From NCBI GenBank assembly GCA_964358335.1, contig CAYHOW010000002.1, positions 1 to 33,948 on the forward strand: a DNA stretch of 33,948 nucleotides. The letters run 5' to 3'. Source of the stretch: Candidatus Woesearchaeota archaeon (GTDB lineage Archaea; Nanobdellota; Nanobdellia; SCGC-AAA011-G17; GW2011-AR17). A program made the position numbers and the translations under genes. This document shows, piece by piece, positions 1-33,948 of this stretch (positions within the stretch are counted from its first letter, which is position 1; every line of letters begins with the position of its first letter). The notes beneath the pieces are model-generated. The model saw nothing but the letters and a program-made list of their open reading frames with translations, ran no database searches and was not told the DNA's origin.

Positions 1-973
1 CATTATCTTTTGCTGTGCATAACAGGATGCCTATAGGCTCATTATCTTCATTTGTGTTAATTTCCTTCTTTACATAGTTAAGGTAGAAGTTCATCTGCCC
101 TGCATCTTCATGCTTGAATTTTGTCGTTTTCAATTCGATGACTACATAGCATCTAAGATAAATATTGTAGAATAATAAGTCGATATAGAAATGCTCATTG
201 TCGATGCTTATCCTTTTCTGCCTGGCGACAAAGCTGAACCCTTGCCCAAGCTCAAGCAGGAACTTCTGGAGATTGTCCAATATCCTGCTTTCCAGCTCCT
301 TTTCTGTATAGATGTTTTTCTCTTCAAGGCTTAGGAAGTCCAATATGTAAGGGTCTTTAATCAAATCCTCCGACCTTGTAGGGATGTTGCCCTTGCGCTC
401 ATATTCAACCAGCGTTTTTTTGTCCTTGCTCATCAATAATCTCTCATAATGGAGGGAATGGATCTGCCTTTTCAGGTCTCTGACGCTTAGGTTTTCGTTG
501 ATTGCGTACTTCTCGAAGTATTCTCTTTTTGCCTTGTCGTCAATCTTTATCAGCTCGCAATAATGCGACCAAGCCAATTTGGGAGACACTGTCTTCCATT
601 TCTGGTGCAATTCGCCAGTCACTGACTGGCGAATCTTGCCTTTATGGAATTCATCAGACAGTGTCTGATGAATCTTATCTGTATAGATTAGATAAAAAAG
701 GCGCATGTTTCTCAAGGCCGTTGAACTGAATCCTCTGCCGAATTCCTTAATCAGTTCCTTAGATATGGAATCTATCAACTGTTTCCCATATCCTGCCCGT
801 TTCTCGCCTTTCTGCTCCTCTTCGACAATTCTCTTGCCTATTTCATAATGTGCCTTGAGCATCTGTGCGTTGACTGCGCTGAACGCCCTGTGTCTAGCTG
901 TGCTGATTATTCTCTTTAGGTCAGAAACTAGATGCGCGAGCCTTTTGGTGTCTGGCATTAAGTCTGATTTCAT
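1..973 (-). CDS. DUF1016/YhcG family PD-(D/E)xK nuclease-domain protein (3' end runs off the window; not in ORF track)
   Basis: Manual translation from ATG at 973: MKSDLMPDTK...HYEIGKRIVEEEQKGEKRAGYGK...GRGFS...LAWSHYCEL...IKDPYILDFL...FLLELGQGFSFVARQKR...FYIDLLFYN...YVVIELK...AGQMNFYL...PIGILLC, all typical YhcG motifs. Confidence 0.93.
   Translation of the reverse strand, partial: MKSDLMPDTKRLAHLVSDLKRIISTARHRAFSAVNAQMLKAHYEIGKRIVEEEQKGEKRAGYGKQLIDSISKELIKEFGRGFSSTALRNMRLFYLIYTDKIHQTLSDEFHKGKIRQSVTGELHQKWKTVSPKLAWSHYCELIKIDDKAKREYFEKYAINENLSVRDLKRQIHSLHYERLLMSKDKKTLVEYERKGNIPTRSEDLIKDPYILDFLSLEEKNIYTEKELESRILDNLQKFLLELGQGFSFVARQKRISIDNEHFYIDLLFYNIYLRCYVVIELKTTKFKHEDAGQMNFYLNYVKKEINTNEDNEPIGILLCTAKDN
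577..673. repeat. Three tandem 25-bp palindromic units inside the DUF1016 gene
   Basis: 649-673 attcatcagaca-g-tgtctgatgaat (12/12 arm symmetry); 610-634 attcgccagtca-c-tgactggcgaat (12/12); 577-601 atttgggagaca-c-tgtcttccattt (9/12). Confidence 0.9.
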
Positions 974-1154
974 TGGATTTTATCATTGGAAGAATGGGTT
1001 AATAAATTGCGATGTAGATTTTTCGGAAGGGCTGCGGCGGGGTCGGAGAATGCAGGGGTTGTAGTCGGAAAAAGCAATATGTTTATATATTGAGAAATGA
1101 ATTTCAATAGGGTTATGGCCACTGATGGGATGGCTATGCGGGAAAGGTGAGGAC

Positions 1155-1574
1155 ATGCTGATAAAAGAAGTGTTTGCTGGATTTTTAAAGGAACAGAAGG
1201 GGAATGTGTCCCTTAAGACTTACAAGGAATATGAGACTGTCATCGGTTTTTTTGGGGACTGCCTTGATGGCTATGCGTGGAATACGTTAGATGATGACAA
1301 GGCCTATGAGGAAGCCCAGCTAAAAAAATTGGCTTTCATGGATATATACGACCACACTTACATTTGGGATAATGTTGGCGAATTTTTGGATTACTTCATC
1401 CCCAGAAAGGTCAATTGGGGCGATACGTTCGTATTAAAGACGTGCCCGAGAGTGGTAAGGGGCCTGCTTAAATGGATGAGGGAAAGGAAGCTGCTGGATA
1501 AGACTGATGAGGAGATAATAGGGGCATGCGAGAACCAGACTTGGGATGATAGCCTAGAGGAGATGGGGTTCTAA
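1155..1574 (+). CDS. Hypothetical helical protein (ORF track start 1125; 1155 preferred)
   Basis: Open frame; aggtgagg SD-like motif just before ATG 1155; tttatata at 1082-1089 upstream. Confidence 0.65.
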   Translation: MLIKEVFAGFLKEQKGNVSLKTYKEYETVIGFFGDCLDGYAWNTLDDDKAYEEAQLKKLAFMDIYDHTYIWDNVGEFLDYFIPRKVNWGDTFVLKTCPRVVRGLLKWMRERKLLDKTDEEIIGACENQTWDDSLEEMGF

Positions 1575-1575
1575 G

Positions 1576-1728
1576 ATGGCAGGCCAAAAGGCGTCGGGTG
1601 GCGCGAATTTGGGGTTTGAGCAGAAGATGAAGAGATTGACTGCTGAACTTTCAGAGCAGATGAGGGAAGGCAAGAAGCTGGATGAAGAAATAAAGAATAA
1701 TCTGAATAGTCTGGGCTGGAATATTTAG
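1576..1728 (+). pseudogene. Internally deleted type I methyltransferase gene (50-aa HsdM N-terminus/C-terminus fusion)
   Basis: MAGQKASGGANLGFEQK-MKRLTAELSEQMREGKKLDEEIKNNLNSLGWNI*. ANLGFE.K resembles a common HsdM N-terminus and FE.KMKRLT.EL.EQ...LD.EI..NL..LG a common HsdM C-terminus. Confidence 0.75.
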
Positions 1729-1729
1729 C

Positions 1730-3052
1730 ATGAACAAAAAAGACCTAGTAGATTTAATCAAAACAGGAGAAGGGCTTACTCTTGAGTTTAAGGAGAATAT
1801 AGGCTCTAATCTTGGGAAAGAAATATGCTCCTTTGCCAATTCTCAAGGAGGAAAAATAATCTTGGGAGTTAAAGATAATGGCGAAATTTTAGGAATCAAC
1901 GCCACAAATTCATTAAAATCACAAATCCAAAGCTTTGCAAGAAATATCGACCCTGCGCTTTCTGTTGAAATCGAAGAAGTCGAAAATTTACTAGTCATTT
2001 ATATCCCTGCGGGAGAGAAGAAACCTTATTCTGTAAACGGCCAATTCTTTTTGAGGATAGGGGCAAACTGCCAGCAGTTAAACCGTGATGAAATAAAAGA
2101 GTTTTTCCAAAATGAGAATTTGATTTTGTTTGATAGTAAACCCAATAAGGAGTTTAATCTTGATACAGATTTTGATGGGCATAAATTCAAAAGTTTCCTG
2201 GAATCTGCAAAGATTACAGACAACCTAAGTAGAAAAGAAACCTTAAGAAACCTATTCCTTTTGGATAAGGGCTATTTAAAAAATGCAGGGGCATTATTCT
2301 TTTGCCATGGGGTTACAAAATTCTTTTTGGGTGCGACTGTATCTTGCGTGCTATATCAAGGAGTAAATAAGGCAAATATTCTTGACAAAAAGGAGTATAA
2401 TGGTGATATTATTTCAAATTATGAAAATGCTTTGACCTATACAATCTCCAAGCTTAATACTAACTATATTATTAAAAGAGAAAGAACTGAAAGGCTGGAA
2501 CTGCCTGAAGAAGCACTTAGAGAAGCAATCATTAATGCAATAGTGCATAGAGACTATTTTTCAACAGGCCATATACAGATTGATGTCTTTTTGGACAGGG
2601 TTGAAATAAGCAACCCTGGCGGGCTTGTTAAGGGGCTTAGCAAAAAAGACTTTGGAAAGGTAAGCCTGCCGCGTAACCCTCTTCTCATGGATTTAATGTT
2701 GAGGGTAAATAAAGTTGAAAAGGTCGGCTCAGGCATTGGCAGAATTAGGGATTCAATGAAATCTTATAATCTGGGGGTAGAATTCAAAAGCACTGAATTT
2801 TTCACTGTAATTCTCGGAAGGCCTACCCCCCAAGCTACCCCCCAAGCTACCCCCCAAGCTGCCCTGACTGAGCTTGAAGGTAAAATAGTTGCAGAGATTA
2901 AGGCAAATCCAAAAATATCAAGAATGGAGTTAGCCAAAGTGATAGGTGTAAGTTCTGATACTATCAAAGAATACTTGGAAAAACTGAAGTCTAAAAAAGC
3001 AATAATACGAGTTGGCAAAACCAGTGCTGGCCGCTGGGAAGTAGTCGGATGA
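1730..3052 (+). CDS. Schlafen/AlbA_2 + HATPase_c_4 (RecG-C-like) + C-terminal HTH protein
   Basis: GEGLTLEFKE, SFANSQGGKIILGVKDNG (AlbA_2); ALREAIINAIVHRDY, EISNPGG, RNPLL, VEKVGSGI (HATPase_c_4); C-terminal wHTH ending G.W. Confidence 0.9.
   Translation: MNKKDLVDLIKTGEGLTLEFKENIGSNLGKEICSFANSQGGKIILGVKDNGEILGINATNSLKSQIQSFARNIDPALSVEIEEVENLLVIYIPAGEKKPYSVNGQFFLRIGANCQQLNRDEIKEFFQNENLILFDSKPNKEFNLDTDFDGHKFKSFLESAKITDNLSRKETLRNLFLLDKGYLKNAGALFFCHGVTKFFLGATVSCVLYQGVNKANILDKKEYNGDIISNYENALTYTISKLNTNYIIKRERTERLELPEEALREAIINAIVHRDYFSTGHIQIDVFLDRVEISNPGGLVKGLSKKDFGKVSLPRNPLLMDLMLRVNKVEKVGSGIGRIRDSMKSYNLGVEFKSTEFFTVILGRPTPQATPQATPQAALTELEGKIVAEIKANPKISRMELAKVIGVSSDTIKEYLEKLKSKKAIIRVGKTSAGRWEVVG
2823..2864 (+). 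repeat. In-frame 12-bp tandem repeat (ctaccccccaag x3 plus partial), encoding TPQA
   Basis: Directly visible; lies in the linker before the HTH. Confidence 0.92.
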
Positions 3053-3117
3053 AAGAATGGCAGAAATTAGACCCAGAAATAAAGAAGAATCTTAGGGGCA
3101 GAGGTTAGAAAATATGA
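3049..3117 (+). repeat. Degenerate chimeric spacer: HsdS-like start followed by HsdM-like end
   Basis: Reads MKEWQKLDPEIKKNLRGRG*KI*; ungapped, codon-aligned match to 1660-1728 (MREGKKLDEEIKNNLNSLGWNI*), 43/69 nt by hand count. Confidence 0.55.
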
Positions 3118-3317
3118 ATGAGAAAGAATTAGCCCAAAAGTTAAGGGATTTTGACTGGTATAAAATAACATTTCCATTTAATCGTAGTATTATTAATTCT
3201 ACAAATAAAACTACGAATAAATCCTTGGGTGTTGGGTCTGAATTGCTGAATCTATTTTTAAACTACTCTTTAAACACATTTCAACAGAATAGGAATATCA
3301 TCGGATTGAAAGCATAA
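3114..3317 (+). CDS. Short hypothetical ORF, possibly a gene remnant
   Basis: 67 aa; ATGA overlap with the upstream spacer; stop 1 nt before hsdR start. Confidence 0.35.
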   Translation: MNEKELAQKLRDFDWYKITFPFNRSIINSTNKTTNKSLGVGSELLNLFLNYSLNTFQQNRNIIGLKA

Positions 3318-3318
3318 A

Positions 3319-6033
3319 ATGAATGAAGCGCAAACTAGGGAACAAGTTATTGATAAGCAGCTGAAAGCTAGGGGCTGGCTAAAGAGCTATATCAAGGAAG
3401 AAGTTAATGCAATTGGATCTAATTTCAAGGCTAAAGATTATGTCCTCTCTAAGGGCAGAGGTGATGATTCTGGAAGATTCATTGATTATCTGTTATTGGC
3501 TGAAGATAATTCTCCCCTTGCATTAATAGAAGCCAAAAAATCATCAGTTTCGGAAGAGAATGGAAGGATTCAGGCGAGGACGTATCTGAAAGACATTGAA
3601 AGTCAAACTGGAGAAAAGATACCTATTTTTTTGACGAATGGCAATAATTGGCTGTTAATCGACGAAGATGGCGAACGCCGCATCAGCGGGCCATTATCCC
3701 AGCCAGACCTGCAGAGAAGAATGGAGCTGCATAGGAAAAGAAGGGACCCTACAAAGATAAGCATTGAAAGGATTGTCAATCGCCCACGAAGCATCCTTGT
3801 AGTTAAGCAGTTAATGGAGCATATCCAAAAAGGGCATAGGTCAGCGTTAATCTCGATGGCAACTGGAACTGGTAAAACTAGGGTTGCCATGGCCATGATT
3901 GATGTTTTGCTTAGAGCGAACATTATCAGGAATGTCCTGTTTATTGCGGATAGGATAGCTTTGACCAATCAGGCCAAGTCTGCCGGGTTTCAGGAATTCT
4001 TCAGGTCAGAGGCAGTGATTGACTTGAGGGAAAATCCCGAAAGCTTCCCTAATGGGCTTTATGTCACTACGGTCCAGACCTTGAGGGTTCCAAAGAAGAA
4101 TAAGTTTTATGAGCATTTCAGCCCGGGCTTTTTTGACCTGATTATTTTCGATGAGGCCCATAGGTCAATCTATGATCCTAACAAGGAAGTTTACAGGTAT
4201 TTTGACGCAATCAAGATTGGATTGACCGCAACGCCGTCATCGGCCGAGGATAGGAACACGTTTGAATTGTTTGGCTGTAAAGGGAATAAGCCGACAATTG
4301 AATATTCTTATGAGGAAGCAATCAGGGATGGCGTGCTAGTGCCTTATAATGCACAAATCATTGACACAAAAGTATTATCTTTGGGCATTGAAGGTGCAAC
4401 ATTATCTAAGGAATTAAAAAGCCAACTAATAAGGCAAGAAGAAGATCCTCGATATACAATGCTTCCTGGATCTGCGTTTGCTAAAGTATTTATGGACGAT
4501 AAGACCAACGAGCTGATAGTCAGGGAATTCCTGAACAGATGCTATAAGTCCGACGAGGGAAAGCCAGCAAAGACCATCTTTTTTTGCGCTAATATCTCCC
4601 ATGCGAAGCGCATTAAGAAAATATTCGATAAGCTGGATCCTACGTTAGGCAATGATGTTCAGCCCATCGTCTCTGAAGATTACAGGTATACTGATGAGAT
4701 TGCAAGATTCAAGCTGGATTCAGAGCCGAGAATAGCATTGTCTGTTGGGGTTTTAGATACTGGCGTGGACATTCCAGAAGTGTGCAACCTGGTCTTTGCC
4801 AAGCCGGTATTTTCTGGAATTAGGTTCTGGCAGATGCTTGGAAGGGGGACAAGGAATCTAAGCGCGTGCAAGCATAAGGAATGGCTGCCGAATAGGGAGA
4901 AAAATGATTTCTTGATACTGGACTTCACTATTGGCGGGCATTCAAACGTCAAAGAGCATAACTTGAAAGAGGCGAAAGAGGCCAAGGTTGGGATAGATGC
5001 ATTGACAAGGATTTTCTTGAATCGGGTTGAGCTATTAAACAAGAGACTGGACCCTAAACAAAGGTCATTTATCGAGGATAAGATTATCGAGGAAGTCGAT
5101 GCGCTAAATAAGGACTCGTATATTGTCCGCGAGAAACTGCCCATAATCAGGAAATTGGTTTCTAGAAGGTTTGACCTGAAAGAATACCTTAAGGAATTAA
5201 AAAATGAGATTGCTCCCTTGATTTCGCTCAATCCCGGAAAAGATTCGCTGGTCACTTCGTTCATACTGCAGATTGAAAAGCTGTTCGCATCCATAATTGA
5301 TGAAGATAAGGAAAAAATATACAAAATAAGCCGGGAAGCCAGGGAGAAAATGGAAAATATCCTGCAGAAGGGCCATTTGGAGACTGTACAGCGCAAAAAA
5401 GAAAGCATAATGAGAGTATTCCATGATAAATTCTGGGACGAGCTGGCCTTTGAGGATGTCGAATTTATTATTAAGGAATTAGCCCCGCTAATGGTTTACT
5501 ATGAACAGAACCCTAAACGGCTTATCCAAATAGATGCGCCGGATTTAGTCTTGAAAGTGGAGGATTTCAAGAAGGAAGTCGTGGAAGACAAGGAATTAAA
5601 AAGGTTCGTTGAAACGAATCCCCTTATAAGGAAGATTAGGGATGGGGAAGGTGTGACTCCTGCTGAATTGCTTAAGCTTGAAGAGCAATTGCATGCGCTT
5701 AGGCCCGAGATAACCATTGACAATGTCCAAAGGATACGCAAGATTGACTTCCTGCTGTTTTTAAGGAACATATTGGGCCTGAAGCAGGAGTATGACCCGC
5801 AAGAATTGATTGAGAGGGAGTTTGACAAGCACATTATCGATAGAAATAAGGATTATAATTCCGAGCAGATAAAGTTCCTTCAGGTCCTGAAAAAAGTGTT
5901 TGCTAGGACTAAGCGCATAGAGTTGAAGGACTTCACGGTTCCGCCATTATCCAACGAAAGGCCGCTTGACAAGTTCCAGGCATCCGAGCTGCAGGAGATA
6001 GTGGTGAGGTGCAATAGGATAAAAATGAAATAG
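3319..6033 (+). CDS. hsdR: Type I restriction enzyme R subunit (EcoEI-like)
   Basis: IDYLL..IEAKK nuclease motif, MATGTGKT Walker A, DEAH, GLTATP, DTGVD, QMLGRGTR, EcoEI_R_C-like tail. Confidence 0.95.
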   Translation: MNEAQTREQVIDKQLKARGWLKSYIKEEVNAIGSNFKAKDYVLSKGRGDDSGRFIDYLLLAEDNSPLALIEAKKSSVSEENGRIQARTYLKDIESQTGEKIPIFLTNGNNWLLIDEDGERRISGPLSQPDLQRRMELHRKRRDPTKISIERIVNRPRSILVVKQLMEHIQKGHRSALISMATGTGKTRVAMAMIDVLLRANIIRNVLFIADRIALTNQAKSAGFQEFFRSEAVIDLRENPESFPNGLYVTTVQTLRVPKKNKFYEHFSPGFFDLIIFDEAHRSIYDPNKEVYRYFDAIKIGLTATPSSAEDRNTFELFGCKGNKPTIEYSYEEAIRDGVLVPYNAQIIDTKVLSLGIEGATLSKELKSQLIRQEEDPRYTMLPGSAFAKVFMDDKTNELIVREFLNRCYKSDEGKPAKTIFFCANISHAKRIKKIFDKLDPTLGNDVQPIVSEDYRYTDEIARFKLDSEPRIALSVGVLDTGVDIPEVCNLVFAKPVFSGIRFWQMLGRGTRNLSACKHKEWLPNREKNDFLILDFTIGGHSNVKEHNLKEAKEAKVGIDALTRIFLNRVELLNKRLDPKQRSFIEDKIIEEVDALNKDSYIVREKLPIIRKLVSRRFDLKEYLKELKNEIAPLISLNPGKDSLVTSFILQIEKLFASIIDEDKEKIYKISREAREKMENILQKGHLETVQRKKESIMRVFHDKFWDELAFEDVEFIIKELAPLMVYYEQNPKRLIQIDAPDLVLKVEDFKKEVVEDKELKRFVETNPLIRKIRDGEGVTPAELLKLEEQLHALRPEITIDNVQRIRKIDFLLFLRNILGLKQEYDPQELIEREFDKHIIDRNKDYNSEQIKFLQVLKKVFARTKRIELKDFTVPPLSNERPLDKFQASELQEIVVRCNRIKMK

Positions 6034-6070
6034 GTTTACCTTTGGTTAACTTAATTTGATAAATTAGGAT

Positions 6071-6081
6071 AAGTTTATATA
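6071..6081 (+). promoter_or_regulatory. Putative archaeal TATA box for 6104 and downstream genes
   Basis: aag-tttatata ending 22 nt before ATG 6104. Confidence 0.45.
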
Positions 6082-6103
6082 GCTGTACTCTATTTCTCCT
6101 TGT

Positions 6104-6499
6104 ATGCTTAATAAGCCGCTAAGAATCCAAGAGAACAAAGTTGTGATGGCAAAACTTCCTCGTGAAGAGTTTATCAAGCTCCAGAAGCATTGCGCTGTGA
6201 AGAATGAGTCTGTCAATGCTGTCGTTCGCAAGGCAGTGATGAATGAGATTGAGACTCCTATCCCTCACATGCTTGCGGGAAAGAACTTGTTTTCTTATAA
6301 CAAATACAAAGACAATTTTAGCTGGAGAGTTGTTTTGGATAATGGCTTGAGGGTTGACATAGAAGATGATTTATCTGCTGAGTATGTTTCGCAATTGTTT
6401 GAATCAATAAAACAGGCGGTTGATGAACGAGAGACCTACATCAAGAAAGAAAAGGATGGCGTAGCTATACCGAGTAAATTAGTGAGGAAAGGGTTATGA
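6104..6499 (+). CDS. Hypothetical protein with possible N-terminal ribbon-helix-helix domain
   Basis: VVMAKLPREEFIKLQKHC...SVNAVVRKAV fits a beta-helix-helix pattern; ATGA-coupled to next gene. Confidence 0.6.
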   Translation: MLNKPLRIQENKVVMAKLPREEFIKLQKHCAVKNESVNAVVRKAVMNEIETPIPHMLAGKNLFSYNKYKDNFSWRVVLDNGLRVDIEDDLSAEYVSQLFESIKQAVDERETYIKKEKDGVAIPSKLVRKGL

Positions 6500-7110
6500 G
6501 CTTAGAAACAAATTTTTTTATTAATAATTGGGCATTCATTATCCCTATAATTTTATCAATAATTGCAATTGTTTTCACTGCATTTAAAGATTTCATACTC
6601 CCTTGGTTTTTTAAGCCAGAATTAGAGATAACTTATGGCAAAAAAGAACCATATAATAGACAGGTACCTATTATTGAATCTAATTCAGTAAATGTAGGTT
6701 TTTTTTATAGATTTAAAATAAGAAATATTGGCAAAAAAACGGCAAAAAATTGCAGATGCCAAGTTTACTCTATCAAAAATAAAAGAGGCAACGAATTGGA
6801 TTTACAGGGATTTCCTCTTAAATGGGTCAGTAGGCCAGACTCAAAAGAAAGGTTAAATATTTCACACGGAGAAAGCGAATTTGTAGACTTAGCAAATACA
6901 CGTATAGATAGTGTAGGATATTTTTATTTAGAACCATATCATAATGTGCCTATTGGAATGAATAATCAAGTTTCCCTTGACTATTATGCTCTGAAAATAA
7001 TCATAAGCGGAGACAATTTTAAGCCGTATTTTGCAACCTTTAGAATAAATGGGCAACCAAAGGAAAAACATATTTTAGAAATGTTCTTAAAAAGTGTGGC
7101 GAGAAAATGA
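6496..7110 (+). CDS. Hypothetical protein with N-terminal transmembrane helix
   Basis: WAFIIPIILSIIAIVFTAF hydrophobic segment, then beta-rich domain (IRNIGKKTAKNC); ATGA overlaps at both ends; AT-rich. Confidence 0.75.
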   Translation: MSLETNFFINNWAFIIPIILSIIAIVFTAFKDFILPWFFKPELEITYGKKEPYNRQVPIIESNSVNVGFFYRFKIRNIGKKTAKNCRCQVYSIKNKRGNELDLQGFPLKWVSRPDSKERLNISHGESEFVDLANTRIDSVGYFYLEPYHNVPIGMNNQVSLDYYALKIIISGDNFKPYFATFRINGQPKEKHILEMFLKSVARK

Positions 7111-8312
7111 AAGCTAAAAATCTACCAGAAGGATGGAAGAAAGTTGAACTTTGGAATCAAGAATATTTTACTATTTTATCTAGCGGCATAGATAAATTTA
7201 AAGGAGAAAAAGAATATTTATCAACCGAGTCAGTTAAAGGAACTAAGATTGAGAAAATTGAATCCATAATAACTTATAAAGATAGGCCCTCAAGAGCAAA
7301 TATGCAACCTGTCCTAAATTCGGTCTGGTTTGCAAAAATGCAAGCAACTTTAAAGGTTTATTCTTTTGATGAAGAAAACAAAGATGAAATAGGGCGATAT
7401 GTTTTATCTACTGGTTTTGCAGGAATTAAAGTAAATGAAACTCTTGTTTCACCCAAATATTTAAGATTAATCCTAACATCTCAAGATTTTAATGAACTTA
7501 AAGATAAGCTTTGTACTGGTTCAACACAAAGAGGAATAAATAATCAATCAATTGAAACGATATCTTTGGTTATCCCCCCACTCTCAACCCAGCAAAGAAT
7601 CGTCTCAATCTTGGAAAAAGCAGAGCAGACGAAAGAAATGCGGAAAGAGGCAGACGAATTGACAAAAGACTTATTGAAAGCTGTCTTTATGGAGATGTTT
7701 GGAAATGTTGCTAAAAATAATAAAAAATGGCAAACTATGCAAGCAGAAGAACTATTTGATATGAAACTAGGGAAAATGCTTTCAGCGGCAAATTATACTG
7801 GGAAATACTTAAAACCCTATTTAAGAAATATTAATGTTCAATGGAATTATTTAGATTTATCAGATGTTAAAAAAATGGATTTTAATTCTGAAGACTTTAA
7901 ACGGTATGAACTTAAAAAAGGAGACATACTAGTATGTGAAGGCGGAGAAGTTGGAAGAACAGCAATATACAATGGAGAAATTCCTAATTGCTGTTATCAG
8001 AATGCATTGCATAGATTAAGAATCAAAAACCAAAGTGTTAATCCTTTTTATTTTATTTATTATATGATCTTTGCTGCAGAATATGGATTACTTAAACAAA
8101 GCACTATACAAGTAACTATAGCACATTTCACGGCTGAAAAATTTAAAAGATTAAAAATTATGTGTCCACCTCTTCCTCTCCAAGATAAATTCGCCTCAAT
8201 AGTCAAAGAAGTTGAATCAATGAAAGAGCAGCAGAAGCATTCAAAAGAGCATATTGACAATATGTTTGATGCTTTAATGCAGAAGGCATTTAAGGGGGAA
8301 ATTCATGCCTGA
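7107..8312 (+). CDS. hsdS: Type I R-M specificity subunit
   Basis: LPEGW start, two TRDs, PPLSTQQRIV and PPLPLQDKFA conserved regions, QKAFKGEI end. Confidence 0.95.
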   Translation: MKAKNLPEGWKKVELWNQEYFTILSSGIDKFKGEKEYLSTESVKGTKIEKIESIITYKDRPSRANMQPVLNSVWFAKMQATLKVYSFDEENKDEIGRYVLSTGFAGIKVNETLVSPKYLRLILTSQDFNELKDKLCTGSTQRGINNQSIETISLVIPPLSTQQRIVSILEKAEQTKEMRKEADELTKDLLKAVFMEMFGNVAKNNKKWQTMQAEELFDMKLGKMLSAANYTGKYLKPYLRNINVQWNYLDLSDVKKMDFNSEDFKRYELKKGDILVCEGGEVGRTAIYNGEIPNCCYQNALHRLRIKNQSVNPFYFIYYMIFAAEYGLLKQSTIQVTIAHFTAEKFKRLKIMCPPLPLQDKFASIVKEVESMKEQQKHSKEHIDNMFDALMQKAFKGEIHA

Positions 8313-10317
8313 AGATAATAAAAAACAAAGTAATCATTTAATTTCTATCGGAACAGATGGGGCTAAGAAGGTTCTTCATAGATATGATTATAAGAAGGCA
8401 ATTACCGAGTTTATTTGGAATGGTTTTGATGCTGGAGCAACCATAGTTAAAGTAAGTCTAAAACTTAATGATATTGGGATACTCAAAGAAATTATTATTG
8501 AAGATAATGGCAGTGGGATTGTTCATTCCGAACTTAATGACAAATTTAAGCCATTTTATGAATCAATCAAGGAAGATGAAGAGTATGAATCACATTCATC
8601 AAAATGTCATGGACGTAATGGATTAGGCAGACTTACATTTTTCACGTTCGCAAACTTTGCTGAATGGATAACAACTTATCAAAATAGAGATAAAAAATAC
8701 TGTTATTCTATATCTATCAAAGCTAATGAATTGAAAATATTTGAAAATTGCACTCCAAAGGAAGTAACGCAGAAGTCAATAGGAACAATCGTAAAGTTTA
8801 CAGGGATATTATCGTTTATGAACAATAAAGATATCATTGAGGAAATCATAAATTACTTGAAAGAAGAATTTTGCTGGTATCTTGAATTGAATTCCAATAG
8901 AGGAAGTAAAATAATTTTAAACGACAAAGAATTAGCTCATGATTCTAACATTAGAGAAACTGAAGAAAAAGACCTAAATATTCAGGATGTGAAGTTCAAG
9001 TTACATTATGTTGGATGGAAAAAACTACACAAAAGTGAGTTGTCAAAAATCTATTATCTTAAAGAAGAGAAAGATGAAACCTACAAGGAGTTTACACAAC
9101 TAAACCGCAAGAGTGATGGTTTTTTTCATAGTGTTTATGTCTCTAGTGTTTATTTTGATAGCTTTAAGTTTGAATCATCAAAAAATCAGTCAACATTGGG
9201 TGTAAAAGGCAAATCTGATAAGATTTTTAGATTATTGCTTGAGCAAATTAGAGATTTTCTCCTAATTAAAAGAAAACCGATTTTAAAAGAAAATTCAAAA
9301 GAATTCTTCAAAACAAACTATGAAAAAGAAGGCATCGTCACTTCTAAAGGAAAAGTTGGTCTTGAAAAATATAAAGCACAAGAAGTAAAAACTGCTATTG
9401 AAGAGATTTGGATAATTGAGCCAAAAATATTTAGTGGCTTGAATCATGAACAAAAAAAAGTAATGGCCAATTTTATTGAATTATCTCTGGACACTGGTGA
9501 GAGAGATAGGCTGATTGACATTATTGACAAGATTGTAAAATTGCAGCCGGCTGAAAGAGAACAATTGTATAATATATTTAAAGATGCAGAATTGTCATAT
9601 ATAATACGAATGTTGAACATGCTAACTACACGATTCAAAAACGTTGAGTGGTTAAAGCAAATAATTTTGAGGCAGGAACTTAATGCGAAGGAAGTTGCTC
9701 ATGTCCAAGGCATGATCGAAAAAATGACTTGGTTTTTTGGAGAGCAGTATGCAATGCTTGGCTCCGTTGAAGATAACTTTGAGAAGTTGTTAAAAAATTA
9801 TCTTATAAACCAAGATGATTTTTCGGAAATAACTCCTATGGCTGATCAAAACAAGAAGAAAGAAGTTGACTTGTTCTTATGCCGGAAAATGATAGACTCC
9901 AATTCGGTTGATAACTTAATCGTTGAATTGAAGAGACCATCTGTAAAATTAGGAAAAAAGCAAATTGAACAAATCGAAACATATATGCTTACTATTCTAA
10001 AAGAACCGCAATTTAACAATGTGTCAAATGCGACATGGACTTTTATTTTAGTTGGGACACATTTTGATACTGATGGCTACACAGAAAGTAGAATTGCGAG
10101 CCTGAAAAATCAAGGTATAAACGGATTAATTTTGCAAGACAAGAATTATAAGATTATTGTAAAAAAGTGGAGTGATTTGATGACTGATTTTGAAATACAA
10201 CATAATTTCCTACAGACAGAATTAAAATTAAATAGAGATAAGCTAGTCGCAAAAGAAAATAATGCAGATGAAATTATTAAAAAAGCGACTTTTGGACAAT
10301 ATTGGACAGATAAATGA
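8305..10317 (+). CDS. GHKL (HATPase_c_3/MORC-like) ATPase fused to a C-terminal PD-(D/E)xK-like nuclease
   Basis: EFIWNGFDAGA (N box), IEDNGSGI (G1), GRNGLGRL (G2), GTIV; C-terminal EVDLFL...IVELKRP...QIETY. Confidence 0.8.
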   Translation: MPEDNKKQSNHLISIGTDGAKKVLHRYDYKKAITEFIWNGFDAGATIVKVSLKLNDIGILKEIIIEDNGSGIVHSELNDKFKPFYESIKEDEEYESHSSKCHGRNGLGRLTFFTFANFAEWITTYQNRDKKYCYSISIKANELKIFENCTPKEVTQKSIGTIVKFTGILSFMNNKDIIEEIINYLKEEFCWYLELNSNRGSKIILNDKELAHDSNIRETEEKDLNIQDVKFKLHYVGWKKLHKSELSKIYYLKEEKDETYKEFTQLNRKSDGFFHSVYVSSVYFDSFKFESSKNQSTLGVKGKSDKIFRLLLEQIRDFLLIKRKPILKENSKEFFKTNYEKEGIVTSKGKVGLEKYKAQEVKTAIEEIWIIEPKIFSGLNHEQKKVMANFIELSLDTGERDRLIDIIDKIVKLQPAEREQLYNIFKDAELSYIIRMLNMLTTRFKNVEWLKQIILRQELNAKEVAHVQGMIEKMTWFFGEQYAMLGSVEDNFEKLLKNYLINQDDFSEITPMADQNKKKEVDLFLCRKMIDSNSVDNLIVELKRPSVKLGKKQIEQIETYMLTILKEPQFNNVSNATWTFILVGTHFDTDGYTESRIASLKNQGINGLILQDKNYKIIVKKWSDLMTDFEIQHNFLQTELKLNRDKLVAKENNADEIIKKATFGQYWTDK

Positions 10318-10326
10318 GGTGCTACA

Positions 10327-10385
10327 ATGCTAAACTCACAAACCAAAATCAAGAATAAGAAGACTTTTAGAGGTGAACTAATATG
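10327..10385 (+). repeat. Spacer A: hsdM 5' stub + hsdS 3'-like stub
   Basis: atgctaaactcacaaaccaaaatcaagaat resembles 14221-14249; followed by aag aag act ttt aga ggt gaa cta (KKTFRGEL). Confidence 0.7.
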
Positions 10386-10640
10386 GGCGAAGAGCACTCC
10401 ATAAAATTATTCGAAAGCAAGAAAGTTAGGGTTCAATGGGTTGAGGAAGATCAAAAGTGGTACTTTTCAATAATAGACGTAATAGCCATACTTACAGATA
10501 GCCCCAATCCAAGGAAGTATTGGAGCGTCCTTAAAACTAGGCTAAAGGCAGAAGGAAGCCAGTTGGCTACAAATTGTAGTCAACTGAAAATGGAGTCCTT
10601 AGATAGAAGATAAGCCAACAAAAAAGAAGGTAAGCTAAAA
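10383..10640 (+). pseudogene. Internally deleted Bro-N gene (5' part plus last ~24 bp)
   Basis: 76-aa ORF (10383-10613) closely similar to the N-terminus of 11577-12455; 10617-10640 matches 11499-11522 at 23/24 nt. Confidence 0.8.
10560..10586. repeat. 27-bp Bro-N palindrome, copy 1
   Basis: cagttggctaca-aat-tgtagtcaactg, 11/12 symmetric. Confidence 0.85.
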
Positions 10641-10686
10641 ATGCCGTACTCAGAAATAAAATCAATAAAAAGGAGGCGAACTCATG
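10641..10686 (+). repeat. Spacer B: degenerate hsdM 5' stub + short hsdS 3'-like stub
   Basis: atgccgtactcagaaataaaatcaa (MPYSEIKS vs MLDSELKS) then ggc gaa ctc atg (GEL). Confidence 0.6.
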
Positions 10687-11520
10687 GATGAAAATAATGC
10701 GCTCGTGGTATTTCAAACCAAAAAGATAAGAAGGGCCTGGCACAATAATGAATGGTATTTCTCTGTTGTTGATGTGGTTGAGGCTCTAACCGACAGCCCA
10801 AGCCCAAGGCAGTATTGGGGCGTATTAAAGGGGAGGGAAAGTCAGTTGTTAACATTTTGTTTACAACTGAAATTGCTTTCGGCAGATGGCAAATATTATG
10901 CTTCAGACTGCGCTAATACCAAGAATATATTTAGGATCATTCAATCTATTCCATCCCCTAAAGCTGAGCCCTTCAAGCAATGGCTGGCCCAAGTGGGTTA
11001 TGAGCGAGTTCAAGAAATAGAAAATCCCGAGTTAGCCACAAAGCGCATGAAAGAGATATATAAGGCAAAAGGCTATTCAGAAGATTGGATTGAGAAAAGA
11101 GTAAGGGGCATAGCTGTAAGGGATGAATTAACCGATGAATGGAAAAAACGAGGAGTACAAGAAGAAAGAGAATTCGCAATCTTAACTGCTGAAATATCTA
11201 AAGCAACATTTGGGATGACTCCTGGCGAATATCAACAGTTCAAGGGATTAAAAAAAGAAAACCTAAGGGACCATATGAACGATTTAGAATTGATATTTTC
11301 CATGCTTGGCGAAAGGGCTACTACAGAGATAGCCAGAACAAAGGATACGCTGGGGTTTGTAGAAAATAAGAATGCCGCCATCAAAGGCGGGAATATTGCA
11401 GGAGAGGCGCGAAATAAACTTGAGGTTGAAACAAAAAGAAAGGTAATTAGCCCTGAAAATTATCTTGATGCTCCAGAAAAAGAGAAAAGAAAGCAAATAA
11501 CAAAAAAGAAGGTAAACTAA
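10684..11520 (+). CDS. Bro-N domain DNA-binding protein (antirepressor-like)
   Basis: FQTKKIRRAW...WYFSVVDVV..LTDS...RIIQSIPSPKAEPFKQWLA...NLRDHM. Confidence 0.88.
   Translation: MDENNALVVFQTKKIRRAWHNNEWYFSVVDVVEALTDSPSPRQYWGVLKGRESQLLTFCLQLKLLSADGKYYASDCANTKNIFRIIQSIPSPKAEPFKQWLAQVGYERVQEIENPELATKRMKEIYKAKGYSEDWIEKRVRGIAVRDELTDEWKKRGVQEEREFAILTAEISKATFGMTPGEYQQFKGLKKENLRDHMNDLELIFSMLGERATTEIARTKDTLGFVENKNAAIKGGNIAGEARNKLEVETKRKVISPENYLDAPEKEKRKQITKKKVN
10843..10869. repeat. 27-bp Bro-N palindrome, copy 2
   Basis: cagttgttaaca-ttt-tgtttacaactg, 11/12 symmetric. Confidence 0.85.
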
Positions 11521-11521
11521 A

Positions 11522-11579
11522 ATGCTAGACTCAGAACTGAAATCAAAAATAAGAAGCCTTTCAAAGGTGAACTAACATG
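11522..11579 (+). repeat. Spacer C: hsdM 5' stub + hsdS 3'-like stub
   Basis: atgctagactcagaactgaaatcaaaaat (MLDSELKSKI, same peptide as the HsdM start) then aag aag cct ttc aaa ggt gaa cta aca tga (KKPFKGELT*). Confidence 0.85.
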
Positions 11580-12455
11580 AACAAAGAGCACTCCATAAAA
11601 TTATTCGAAAACAAAAATGTAAGGGTTGAATGGAACCCAGCAGAGGAAAAGTGGTACTTCTCAATAGTTGACGTAATAGCTATACTTACAGATAGCCCCA
11701 ATCCAAACAATTATTGGAAAGTGCTGAAATTCAGGCTGAAAAATGAGGGAAATGAGTCGGTTACAAAATGTAACCAACTGAAACTGCAGTCATCAGACGG
11801 AAAATTTTATCTCACAGATGTCGGCGATACAGAGCAAATCCTAAGATTAGTGCAGTCAATACCTTCAAAGAAAGCAGAGCCGTTCAAGGCATGGCTGGCG
11901 AAGGTAGGCAACGAGAGGATAAATGAGACGTACGACCCCGAGCTTGCATTCGACAGGGCGATGAAGACATACCTCCAAAAAGGGTATTCAAAAGAGTGGA
12001 TAAACCAGAGATTAAAGACAATTGAAGTAAGGAAAGAGCTTACAGACGAATGGAACAGGGCGGGGATAGAAAAAGACTCAGACTTTGCCATTCTCACTAA
12101 CGAGATCACCAAGGCGTGGTCTGGCAAGACAGTAGCTGAATACAAGCAGCTGAAGAACCTTAAGAAGGAAAATCTCCGGGACAACATGACTAATATGGAG
12201 CTTGTCTTGAATATGCTTGCGGAAGCCACAACATCTGAAATATCAAAGAATGAGAGCCCTTCGCAATTTGAAGAAAGCAGGAATATAGCTATCAGGGGAG
12301 GGACTGTTGCGGGAAACACAAGGAAAGAGATTGAGAGGCAGCTTGGAAAAACCATAATCAGCCCGAAAAACGCAAAAGATAACATGCTGGAATTATCCAA
12401 GGAAGATAAATTGGGTATTGAACATAAGCCCAAAACGAAAAGGAAGGATGACTAA
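11577..12455 (+). CDS. Bro-N domain DNA-binding protein (paralog of 10684-11520)
   Basis: WYFSIVDVIAILTDS...RLVQSIPSKKAEPFKAWLA...NLRDNM. Confidence 0.88.
   Translation: MNKEHSIKLFENKNVRVEWNPAEEKWYFSIVDVIAILTDSPNPNNYWKVLKFRLKNEGNESVTKCNQLKLQSSDGKFYLTDVGDTEQILRLVQSIPSKKAEPFKAWLAKVGNERINETYDPELAFDRAMKTYLQKGYSKEWINQRLKTIEVRKELTDEWNRAGIEKDSDFAILTNEITKAWSGKTVAEYKQLKNLKKENLRDNMTNMELVLNMLAEATTSEISKNESPSQFEESRNIAIRGGTVAGNTRKEIERQLGKTIISPKNAKDNMLELSKEDKLGIEHKPKTKRKDD
11754..11780. repeat. 27-bp Bro-N palindrome, copy 3
   Basis: gagtcggttaca-aaa-tgtaaccaactg, 10/12 symmetric. Confidence 0.8.
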
Positions 12456-12456
12456 A

Positions 12457-12678
12457 ATGCTAGACTCGGAACTGAAATCAAAAATTAACCTGTTCTGGAA
12501 CAAATTCTGGAGCGGTGGAATCTCAAACCCTCTCCATGAGATAGAGCAGATGTCTTATTTGATCTTCATGAAAGGACTAGAAGATGAGGATGTCGCAAGA
12601 GAGCAGAACGCCAAATTAAAGGAGGAAGGTTTTGAGTTGTACGATAAAATCGTACAGCTGAAATTAGTGAGGGCATAG
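12457..12678 (+). pseudogene. Truncated hsdM 5' copy (54 codons) fused in frame to an internal Bro-N fragment
   Basis: 50/54 aa identical to the start of HsdM 14221, then KEEGFELYDKIVQLKL, which aligns with Bro-N KAEGSQLATNCSQLKM / KNEGNESVTKCNQLKL. Confidence 0.85.
12634..12660. repeat. 27-bp Bro-N palindrome, copy 4
   Basis: gagttgtacgat-aaa-atcgtacagctg, 10/12 symmetric. Confidence 0.8.
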
Positions 12679-12683
12679 CCAAC

Positions 12684-12698
12684 CGAAACTTTTATAAA
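12684..12698 (+). promoter_or_regulatory. Putative BRE/TATA promoter of the MNT-HEPN operon
   Basis: cgaaact-tttataaa about 30 nt before ATG 12730. Confidence 0.5.
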
Positions 12699-12729
12699 TG
12701 ATACTAAACTAGTACCAATTGATACCAAA

Positions 12730-13323
12730 ATGGAAACAAGAATAAAGATTATCGATGCATTGGACAAAAACAAGAAAGGGGTCCATATTCGCGAGCTTGC
12801 AAGACTTGTAGAAACCAGCTATAATAATACCGTCAGGAATATAAAAATACTTGAAAAAGAAAATGCCATCAGAAAAGAAAAAGAGGCAAACCTAATCAAA
12901 ATAAGGCTGAAAAATAGCCTGATGACAGTCGCCTACTTAAAGCAGGCGCATACTGAAAACTTCTTAAAATTGCCGAAAAAGATAATTATGGCAATAACTG
13001 AATTTCTTAATGAATTACAGGAAAAGCCGCTAATCGCACTTATTTTTGGCTCATTTGCCAAAGGAAGCTATGGCTCCGGCTCAGATATTGACATATTGCT
13101 TGTCTTTCAAAAAATAATCAATCAGAATGATATTGAAAATACTGCAAAAAGGATAAGCATGAGAACAAACACTCGGCTAAGCCCTGTGTATGTGGATTAT
13201 GAAAGCTTTCAAAAAAACTTCTTAAGCAAGGATCATGCTTTCTCAAATGAAATCAGGCAGAATGTAATCATTTTTACAGGAATAGAGCATTATTACCGCC
13301 TTTCGTGGGAGTTTTTAGAATGA
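12730..13323 (+). CDS. wHTH + minimal nucleotidyltransferase (MNT) antitoxin
   Basis: N-terminal HIRELARLV HTH; IFGSFAKG...SDIDILLV pol-beta NTase motif. Confidence 0.88.
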   Translation: METRIKIIDALDKNKKGVHIRELARLVETSYNNTVRNIKILEKENAIRKEKEANLIKIRLKNSLMTVAYLKQAHTENFLKLPKKIIMAITEFLNELQEKPLIALIFGSFAKGSYGSGSDIDILLVFQKIINQNDIENTAKRISMRTNTRLSPVYVDYESFQKNFLSKDHAFSNEIRQNVIIFTGIEHYYRLSWEFLE

Positions 13324-13877
13324 AATTTGATACAAAAAGATTAACTAAAGAAAAGGAATATTGTGAAGAATTGTTTAATTATTATATTAAAATAAAAACT
13401 CTCAGGAAAACAAATCCGGATTATAAAAAGTATATTGATAAAGCTCTCTCAAATCTTGAGTTGGCAAACTTTTTATTGGAAGAGCATAGCTTTTCAATCA
13501 AAGAAAAGCTGCCAGGTAGAAAATACTTTGATTGGTGCATAACCATTTATTACTATTCCATCTATCATACTTCCCTTGCCTTGCTTGCCAAGTTAGGATA
13601 TAAGTCAAATAGCCATTTGGCTACTTTATCAGCTATCACCTTATTTTACTATCATAAAGACAATGTGCTACAGAAAGAGGACATTGACTTTCTCATGGAA
13701 AAGGTAAATCTTGAAGAAAAAGAGATAGATTTTGTAATCGAATCAAAAGACTTAAGGGAAAGGGCTTGTTATGGAGTCGATGAATTATTTAATATTTCAA
13801 TTGCAAGGCTGCTTCAAACGCAGACAGCTGAATTTGTAAATAAGATAAAAGAATTGCTCATAGGTGAAGACAGATGA
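13320..13877 (+). CDS. HEPN domain protein (toxin partner); ATG 13320 preferred over 13305
   Basis: W..TIYYYSIYH..LALL, SH, LRERACY (Rx4Y); ATGA overlap with MNT gene. Confidence 0.82.
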   Translation: MKFDTKRLTKEKEYCEELFNYYIKIKTLRKTNPDYKKYIDKALSNLELANFLLEEHSFSIKEKLPGRKYFDWCITIYYYSIYHTSLALLAKLGYKSNSHLATLSAITLFYYHKDNVLQKEDIDFLMEKVNLEEKEIDFVIESKDLRERACYGVDELFNISIARLLQTQTAEFVNKIKELLIGEDR

Positions 13878-14221
13878 ATATTTTCAAAATAGAATATTAC
13901 TGGCCTGAGGATGAGCATGGCGAGACTTTGCTTGGAAAAGATATAGAGCAAAAGGAATTTGAACAGGACTTGATAAAAGCAAAAGAATTTGCAGAAAGCC
14001 TTATCGGAAAAGAGATTAAAGAGGGAGAATATTTGGGCAAAGGATATAGAATTGATTGCTTGCCGGAATATTATGAGCAAATTATTTGGTTTCTCGTTGA
14101 AAAATTAGGGTATATTAAATGTGGGTTTGATAATAACATTAGTTATAATATAGATGATTCTTATGGTAAAAAGATATCAATAAGCAAATCAGAAAAAAAG
14201 ATCAAAAGGAGTGAAATCTAA
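13874..14221 (+). CDS. Hypothetical protein
   Basis: 115 aa, translationally coupled at both ends. Confidence 0.65.
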   Translation: MNIFKIEYYWPEDEHGETLLGKDIEQKEFEQDLIKAKEFAESLIGKEIKEGEYLGKGYRIDCLPEYYEQIIWFLVEKLGYIKCGFDNNISYNIDDSYGKKISISKSEKKIKRSEI

Positions 14222-15696
14222 TGCTGGACTCGGAACTAAAATCAAAAATCAACCTGTTATGGAACAAATTCTGGAGCGGCGGCATCTCAAACCCTCTCCA
14301 GGCAATAGAGCAGATGTCTTATTTGATCTTCATGAAGCAGCTGGAAGATGAGGATGTTGCAAGAGAGCAGAACGCAAAACTCTTGGGGAATAGGCATGTA
14401 TCCATTTTCAAGGGGAATGAAGGCTGCAAATGGTCTAAATGGACAGAAATGCCCGCAGAGCCGATGCTAGAGCACGTAAGGGATAAGGTATTCCCTTTCT
14501 TAAGGAAGTTAAACGGCGGAGAGAAATCCATCTATAACAAGTACATGAAAAACGCCTCTTTCTCAATACCCACTGCATCACTATTGGCAGAAGCTGTAAA
14601 GATAATCAATGACATGCACATTAAGGAGCAGAACAGGGATACCAAGGGGGACCTCTACGAATATCTTCTAGGCCAGCTGGCAACCGCAGGAAAGAACGGC
14701 CAATTCAGGACCCCAAGGCATATAATCAAAATGATGGTCGAGCTCTTAAACCCTAAATACGGGGATAAGGTCTGCGATCCAGCTTGCGGAACAGCAGGCT
14801 TTTTAGTTTCCGCCTTTGAGCATATCCTAAAGAGCAATACCTCTTCCGACCTGGTAAGGGAAGGAAACTTTGCAGGGGACAAGCTCAATGAAAACCAGTG
14901 GAGAATATTAAGGGATGAAACCCTTTACGGCTATGATTTTGACGAAGTCATGCTTAAAATCTCTTTGATGAACTTGATGATGCACGGGATTAACAACCCG
15001 AACGTTGACCAAAAGAATACATTGTCAAAAAGGTTTGACGAGGCAAACTGCTATGATGTAATCTTAGCAAACCCCCCATTCAAAGGGAGCATCGACGAGT
15101 CCGAAATAGGGGAAAACTTCAGGACACAGACCAAGAAGACAGAGCTGTTATTCCTGGAATTAATGTACAATCTGCTGACAAACAGCGGGAGATGCATCGT
15201 TATTGTTCCAGACGGGGTCTTATTCGGGAATTCAAAAGCGCATAAGAATATAAGGGAACTGTTGCTGGAAAAATGCAGGCTAGATGCCGTCATATCAATG
15301 CCCTCGGGCGTATTCAAGCCATATGCTGGGGTATCTACTGCGGTCCTTCACTTTACCAAAGGGGAGCCGACAAAAGAAGTCTGGTTCTATGGCATGGAAG
15401 CGGATGGATTCAGCCTGGATGACAAAAGAACAGAGCAGGCGGATAGAAATGACATCCCTGACATAATTGAAAGGTTCAGGAATAGGCATAAGGAAAAGCC
15501 GACAGACAGGAAGAAAAAATGCTTCCTTGTGCCTGTCAAGGAAATCAAGGGCAACAATTATGACCTGAGCATCTCTAAGTACAAGGAAATAGAGTATGAG
15601 GAAGTGAAGTACGAGAAGCCGGAATTAATCAAAAAGAAGATACTGGAGCTGGAAGCCAATATTATTGAGCAATTGAAGGGATTGAAGATTGCTTGA
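14221..15696 (+). CDS. hsdM: Type I R-M N6-adenine methyltransferase subunit
   Basis: FWSGGISNPL, GQFRTPRHII, DPACGTAGF (motif I), NPPF (motif IV), VPDGVLFG. Confidence 0.96.
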   Translation: MLDSELKSKINLLWNKFWSGGISNPLQAIEQMSYLIFMKQLEDEDVAREQNAKLLGNRHVSIFKGNEGCKWSKWTEMPAEPMLEHVRDKVFPFLRKLNGGEKSIYNKYMKNASFSIPTASLLAEAVKIINDMHIKEQNRDTKGDLYEYLLGQLATAGKNGQFRTPRHIIKMMVELLNPKYGDKVCDPACGTAGFLVSAFEHILKSNTSSDLVREGNFAGDKLNENQWRILRDETLYGYDFDEVMLKISLMNLMMHGINNPNVDQKNTLSKRFDEANCYDVILANPPFKGSIDESEIGENFRTQTKKTELLFLELMYNLLTNSGRCIVIVPDGVLFGNSKAHKNIRELLLEKCRLDAVISMPSGVFKPYAGVSTAVLHFTKGEPTKEVWFYGMEADGFSLDDKRTEQADRNDIPDIIERFRNRHKEKPTDRKKKCFLVPVKEIKGNNYDLSISKYKEIEYEEVKYEKPELIKKKILELEANIIEQLKGLKIA

Positions 15697-15723
15697 GCTA
15701 ACAAAATCAAGGAGGAACTTAGC

Positions 15724-16137
15724 ATGGAATTGCCGCATGGAATGGAGCCTATGGTATTTAGCTTTGTGCATTATCGTGTAAACGACTTCGACAGCGTCTT
15801 GTCTTTTCTCAAGGGGCTTGAGAAGAATGGGCTATTTGTAATGGATGAGCTGGATATCAAGTCGCATAAATTGTCCGGCGCCTTCGTCAGGGGATATCCT
15901 AAAGGCCATTTGAGCCTGTTCTCTAGGATGTTAGGGGCCAAACAGGTAATTGGCGGAGCCCAAATCAAGGATGGGCATCTGGAGATAGACGCAAAAACAA
16001 GGAGTGGCCTATCCGGCTTAAGGGACGAGATTGAAAATGCCCTTGGCGGCCTTATTGAATTCGAGCGGGAAGAGTTCCAAGACGTAATGGAGATGTTCAA
16101 GAAAAATGAAGCAAAAGCCAAGTCAAAAACAAGATAA
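15724..16137 (+). CDS. Hypothetical protein
   Basis: 137-aa ORF with ggagg SD-like motif upstream. Confidence 0.6.
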   Translation: MELPHGMEPMVFSFVHYRVNDFDSVLSFLKGLEKNGLFVMDELDIKSHKLSGAFVRGYPKGHLSLFSRMLGAKQVIGGAQIKDGHLEIDAKTRSGLSGLRDEIENALGGLIEFEREEFQDVMEMFKKNEAKAKSKTR

Positions 16138-16477
16138 GGTATTCAAGAGGGACTTCATCGGCACGTGGCGCATCACCAAGATGAGCGAGTGGGACAATGA
16201 TTATCTCGACATGGAAGTGAAGGCGTTCATAAGGATAGGGAATTCGGGTGAAGGCGAGTTCCAGTTTGGGGTAGTGCAGTGCACGGCGTATGGCGATTTT
16301 GAGAAGCGGGAAGGGAGCATCGTGTATGACTTCACGTTTGAGGGTGGCGACGAGGGTGATGACGTTTCTGGCGACGGCTGGATGAGGATAGTTGGGAACG
16401 GAAATGCAGAGGGGAAAATAAGGTTCCATGGCGGGGACAAGTCGATGTTCTGGGCAAAAAAGGCTAAGCAAAAATGA
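16106..16477 (+). CDS. Hypothetical beta-rich protein
   Basis: IGTWRITKMSEWD...GEFQFG...F.GGDEGDDVSGDGW...HGGD.S.F; ATGA overlap with next gene. Confidence 0.7.
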   Translation: MKQKPSQKQDKVFKRDFIGTWRITKMSEWDNDYLDMEVKAFIRIGNSGEGEFQFGVVQCTAYGDFEKREGSIVYDFTFEGGDEGDDVSGDGWMRIVGNGNAEGKIRFHGGDKSMFWAKKAKQK

Positions 16478-17373
16478 AGAGAGCTAAACAAGACACAGGG
16501 AAAAGTATGCTTGAATTGTTTGATGAGCATGCGGATTTGTTTGATTCAAGTACCAAGGGTTTCACTCTGATAATAGATGTGTTGGAGTCTATCGTAAAGC
16601 AATTGAGGATAATGAGGGAAGTTTCGGATGAGCTTAATGCAGAATTAAGCGGATTTGATGAGGCAGGATTTACTAAGGAGGCTATGAAACGGATACTGCC
16701 TAGGACAGCCCACCTGCAAAAGGAGCTTAAAAAGATGCAGGGCATCGAGTTTAATATGATGCTATTTGCCCTGCCAGATAAAAAGGGCAGAAGATTTTAT
16801 GAGCTTGTTCACGAGCTTGAGGAGGCTGGAAAGCTGCCAGTGAGTGACCCTGCTAAAAAAGAGAGGATTGACAATGTGGCTAGTTCTCTAGAGCAATATA
16901 TTTCCGAAATAAAAGAGATGAGCAAGCCGTTTGTTCCTTCGGAGGTTAATCCAGACCAAACTATTATCTTTAAGGTTATGTTTAGGCATAGGAAGGGGAC
17001 ATGGAGAAATATAGAATTAAGGGCGGCAGACAGCCTGGAAGATTTGCATAATGCGATTCAGCAGGCCATGGGATGGGATAATGATCATTTATATTCTTTT
17101 TTTATGGATAATAAATTCAATGGAGGGGATTTTGATATGGAATATACTTGCCCATATGAGCCGGGAGGGAGGAAAACTGCTGACAAGGCACAATTGGGCA
17201 TGTTTGGATTTTCAAAAGCCCAGAAATTCGCCTACCTTTTTGATTTTGGAGATAATCATCAGTTTGAGATTGAGGTCTTGGATTTTGGCATTGCCGATGC
17301 TAGGAAGAAATATCCATTAATGTTAGAATCCAAGGGCAAAGCGCCAGAGCAGTATAGAGATTATGATGAATAA
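16474..17373 (+). CDS. Plasmid pRiA4b ORF-3 family (TnpR-like passenger) domain protein
   Basis: C-terminal WRNIEL...SLEDLHNAIQ.AMGWDNDHLYSF...YLFDFGDNH...YP.....GKAPEQY. Confidence 0.85.
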   Translation: MKRAKQDTGKSMLELFDEHADLFDSSTKGFTLIIDVLESIVKQLRIMREVSDELNAELSGFDEAGFTKEAMKRILPRTAHLQKELKKMQGIEFNMMLFALPDKKGRRFYELVHELEEAGKLPVSDPAKKERIDNVASSLEQYISEIKEMSKPFVPSEVNPDQTIIFKVMFRHRKGTWRNIELRAADSLEDLHNAIQQAMGWDNDHLYSFFMDNKFNGGDFDMEYTCPYEPGGRKTADKAQLGMFGFSKAQKFAYLFDFGDNHQFEIEVLDFGIADARKKYPLMLESKGKAPEQYRDYDE

Positions 17374-17385
17374 GGGCCTGATGAG

Positions 17386-17589
17386 ATGGCAAGAATAAAC
17401 TTCAAATGCAAAAGATGCAGTCATGAATTTGATTCTGTAACTGGCAAGATTACATTCGGGGTTAGATTAAGCTTTGAAAAGGATATAATCTGCCCCATAT
17501 GCGGAAAAAGGGGCGTGGATGATTTAGAGCTGACTGAGTTAGGGCAAACGCAGATATCCGAACTTTATTTTTTGGATGAAACAACCTGA
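17386..17589 (+). CDS. Small zinc-ribbon protein
   Basis: CKRC and CPIC pairs. Confidence 0.6.
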   Translation: MARINFKCKRCSHEFDSVTGKITFGVRLSFEKDIICPICGKRGVDDLELTELGQTQISELYFLDETT

Positions 17590-17600
17590 AAAACAGCCAC

Positions 17601-17612
17601 AACCTTTTTAAA
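17601..17612 (+). promoter_or_regulatory. Putative TATA box of valS
   Basis: aacc-tttttaaa ending 24 nt before ATG 17637. Confidence 0.45.
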
Positions 17613-17636
17613 TCCGATTAGTTCATACGTAATGCT

Positions 17637-20027
17637 ATGGAGTTGCCCCAGAACTACAATCCCAAGGCGTCAGAGCCCAAGTGGGAGAGCTACTGGAAAG
17701 AGAAGAAGGTATTCGAGTTCGATAGCGGGAAGAAGGGCGAACTGTTCACCATAGACACGCCTCCTCCGACAGTCTCTGGCAACATGCACATAGGGCATGC
17801 GTTCTCATATTCTCAGCAGGACTTCGTCGCGAGATACAAGAGGATGAAGGGTTTCAACGTGTATTACCCGTTCGGCACTGACGATAACGGCTTGCCTACT
17901 GAAAGATTGGTGGAAAAATTGAAGGGCGTCAAGTCCACGAGGATGGAGAGGCCGGAGTTCGTGGAACTGTGCAGGAAGACGATAAAGGAGATAAAGCCGG
18001 ACTTCATATTCGACTGGGTGAGGATAGGCTGCAGCTGCGACTTCTCGAAGCCGTATTCTACTATAGACGCCCATTGCGTCAGGACGTCGCAGAAATCTTT
18101 CGTTGACCTCTACAAGAAGAACTTATTATATAGGCGGGCGGCGCCGTCGATATGGTGCGTCAACTGCCAGACGGCGATAGCGCAGGCGGAATTGGAGGAC
18201 AAAGATTTGCCATCATCTTTCAGCGACGTCACGTTCAAGATTAAAAATGGAGACAACATAACTATAGCCACGACAAGGCCTGAATTATTGCCTGCATGCG
18301 TATGCGTCTTCGTCCATCCCGACGACAAGAGGTACAGGAAGCTTGTGGGCAAGAATGCCATAGTTCCTTTGTTTAATCAAGAGGTGGAGATATTCGCCGA
18401 CGCTTCTGCTGACCCAGAGAAGGGCTCAGGCATCCTGATGATATGCTCTTACGGCGACAGGTTTGATGTAGATGCGATAAACCGAAAGAAGCTTGAGCCG
18501 AGGATATGCATCACCAAGGACGGCAAGATGAACGATTACGCCAAGCACTTTGCGGGCCTCTCAATAAAGGATGCGAGGAAGGCCATCCTAGAAGAATTAG
18601 AGGCTAAAGGTTTGCTTACAGCAAAGAAGCAGATAAGCCACGTCGTCAATGTCCACGACAAGTGCGGCACCGAGATAGAGTTCCTTGCGGCAGAGCAGTG
18701 GTTCATCAAGGTGATGGACAATAAGGAGAAGTTCCTCGAAGCAGGGAATAAAATAAAGTGGCACCCCGAGACAATGAAGCCAAGGTACGACCACTGGGTC
18801 GAGAACCTGAACTGGGACTGGTGCATATCGAGGCAGAGGCATTTCGGCGTCCCGTTCCCCGTCTGGTACTCGAAGAAGGACGGCTCGATAATAGTCGCGG
18901 ACGAGAGCCAGCTCCCTGTGGACCCGTTAGTGGATGTCCCTAAGGGATACAAGAGAGGGGATGTCATCGCGGAGAAGGATGTGCTGGACACATGGATGAC
19001 GAGCAGCGTAAGCCCCCAGATAATCCTGAACTGGGCAGAAGACAAAGGTTACAATTTGGATTTCAGGAAGATGTACCCTATGTCGTTGAGGCCGCAGGCC
19101 CATGACATAATCAGGACGTGGGCGTTCTACACCATAGTCAAGGGCATCTATCACAACAACGATGTCCCGTGGAAAGAGATTCTTATTTCAGGAAATGTCT
19201 CAGACCCCAAGGGCGAGAAGATGTCGAAGTCGAAAGGCAACGTAGTATACCCGAGGGCAGTAATAGACAAGTACTCTGCAGACGCTTTGAGGTTCTGGGC
19301 TGCAGGATCTAAATTGGGCGAGGACTTGGCTTACTTGGAGAAGGATTTGGTCACGGGCCAGAAGTTCGTCAACAAGCTGTGGAACGCATCGAAATTCTCG
19401 CTGATGCACATGGAAGACTACAAGCATCCCAAGAAGCATCCCAAATTGGAATCGTTCGACGCATGGATGATGTCCAAGCTGCAGAGGATCATCAAATCAG
19501 CCACGGAGAGCTTTGACGGCTACGAGTATTCGAAGTCGAAGCACGAGACGGACAAGTTCTTCTGGCAGGTGTTCTGCGACAATTACTTGGAGATATGCAA
19601 GGACAGGCTTTACAATCCAGGCGTCAGGGGGAAGGAAGGAAAATATTCTGCCCAGTACACCTTATACTTATCTTTGTTATCGATAATTAAATTGATGGCG
19701 CCGATAACCCCCCACATAACCGAGGAGATATACCAATTGTATTTCAGCAAGATTGACGGCGCAATTTCAGTTCACGTTTCTTCTTGGCCGGAATACGACC
19801 AGTCACTGGTTGACGATAATTCAGAGTCAATGGGCGACAAGCTGATAGACGTTATAGCTAAAGTAAGGAAATACAAGTCTGAGAGCCAGGCCTCCCTGAA
19901 GGAGCCGATCAAGGTCTTGACGCTGGATTTGGACGAGGATGATGTCAAGCCGTTCTTGGAGGACTTGAAAGCCGCCACCAAAGCCGAAACCGTTAAATTC
20001 GGGAAGCAGTTTGCTGTCCATTTTTAG
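17637..20027 (+). CDS. valS: Valine--tRNA ligase (archaeal type)
   Basis: IDTPPPTVSG, HIGH, TTRPELL, DWCISRQR, KMSKS. Confidence 0.97.
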   Translation: MELPQNYNPKASEPKWESYWKEKKVFEFDSGKKGELFTIDTPPPTVSGNMHIGHAFSYSQQDFVARYKRMKGFNVYYPFGTDDNGLPTERLVEKLKGVKSTRMERPEFVELCRKTIKEIKPDFIFDWVRIGCSCDFSKPYSTIDAHCVRTSQKSFVDLYKKNLLYRRAAPSIWCVNCQTAIAQAELEDKDLPSSFSDVTFKIKNGDNITIATTRPELLPACVCVFVHPDDKRYRKLVGKNAIVPLFNQEVEIFADASADPEKGSGILMICSYGDRFDVDAINRKKLEPRICITKDGKMNDYAKHFAGLSIKDARKAILEELEAKGLLTAKKQISHVVNVHDKCGTEIEFLAAEQWFIKVMDNKEKFLEAGNKIKWHPETMKPRYDHWVENLNWDWCISRQRHFGVPFPVWYSKKDGSIIVADESQLPVDPLVDVPKGYKRGDVIAEKDVLDTWMTSSVSPQIILNWAEDKGYNLDFRKMYPMSLRPQAHDIIRTWAFYTIVKGIYHNNDVPWKEILISGNVSDPKGEKMSKSKGNVVYPRAVIDKYSADALRFWAAGSKLGEDLAYLEKDLVTGQKFVNKLWNASKFSLMHMEDYKHPKKHPKLESFDAWMMSKLQRIIKSATESFDGYEYSKSKHETDKFFWQVFCDNYLEICKDRLYNPGVRGKEGKYSAQYTLYLSLLSIIKLMAPITPHITEEIYQLYFSKIDGAISVHVSSWPEYDQSLVDDNSESMGDKLIDVIAKVRKYKSESQASLKEPIKVLTLDLDEDDVKPFLEDLKAATKAETVKFGKQFAVHF

Positions 20028-20039
20028 GGGCGCAGTCCA
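20014..20039 (+). mobile_element. IS3-family-like terminal repeat remnant, copy 1 (overlaps valS stop)
   Basis: ctgtccatttttaggggcgcagtcca; 19/26 identical to 21105-21130; resembles ...GGGTGCAGT(T/C)CA ends recalled for IS150-group elements. Confidence 0.45.
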
Positions 20040-20132
20040 CTACAGACGCTACTTTAGCTTAACAAGTACTATGTTTCACAAAGTTAATATATATCCAATA
20101 TCAGAGATATAATATATTTGAGATGGTATAAT

Positions 20133-20378
20133 ATGGCAATAGCATCATGCCCTATGGCGAACGGATATTTGGGAATAGGAAATGGATGGATTTTCCAGCT
20201 AATAATACTTATTATATTCATCTTTGTAGTGTGGTGGTTATTTAAGAGTAATCCTTCTTTTTGGAAATGGGAAACCTACCAAGACGAGAGTGCTTCTAAA
20301 ATACTAAAGAGAAGGTTTGCGAAGGGTGAAATAACAAAAAAAGAGTACGAACAGCTAAAACAAGAGATTATGGAATAA
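20133..20378 (+). CDS. Small membrane protein with SHOCT domain
   Basis: One TM helix; ILKRRFAKGEITKKEYEQLK. Confidence 0.82.
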   Translation: MAIASCPMANGYLGIGNGWIFQLIILIIFIFVVWWLFKSNPSFWKWETYQDESASKILKRRFAKGEITKKEYEQLKQEIME

Positions 20379-20383
20379 TATTC

Positions 20384-20668
20384 ATGAAAAAAAACAAAAA
20401 TGTATGGATATTGATTTGCATTATAGTTGCAATGTTATTCTTATTCGGAAGTGGAGGATACGGGATGATGAGTTTTGGAATGGGATTCGGATTAATATTC
20501 ATGCTATTGTTTTGGGGCGCATTGATATGGTTAGTCATTAATCTTATCAGGTCATCACAGTATAGCCGAGAAAAAGATGAGTCTTTGACCATCCTGAAAA
20601 AGAGATACGCAGCAGGTGAAATCTCAAAGAAGCAATATGAGGAGATAAAGATAGGACTTAGCAGGTGA
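20384..20668 (+). CDS. Small membrane protein with SHOCT domain
   Basis: GYGMM motif, TM helices, ILKKRYAAGEISKKQYEEIK. Confidence 0.85.
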   Translation: MKKNKNVWILICIIVAMLFLFGSGGYGMMSFGMGFGLIFMLLFWGALIWLVINLIRSSQYSREKDESLTILKKRYAAGEISKKQYEEIKIGLSR

Positions 20669-20675
20669 AATAACT

Positions 20676-20999
20676 ATGAAAATAGGTATAGTCATTAGTA
20701 CAAATGAGGCCGAAGTGGTTTGGAATGCATTTAGATTTGGAGTTACTTCCTTGAAGGCGAATCATATGGTAAAGGTTTTTTTATTGAATAAAGGTGTCGA
20801 GATTGAAGATATTAAAGATGATAAATATAATGTGAAAGAACAAGTTGAAGCATTTATGCAGAACAAAGGACAATTACTAGCTTGTGGAACATGCTTAAAA
20901 TCAAGGCATAAAGATGGCAACAGCATTTGTCCAATTTCAACAATGCAAGATTTGTTAAAAATAGTGGAAGAGTCCGAAAGAATTCTGACGTTTGGGTAG
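20676..20999 (+). CDS. DsrE family protein
   Basis: WNAFRFG, VFLLNKGVE, ACGTCL, CPISTM. Confidence 0.88.
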   Translation: MKIGIVISTNEAEVVWNAFRFGVTSLKANHMVKVFLLNKGVEIEDIKDDKYNVKEQVEAFMQNKGQLLACGTCLKSRHKDGNSICPISTMQDLLKIVEESERILTFG

Positions 21000-21104
21000 C
21001 AATAGTCAGTGAAGTAGACAAGTTTGTAAGTAAAACTTACTCGCCTCGGCGAAATAAGACACCCAATGAGATGGAAGCGGAGGGTTTAAATATTCGTTAA
21101 CTTA

Positions 21105-21130
21105 CTGTCTAAAAAGAGGGGTGCAGTCCA
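21105..21130 (+). mobile_element. IS3-family-like terminal repeat remnant, copy 2
   Basis: ctgtctaaaaagaggggtgcagtcca. Confidence 0.45.
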
Positions 21131-21243
21131 AAAGGTTTATAGATGATACATAAAATACATATATAAAAATGGTATATTTGTAGGGATTTAAAATCCAATC
21201 AATTTCCAAATATCATATTTTACTGATAAAATAGGAACAGAAA

Positions 21244-22734
21244 ATGGCATTATCGACAAAAGACAGGCACAAGCTGAAGAAGTTTATAAGGACTTTGGAG
21301 GCCATAAGGGGAAGGCACACGGAGCTGGTTAGCGTGTACGTCCCTGCCGGATATGACATGAACAAGATAATAGGCCATCTGTCCCAGGAGCAGGGCACCG
21401 CCGAAAATATAAAGGACAAGACCACAAGGACCCATGTCATAGACTCATTGGAGAGGATGATAAGGCACTTGAGGCTGTTCAAGCAGACGCCGAAGAACGG
21501 CTTGGTCGCTTTTTCCGGCGACGCTTCTGACAAGGAAGGCAGGCCCGACATCCAGGTATGGAGCATCGAGCCTCCGGAGCCGATAAACATCAGGCTTTAC
21601 AGGTGCGACCAGACGTTCATACTCGACCATCTTAAATCCATGATGGATGTGAAGGAAGTCTATGGGCTGATAGTCGTCGACAGGAGGGAAGGCAACATAG
21701 GATACCTGAAGGGCACGCAGATACAGGAAGTCGCCTCTATGACTTCCGGCGTCCCCGGCAAGACAAGGGCCGGAGGCCAGTGCATGCATCCCGACACCGC
21801 CGTGACTTTGGCTGACGGCCAGTACGTGAGGATAGCCGAGCTGATGGAAGGCGACGACGTGATGAGCTACGATTTCGCTACCAAAGAGTTCGTGCCTTCT
21901 AAAGTCAAGAAGGTCTGGACGACTACTAAGGACAAGCTTTACACAATCAAGACATTGGAAGACGAGCTGCAGTGCTCGGCCGACCATATGCTATTCCTAT
22001 CTGACGGCATGGAAGTCGCCGCCGAGAATCTCAAGAAGGACATGCTTCTCATAGACGAGAACGGAAATCCGAAGAAAGTTGTTTCTGTGGCTGCCGAAGA
22101 CAGGCATCTTGATTTGGTAGACATAGAGGTGGAGAAGGGCAACTTCATTGCCGAAGGCATTGTCGTCCACAACAGCGCCCAGAGGTTTGCCAGGCTGAGG
22201 CAGGAAGCGGCGAAGGAGTTCTTCAGGAGGATCTCTGAGGTCGCGCAGAAGGAGTTCTTGGGCAAGAAGGAACTGAAGGGGATACTGCTTGGCGGGCCCG
22301 GGCCGACTAAGGAGATATACCTGGCGACAGGCGAGCTGAACAACGAACTGAAATTGAAAATCATAACCATCCAGGACCTTAGCTACACGGGCGAGTTCGG
22401 GCTGAGGGAACTGGTCGAGAAGAGCAGGGAGGCGTTGGCTAAGGAAGCGATAACTGAAGAGAAGGATATAATGGAGAAGTTCTTCAAGGGATTGGCCACA
22501 AGCTCGAACATGGTGGCGTACGGCAAGAAAGAGGTCGAGAAGGCTATGGAGCTGAAGGCTGTCGACTGCTTGCTTCTTTCTGAAGATTTGGATCCTGACT
22601 ATTCCGAGGCTATGGAAGCCAAGGCCGACGACATGGGCACTAAGGTCCAGATAATCTCCGTCGACACGCCTGAAGGCATGCAATTAAGAGATTTGGGTGG
22701 CATCGCCGCGTTCTTAAGGTATCCGCTGGAGTAG
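21244..22734 (+). CDS. prf1: Peptide chain release factor aRF1, intein-containing
   Basis: GRHTELVSVYVP, AENIKD (NIKS-like), YRCD, GGQ/SAQRFARLR, GGPGPTK, LGGIAAFLRY. Confidence 0.96.
   Translation: MALSTKDRHKLKKFIRTLEAIRGRHTELVSVYVPAGYDMNKIIGHLSQEQGTAENIKDKTTRTHVIDSLERMIRHLRLFKQTPKNGLVAFSGDASDKEGRPDIQVWSIEPPEPINIRLYRCDQTFILDHLKSMMDVKEVYGLIVVDRREGNIGYLKGTQIQEVASMTSGVPGKTRAGGQCMHPDTAVTLADGQYVRIAELMEGDDVMSYDFATKEFVPSKVKKVWTTTKDKLYTIKTLEDELQCSADHMLFLSDGMEVAAENLKKDMLLIDENGNPKKVVSVAAEDRHLDLVDIEVEKGNFIAEGIVVHNSAQRFARLRQEAAKEFFRRISEVAQKEFLGKKELKGILLGGPGPTKEIYLATGELNNELKLKIITIQDLSYTGEFGLRELVEKSREALAKEAITEEKDIMEKFFKGLATSSNMVAYGKKEVEKAMELKAVDCLLLSEDLDPDYSEAMEAKADDMGTKVQIISVDTPEGMQLRDLGGIAAFLRYPLE
21781..22173 (+). 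mobile_element. Mini-intein (131 aa, no homing endonuclease) inserted after GGQ
   Basis: Starts C(MHPDT), block B SADH, ends VDIEV...NFIAEGIVVHN followed by S+1; removal restores GGQSAQRF. Confidence 0.93.
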
Positions 22735-22825
22735 GCATTTTTCACTGAATAATTCTCCTGTTGGACTGGCATTTACATAATCCTGAATTATATTACTCTT
22801 TTTATACATTTATGCAAATAATATA

Positions 22826-22839
22826 GAAAGGTTTAAATA
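22826..22839 (+). promoter_or_regulatory. Putative BRE/TATA promoter
   Basis: gaaagg-tttaaata ending 22 nt before ATG 22862. Confidence 0.5.
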
Positions 22840-22861
22840 TTTATATAAAATAGGTAATACT

Positions 22862-23521
22862 ATGATAATATACAATCCGCACAATGAAAAGATAACGGCG
22901 GCAAGGGTAAGGATGGCGCAGGTTCTATTGGATGAAATCCCTGCCAAGTATTGTTTCATCACAGGCTCGTTCCTCTACAAGGAAAAATACAATGATATAG
23001 ATGTCTTTGTGGTGACAAGGTCAAGGAAGGATATAAGGATAAGCAACAAGAAGGCCAAGGTGACGGTGATAGACTTCAATGACCTCTATTCGCTGTTCTA
23101 CCATTCAGTCGCGAAAGGATGCATAGCGAAGAACATCCTGCCGATGAGGCCGCTCAAGGCCACGGTCTCGGATTATTGGCATGTTGTGAATGAGGCGGTC
23201 CCTACCATCCTCAACCAGAAAGACAAATACCATAAGGATGTCCGTTTCCTTGTCCTCTATACGGAATATTTCAGGACGGGAGACGTTCTGGACACTTATC
23301 AGCTGGACAGGAGGATAAAGGAGTTTAAGGATTACAATGATGTCTTAAGATATATCAATATGAACGTCCCAAGCCTGATAGGCAAGCAGAGGAAGAAGTC
23401 TTATCTCAAGAGGTTCTTTTACACCCAGGCGGGCTACTATAAGGATCTTCGTGGCTATTCCGCCCAAAGTTTTTTATATGACCTGGCTCATTCGGTAACA
23501 AAAGGTCTTGTGCATGGTTGA
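22862..23521 (+). CDS. Nucleotidyltransferase-like protein
   Basis: FITGSFLYKEKYNDIDVFV (GS...DxD). Confidence 0.7.
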   Translation: MIIYNPHNEKITAARVRMAQVLLDEIPAKYCFITGSFLYKEKYNDIDVFVVTRSRKDIRISNKKAKVTVIDFNDLYSLFYHSVAKGCIAKNILPMRPLKATVSDYWHVVNEAVPTILNQKDKYHKDVRFLVLYTEYFRTGDVLDTYQLDRRIKEFKDYNDVLRYINMNVPSLIGKQRKKSYLKRFFYTQAGYYKDLRGYSAQSFLYDLAHSVTKGLVHG

Positions 23522-23891
23522 TGCGGACGATTTCAAGGGCAGGATTGGAAAGCTAGTCTCGCAGGATTACAAAGTGGAATTTCTTGGCCGGAATTTTAAT
23601 CAGATTGTGGGCTTGCTTACGGATGCAAAGGCAGGGAAGATTTACATGTGGGTTGGGGATGTGGTGAAGAGCAATATCCAGCCGATTATAGTAGGTTCAA
23701 AAAAGCCATACAAGGAATGGAAAGTGAGCGAGCTTCTTACGTTCCGTTATCCTTTCAGCATAGGGAATGCTGATTACAGGATAATATTCGTGAAAGTAAA
23801 GAACTCTATCTACATCGAGTTCCATCTTGGAGACCACAAGTATTATGATAAGGTGAGAAAAGACCTTGACTTGAAGAGAAGCAATTACTAA
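23514..23891 (+). CDS. Small basic protein, possibly RelE-fold
   Basis: FRYPF..DYRIIF...EFHLGDHKYYD tail; start overlaps the upstream stop. Confidence 0.55.
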   Translation: MVDADDFKGRIGKLVSQDYKVEFLGRNFNQIVGLLTDAKAGKIYMWVGDVVKSNIQPIIVGSKKPYKEWKVSELLTFRYPFSIGNADYRIIFVKVKNSIYIEFHLGDHKYYDKVRKDLDLKRSNY

Positions 23892-24087
23892 AGCTGATTT
23901 GGTATGTTGGCACAACTAGGGGGTCTAGGCGGGATTGCTGCGTTCCGGATGTATCCTTTGGAGTGAGCGGTTGGATATGGATGTTTTTCTGGGATTTATT
24001 CCTTGATGAATCCGATACCCACAGCTTGCAGTGGTTGGGAGTTTCATTCATTGCAAAATTCTTTGTCAAAATAGATGTTAGATATGA

Positions 24088-24840
24088 TCAATTATCCTTA
24101 AACCACGCACTCCATCTACCTTCCAAATCATTGTAATCTAATAGAGTCCTGAATTGTATATAATTTTCCTGTCCATATTTTTTTTCATCTAACTTCAAGC
24201 CTACATGACTTAGTAATTCGACTTCATCTCCTAAGGGTATTCTTTTAGCAATTTCGTCTCTCAGCCAGTGAGTAGCTTCTTGCCAGAAACCTTCATTGTA
24301 ATAGATAAAACGGTCATTGTAAACTTTAACATCTGCACACATAATTCCGTCATGGACTGCTGTATGGAGATATCTGTAAAACTGAGATGGGACTATTAAA
24401 AAAGACCCATCTTCATTATCTATAATATCTGAGGGAAATACTATCTTATGCATATCTGATTTTTTTATTAACTTCCTTGCCAGAACTGTTATCTTGAACC
24501 TGAAACAAAGAAACTCTCCTGCACGTCTTGCTATTGTAAAGGCTATTTCTTCTTTATACCCGGATAAGCCAGCATCATTAATGGCTTTTTTGTATTCTTC
24601 TTCCTCTTCCCTAGATTCCCCAATAATCCTCTCAAGATCACTAGGTTCATATTTAGGTTCAAATAAATTTGCCGCAGAATCTACCACAGAATAAAGCCAA
24701 ATTAGTGGATGCATATACATATAATCATTCACTTGCCTCCAGAAATGTCTTTTTGGCTTTGGCGCATCATTCATAAACTGCGCGAGATTTTTTGCTACAT
24801 AGGTGCAAGTTAGCTTCCTCAGTCGGCTTGCAGCCTCCAC
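24088..24840 (-). CDS. Hypothetical protein (start uncertain; ATG near 24774 possible)
   Basis: 250-codon AT-rich ORF opposite to neighbours; no family recognised. Confidence 0.55.
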   Translation of the reverse strand: MEAASRLRKLTCTYVAKNLAQFMNDAPKPKRHFWRQVNDYMYMHPLIWLYSVVDSAANLFEPKYEPSDLERIIGESREEEEEYKKAINDAGLSGYKEEIAFTIARRAGEFLCFRFKITVLARKLIKKSDMHKIVFPSDIIDNEDGSFLIVPSQFYRYLHTAVHDGIMCADVKVYNDRFIYYNEGFWQEATHWLRDEIAKRIPLGDEVELLSHVGLKLDEKKYGQENYIQFRTLLDYNDLEGRWSAWFKDN

Positions 24841-25170
24841 ATATAACAGCGATTATGTCCAATAATATTTAGTGGTAATGAGTATGTCGCCAATCGTTAT
24901 TCTTTTAGGAAAATCTCTTAAAATGTAAACGAAAGAGAGGTCAAATGTTTCAGAAGAATTATATCACTCTTACTTTGGTCGCAGAAATTTGAAGATTCTC
25001 GTTAAAATCCCACGATTTTGATTTTGAGCAATTTCATCTTTTACTTTTTCCTATAAACTTTTCGATTCCTCCCTCAAAAGACCTGTTTCCTTCCACAACA
25101 GCCTTATTTTGCAGAGCCAAATTAGAGTAACATTTAAAAACCATAACGTCTGTTCTATATCCTGGGCAAA

Positions 25171-26100
25171 ATGAAGGAAATCAAGAACAAAATCGAGGCG
25201 ATACTGTTCACTACGGGCAGGTTCATGAACGTTGAGGAGATAGCCAAGCTCTGCGGAGTCGGCTCGATAGGCATCGTCCGTGACGCCTTAAAGGAACTCA
25301 TAGAGGATTACGTTAAGAAGGACTCCTCTTTGGAGATTCTGGAAGAGGTAGGCAGGTTCAAGCTTAATATCCGCAAGAAGTACGGCTACCTTACCACAAA
25401 CCTCCTGAACGACGCGGAGCTCGACAGGCCCACGCAGGAGACGCTGTCGATAATAGCCTACAAGCAGCCTATCCTGCAGTGCGACATAATCAAGATAAGG
25501 GGCTCTTCTGCTTACGATCATATAAAGATACTCAAGGACGAGGAGTTCATCACGTCTGAGCGTTACGGCAGGTCTAGGCTATTGAAGCTAGCGCCGAAAT
25601 TCTACGATTATTTTGACGTGGTGGAGGACCAGCTGCAGTCCAAGTTCAAGGAAGTTGAGGACAAGCTGGCGCAGACTGAGGAGATCCAGAAGAAGCTCAA
25701 GGATGAGCAGGAGAAGAAAGCTCAGGAGCCTGCGCAGGATAACGAGGGCATAGAAGATACTAAGGAGGAAGCTGTGAAAAAAGTAAGTGAAGGTCCTAAG
25801 GAAGAGGTTCATGGAGCCGAAGAGGTACGCGAGGAAGCTGTTGAGGAAGTGCGTGAAGAGGCCAAGCCTGAGGAGCAGCCCAAGGAAGAGGCCGCCAAGC
25901 GCGAGAAGAGAAAGAGGAAGAGCAAGGGAGATGAGGCGGCTGAGAGCGCGATAGAGCAGGCGATGATAGCCCTGGCGCAGCAGCGTCCTCCAAAAGAGAA
26001 CGACACTGAAAAGCAGCAGCCGATGGACGAGGATGGGGAGCCTATCCAAGAGGCTGAAGCTGATACCAAGACTCCCGAGGGCTCGATATCCTTTGACTAA
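25171..26100 (+). CDS. scpB: SMC-Scp complex subunit ScpB with long acidic C-terminal tail
   Basis: KIEAILF, ETLSIIAYKQPI.Q..IIKIRG..AYDHI..L, GRSRLL....FYDYF. Confidence 0.92.
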   Translation: MKEIKNKIEAILFTTGRFMNVEEIAKLCGVGSIGIVRDALKELIEDYVKKDSSLEILEEVGRFKLNIRKKYGYLTTNLLNDAELDRPTQETLSIIAYKQPILQCDIIKIRGSSAYDHIKILKDEEFITSERYGRSRLLKLAPKFYDYFDVVEDQLQSKFKEVEDKLAQTEEIQKKLKDEQEKKAQEPAQDNEGIEDTKEEAVKKVSEGPKEEVHGAEEVREEAVEEVREEAKPEEQPKEEAAKREKRKRKSKGDEAAESAIEQAMIALAQQRPPKENDTEKQQPMDEDGEPIQEAEADTKTPEGSISFD

Positions 26101-26110
26101 GGTCTGAAGC

Positions 26111-27583
26111 ATGAAGCATTACCAAAAAATAATCATTCTTTCTTTCATTTTCCTTTTGACTTTGGGGTTCAGGCTGTTCTTCGTCTTCCAGACGCCTTAC
26201 TATAGCGGCGACAACGCGTACTACAACATAAGGCACACTGTGGAGATAAACAAGTTCTACCAGCCGATGCTTTATGATGACCTGAGCTATGGCGGCAGGT
26301 ACTCCGTTGTTTCGCCCCTCTACCATTACTTCCTGGCATTCTTCAACACATTGGTCCCCGACGGCTTGGCGTTCAAGATTATACCTGAGATACTTCTGGC
26401 CGGGCTTGTGTTCCTGATATATTTCATATCGAGGAGCATCACTGAGAACGAGACGGCTGCGTTGCTCAGCGCTTTCATCTCCGGCTTCCTTCCCATATTC
26501 ATCGGCGAGACCCTGAACAACATTTCTGTCTACTCTATAGTCTTGGTATTGCTGTTCTACTGCGTGTACTCGCTGCTGAACCTTAAGACCCACTCTACGG
26601 AATTCATAATACTGTCTTTCGTGCTGCAGATACTCCACCCTTTCGGTTTTGTCTTGGGCCTGGCCTTCCTGCTGTACCTGATACTCCTTAACATCGAGTC
26701 TATTAAGATAGGCAGGCAGACGCAGGAGGCGGTTGCGTTTTTCGTGTTCATAGGCATCTTGGTCAACCTGATACTTTTCAAGAAGGTGTTCTTGGCGTAC
26801 GGCCTGCAGTCGGTATGGCAGAACATACCCAAGGAGATGCTCGTCAATTATTTCCAGAACGTCGACGTGCTGAGCCTGCTGTACGGCGTGGGCTTCATAC
26901 CCCTCATATTCGGGATAATGGGCATTTCTGTCGGCGTGTTCAAGCAGAAGAACAACGCCATCTACCTGCTCAGCGCACTGATACTTACCTTGTTCATCCT
27001 TCTGTTCATGAGGCTTATCGGTTTTGCGGTAGGCATGATGTTCCTTGCCATATTCCTGACGATAATGTCTGCGCTGGCTTTCGATAGGGTCATAGCCTAT
27101 ATCAACATGACGAAGTTCAGCAGCTTCAAGAATGCCATCTTTGCCGGCTTGATAGTCCTGATAGCCTTGTCATTGATACTGCCTTCATACGGCCGCGCGA
27201 AGTCTGTCATAGCTGAGACCATCAGCCCTGACGAGGTCGCCGCGCTCCATTGGATACGCGGCAACACTGACGAGGACAGCACGGTGCTTGCAGGGATCAA
27301 CGAGGGCAACTACATAACCGCCATAGCCGGGCGCAAGAACGTAGCTGACGCCCAATTCCTGCTTGCGCCAGACAGGTACGCGGACGTCACGACGATGTTC
27401 ACTTCGGAATCCTTGGTAATTGCCTCCCAGCTTCTTGACGAGTACGATGTGGATTACATCTATTTGTCCCAGAGGGCGATGAAATTTTACAGGATTGACA
27501 ATTTGAAATACATAGGAGATGAGAACTGTTTTGAAAAGGTCTATAGTACAGAAAGGGCTGGCATTTACAAAGTCTTATGCTAG
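26111..27583 (+). CDS. Polytopic membrane protein, GT-C glycosyltransferase-like, with STT3-like C-terminal soluble domain
   Basis: Many TM helices; AYYNIR, YDDLSYGGR, WIRGNT...TVLA, YDVDYIYL. Confidence 0.7.
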   Translation: MKHYQKIIILSFIFLLTLGFRLFFVFQTPYYSGDNAYYNIRHTVEINKFYQPMLYDDLSYGGRYSVVSPLYHYFLAFFNTLVPDGLAFKIIPEILLAGLVFLIYFISRSITENETAALLSAFISGFLPIFIGETLNNISVYSIVLVLLFYCVYSLLNLKTHSTEFIILSFVLQILHPFGFVLGLAFLLYLILLNIESIKIGRQTQEAVAFFVFIGILVNLILFKKVFLAYGLQSVWQNIPKEMLVNYFQNVDVLSLLYGVGFIPLIFGIMGISVGVFKQKNNAIYLLSALILTLFILLFMRLIGFAVGMMFLAIFLTIMSALAFDRVIAYINMTKFSSFKNAIFAGLIVLIALSLILPSYGRAKSVIAETISPDEVAALHWIRGNTDEDSTVLAGINEGNYITAIAGRKNVADAQFLLAPDRYADVTTMFTSESLVIASQLLDEYDVDYIYLSQRAMKFYRIDNLKYIGDENCFEKVYSTERAGIYKVLC

Positions 27584-28985
27584 CGTATGGGTGTTCATGG
27601 CCTGCATCGCCGTCTTGTTACTTATACCTATGCTTAGGTCCCACACAGTCTCATTCATAGGCGAGGACTCTTACTTCAACATAAGGATGGCCGAAAGCCT
27701 TTCATCGTACGACCAGTTGAGTTATGGCGGCAGGGTATCTGCTTACAGCCTTGGCCTGCCTATGGTGCTTAGCCTGTCGCCCTTGCTGCTTGCGAGGTTC
27801 TTGCCTTTCATGCTCGGGCTGCTGAGCTTCATACTGTTCGGCCTGATCCTGGACTCTTACGATGTCAGGGAACGCAACCTGGGCCTGCTTCTGCTCGCCA
27901 TATCCCCTCCTTTCATTTACATATTCAGCACCATCAACAGCTACTTTGTCGCGGTGTTCCTTTCATTGCTGGGCGTGTTCCTGTTCAGCCGCAAGAGCAG
28001 GATGCTCGCTATGCTTTCGTTCCTGGCCTTCATCCTTGTTCCCGTGTTCAACCTTACGATAGCGCTGATATGCTCGGTCCTTGTCTTGTTCCTGGGCCTG
28101 TTCAAGCTGAAGGAGAGGAAGCCTTACTCATTGGCGGTGCTCATAGCTATGCTGCTCGCCTCGTTTGCGTATTACGGGTACATGTTCTATATTGCGGATG
28201 CGCCGATGAACCTGTTCTTTGAGGCTTCAGGTTCGGGCTTCAACTCTGCATTGATGATGATGTTCTCCGAGCTTGGCGGCAAGTTCGGGCTGGCTATTTT
28301 CAGCGTGATACTTTTCATGTTCGGCCTGGTCTACAGCTGGGACAGGAAGTACAGGGAGCTGTTCGTCTTCTTTTCCATACTGTTCTTGTCGGTCCTTGCG
28401 TTTTTCAGGGCGGAGCCTATAATCATCCTGAACTTCTTCATCTGCATTTTTGCGGCCAAGGGCCTGAGCTACCTTTACACAAAGGAATGGGAGAATGCCA
28501 GCTTGAGGCAGTTCACTATTATCGTTCTGGTCTGCGGCCTGCTGTTCTCATCCATATCTTTCGTGAAGGAGACTGCAAGGCAGGAGCCTACCGAAGGGAT
28601 GATGCAGGGCTTGGAGTTCCTGTCAAGGCTGGATCATGGCACCGTGTTTTCCGTCCCTGAGCGTGGCAAGCTGATAAACTATGCGGGCATGCCCAACGTC
28701 ATGGACACCAGTTACCTGTTCGCCCCGCAGCTTAGGCAGAGGTGGGCCGACACGCAGCTTCTGCTGAACACGCGTGACCTGAAAGTCGCATCCGACATAT
28801 TCGATAAATATAAGATAAGGTACATCTGGATAGATTCAGGGTTCAGGAATAAGGTCTGGACATACGATGAGGACGGCTTGCTGTTCATAATGAAGTACAA
28901 TCCTGGCATTGAGAGGGTATACAACCAGGGCGGCGTCGAGATTTGGGAAGTCTATCCGACCGTTAAGTTAAAAAAGCTTTCATAA
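27519..28985 (+). CDS. Polytopic membrane protein, paralog of 26111-27583 (start uncertain)
   Basis: SYFNIR, YDQLSYGGR, YKIRYIWI; many TM helices. Confidence 0.7.
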   Translation: MRTVLKRSIVQKGLAFTKSYASVWVFMACIAVLLLIPMLRSHTVSFIGEDSYFNIRMAESLSSYDQLSYGGRVSAYSLGLPMVLSLSPLLLARFLPFMLGLLSFILFGLILDSYDVRERNLGLLLLAISPPFIYIFSTINSYFVAVFLSLLGVFLFSRKSRMLAMLSFLAFILVPVFNLTIALICSVLVLFLGLFKLKERKPYSLAVLIAMLLASFAYYGYMFYIADAPMNLFFEASGSGFNSALMMMFSELGGKFGLAIFSVILFMFGLVYSWDRKYRELFVFFSILFLSVLAFFRAEPIIILNFFICIFAAKGLSYLYTKEWENASLRQFTIIVLVCGLLFSSISFVKETARQEPTEGMMQGLEFLSRLDHGTVFSVPERGKLINYAGMPNVMDTSYLFAPQLRQRWADTQLLLNTRDLKVASDIFDKYKIRYIWIDSGFRNKVWTYDEDGLLFIMKYNPGIERVYNQGGVEIWEVYPTVKLKKLS

Positions 28986-29004
28986 TTATCTATGGTGTGA
29001 AAAT

Positions 29005-30261
29005 ATGATTACATTAACCGGCATAATAGTTTGGATAGTTTTCTTGTTCTTTCTATACTTCATGGTTTTCTGGCTGCTTGTTTTCCTGGAAAAGCCTTTT
29101 GATGACGTAGAAGAGACTACTGAATATTTCCCATTGGTCACTGTAGCTATCCCTGCCTACAATGAGGAAGATAGCATTGCTGGGACTTTGGACTCAGTAC
29201 TTAAGCTGGATTATCCCTTGGACAAGCTAGAGATAATTGTAATCAATGACGGAAGCAAGGACCGGACAGAAGAGATAGTCAATAAAATAATTGCCGACAA
29301 CCCTTCTTTCAACATTAGGATGATAAACCAGGCAAATCATGGCAAGGGCGTTGCGATGAACAATGCCTTGGGACTGGCAAAAGGGGTATATTTCGTGCCT
29401 CTTGATGCAGACTCTTTCATCGATAGCGATGCGCTCAAGAAGATACTTCCGCGCTTCAAGAAAAGCGAGGACATAGCCGCAGTCCTGCCATTGATGAAAG
29501 TCAAGGACCCGCAGACCCTGCTGCAGAAAATACAGTGGGCTGAATACATGATAAACATATTCTATAAAAAGCTCATGAGCTCGTTGGACTGCGTCCAGGT
29601 TGCGCCCGGTCCTTTCAGCGTCTACAGGAAAGACATCCTTGTGAAGATAGGCGGGTTCCATCCGCATAATCTCACAGAAGACCTAGAGATAACGTTGAGG
29701 CTGCAGAAGCATCATTACAAGATTGTCCAAGTCACGAACACAGTAGTCTATACATTGGCGCCCAGGACATTCAAGCAGTTCTACAGGCAGAGAAATAGGT
29801 GGTATAAGGGCACATTGATCAATGCGTTCGCTTACAGGAAGATGGCATTCAACAAGGATTACGGCGATTTCGCGTACATCCAGATGCCGAGATTGCTGGT
29901 CGAAGGCATATTGGTCGTATCTTCGTTGGCTTTTGTGCTGTACACCGCTATTTTTAGGCCATTGTACCATAGAATATACAATTTATCCCTGATAAATTTC
30001 GACATCAGGCCGTTCCTGTTTGAATCATTGAAGAATTTGCGCCTGTTAGACTTAGATTTTATCAGCTACTTCTATACGTTTGTCGTAATGTCATTGGCGG
30101 GCTTCCTGTTATATTTCGCCCATAAGTATAACCATGAGAAGTTTACAAAGCTAAGCTTGGTTTCTATCCCTGCTTATTTATTCCTTTATTCATTCCTGGC
30201 CAGCTTCGTGCTGGTGGGAATATTTGTTGACTTATTAAGAGGTAAGGTGCAAAAATGGTAA
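29005..30261 (+). CDS. Processive GT2 glycosyltransferase (PgaC/cellulose-synthase-like)
   Basis: IPAYNEE, DGSKD, LDAD, TED, QRNRW (D,D,D,QxxRW); TM helices at both ends. Confidence 0.92.
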   Translation: MITLTGIIVWIVFLFFLYFMVFWLLVFLEKPFDDVEETTEYFPLVTVAIPAYNEEDSIAGTLDSVLKLDYPLDKLEIIVINDGSKDRTEEIVNKIIADNPSFNIRMINQANHGKGVAMNNALGLAKGVYFVPLDADSFIDSDALKKILPRFKKSEDIAAVLPLMKVKDPQTLLQKIQWAEYMINIFYKKLMSSLDCVQVAPGPFSVYRKDILVKIGGFHPHNLTEDLEITLRLQKHHYKIVQVTNTVVYTLAPRTFKQFYRQRNRWYKGTLINAFAYRKMAFNKDYGDFAYIQMPRLLVEGILVVSSLAFVLYTAIFRPLYHRIYNLSLINFDIRPFLFESLKNLRLLDLDFISYFYTFVVMSLAGFLLYFAHKYNHEKFTKLSLVSIPAYLFLYSFLASFVLVGIFVDLLRGKVQKW

Positions 30262-30953
30262 GAGAAAAAATAAACAGGTCTAGGTATATATTGGCGTTAT
30301 TCATAACGGCATTGGTCTTTGTTTCCGGGGTCTTCCTTACATTCCTGCTGAATAATGAGAGGGCGGATTTCATTTCGCAGGAGAGCAGAGTGCAGAACCT
30401 TAACTTCGATAGCCTGCAGATGCAATACTTATACATGGACATGGTCAAGAGCGAAGGCAACTGCGAAGCGGCTACCGCCACGTTGGAGAAGAATATAATC
30501 GAATTGGACAAGATGAGGGAGAGGCTGGAGAAATATAATGAAGCCACTTATAGCGGAAATAATGAAGAGTTCAACCTGCTAAGGAGAGAGTACACCTTGG
30601 CGGAATTGAGGTACTGGATGTTTGTCAAACAGGCTAAGGAGATATGCCCGATGGACGCCGTTACCTTGCTATACTTTTATGGTGCGGGCTGCGAAAGCTG
30701 CGGCGCGCAAGGCACCATATTGACCCATCTTAAGAGCAAGTTTGAGAATAAGCTGCTGGTATTTGCATTGGACGCTGATTTCAAGGATGAGGCGATGATA
30801 GACATCTTGAAGGCTTCATATGAGATAAAGGTGGTCCCCACGCTTATCATCGAGGACAAAAAATATGAGGATATGCAGACCGAAGGCCAGATACTTAAAG
30901 TGATCTGCAGCTATTACAAGCAGCCAACCCCTGAATGCGAGGGCTATAGCTGA
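30255..30953 (+). CDS. Membrane-anchored protein with thioredoxin-like domain
   Basis: N-terminal TM, YFY...CESC, VPTLII (cis-Pro motif). Confidence 0.75.
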   Translation: MVREKINRSRYILALFITALVFVSGVFLTFLLNNERADFISQESRVQNLNFDSLQMQYLYMDMVKSEGNCEAATATLEKNIIELDKMRERLEKYNEATYSGNNEEFNLLRREYTLAELRYWMFVKQAKEICPMDAVTLLYFYGAGCESCGAQGTILTHLKSKFENKLLVFALDADFKDEAMIDILKASYEIKVVPTLIIEDKKYEDMQTEGQILKVICSYYKQPTPECEGYS

Positions 30954-32287
30954 TTGTTCTTGAATATGTAATATCTGCAATTTCCTTTTTCTTCATAGAA
31001 TTCTTTCTTGAATTTCTCTTCTGATTTCAATATCAGCTTTTCGCGTTCGGTTTCGCATGTCCCGTCCCATGGGGGGCATAGCATGCCGCCTTGGCACGTG
31101 TCTATGAATACATATTCTATTCTGGAATAATTCGCGTCGATGTATCCTGTCCAGTACTTCGCCAAATCAGAGCCGAAGACCATGTAATACATCGGCGTCG
31201 TCAGGTTGGATGAATATATGCTTATGTAAGGGTGCGATACCAGCACTTCCCCATTGACCTCTTTCCCCTCTAGGTATTTGAAGAAAGCATCATTGCCTTC
31301 GTAGGCATTAGGGAACGCGGGAAGATTGACGGACAGCAGGGCTATGGATATTATGAGGACGATATATACAATGAACCTCTGCCTGAACACCTTTCTTATG
31401 CCGAAGGCCGCAAGCAGCGCAAGGTAAGGCAAGAAAATTATCATGAACCTCGGCTCCTTGTGCACTGTGGCCGAAAAATAGGCAAGGAAAATTATCGCTA
31501 ACAGGGGCACAAGCCTCTCTCCTTTCTTCAGTATAATGGATATGCCTATCAGGGCGAAGATGTAAAGGAAATTCTGCTTGGCAATCTCCCACATATAGAA
31601 CCACCATGGCTGAGCGAATATCCAGATGCCTGCGTATTTGATTATGTAGTTGCCGTCAATGATAGGTTTCAGGAAAGAGCCGTACATGGCATAGTTTGAA
31701 ATGAGATATGCGGATGTCAATGATAGGAAAGCCAAGCATAATTTCGCGCATTTCCTTATCCTTGTGAGAGAGCACAGCCCCAGGACGAATATCACTATGC
31801 CTTGCGGGAATTTTGTCAGGAATGCCAACGACGCCAATATGCCTGAAGCTATCATGCTCCTGCCCATGAAATAGTATACTGCCAGAAGCGCGAACAGCGT
31901 CGAAGGTATCTCTGAGTAATGGTGGAACGAGAACTCAAAGAACACGGGGGTGAAGCACAGTATGGTCGCTGCTATCAGCCCCTCCTCTTCCCCTCGGTAC
32001 TTCTTTCCTATGAGGTAAGTGACATAGACAGCGGCCAGGCTGAATATTATTTCCAATATCCTCCCTATTAGTATTGGGTCGAGGCCAACTCTCCATATTG
32101 AGCCGAGGATCAATGGCATCACCATGGGGCGTAACGGCTCCCATATGCCCAGCTGTCCCCACGTGAAAATGTACTTGCCCATGCCTATATATATGGAAGC
32201 GTCCCACCATACAGGGTTAGGCTTGAATAGGAACAGCAGCCTGGCGATTAGCCCTGCAAAAATCAATATCCATATTCTGTTTTTCAT
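30944..32287 (-). CDS. GT-C (PMT_2/GT39-like) membrane glycosyltransferase
   Basis: WWDASIY, EPLRP, YSEIP, AFLTKFP, HKEPRF; many TM helices. Confidence 0.82.
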   Translation of the reverse strand: MKNRIWILIFAGLIARLLFLFKPNPVWWDASIYIGMGKYIFTWGQLGIWEPLRPMVMPLILGSIWRVGLDPILIGRILEIIFSLAAVYVTYLIGKKYRGEEEGLIAATILCFTPVFFEFSFHHYSEIPSTLFALLAVYYFMGRSMIASGILASLAFLTKFPQGIVIFVLGLCSLTRIRKCAKLCLAFLSLTSAYLISNYAMYGSFLKPIIDGNYIIKYAGIWIFAQPWWFYMWEIAKQNFLYIFALIGISIILKKGERLVPLLAIIFLAYFSATVHKEPRFMIIFLPYLALLAAFGIRKVFRQRFIVYIVLIISIALLSVNLPAFPNAYEGNDAFFKYLEGKEVNGEVLVSHPYISIYSSNLTTPMYYMVFGSDLAKYWTGYIDANYSRIEYVFIDTCQGGMLCPPWDGTCETEREKLILKSEEKFKKEFYEEKGNCRYYIFKNNQL

Positions 32288-33813
32288 AATATCACTGGAT
32301 TCACATCATCGAACGAAGTCTGGGCGATGAATTCCCTTGCCAGGATGTATCCGTAAGGGTAAGGTTCAGAATGGAACAGTATTGCCTTGTGGTTTATATC
32401 TTTTTGTAGCCAGAGCTTGACGTTAAGGTAATCGTTCTCATTGAATATCCTCACTCCTATGATGTTTGCATCGACTTCTTCAGCCTTGTCGATGACTGCT
32501 CTTTGCTGGTTGAAGTCCGTGATGTTTACTATGTGCAGGTTAAGCTTTATGTTAGCGCTTCTTTCCAGCTCCTTGAAGTACCTTGTAGGCGTATCATAAT
32601 ATCCGACGCCGTACTTTTTTGAATCCACGTCGCTCGCGACTATGGGCTCGCCTATTTTTATTTCTGTCGGCCTGTTGCCTATTATTATCTTGCCGTCGGT
32701 CTTCTCGAACGGCGCTGAGCCTAAGACGTTAGCTCCTGATCCGATAAGCAAAGGCACGTACCTGTCTGTGTTGCATATTACCTTTATCCCCCTGTCGCTG
32801 AGGTATTTTGCCGCCTTTGCCTTTTCTGGATGGTCGCAGCTGCCGATGGCTACTGTGGCCTTGTTCCTTATCGCCTGCTCGACAATCATGTTGATGCCGT
32901 GCGTGTCTATGGCCATTGCCAGGTTGTCTCCGAACGGCCTGGTGGTTGGATAATTAACTTTGTCTTCCGGGACTTCGAACATGAACACTCCGTTCTCGTT
33001 TGGCGCATACCACTTCCCGTCCTTTTTGGCGAGTATGGTTCCGGTCGCCACGACATGCTTTAATCCGGTGACGCTTTTCATCTCTTTTATTCTTGCCCCC
33101 TCGTGCCATCCTATCTCCGGCATGAGGTCCTCTTTTTTGTAGCTCAGGCTTTCGGAGAACAGGCTTAGCAGGCTGTCGCTTTCAGGGTTCTGTATCTGGT
33201 ACGATAGCCAGTCCCTTGTGACCCTGTCTGCCTGGGAGACTAAAACATCATCTTTCGACAGCAGGATGTCTGACTCGCCTATTTTTATGGATTTGGGATT
33301 TTCAGTTTTTATCAGGCTGGGCTGCAGTGGCTCAGTATCGAACGCCAGCTGTGGCTCATTGCCCAGGGCCAGGTCCTTGTTGAGCTTGTACCTGAACTCG
33401 TTATTAAGGATTTTCCAGTGCCATGCCGCCTTGGCATGATAGTACTTGCTGCCGAGGAGGCTTGCGAGCGTCTCGTACAGGAGGGCGCGCTCTTCCCTGC
33501 TCCCTTTCTCCTCGTTCATCTCTTCGCTTTTGGAGAAATAGTCGCTTGCCACATCGACGAACCTGGGCTCGCCTGTTATCCTGCCGAGTATAAGGAAGTT
33601 CTCTCCCTTTATTCTCTTGTCGTCCGATTTTTTGAAATTGTTGTAGAGGCCGTTGGCCAGCGTTTCCTTGTCGATTCCAGAATTCTCCATTATGCTTTGG
33701 AAATCGTAGCTTCCGGAATATGGGTCTATAGTGGTGGGCGTGCATCCGGTGATTGATGCGAGCAATATGGCTAGAGCAGCCATCCTTATCCAAAAATCAT
33801 ATTTTTTAGCCAT
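32284..33813 (-). CDS. Putative lipoprotein, unknown function
   Basis: Signal peptide with ITGC lipobox; DTHG..M and GSCDHP.K motifs. Confidence 0.75.
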   Translation of the reverse strand: MAKKYDFWIRMAALAILLASITGCTPTTIDPYSGSYDFQSIMENSGIDKETLANGLYNNFKKSDDKRIKGENFLILGRITGEPRFVDVASDYFSKSEEMNEEKGSREERALLYETLASLLGSKYYHAKAAWHWKILNNEFRYKLNKDLALGNEPQLAFDTEPLQPSLIKTENPKSIKIGESDILLSKDDVLVSQADRVTRDWLSYQIQNPESDSLLSLFSESLSYKKEDLMPEIGWHEGARIKEMKSVTGLKHVVATGTILAKKDGKWYAPNENGVFMFEVPEDKVNYPTTRPFGDNLAMAIDTHGINMIVEQAIRNKATVAIGSCDHPEKAKAAKYLSDRGIKVICNTDRYVPLLIGSGANVLGSAPFEKTDGKIIIGNRPTEIKIGEPIVASDVDSKKYGVGYYDTPTRYFKELERSANIKLNLHIVNITDFNQQRAVIDKAEEVDANIIGVRIFNENDYLNVKLWLQKDINHKAILFHSEPYPYGYILAREFIAQTSFDDVNPVIL

Positions 33814-33948
33814 AACCCTTATAAATAAAAATGAATTCAGTATAAAACATTTATGGTTGGGCGGATGGTGCTCAGCCTGAATAGGTCACTCAGTTTTAAC
33901 CAAAAACCAAGAAGTCTAGATCCTGAACTCTCGCAAGAGTTAGGGTAT

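Follow-up and report, generated by a model that had tools for sequence, protein, structure and literature searches.

Most DUF1016/YhcG genes of Archaea and Bacteria carry, at one codon of their N-terminal domain, a short palindrome whose two arms change together. The stretch of DNA analyzed here (the window; 33,948 nucleotides from a Candidatus Woesearchaeota archaeon) opens within such a gene and, judged from its nucleotide sequence, the perfect palindromes at 610-634 and 649-673 are tandem copies of the family palindrome, with the unit at 580-598 occupying its fixed site. As read from the alignments, the conserved property is DNA self-complementarity, with letters and encoded residues shifting jointly on both arms. 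We propose that quasi-palindrome template switching during replication may maintain this symmetry, a cause to which we assign a probability of about 45%.

Palindromes of the window gene and their setting

The DUF1016/YhcG open reading frame (ORF) exits the start of the window, and the rest of the gene lies on assembly contig C27, reached through a 42-base overlap. Pfam searches of this ORF matched a DUF1016_N domain (PF17761; 5.8e-39, 133.8 bits against a cut-off of 32.8) and a YhcG_C PDDEXK nuclease (PF06250; 2.6e-50, 170.8 bits against a cut-off of 32.5), this C-domain being clipped by the window end. The DUF1016_N match covers residues 19-178, placing 160 residues over 137 profile positions, and the excess of ~23 residues amounts to about two 13-residue units. 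No solved structure was found to be related to the DUF1016 family profile. The nearest DUF1016 relatives of the window gene are from Woesearchaeota and Nanoarchaeota MAGs, and the assembly itself (1.27 Mb, 161 contigs, 46% G+C) contains a full-length paralogue on contig C15 that is 87% identical and matches PADLOC PDC-S02 at 1.2e-131. These relatives suggest that the assembly belongs to a DPANN-type archaeon.

The window gene sits at the edge of a type I restriction-modification (R-M) island with HsdR, HsdS, and HsdM, where a Schlafen/AlbA_2 ATPase gene, Bro-N genes, and a nucleotidyltransferase gene lie between the Hsd genes. PADLOC lists DUF1016 (PDC-S02), ORF6N (PDC-S05), and Bro-N (PDC-S13) as single-gene defence candidates. 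Separately, we observed that these three families co-occur in one archaeal R-M island.

A preliminary description of the window had reported two perfect 25-bp palindromes 39 bp apart, each then followed by CTT, and this was confirmed by reading and by a repeat search. The arms of unit 2 (610-621/623-634; ATTCGCCAGTCACTGACTGGCGAAT) and those of unit 1 (649-660/662-673; ATTCATCAGACAGTGTCTGATGAAT) are each 12 nt long and 100% complementary, with 1 nt between them, and among the inverted repeats listed for the window there were no others with 100% complementary arms of at least 12 nt. Two further observations of that description also stand, namely that the left arms of the two units are unlike at three positions, each compensated on the right arm, and that both units are coding and in frame, as IHQTLSDEF and IRQSVTGEL, in the minus-strand ORF. 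Its "decayed third unit" at 577 stands only in part: a unit exists at 580-598, though this is the ancestral unit of the family and no decayed copy, and DUF1016 relatives carry it in a perfect WETVSPKL form. All features are collected in Table 1.

Table 1. Coordinates of the DUF1016 gene and of the palindromes located in the window
Feature	Position	Strand	Description
DUF1016/YhcG gene, N-terminal 324 codons	2..973	minus	ORF and Pfam domain matches
Palindrome unit 1 (gene order)	649..673		Perfect 12+1+12; encodes IHQTLSDE(F); predicted hairpin
Palindrome unit 2	610..634		Perfect 12+1+12; encodes IRQSVTGE(L); 39 bp from unit 1
Ancestral family unit	580..598		9+1+9, one mismatch; (K)WKTVSP(KL) directly before AWSHY
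Whole unit array	575..688	minus	Two 39-bp (13-codon) I-x-Q units, then W-type canonical unit
Bro-N-type palindrome	10561..10585		Truncated Bro-N copy, ORF 10383-10613
Bro-N-type palindrome	10842..10870		Bro-N gene 10684-11520
Bro-N-type palindrome	11755..11779		Bro-N gene 11577-12455
Orphan Bro-N-type palindrome	12631..12663		End of 73-codon HsdM-N fragment 12457-12678

When the units were generalized to the pattern ATTCNNCAGNCANTGNCTGNNGAAT, allowing up to 3 mismatches, the only 2 matches were the units at 610 and 649, compared with 0.02 expected by chance, and 0/100 shuffled controls gave 2 matches. A chance origin was rejected by these pattern shuffles as well as by the synonymous resamples and covariation shuffles described below. 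Across the whole 1.27-Mb assembly, perfect arms of at least 12 nt occur at 7 loci; the two DUF1016 paralogues account for 3 of these and ORF6N genes for 2, and the other 2 lie outside genes. A genome-wide scan with 11-nt arms and one mismatch allowed returned 38 loci versus 38 in a shuffled genome, so that only the long perfect palindromes are informative.

Relative to the window gene, the C15 paralogue carries an extra 39-bp unit, and the two genes differ by compensated pairs, including T:A to A:T. In contigs from four DNA sequencing runs the sole variant was paralogue-like, with 39 extra bases. In a structure model of the paralogue, the unit array (residues 103-141) had pLDDT <50 and was flanked by confident helices. 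Such a low-confidence array is what would be expected of a tolerant segment, and we counted it for template switching.

A covarying palindrome in DUF1016, Bro-N, and ORF6N genes

To the 30 DUF1016 genes sampled from 40 related small genomes, with codons printed, we added 80 genes from Woesearchaeota, Bacteroidota, Nitrospirota, Planctomycetota, Spirochaetes, Patescibacteria, a Pasteurellaceae species, and others. In most of these genes, in Archaea and Bacteria alike, the palindrome has a constant location immediately before the L-S-W-S-H motif. By its own terms, the preliminary description would have been refuted by homologous linkers that encode similar peptides but lack DNA symmetry; the homologues do show symmetry, with 82/110 genes pairing at 8 or more of 9 positions (9/9 in 51, 8/9 in 31, and 7 or fewer in 28). 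A second sample, made up of four further phyla and an even draw of 150 Gammaproteobacteria genomes, gave 31 of 37 anchored genes at this level, 4 of its 41 ORFs having been left out for want of the anchor motif. For the 110 genes, this level is reached by 2.6% of synonymous resamples, in which the peptide is retained and codons are drawn from that gene's own usage, and by 1.1% of the 3393 windows taken elsewhere in these genes. The site outscores every other window of its own gene in 72/110 cases, and it is the best palindrome of the entire ORF in 29 of the 41 ORFs of the second sample.

A scan of the whole linker found one or more units at 8/9 or better in 96 of 109 genes, while the remaining 13 reach 7. 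The segment of variable copy number that the preliminary description had ascribed to this family does exist, with 2 to 6 units in 18/109 genes; E. coli K-12 yhcG has three, two of them at 8/9. The label "linker" did not survive, as the segment is instead the most conserved N-domain motif of DUF1016. The palindrome centre is the first base of an L/V codon six codons before the conserved Trp, and it falls in codon phase 0 in 96/101 units. Arms are wholly unlike between genes, and the peptides they encode range over QTVSA, ETLSR, SAVRR, NALRS, APLVR, QPLVA, ARFVQ, and PDASG. Because a synonymous site in one arm faces a protein-constrained site in the other, symmetry and peptide together fix nearly every base, and this near-complete fixation would account for IRQTVSGE-type units sharing identical DNA across distant phyla.

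A check of homologues for symmetry and covariation had also been suggested, and the arms do covary. For this we used an alignment anchored independently of the palindrome, with the conserved Trp as reference point; from each of 146/152 genes (6 had no anchor) the 31 bases at a constant distance from it were taken, which gave 124 distinct sequences. Standard pairs filled 89.4% of 1281 cells over 11 named pairs, where cells count sequences and not events, compared with 62.5% when partners were shuffled among sequences and 26-39% when partners were slid by 1-3 columns. Double-sided changes were seen in 10/11 pairs, and the covariation score was reached by 0/500 shuffles. Since the cells do not count events, pair states were mapped onto a tree (FastTree, 138 genes, protein minus the linker), with out-of-register units at the fixed offset counted as unpaired; this yielded at least 134 switches of Watson-Crick state over nine pairs.

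We then considered the centre of the palindrome and its mismatches. Of 82 distinct units, 85% have a complementary innermost pair; at the fixed offset this pair is A-T in 78/124 units, compared with A at 35% of equivalent third positions elsewhere. A hairpin cannot close on a one-base loop. The centre base is free (G 56, C 42, T 18, A 8), and even-length variants, as well as a variant one codon shorter, are still palindromic. Mismatches within the 12 pairs, in a tally that excludes the fixed A-A at pairs 10-11, were A-C/C-A in 28 cases versus G-T/T-G in 19, with no sense-strand wobble bias, and most are of the kind made by one transition. When units were grouped by identical arms, the centre was C versus G in 5/7, a count resting on small numbers. 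Reverse-complementing a palindrome swaps a C/G centre as its expected change, whereas the same swap as a point mutation is a transversion.

These features bear on the idea that the palindrome acts as an RNA hairpin, whether in mRNA stability, 3' end formation, or ribosome pausing, or as an antisense terminator-like stem with a short T run. In its favor, the predicted hairpins in the window are strong (RNA -44.3 kcal/mol, z -6.2; DNA z -7.2), all three units appear terminator-like on the plus (antisense) strand in a simple scan (3 versus 0.5 expected), and the mismatches lean to antisense-strand wobble, 28 versus 19, though non-significantly. However, the innermost positions stay paired even though they are unable to pair in a hairpin, a sense-strand G-U preference is absent, and the stems are followed by T runs of no more than 3-4 bases. 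A search of window positions 1-1200 against Rfam 15 reached the gathering score of no family, the best score being 23.8 bits against a gathering score of 70. The feature is moreover common to Bacteria and Archaea, two domains with different machineries for termination and RNA decay. Neither sense G-U tolerance nor unconstrained loop positions, the marks of a functional RNA stem, were seen. We therefore regard an RNA role as improbable, and the features of the centre and mismatches appear to fit arm copying by template switching better than an mRNA hairpin.

The palindrome is not peculiar to DUF1016. The preliminary description had held that the phenomenon is the same as in Bro-N genes and that R-M accessory genes may share palindrome units. 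As to the phenomenon, it was right: 18/22 tested Bro-N genes of the relatives pair at 8/9 or better before a D-G-K motif (synonymous null 5.9%, other windows 1.6%; 7/29 ORFs, having no anchor motif, were left out), as do 12/13 tested ORF6N genes before L-P-Y-A-F-T-E (null 4.6%; 18/31 ORFs, including several C-terminal fragments, were not counted). Among 100 evenly drawn Bacteroidia genomes, with one locus in an unpublished genome omitted, 25/26 anchored ORF6N genes reached this level. No unit common to the families was found, and each family has its own. The window itself contains two orphan Bro-N units, each at the end of a gene fragment. One fragment (ORF 10383-10613) shares 66% identity with the second Bro-N gene at its N-terminus; the other (12457-12678) has an HsdM_N match of 3.4e-05, and its orphan palindrome shares the peptide type of L274. 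A PLD-type C-domain suspected by eye in an ORF6N protein had no supporting Pfam match.

Orphan copies and the origin of the symmetry

At least 117 metagenome stretches contain the exact 25-mer pattern of unit 2, in which three positions are free. We fetched 80 loci, 55 of which have the pattern inside a DUF1016-like ORF and 25 outside any recognizable DUF1016 ORF. The 55 loci contain 59 occurrences, 57 reading I-R-Q... and 2 in another frame. Nine of the orphan copies follow the gltD stop codon at a distance of ~20 bases. E. coli K-12 shows this arrangement too, and its 2 exact sites are the one behind gltD and one within yhcG. Other orphans are found in the interval from a helicase gene to an AbiEi gene, next to RepB/PIF1, directly behind an integrase gene, at 158 bases upstream of a DUF1016 gene, in the gap that separates pilD-like and coaE genes, and in frame within a Cas10 gene. 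A 22-base identity outside genes is explicable solely by descent from the DUF1016 unit, and the orphans are thus remnants or copies of it.

Such copies raise the idea that the unit (25-39 bp) is a mobile or copy-prone palindrome, similar to RPE or REP elements, that entered the family and spreads from it; by analogy with RAYT transposases, which act on REPs, the nuclease may act on the mobile unit. The 25/80 loci with the exact pattern outside DUF1016 genes agree with this, and so do the nature of the orphans (the palindrome alone, with flanks showing no gene homology), the tandem multiplication of units, and the orphan Bro-N units found where gene fragments of the window are truncated. Against it, the position within the family is fixed, each gene's arms are its own and encode the conserved motif, and the Cas10 copy is collinear with the only homologue found, with no insertion, which ruled out an insertion relative to that homologue. 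Dispersal of the REP type is absent, with the pattern limited to DUF1016 genes in the assembly and to the 2 exact sites in E. coli K-12. On balance, we think a mobile element very unlikely. Swapping of gene halves at the palindrome was also dismissed, as 0/20 strong mosaic signals fell within 20 columns of the site in a scan of maximum chi-square triplets over 104 proteins; most signals lay at alignment ends, in truncated ORFs. The lack of breakpoints at the site likewise counts against a mobile element.

Turning to the template-switching proposal, the nascent strand would fold back or switch template inside the palindrome, with one arm serving as the template for its partner. Any change confined to a single arm would then be erased or passed to the opposite arm, and unit-to-unit slippage would alter copy number in frame. 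The palindrome would have no dedicated reader. Quasi-palindrome mutagenesis is known in E. coli and yeast. The signs looked for were all found, namely symmetry through the centre, clustered compensated differences in close relatives, and inversion of the centre. The Cas10 gene carrying the same 25-mer in frame has as its only homologue found one that is 96% identical; between the two, 3/9 palindrome-encoded residues differ versus 23/524 overall, so the changes cluster in the palindrome. Orphan copies that are symmetric without coding, for example after E. coli gltD, were counted for mutational maintenance. Published work shows that perfect stems can be created and maintained by template switching (PMC8794818).

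Several observations count against template switching or are left over by it. The segment is the most conserved N-domain motif and no free loop, and the C/G count at the centre is small (5/7). A purely mutational cause does not explain persistence at a single codon across Archaea and many bacterial phyla. It equally does not explain the family bias, in which the genic perfect palindromes, at 5/7 loci of the assembly, belong to two families, nor does mutation alone explain that three defence-candidate families embedded in R-M loci each have a palindrome.

As an alternative, the palindrome could serve as a cis site, either duplex or extruded hairpin, that the gene's own product recognizes. The reader would be the DNA-binding N-domain together with the PD-(D/E)XK nuclease, and the role would be autoregulation or self-recognition, resembling anti-BstA (aba), with tandem units adding sites. 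The palindromes sit within the gene's own locus, inside the coding sequence; three unrelated DNA-binding, R-M-embedded defence-candidate families each retain their own palindrome; conservation at the DNA level is paid for in amino-acid changes; and the arms are as diverse as cognate sites would be, with 60 distinct cores. There is also a published DNA element with cognate specificity, BstA-aba, which overlaps the start of a defence gene and acts on the protein of that gene (PMC8585504).

However, a search for operator-like copies near genes found extra copies near promoters or flanks in 2/126 DUF1016 genes (versus 0-1 in controls), both from a neighbouring paralogue or fragment; this scarcity of nearby cognate copies we counted for template switching. 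Half-site spacing also varies, the centre being 0, 1, or 2 in DUF1016 and 1, 3, or 5 in ORF6N/Bro-N, and would be poorly tolerated by a dimer on duplex DNA. Moreover, aba is itself non-palindromic and located at the gene start (PMC8585504). Coupling between arm bases and residues outside the unit gave nothing significant over 2364 tests, each with ~10-13 independent pairs and hence of low power. The best candidate, alignment column 80 (~8/10 independent pairs, ~8 same-way changes and 0 opposite), was exploratory and non-significant.

Reading by the gene's own protein is, in our assessment, a doubtful explanation for DUF1016, and we are similarly hesitant about the wider suggestion that the DUF1016, ORF6N, and Bro-N palindromes could all be cognate DNA or hairpin sites of the proteins they encode. 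Were it so, a recognition or immunity site would lie in the reading frame of R-M-embedded defence nucleases, site and protein would change together, and tandem units would tune the response or hold sites of sister proteins. Of the causes weighed here, template switching remains the one that we favor.

Known systems and meaning of the palindrome

Palindromic DNA read through in frame inside genes has precedents in the Rickettsia palindromic elements (RPE) and REP/RAYT systems, and RAYT is a nuclease-type protein tied to a hairpin repeat. RPE and REP/RAYT elements are present as many dispersed copies in many unrelated genes of one genome; unlike them, the DUF1016 unit is restricted to its own gene family at a fixed codon, with few orphans. 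The mitochondrial inverted repeats described in 2019 (PMC6649704) are likewise perfect inside functional coding sequence, with both arms protein-coding, and DNA symmetry and protein function are jointly retained there as in DUF1016. The mitochondrial repeats are numerous and long, reaching 284 bp, and are dispersed among the genes of a few mitochondrial genomes, whereas DUF1016 has a single short palindrome at a homologous codon in both Bacteria and Archaea, its arms covarying and its units expanded in tandem.

For the mechanism, the closest account is that of Monttinen and Loytynoja (2022; PMC8794818), where one template switch makes or repairs reverse-complement arms and produces multi-base compensation with no intermediate. 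Their cases are RNA genes with a functional stem, whereas the DUF1016 stem lies in a protein-coding motif. The abortive-infection system BstA/aba (Owen et al. 2021; PMC8585504) resembles DUF1016 in being a defence gene with a DNA-binding N-domain and a DNA element that overlaps its own coding sequence, and the aba element is specific for the BstA protein of its own gene. It differs in that aba is 63 bp long, spans the start codon, has terminal direct repeats, and is non-palindromic; aba has an experimentally demonstrated function, and any function of the DUF1016 element is putative. In the full texts searched on DUF1016, YhcG palindromes, and ORF6N inverted repeats, no description of the palindromes reported here was found.

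If the symmetry is purely mutational, a bias in DNA copying would dictate the most conserved peptide motif of widespread protein families, and covariation and motif conservation need not imply selection on RNA or protein. If instead the proteins read the symmetry, the palindromes would provide a first handle on recognition by the YhcG/DUF1016, ORF6N, and Bro-N defence candidates. In both cases, R-M and defence islands are places where annotation pipelines and searches for RNA motifs should be prepared to meet these palindromes inside genes.

Repeated hsdM 5' ends and a truncated Bro-N copy

The first 29 bases of hsdM, the methyltransferase gene of the type I R-M island, recur upstream of the true gene in two further copies and one diverged copy (see the table). 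Behind every copy across window positions 10328-14249 lies an inserted accessory cassette; between them, the cassettes comprise Bro-N copies and a nucleotidyltransferase gene. It looks as if cassettes entered at the 5' end of hsdM, duplicating that end.

Two fragments within this region break off at comparable points. The first, a truncated Bro-N copy, stops 8 codons past its own palindrome and shares 66% identity with the N-terminus of the Bro-N gene that follows. The second is a 73-codon ORF that begins as the HsdM N-terminus and carries a Bro-N-type palindrome segment at its end. In both cases, the break point falls just past the hairpin.

Features of the window, of other contigs of its assembly (G000), and of one metagenome locus
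Feature	Sequence	Position	Remark
True hsdM gene	Window	14221	Start
Copies of first 29 bases of hsdM	Window	11522 and 12457	
Diverged copy of first 29 bases of hsdM	Window	near 10328	
Truncated Bro-N copy	Window	10383-10613	
73-codon ORF	Window	12457-12678	
aRF1 gene with intein	Window	21244-22734	
ORF6N in-frame palindromic units	G000:C27	1609-1635 and 1684-1704	Contig abutting the window start
ORF6N in-frame palindromic unit	G000:C22	1273-1299	
12-base palindromic motif run	G000:C20	4840-4900	Intergenic
Cas10/Cmr2 25-mer	L175	1501-1525	

Coding palindromes in ORF6N, Cas10, and DUF1016

The ORF6N genes on contigs C27 and C22 (PADLOC PDC-S05) carry two to three palindromic units in frame, encoding the peptides LRLQIATSK, RCQIGTL, and RCQIGIL. 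Elsewhere in the same assembly, one of its seven perfect long palindromes comes from an intergenic run on C20 in which a palindromic motif of 12 bases recurs.

The DUF1016-type unit, an in-frame 25-mer palindrome, was also found in frame within a metagenomic Cas10/Cmr2 gene, where it encodes DIRQALPGEY. A 96%-identical homologue has DVRQALPDDY at this place, and 3 of the 23 differences between the two proteins fall inside the nine residues encoded by the 25-mer.

Among DUF1016 proteins aligned without the linker, the Arg at column 80, in an M-R-[RL]-F-Y motif ~10 residues N-terminal to the unit, switches with palindrome pair 7 in about 8 of 10 independent pairs. The two states of pair 7, G:C versus C:G, correspond to Trp versus Phe/Cys preceding Gln. 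The association did not reach significance across the 2364 tests, and may represent a protein-protein contact or a subfamily signal.

Units outside genes and genomic context

At three metagenome loci (L182, L188, and L195; ~1501-1525), the DUF1016-type 25-mer lies directly 3' of an integrase gene and adjoins a stretch resembling, by eye, a tRNA 3' end terminating in CCA; a second hairpin comes next. The site could be an island boundary. At four others (L122, L126, L136, and L192), a tandem pair of differing DUF1016-type units, the second in another frame than the first, is intergenic among helicase, RepB, and AbiEi genes, as though nothing else were left of a lost DUF1016 gene.

The window's release-factor aRF1 gene also carries an intein: its matches to eRF1 domains 1 and 2 are separated by ones to Intein_splicing and Hint. 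Across relatives with genomes of 0.8-1.5 Mb (including G006, G015, G021, and G022), per-genome maxima reached 8 DUF1016, 9 Bro-N, and 6 ORF6N matches, which is a large share for genomes that small.

What the first reader, a model, noticed from the sequence alone, without database searches (positions are those of the whole stretch)
8280..14250. Cassette-like array between hsdS and hsdM, with chimeric 'hsdM-start + hsdS-end' spacers
Seen: the start of hsdM (atgctggactcggaactaaaatcaaaaat, 14221) recurs at 10327, 10641, 11522 and 12457, each time just after the end of a cargo gene. At 10327 and 11522 the ~29-bp stub runs straight into codons for KKTFRGEL / KKPFKGELT*, which match the real HsdS end QKAFKGEI (8280-8303) with mostly third-position differences. 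At 10641 only GEL is left. The next cargo ATG follows immediately. The locus therefore reads [hsdS end-cargo-hsdM start][hsdS end-cargo-hsdM start]...full hsdM. Known: type I R-M loci host inserted defence genes such as prrC and rloC. Inference: each unit came from a different hsdS-X-hsdM locus with short flanks, perhaps as a circle joined hsdM-start to hsdS-end, and was stacked using the hsd gene ends as recombination handles. This would be an integron-like defence-gene array. No integrase is visible in the window, and I do not know a description of this spacer architecture.
Basis: partly seen in the sequence, partly recalled or inferred. Interest (0 to 1): 0.85.

Follow-up and report, generated by a model that had tools for sequence, protein, structure and literature searches.

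The report
Stacked defence genes with recombination scars
An archaeal DNA-restriction operon has collected five or six extra defence-type gene units between two of its own genes, and the leftover ends of those two genes between the units record how they were stacked by ordinary recombination.

Summary
In the operon hsdR-hsdS-[cargo]-hsdM, the start of hsdM recurs after each cargo unit (10327, 10641, 11522, 12457). At three of these sites it is fused to an hsdS-end remnant that leads into the next gene. This is not a Shine-Dalgarno effect: FxGEL lies just before the ATG in 6 of 2365 ORFs in the genome.

Among related archaeal operons, 59 of 86 carry cargo at the same hsdS/hsdM junction and 26 are empty. 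About 10 of 60 filled loci contain hsd-end scars, with breakpoints from 19 to about 175 nt. The same cargo, with its stubs, also occurs in genomes where no full-length hsdM was found.

Best reading (0.6): these are recombination scars. Segments of related hsdS-X-hsdM operons were imported using conserved hsd sequence on one side and an illegitimate joint on the other, and the array then partly decayed.

It is not integron-like in mechanism. No integrase was found, the stubs form no hairpins and the junctions vary.

Defence genes embedded in type I R-M operons are already known (Payne et al. 2024). Two cargo genes here match PDC-S13. This scan has already noted mirror-image scars in bacterial operons. 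I rate it a new variant of a known kind.

The parts
3319..6033 (+). hsdR (904 aa)
   Evidence: Pfam ResIII, SWI2_SNF2, EcoEI_R_C, HSDR_N
6104..7110 (+). Two small ORFs without a family (131 aa, 204 aa). The first is conserved between hsdR and hsdS in most related archaeal loci.
   Evidence: No Pfam family. tblastn hits to u131 in many loci.
7107..8312 (+). hsdS (401 aa). It ends QKAFKGEIHA* at 8280-8312, and its stop overlaps the ATG of cargo 1.
   Evidence: Pfam Methylase_S. Sequence. The last ~125 nt are 80-84% identical to other loci.
8305..10317 (+). Cargo 1: 670-aa GHKL-type ATPase (HATPase_c_3) with a C-terminal HSDR_N_2 nuclease-like domain
   Evidence: No homologue in 100 relatives and in 4 of 400 other genomes of the phylum. 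None of those is in an hsdS-hsdM context. GC3 0.28.
10327..10382 (+). Scar J1: decayed hsdM start (about 30 nt, with a 1-nt insertion) fused to an hsdS-end remnant (KKTFRGEL). The next ATG is at 10383.
   Evidence: One run has an extra T after 10340.
10383..10640 (+). Cargo 2: Bro4-type gene with an internal deletion. The 76-aa N-terminal part is at 10383-10613 and a 24-nt 3' end relic at 10617-10640.
   Evidence: 78% identical to the Bro4 5' part. 10617-10640 is 96% identical to 11499-11522. tblastn with stops.
10641..10683 (+). Scar J2: decayed hsdM start (5 of 27 mismatches). The hsdS-end remnant is reduced to GGCGAACTC.
10684..11520 (+). Cargo 3: Bro-N protein, 278 aa (PADLOC candidate PDC-S13)
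   Evidence: Pfam Bro-N. PDC-S13 E 1.9e-120, full length.
11522..11576 (+). Scar J3: 29 nt of the hsdM start fused to an hsdS-end remnant (KKPFKGELT*). Its 17-codon mini-ORF stops 1 nt before the next ATG.
11577..12455 (+). Cargo 4: Bro-N protein, 292 aa (PDC-S13)
   Evidence: Orthologues of 72-82% in other genomes carry hsd-end stubs upstream.
12457..12616 (+). hsdM 5' fragment: 160 nt, 90% identical to the resident hsdM start
   Evidence: (HsdM_N)
12617..12665 (+). 49-nt internal relic (nt 161-209) of another Bro4-type gene, 46 of 49 identical to the L044 gene and unlike the window's own Bro genes
12730..14221 (+). Cargo 5: nucleotidyltransferase (197 aa, PDC-M05A-like), a 190-aa protein with weak HEPN likeness and a 115-aa protein. 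A TATA-like TTTTATAAAT lies near 12690 (read by eye).
   Evidence: The same three genes followed by a ~120-nt hsdM start are in L034, outside any R-M locus.
14221..15696 (+). hsdM (491 aa), full length
   Evidence: Pfam N6_Mtase, HsdM_N

Best explanation
This is a type I restriction-modification operon of an archaeal clade with gene order hsdR-hsdS-hsdM. Normally hsdS and hsdM overlap by 7 nt, and that junction is a hotspot for embedded defence-type genes.

The window holds the largest array seen, 5.9 kb. It contains a GHKL ATPase-nuclease, three Bro-N/PDC-S13 genes (one of them deleted internally), a relic of a fourth Bro-N gene, and a nucleotidyltransferase-led three-gene unit.

The 'hsdM start + hsdS end' spacers are recombination scars. 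Inferred mechanism: each gain imported a piece of a related hsdS-X-hsdM operon. One side was anchored by homology in conserved hsd sequence: the last ~125 nt of hsdS, hsdR, or hsdM. The other side was closed by an illegitimate joint inside the start of hsdM or the end of hsdS. No dedicated recombinase is needed.

The fused stub in front of Bro4-type genes arose once and has since travelled with that gene. Later deletions eroded the array.

The stubs may persist because the hsdS remnant supplies the ribosome-binding site of the next gene, and because the short hsdM-start ORF keeps translation coupled along the operon. Both points are inferred.

Shown: the scars, their recurrence in other loci, the hotspot, and the mixed origin of the units. 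Inferred: the recombination route and any present role of the stubs.
For: - **Scars are real and non-random.**
- **Hotspot.** Of 86 related loci with an hsdS end upstream of a full hsdM, 26 are empty (20 with the same ATGTTAG overlap), 1 has a 193-nt gap and 59 carry 370-3482 nt of cargo.
- **Cargo sits in the operon.** 126 of 132 cargo ORFs are co-oriented with the hsd genes. Their families are typical of defence or toxin-antitoxin genes: NYN 8, HATPase_c_4 6, AlbA_2 5, Bro-N 4, SduA_C 3, Fic 2, nucleotidyltransferase/HEPN 2.
- **hsdM-start copies inside the cargo.** They occur on the forward strand in 6 of 60 loci, 8 hits in all. The reverse strand has 0, and shuffles predict 0.18. L057 is a further case.
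- **hsdS-end motifs in gaps.** 5 forward against 1 reverse.
- **A unit with long flanks.** L151 reads S-X-S'(110 nt, 84%)-Y-M'(148 nt, 93%)-Z-M.
- **Variable breakpoints.** 19, 29, about 36, about 47-50, 112, 148 and 160 nt of hsdM.
- **Mixed origin.**
  - Bro3 and Bro4 are 49% identical, with closer relatives elsewhere.
  - The J1 and J3 hsdS remnants score 18-20 against foreign hsdS ends and 10-11 against the resident end, which ranks 49th and 36th of 87.
  - The Bro relic at 12617-12665 matches L044 at 46 of 49 but none of the window's own Bro genes.
  - GC3 runs in blocks: hsdS 0.24 and cargo 1 0.28; Bro2-Bro4 0.37-0.50; the three-gene unit 0.30-0.39; hsdM 0.57.
- **Cargo travels with its stubs.**
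  - L034 has the three-gene unit plus about 120 nt of hsdM.
  - L036 has about 30 nt of the hsdS end plus a Bro4 orthologue.
  - L037 and L044 have a decayed fused stub plus a Bro4 orthologue.
  - L035 has an AlbA_2 gene plus 41 codons of hsdM.
- **Array differences.** The closest locus, L044 (HsdM 93%), has a different array that ends in the same stub-Bro4-hsdM.
- **Homology arms exist.** The hsdS 3' 125 nt is 80-84% identical across loci.
- **Not misassembly.** Contigs bridge the junctions.
Against: - No recombination event was observed. The route is inferred from end products, and Logan contigs cannot show rare variants or circles.
- J1, J2 and J3 share one breakpoint and are homologous. 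So three of the four stubs could come from local duplication of one unit.
- The hsdM parts of the 11522 and 12457 stubs differ by only 1 nt. The 160-nt fragment is closest to the resident hsdM, at 90% against 81% or less for 150 others. Both fit a local origin.
- The last 125 nt of hsdS have GC3 0.51, unlike the rest of hsdS (0.24) and cargo 1 (0.28). So hsdS and cargo 1 need not have arrived as one block.
- Stubs in non-R-M contexts could be relics of decayed operons rather than transferred units.
- The related loci are the best 80 of 560 or more hits per collection. They are not independent, and many are short metagenome contigs.
- The mini-ORF stop lies within -2 to +3 nt of the next ATG in only 4 of 7 short stubs. 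That is not more than suggestive in AT-rich DNA.
Confidence: 0.6

Rival explanations
1. Local tandem duplication. One hsdS-end/Bro/hsdM-start segment was duplicated in place by a single illegitimate joint and then amplified by unequal crossing-over. The copies diverged, and unrelated genes were inserted separately.
For: J1 plus Bro2 and J3 plus Bro4 are homologous over 290 nt at 78%, with the same breakpoint. J2 is a deleted version of the same junction. The hsdM parts of the 11522 and 12457 stubs differ by 1 nt. The Bro 3' ends before each stub are alike (family D3).
Against: Bro3 and Bro4 are only 49% identical, and each has relatives of 70-91% in other genomes. A 29-nt non-coding stub would not stay 26 of 29 identical to hsdM over that much divergence. 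Cargo 1 is unrelated yet is followed by the same stub. The fused stub plus Bro4-type gene occurs in L044 and L037 with different neighbours. The hsdS remnants match foreign hsdS ends better than the resident one.
Confidence: 0.17
2. Collapse of tandem complete modules. Whole hsdS-X-hsdM modules were first placed side by side. Deletions from the start of one hsdM to the end of the next hsdS then removed the redundant methylase and specificity genes and left fused stubs.
For: Loci with two complete hsdM genes in tandem exist (L049, L158). Internal deletions are frequent in this array: Bro2, and the hsdM fragment joined to a Bro relic.
Against: No intermediate with hsdS-X-hsdM-hsdS-Y-hsdM was seen among the 86 loci. 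It needs two steps where one-sided recombination needs one. L151 has separate, unfused S' and M' flanks around one unit.
Confidence: 0.12
3. A dedicated cassette system, integron-like. Units are excised as circles joined hsdM-start to hsdS-end and inserted by a site-specific recombinase encoded elsewhere.
For: The cassettes are ordered, co-oriented and mostly promoterless, with a shared junction in the window. A circle would give exactly the hsdM-start/hsdS-end joint.
Against: No integrase, transposase or recombinase domain in 30 window ORFs, and none among the 25 commonest families of 132 cargo ORFs. The stubs do not fold: z-scores are +0.5 to +1.1, and no inverted repeats lie at the junctions. 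Breakpoints differ among loci. No contig skips a cassette.
Confidence: 0.06
4. Assembly artefact. Strain variants of a simpler locus were stitched together at the repeated hsdM starts.
For: The window comes from a fragmented assembly of 161 contigs. Bro genes are multi-copy in the community, and depth rises locally (table 2).
Against: Independent Logan contigs bridge the junctions with 0 differences: 9893-10494, 11426-11925, 11060-11777, 12132-12570, 12283-12654 and 13874-14334. The repeats are 29-60 nt at 72-90% identity, too short and too diverged to mislead an assembler. No listed piece covers J2.
Confidence: 0.03

Closest known systems
Defence cassettes embedded in type I R-M, BREX, DISARM and Hma operons ('guilt by embedding'; Payne et al., bioRxiv 10.1101/2024.01.29.577857; passages read)
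   Same: Extra defence-type genes sit inside a complete type I R-M operon. Bro3 and Bro4 match the PADLOC model PDC-S13 over its full length, and the nucleotidyltransferase matches PDC-M05A. That these PDC models stem from Payne's embedded-gene work is recalled: neither name occurs in the preprint's main text.
   Different: The preprint's main text does not contain the word 'recombination' and offers only the 'genomic sink' idea for how embedding happens. Here the flanking-gene stubs record the route. Up to five or six units are stacked, and the operon is an archaeal hsdR-hsdS-hsdM form. Its supplements could not be seen.
PrrC in EcoprrI, and TgvAB in the Vibrio cholerae VPI-2 type I operon (PMC11411939 and PMC12707154; passages read)
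   Same: An independent defence gene or gene pair lies between hsd genes and is co-transcribed with them.
   Different: Those are single cassettes between hsdS or hsdM and hsdR. The passages read describe no duplicated hsd ends and no stacking.
Integron cassette arrays (features recalled, not from a call)
   Same: An ordered, co-oriented, mostly promoterless array of exchangeable genes at one site.
   Different: No IntI, no attC hairpins and variable junctions. Exchange here would rest on general recombination.
Homology-facilitated illegitimate recombination in transformable bacteria (recalled: de Vries and Wackernagel 2002; Prudhomme et al. 2002; not read here)
   Same: One homologous anchor plus one illegitimate joint would give exactly a truncated flank fused to resident sequence.
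   Different: It was never shown for these archaea. The microhomology at the joints could not be resolved.
Mirror-image scars noted earlier by this scan in bacterial hsdM-hsdS operons (e1-3248471, e1-3799537, e1-3589262; AI notes)
   Same: Cargo is stacked at the junction of hsdM and hsdS and separated by stubs of those two genes.
   Different: There the gene order is M then S, so the stubs are hsdS 5' plus hsdM 3'. Here the order is S then M in archaea, so the stubs are hsdM 5' plus hsdS 3'.

Membership tests
Type I R-M operon with embedded defence cassettes | Complete, co-oriented hsdR, hsdS and hsdM | tested here: met
   Pfam hits for all three, with open frames of 904, 401 and 491 aa
Type I R-M operon with embedded defence cassettes | Additional genes between hsd genes, on the same strand | tested here: met
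   5.9 kb between hsdS and hsdM, with all cargo on the + strand. In relatives, 126 of 132 cargo ORFs are co-oriented.
Type I R-M operon with embedded defence cassettes | Cargo belongs to known or candidate defence families | tested here: met
   PDC-S13 twice (E 1e-120 and 1e-131) and PDC-M05A (E 5.6e-14). Cargo 1 gives only a weak REase_II hit.
Type I R-M operon with embedded defence cassettes | Cargo protects against viruses | not testable with these tools
Integron | IntI tyrosine recombinase next to the array | tested here: not met
   0 of 30 window ORFs scanned have an integrase or recombinase domain. The rest of the genome was not scanned for one.
Integron | attC-type imperfect inverted repeats at cassette ends | tested here: not met
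   Five folds of the stubs, on both strands, give z +0.47 to +1.13. No inverted repeat lies at a junction.
Integron | Constant, site-specific junctions | tested here: not met
   The hsdM stub length is 19-160 nt across loci
Simple tandem duplication | Units are each other's closest relatives | tested here: not met
   Bro3 and Bro4 are 49% identical, with 70-91% relatives elsewhere. Met only for J1/Bro2 against J3/Bro4, at 78%.
Homology-facilitated illegitimate recombination product | Conserved homology on one side, truncated foreign flank joined to resident DNA on the other | tested here: inconclusive
   Homology arms exist, as do truncated flanks of variable length. Donor, recipient and microhomology were not resolved.
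MNT-HEPN toxin-antitoxin pair (cargo 5) | Nucleotidyltransferase followed by a HEPN protein | tested here: inconclusive
   The nucleotidyltransferase is clear. The 190-aa partner hits HEPN only at E 0.15, below threshold.

The most novel reading that the evidence does not exclude
The conserved ends of hsdS and hsdM act as portable homology arms. They make a recombinase-free cassette-exchange system that works across archaeal phyla. Each import brings a new cargo gene at the hsdS-proximal end, possibly together with a new hsdS (a new restriction specificity). Selection for changed specificity would then drag defence genes into the operon. The stubs left behind would be kept as translation-coupling leaders, so the array behaves like an integron without an integrase, above all in small DPANN genomes.
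Probability: 0.3. Interest if true: 0.75.

Novelty: new variant of a known kind. Interest (0 to 1): 0.55.

Why it matters
Defence genes embedded in restriction operons are now used to discover new immune systems, but how they get there is open. The one source read on this (Payne et al., main text only) offers only a 'genomic sink' idea.

The stubs in this locus are a physical record of the events. They point to ordinary recombination between related operons, using the conserved gene ends, rather than to a mobile element. That makes the question testable by offering an hsdS-X-hsdM' fragment to an organism that has the empty junction. Titled records with the empty junction include Methanosarcina and Methanobacterium.

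It also gives a simple sequence signature for finding such arrays: the start of one hsd gene fused to the end of the other. In the titled genomes sampled here, DPANN archaea almost always had this one site filled, which suggests they pack much of their accessory defence there.

Tried and rejected
- **Fuzzy regex scan.** The scan for stubs timed out. I replaced it with a Hamming scan, which misses copies with indels such as J1.
- **Homologues of cargo 1 in an hsdS-hsdM setting.** None in 100 relatives. Four of 400 other genomes of the phylum have a homologue, none in such a setting.
- **Target duplication at Bro ends.** I considered that the 3' ends of the Bro genes carry a second hsdS-end copy. 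The likeness (AAGGTAAACTAAAATG against AAGGTGAACTAACATG) is short. Other Bro4-type genes have different lysine-rich tails, and most filled loci show no hsdS remnant before hsdM. I rejected it as unproven.
- **Other FxGEL sites.** The two C23 sites found by the FxGEL scan lie before surface-protein-like ORFs, not R-M genes. I treated them as background.
- **Reads.** Only Logan contigs were available. They show no cassette-skipping joint or circle, but they cannot show rare forms. The short 'joints' listed there (66-339 nt, inside Bro genes, sides of 26-34 nt) look like other organisms' Bro genes.
- **Literature.** Five searches and passages of three papers gave no description of hsd-end scars. 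Supplements were closed, so those of Payne et al. were not seen.
- **Earlier notes for this place.** None.
Full report
**What is there**

The window comes from a small archaeal genome: 1.27 Mb in 161 contigs, with an eRF1 gene that carries an intein. On the + strand lie these genes:
- hsdR (3319-6033)
- two small ORFs without a family
- hsdS (7107-8312)
- 5.9 kb of other genes
- hsdM (14221-15696)

The genes in between are:
- a 670-aa GHKL ATPase with a nuclease-like C-terminus (8305-10317)
- a Bro-N gene with an internal deletion (10383-10640)
- two intact Bro-N genes (10684-11520 and 11577-12455), both full-length matches to the PADLOC candidate PDC-S13
- a nucleotidyltransferase (PDC-M05A-like), followed by a 190-aa protein with weak HEPN likeness and a 115-aa protein (12730-14221)

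The hsdM start recurs at 11522, 12457 and 14221 with 3 mismatches or fewer, against 0 matches in shuffles. It recurs at 10641 with 5-6 mismatches.

The copy at 10327 is decayed and has one extra base. It is part of a 290-nt stretch that is 78% identical to the unit at 11517-11805.

At 10327 and 11522 the stub runs into KKTFRGEL and KKPFKGEL. At 10641 only GEL is left. The next ATG follows at once in all three.

The copy at 12457 is a 160-nt hsdM fragment, 90% identical to the resident start. It is followed by a 49-nt internal piece of yet another Bro4-type gene. That piece matches the gene in L044 at 46 of 49 positions and is unlike the window's own Bro genes.

Of 2365 ORFs in the genome, 74 have GGTGA upstream, but only 6 have FxGE[LIMV] just before the ATG, and 2 of those 6 are in this locus.

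Contigs from 4 public runs of 2 studies bridge the junctions at 10327, 11522, 12457 and 14221 without differences. None skips a unit. These runs may include the source sample, and no listed piece covers 10641.

**The wider picture**

I fetched 160 loci encoding relatives of HsdM, the best 80 of 560 or more in each of two collections. Relatives of about 58% identity or more, mostly from archaea, have the order hsdR-hsdS-hsdM. Those of about 56% or less, mostly from bacteria, have hsdR-hsdM-hsdS.

Of 151 loci with a full hsdM start, 86 have an hsdS end upstream on the same strand:
- 26 are 'empty'. In 20 of them the stop of hsdS overlaps the hsdM start in the same way (ATGTTAG).
- 1 has a 193-nt gap.
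- 59 hold 370-3482 nt of cargo.

The window's 5908 nt is the largest gap.

Cargo ORFs are co-oriented with the hsd genes in 126 of 132 cases. Their commonest families are NYN, AlbA_2/HATPase_c_4, Bro-N, Shedu SduA_C, Fic, PRiA4_ORF3 and nucleotidyltransferase/HEPN.

By record title, 16 filled loci and 1 empty locus are labelled DPANN. Other archaea account for 4 filled and 14 empty loci. These genomes are related to one another, so this is a trend and not a test.

**Scars elsewhere**

Copies of a locus's own hsdM start occur inside the cargo, on the forward strand, in 6 of 60 loci (8 hits). The reverse strand has 0 and shuffles predict 0.18. L057 is a further case.

hsdS-end motifs occur 5 times on the forward frames and once on the reverse. 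Together about 10 of 60 filled loci carry such scars: the window, L044, L057, L073, L084, L093, L140, L151, L160 and L161. L160 was read by eye.

The lengths of the hsdM stubs differ: 19, 29, about 36, about 47-50, 112, 148 and 160 nt. L151 shows one unit with long, unfused flanks: S-X-S'(110 nt)-Y-M'(148 nt)-Z-M.

Cargo also carries its stubs in genomes where the HsdM search found only the short stub and no full-length relative:
- the three-gene unit plus about 120 nt of hsdM (L034)
- a Bro4 orthologue behind about 30 nt of an hsdS end (L036)
- a Bro4 orthologue behind a decayed fused stub (L037)
- an AlbA_2 gene followed by 41 codons of hsdM fused to an unrelated ORF (L035)

The closest locus is L044 (HsdM 93%). 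It reads hsdS, a 61-aa ORF, a Bro3-like gene, a 98-aa ORF, a 331-aa ORF, a fused stub, a Bro4-like gene and hsdM. Related arrays therefore differ by whole units.

**Origin of the units**

Bro3 and Bro4 are 49% identical, and each has relatives of 70-91% elsewhere. The hsdS remnants at 10357 and 11551 match foreign hsdS ends (scores 18-20) better than the resident end (scores 10-11, ranks 49 and 36 of 87).

GC3 runs in blocks:

| Gene or block | GC3 |
|---|---|
| hsdR | 0.50 |
| u204, hsdS, cargo 1 | 0.23-0.28 |
| Bro genes | 0.37-0.50 |
| three-gene unit | 0.30-0.39 |
| hsdM | 0.57 |

Some evidence points to local events as well. The three fused stubs share one breakpoint and are homologous. 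The stubs at 11522 and 12457 differ by 1 nt. The 160-nt fragment is closest to the resident hsdM. Local duplication or unequal crossing-over therefore also played a part.

**Mechanism**

The last ~125 nt of hsdS are 80-84% identical between loci whose hsdS genes otherwise differ, and hsdM is conserved throughout. These are ready homology arms.

I infer that pieces of related hsdS-X-hsdM operons were taken in with one homologous crossover and one illegitimate joint. A single such event gives either a fused hsdM-start/hsdS-end stub or a lone truncated flank. The fused stub ahead of Bro4-type genes arose once and then travelled with that gene. Deletions later eroded the array.

The hsdS remnant supplies the GGTGA ahead of the next ATG. 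The hsdM-start mini-ORFs end from 2 nt before to 22 nt after the next start codon, and in 4 of 7 short stubs within -2 to +3 nt. That fits translational coupling but does not prove it.

**Against an integron-like system**

- No integrase, transposase or recombinase domain in 30 window ORFs.
- No hairpins in the stubs and no inverted repeats at the junctions.
- Variable breakpoints across loci.

Circular intermediates could not be tested.

**Comparison with what is known**

Embedding of defence cassettes in type I R-M operons is established: PrrC; TgvAB (PMC11411939, passages read); and Payne et al. 2024 (preprint passages read). The Payne main text lacks the word 'recombination' and invokes only a 'genomic sink'.

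Five literature searches found no description of hsd-end scars. Supplements were closed.

Earlier notes of this scan describe mirror-image scars in bacterial hsdM-hsdS operons. The pattern has therefore been met before on other DNA. Those are unchecked AI notes and not independent evidence.

**Verdict**

The units came with hsd flanks and from more than one source, at a true hotspot. The mechanism is most likely general recombination leaving scars, not an integron-like system. I rate it a new variant of a known kind, with interest 0.55.

Noticed in passing
L004, L012-L016, L023, L025, L028, L029, L038, L090 (upstream of Bro genes): Stand-alone Bro-N/PDC-S13 genes in many related genomes share an upstream element (CCACTTGCCA / TTGACA-like words followed by GCTTTATAAA) just before the start. 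The copies embedded in R-M operons lack it and have an hsdS-end leader instead. It may be a promoter with an operator.
   Followed up: no
L037:2390-2500 and 3680-3790: A Bro4 orthologue with a decayed hsdM stub is flanked by direct repeats of about 110 nt in a genome of another family.
   Followed up: no
window 12457-12665: The hsdM fragment breaks at about nt 160 and is joined, in frame, to nt 161-209 of a Bro gene. The offset from the start codon is the same in both genes. This may be chance or a hint of aligned recombination.
   Followed up: partly
L119-L166 (record titles with gaps): Filled hsdS/hsdM junctions are mostly in DPANN-labelled genomes (16 filled, 1 empty). Methanogens, Nitrosotalea and other archaea mostly have the empty junction (4 filled, 14 empty).
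   Followed up: partly
L119-L126, L166: HsdM relatives of 79-90% identity occur in records titled Nanoarchaeota, Methanosarcinales, Nanohaloarchaea, Bathyarchaeia and Nitrosotalea. The operon itself seems to move between archaeal phyla.
   Followed up: no
window 6104-6499 and related loci: The 131-aa ORF between hsdR and hsdS has no Pfam family, yet it is conserved at that position in most archaeal loci of this operon type. It may be an unrecognised accessory component.
   Followed up: no
window 2-3052: Upstream of hsdR lie a YhcG/DUF1016 nuclease gene (- strand, cut by the window end) and an AlbA_2/HATPase_c_4/HTH gene. In relatives the latter kind of gene sits between hsdS and hsdM.
   Followed up: no
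L049, L158: Two complete, diverged hsdM genes (45% and 62-69% identical to the query) lie in tandem after one hsdS.
   Followed up: no
L035:1118-2797: The first 41 codons of an hsdM are fused in frame to an unrelated cysteine-rich ORF of 559 aa, directly after an AlbA_2-like gene.
   Followed up: no
window 10340: In one public run a contig has an extra T after 10340, inside the J1 stub. This fits a stub that is not under coding constraint.
   Followed up: no
window 21244-22734: The eRF1 gene is interrupted by an intein (Intein_splicing, Hint).
   Followed up: no
L084:2407-4001: The AlbA_2-like cargo behind the hsdM stub appears split: a 61-aa ORF from the expected start, then a 457-aa ORF. This is either a frameshift or a sequencing error.
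   Followed up: no

Follow-up and report, generated by a model that had tools for sequence, protein, structure and literature searches.

Bro-N genes in the window, by which we mean the whole analysed stretch of 33,948 nt from a Candidatus Woesearchaeota archaeon, carry inside their reading frames a short palindrome whose two arms, as comparison of homologous genes shows, co-evolve down to synonymous sites. Across the superfamily, palindromes of this kind recur at the same structural place of the aligned genes in differing sequences and even in another reading frame. Our best, if still tentative, reading of these alignments is that the palindrome is a cis-acting dyad DNA element whose symmetry is kept by copying from one arm to the other.

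The four Bro-N-type sequences with 12-3-12 palindromes described in the initial annotation are present, with the pair counts listed in Table 1; AAA lies directly 3' of each palindrome, and the encoded peptides are exactly those given before. Palindromes of this form with at least 10 of 12 pairs number seven in the window, as against 1.74 ± 1.18 (maximum 5) in 100 dinucleotide shuffles, and four of the seven fall within the 2.1 kb of Bro-N copies, while the whole genome is at chance level (65 in 1,269,027 bases, or 0.051 per kb). Folded as single-stranded DNA, palindromes 1 to 4 reach −9.3, −9.0, −5.3, and −8.2 kcal/mol (z = −5.1, −3.9, −3.8, and −5.6). They are not intrinsic terminators of the type with a GC-rich hairpin and a T-run, being followed in the window by AAA(A/C/T)TG or AAATTA; AAAATG stands directly 3' of the palindrome in 61 of 80 homologs. 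Among DNA contigs from two groundwater-type studies, contig ends at 11754 in three runs resemble assembly breaks at the palindrome.

Table 1. Palindromes, Bro-N copies, and type I R-M (hsd) features of the window.
Feature	Position	Strand	Details
Palindrome 1	10560..10586		CAGTTGGCTACA-AAT-TGTAGTCAACTG; 11/12; codons QLATNCSQL of truncated Bro-N copy 1
Palindrome 2	10843..10869		11/12; codons QLLTFCLQL of Bro-N copy 2
Palindrome 3	11754..11780		10/12; codons ESVTKCNQL, residues 60-68 of Bro-N copy 3
Palindrome 4	12631..12663		12-3-12 core at 12634-12660, 10/12; arms reach 15 nt (TTT...AAA)
Orphan Bro-N remnant hosting palindrome 4	about 12625-12668		~44 nt
Bro-N copy 1, truncated	10383..10613	+	76 aa; DNA 78% identical to copy 3 over 271 nt including leader
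Bro-N copy 2	10684..11520	+	278 aa; PADLOC candidate family PDC-S13
Bro-N copy 3	11577..12455	+	292 aa; PDC-S13
hsdM-start copy (ATGCTAGACTCAGAACTGAAATCAAAAAT)	11519..11556	+	~30 nt; one trails every Bro-N cassette
Further hsdM-start copies	10638-10675, 12454-12491, 14218-14255		weaker one at ~10327-10355 by eye
Duplicated hsdM 5' end	12456..12615	+	160 nt; 90% identical to 14220-14379
hsdM, intact	14221..15696	+	type I R-M operon hosting the array
hsdR	3319-6033		same operon
hsdS	7107-8312		same operon

The Bro-N assignment was made with Pfam PF02498 (curated cut-off 25.6 bits), against which copies 2 and 3 score 40.1 and 29.6 bits; copy 1 has no Pfam match and aligns to residues 1-113 of copy 3 with 48% identity. 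Both longer copies match model PDLC04920 of PDC-S13 over its full length (copy 3, E = 4e-131, positions 1-276 of 286; copy 2, E = 1.9e-120); this family is a phage-defence candidate, and we found no published test of its defence function in the literature. The DinD model (NCBIfam NF008573) gives 28.7 and 18.7 bits in the C-terminal part only, against an equivalog cut-off of 242, and by these profile scores the proteins are distant relatives of DinD and not DinD itself. The fourth sequence had been described as a Bro-N copy consisting of little else than its palindrome, which needs correction: its ORF (12418-12678) is mostly an N-terminal hsdM fragment, with HsdM_N as its only Pfam match, joined to the short Bro-N remnant. 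That remnant belongs to the ...EEGFEL..KI.QLKL subtype, an intact version of which lies on contig C110, and Bro-N contigs of other organisms align to the window starting at 12625. The duplicated hsdM 5' end is the left copy of a long direct repeat that brackets a 1.6-kb block of Bro-N remnant, MNT, HEPN-like ORF, and orf115.

That the broken copies end soon after the palindrome was borne out, homology being lost ∼20 nt beyond it in copy 1 and ∼8 nt beyond it in copy 4, as was its retention in gene remnants, two more of which (on contigs C4 and C150) keep a palindrome elsewhere in the genome. The C4 remnant is cut off just 3' of the palindrome (9/12 by hand count), so that breakpoints adjoin palindromes at three places in this genome, counting copies 1 and 4. 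If the element marks rearrangement breakpoints in this locus, palindrome-only remnants such as copy 4 would follow. We rejected this as a general rule, since the breaks of truncated Bacteroidota copies fall at residues 88-197, away from the palindrome, which also weighs against the cis-acting dyad.

Integron attC sites are imperfect palindromes of 57-141 nt with R''/L''...L'/R' boxes, and stand at the 3' end of a cassette beside an IntI integrase. An attC-like folded recombination site moving Bro-N cassettes was among the options first proposed, and the cassette-like array with an hsdM-start copy after each gene, together with conserved outer arms around a covarying core, would suit it. However, the palindrome is 27 nt long, lies in frame ∼180 nt inside the gene rather than at a cassette end, and has no R/L box pattern; no integrase was present among the 25 window ORFs scanned; the cassette borders are hsdM-start repeats and long target duplications; and homologs stand alone between housekeeping genes. 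We regard such a site as highly improbable. Insertion with long target duplication has reportedly been described for R-M-linked genes, by Nobusato et al. in 2000 and by Furuta, Abe and Kobayashi in 2010. The cassette borders here, made of the hsdM duplication and the hsdM-start copies, resemble that process, which accounts for the borders but not for the internal palindrome; strong flank repeats occur at 7 of 75 other loci.

The evidence that the palindrome itself is maintained comes from 80 homologous genes of bacteria and archaea. The segment is missing from none of them and is palindromic in all (8-12 of 12 pairs, mean 10.375), although outer pairs have decayed in some lineages, down to 9/12, which is a point against the dyad as a functional site. 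When the same peptides were re-encoded with family codon usage, the mean was 6.46 ± 0.14 (maximum 6.9 in 2000 runs), and among other in-frame windows of the same genes none of 20,784 reached 10/12. Synonymous codons switch in step: Leu2 and Gln8 are encoded as TTG-CAA in 26 genes, CTG-CAG in 12, TTG-CAG in one, and CTG-CAA in none, and the third base of codon 1 (A/G) agrees in every case with the opening base of codon 9 (T/C) in the 79 rows that begin with Glu or Gln, a match obeyed by the single Arg-first row (AGG-CTG) as well. The codon chosen for Val at position 3 goes with residue 7 without exception (GTT with Asn, 29; GTG with His, 18; GTC with Asp, 1; GTA with Tyr, 1), and mirrored amino acids obey a reverse-complement rule (e.g., GTT Val/AAC Asn, GTG Val/CAC His, TCC Ser/GGA Gly). 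Over 84 sequences, 87.9% of cells are paired, compared with 62.6 ± 0.9 after shuffling and 19-38% with the partner slid, and 254 cells have changed on both sides, compared with 77 ± 10.

The initial annotation took the symmetry to be preserved as a property of the nucleic acid and named, as the result that would speak against this, no excess symmetry once peptide and codon usage are controlled. Because the excess is present family-wide (mean 10.4 versus 6.5 of 12) and synonymous codons covary between the arms, the claim is strongly supported, and the persistence of symmetry while letters and encoded amino acids vary indicates that the DNA itself is preserved. Within PDC-S13 the palindrome type tracks the protein sequence on either side of it, a sign of vertical descent. 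Close homologs, with proteins 60-80% identical, bear quite different palindromes, and this is hard to reconcile with one sequence-specific reader of the cis-acting dyad. A recombinant origin of mixed outer arms (GAAACG...CAGTTG) was considered and rejected, as upstream peptide motifs favour point mutation.

Covarying arms are classically taken as a mark of RNA structure, and a hairpin in the mRNA could control how these genes, often toxic or under tight regulation, are translated or processed, or how stable their transcripts are. The stem, 10-12 bp closed by a loop of 3-5 nt, is stable, and four of five Ala-Ser pairs are GCT...AGT, which on the sense strand sets G against U. Wobble is not in excess overall, however: among 80 mismatches outside pair 1, sense-type G-T/T-G (12) is outnumbered by antisense-type C-A (20). 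The would-be loop is symmetric too, and in DinD-like genes eight of nine Asp-Val centres are GAC-GTC, meaning that pairing continues through the dyad centre, where a hairpin cannot pair. The element is retained in untranslated remnants and in intergenic orphans of either orientation, and a scan of window positions 10000-13000 with Rfam 15 covariance models found nothing at E up to 1. Pairing through the centre without favour for G-T points to a feature of DNA rather than an mRNA fold, and we consider an mRNA hairpin quite unlikely. A frameshift signal was also set aside: no slippery heptamer at a fixed distance was seen by eye in the sequence contexts inspected, and DinD-like genes are without any.

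Other Bro-N clades show the element at the corresponding position. In PDC-S04 the palindrome is at the equivalent place in 13 of 13 genes (9-10/12). Scored as a hairpin of at least 9/10, it occurs in 19 of 21 DinD-like genes, 24 of 32 KAEPFK-type genes, and 11 of 32 phage-type Bro-N genes (1.45 expected), all 11 centred at Pfam positions 40-52; the other 21 phage-type genes have no strong hairpin. The dinD gene of E. coli K-12 has a 9/10 palindrome, in codons HFEEILDM, one Bro-N subclade uses another reading frame for the same ACAATTTGT centre, and 28 of 30 genes with the ORF6N domain have a palindrome at the matching position. A gene of the same island that is unrelated to Bro-N (YhcG/DUF1016) has the same style, and its family contains similar covarying coding palindromes, which counts against the cis-acting dyad; the phenomenon thus does not hinge on Bro-N binding, and its cause may be a general one, possibly mutation.

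Under the explanation we favour, the four palindromes would be copies of one old DNA-level dyad in loop codons between a helix and a beta-hairpin. In the predicted structure of copy 3 (mean pLDDT 88.4), the peptide maps to a loop between helix 43-56 and strand 66-71. After a mutation in one arm, template switching linked to replication, with the folded arm or the opposite one as template, would spread the change or undo it, and selection on the peptide would then sieve the outcomes in a tolerant loop. The dyad would be a putative cis site for a dimeric protein, which would recognise it either as symmetric duplex DNA or as an extruded hairpin; the likeliest such reader is a Bro-N-type protein or else a partner of one. 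The best fold match of the model is the dimeric DNA-binding protein DdrC (E = 1.9e-5, TM 0.40/0.51); a search of solved-structure sequences with the family profile gave no match at E up to 1. A template-switch hotspot that diversifies the peptide had been suggested at the outset; two loop inversions and pairing through the centre fit template switching as what keeps the arms alike, but nothing shows diversification to be the purpose.

Template switching might also suffice alone. The main rival, which we judge rather unlikely though less so than any other, is a quasi-palindrome that perpetuates itself without having a function: an ancestral inverted repeat, lying in a loop that tolerates change and kept only by arm copying that far outpaces point mutation, with selection on the peptide alone and orphan units as debris. 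Pairing through the dyad centre with G-T not favoured agrees with it, as do two spacer inversions between otherwise equal palindromes (TTT at locus L025 against AAA at L054, GTT at L011 against AAC at L013). As a candidate quasi-palindromic template-switch site, the palindrome has abundant compensatory changes in both arms and only two clear spacer inversions among 10 close pairs that differ at all three loop bases. Further in favour of the rival, dead copies retain the palindrome (10/12 in the C150 remnant with its four stops and in L209 with three stops; also L210); and the patchy loss among phage-type genes, the same style in YhcG genes, and the breakpoints beside palindromes in this genome are all compatible with it. 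Template switching alone has been proposed to keep inverted repeats perfect in part of the published work (PMC5941160, PMC8794818), which supports this rival and tells against the cis-acting dyad. On the other hand, strong hairpins persist in nearly all DinD-like and ORF6N genes and in most of the KAEPFK type despite saturated synonymous sites, and the terminal pair stays uncorrected although a synonymous CTC would restore pairing.

Free-standing units weigh further against this rival. In viral contigs, the counts in a Bro-N gene versus orphan are 1 versus 4 for VT.CN, 7 versus 3 for SE.IG, 4 versus 1 for ET..GL, 9 versus 0 for AT.CS, and 11 versus 58 for the DinD 24-mer. Two complete 32-kb phage records have an orphan unit but no Bro-N gene, arrays of 4-5 different DinD-type units are found at a pitch of ∼36 nt, and exact units of 21-27 nt sit in phage contexts that are unrelated and share no flanking homology. 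Debris would have drifted, so exact free units count against a functionless origin; a dyad serving as a cis site for a dimeric reader would explain them, single and arrayed. Several ORF6N-type phage orphans, however, resemble ordinary intrinsic terminators, preceded by an A-run and followed by a T-run, which counts against the dyad.

Such units, identical and sharp-ended, turn up across many unrelated phage settings, as well as in arrays and next to hairpins, and might instead betray a tiny mobile palindromic element (REP/RPE-like) of 27 nt, or nine codons, that settled in frame, was repeatedly replaced, and also landed between genes. The vertical descent of palindrome type in PDC-S13 and the lack of any homolog without the segment make this improbable, and the distribution is not of the REP/REPIN type, since all units with these flanks in the 1.27-Mb genome sit in Bro-N genes or remnants. 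An intragenic operator co-varying with its protein, another of the original suggestions, gains from the identical free-standing units in phage genomes and loses from the unrelated family of the same style and from the surroundings of cellular genes. No second palindrome copy lies within 1.5 kb at 77 of 80 PDC-S13 loci or at any of 54 others, which is equally awkward for the cis-acting dyad; the exceptions are L011, L063, and L061, the last a second gene copy and not a free site. We rejected an operator copy beside the gene because, these three loci aside, the best second match to a gene's own palindrome in the 1.5-kb flanks is no better than in the control (mean 16.4 versus 16.2 of 27).

A stronger form of the dyad explanation, which we think unlikely on present alignments, is that Bro-N/ORF6N domains carry their own cognate site in the codons of the DNA-reading loop, with the free copies and arrays in phages as targets. 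Reader and site would then form one co-evolving unit that recombination could not separate, and the proteins acting on phage copies would be antirepressors, DinD-like proteins, and PDC-S13-type defence candidates. Phage lambda offers a precedent in its O protein, whose own DNA site, the ori iterons, lies inside gene O. There, as would hold here, one reading frame transmits a DNA-binding protein together with a dyad site, but the putative Bro-N site is set in loop codons of the DNA-binding domain itself and differs between close homologs.

Inverted repeats conserved beyond expectation, with arms corrected toward complementarity, have been described (PMC5941160, Lavi et al. 2018; PMC8794818, Monttinen and Loytynoja 2022), and there too compensatory and multi-base changes occur. 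The cases set out in the relevant parts of those papers are exact repeats in close proteobacteria, or RNA genes; the Bro-N site differs from them in occupying one coding position across a superfamily in bacteria, archaea, and phages, in the turnover of its sequence with amino acids following the reverse-complement rule, and in its identical free copies elsewhere. Perfect or near-perfect inverted repeats inside working protein-coding genes, a compromise between peptide and DNA structure, appear in a 2019 report (PMC6649704), whose account, in the part concerned, covers many long repeats (up to 284 bp) in the mitochondrial genome of one lineage, unlike the single short unit at a fixed place in a horizontally spreading gene family seen here. 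Supplements aside, we found no paper in the literature on a coding palindrome in Bro-N, ORF6N, or dinD.

Few domains are as common in phages, large DNA viruses, and defence islands as Bro-N and ORF6N, and we know of no DNA targets for either. If functionless, the palindrome would be an unusually clean natural case of a DNA structure steering which amino acids are permitted, the third base of a Val codon setting Asn, His, Asp, or Tyr four residues on, and of a structure preserved by template switching for very long periods. It also warns annotators that intragenic covariation need not mean RNA structure. Hidden in codons even in E. coli K-12 dinD, the element lends itself directly to bench tests; if functional, it would give the entire Bro-N/ORF6N superfamily a candidate for a binding site or for a structural signal. 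Should these domains indeed read their own sites, the palindromes would provide a first handle on Bro-N targets and a natural catalogue of protein-site pairs.

The four Bro-N palindromes, read and counted again, are as the initial annotation described them, with 11, 11, 10 and 10 of 12 pairs. Seven such palindromes occur in the window, as compared to 1.74 ± 1.18 in shuffles. Across the whole genome the count, 65 in 1.27 Mb, matches chance expectation, and at least 17 of these 65 belong to three covarying families, of Bro-N (6), YhcG (5) and ORF6N (6) type. Three further Bro-N pieces in the genome all carry the palindrome: one is intact (contig C110), one truncated just past the palindrome (C4), and one decayed (C150).

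Homologs were sampled as the best 80 of 589 relatives, covering many bacterial phyla and archaea at 57–81% protein identity, and their 27-mers were aligned on the invariant Q-L-K. The 27-nt site was palindromic in 80 of 80 loci, with a mean of 10.375 pairs (12/12 in 9 loci, 11 in 27, 10 in 30, 9 in 13, and 8 in 1), while the same peptides re-encoded with the codon usage of the family gave 6.46 ± 0.14 (maximum 6.9 in 2000 runs); elsewhere in these genes, none of 20,784 in-frame windows reached 10/12 and eight reached 9. In a pair count over 84 sequences, 87.9% of cells were paired, versus 62.6 ± 0.9 when shuffled and 19–38% with the partner slid, and double-sided changes numbered 254 against 77 ± 10 expected; because the sequences are kin, these figures are not probabilities. 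The proposal that symmetry is kept at the nucleic-acid level is thus clearly upheld, as both symmetry and covariation exceed what peptide and codon usage provide. Synonymous covariation is the decisive detail against an amino-acid explanation: across the 80 loci, the Leu2 and Gln8 codons occur as TTG-CAA (26), CTG-CAG (12), TTG-CAG (1) and CTG-CAA (0); the third base of codon 1 pairs with the first base of codon 9 in all 79 rows beginning with Glu or Gln, and the single Arg row (AGG-CTG) fits too; and from the last base of the Val codon one can predict which residue stands four codons later: Asn with GTT (29), His with GTG (18), Asp with GTC (1) and Tyr with GTA (1).

Outside pair 1, mismatches had no wobble preference (G-T/T-G 12/80, C-A/A-C 20). 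Among DinD-like genes the symmetry extends across the centre, whose bases could not pair in a hairpin: eight of nine Asp-Val centres read GAC-GTC, and full self-complementarity holds for 10 of 20 centres. In addition, the loop is inverted between two palindromes that otherwise match. Such details point to symmetry at the level of the DNA duplex or of replication intermediates, not of an mRNA fold.

Both full Bro-N genes of the array belong to PDC-S13, a PADLOC candidate defence family (copy 2, E = 1.9e-120; copy 3, E = 4e-131), match phrog_15286, and have a distant DinD likeness in their C-terminal part; copy 1 is a stump of 76 residues. The count of four Bro-N copies stands only in part: palindrome 4 does lie in ∼44 nt of Bro-N sequence, but the rest of this copy is mostly hsdM 5′ end, the first 160 nt of which (90% identical to the original) are fused to the Bro-N piece. 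An inserted block of 1.6 kb (MNT/HEPN) lies between the two copies of this hsdM piece, and a ∼30-nt copy of the hsdM start stands behind each Bro-N cassette. The cassette borders are of the kind described as insertion with long target duplication, entry having been into the hsdM 5′ end with duplication of 160 nt for the 1.6-kb block and ∼30 nt per Bro-N cassette; since the target is duplicated on insertion, hsdM remains intact. At 75 other PDC-S13 loci, strong direct flank repeats were found in seven (e.g., 68 nt from the 3′ end of hsdM at L029) versus one with an inverted repeat. Truncated Bacteroidota copies break at residues 88–197, so breakage right next to the palindrome characterizes this genome and is not general. 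A separate gene of the window encodes the release factor aRF1 (eRF1_1–3 domains) with an intein, the Intein_splicing and Hint matches falling between eRF1 domains 1 and 2; the eRF1 domains indicate that the window is probably of archaeal origin.

Coordinates of features in the window and of ORF6N-gene palindromes on other contigs of the genome
Feature	Position	Strand	Remark
YhcG/DUF1016 PDDEXK-nuclease gene	ORF 2..973	minus	left end of window; unrelated to Bro-N
YhcG palindromes	609-635, 648-674		12-3-12, 39 nt apart
hsdR	3319-6033		type I restriction-modification operon
hsdS	7107-8312		type I restriction-modification operon
GHKL-type ATPase	8305-10317		within type I restriction-modification operon region
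Bro-N array			between GHKL-type ATPase and nucleotidyltransferase
Bro-N copy 1	10383..10613		palindrome at 10560
Bro-N copy 2	10684..11520		palindrome at 10843
Bro-N copy 3	11577..12455		palindrome at 11754
Bro-N copy 4 (remnant)	~12625-12668		palindrome at 12634
Copies of hsdM start, ~30 nt	10638-10675, 11519-11556, 12454-12491, 14218-14255		one behind each cassette
Duplicated first 160 nt of hsdM	12456-12615		original at 14220-14379
Nucleotidyltransferase (MNT)	12730-13323		with HEPN-like partner
hsdM, intact	14221-15696
aRF1 release factor gene	ORF 21244-22734		contains intein
ORF6N-gene palindromes	C22:1201/1273, C27:1609/1681, C148:171/527		own genome

In PDC-S04, which has only the N-terminal domain in common with PDC-S13, each of the 13 genes examined shows the palindrome at these codons, with a different core (GTTAGT...ACTACC). 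Among 85 Bro-N Pfam matches, drawn from three bacterial phyla plus a few additional genomes, a hairpin (at least 9/10 pairs) was present in 19 of 21 DinD-like genes (centre at Pfam positions 54–58), in 24 of 32 KAEPFK-type genes (centre at positions 50–54 in 22), and in 11 of 32 classical phage-type genes (1.45 expected), all at positions 40–52. The palindrome of E. coli K-12 dinD is CATTTCGAGG-agat-CCTCGATATG, and one subclade reads the ACAATTTGT centre in a different frame, yielding the peptide GQFVT. Of 30 Bacteroidota genes with an ORF6N domain (Pfam match), 28 have a covarying hairpin of at least 8/9 pairs, directly 3′ of the FMFQLT helix as read from printed rows; a regex-anchored count caught 12 against 0.5 expected. 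In the ORF6N genes (PF10543) of the archaeon itself, the palindrome encodes a conserved L-R-S-Q-I/F-V-T-S motif (e.g., AGGTCACAA-T-TTGTGACCT), and some of the genes carry it twice. In the YhcG palindromes the outer arms (AATTC...GAATC) are conserved and the cores covary; on contig C15, a paralog carries three of them, again at a 39-nt pitch. Of 42 strong hairpins mapped in 30 Bacteroidota homologs of YhcG, 25 lie at the same residues (100–119), and many homologs align to the query only from residue ∼124–133 onward, just past the palindromes.

In an AlphaFold model of copy 3 (75 aligned sequences, mean pLDDT 88.4), from whose alignment two of 77 listed references (L061 and L078) were excluded because their starts looked wrong, residues 60–65 are predicted to form a loop past helix 43–56, and residues 66–68 to begin strand 66–71. 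The nine palindrome-encoded residues are slightly above average in variability (1.38 vs 1.03 bits, 55th among 243 windows). The only significant fold matches of the whole PDC-S13 model were chains of DdrC (E 1.9e-5 to 1.9e-4, TM 0.34–0.52; the best, at E 1.9e-5, had a TM of only 0.40/0.51), a Deinococcus DNA-damage response protein and dimeric DNA binder. This hints, as a lead and not a finding, that PDC-S13 and DinD-like proteins may be DdrC-like dimeric DNA binders.

Viral contigs were scanned by exact pattern and each flank was aligned to Bro-N references, a flank score of at least 90 placing a site in a gene and sites less than 150 nt from a locus end being set aside. The DinD 24-mer was found 11 times in a Bro-N gene and 58 times as an orphan outside one (8 set aside); the corresponding counts were 1 and 4 for VT.CN, 7 and 3 for SE.IG, and 9 and 0 for AT.CS (0 set aside for each), and 4 and 1 for ET..GL (1 set aside). 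Two complete 32-kb phage records that hold an orphan have no Bro-N match. The exact ORF6N-type 21-mer occurred in phage contigs 12 times in genes and 11 times as an orphan, several of the latter being terminator-like with A-run/T-run flanks. In one phage group (L241, L252, L282, ∼25 related viral loci; e.g., L252:9560-9760), four to five different DinD-type units (CATTTT-N4-ACGT-N4-AAAATG and variants) form a tandem array of ∼36-nt pitch, open on both strands throughout, directly behind an endolysin-type lysis cassette and close to a reverse-transcriptase gene. Near cellular genes no second palindrome copy was found except at two loci: L011, where the spacer upstream of an intact PDC-S13 gene holds, at a distance of 315 nt, two Bro-N remnants that consist of the palindrome alone, differ in type and stand head to tail (1363-1420), and L063, with one such remnant 50 nt downstream of its gene. 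PDC-S13 genes stand alone amid unrelated genes, which are housekeeping pairs at many loci and restriction-modification or other defence genes at others.

This lack of nearby second sites, together with the YhcG case and the retention of the palindrome in dead copies, favors a palindrome that has no function and maintains itself, a reading we consider somewhat less likely than a functional one. Template switching would keep the two arms alike, as in a published model (PMC5941160, PMC8794818). The recurrence of exact units, both free-standing and arrayed, leads us to tentatively favor a putative cis-acting dyad, possibly read by a dimeric protein. The closest analogue in print comes from Nematomorpha mitochondria, with their coding palindromes (PMC6649704); in the literature searched, no paper on a Bro-N, ORF6N or dinD coding palindrome was found. 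We conclude that, at a single structural site in a domain superfamily, a DNA-level dyad has been conserved as its two arms co-evolved.
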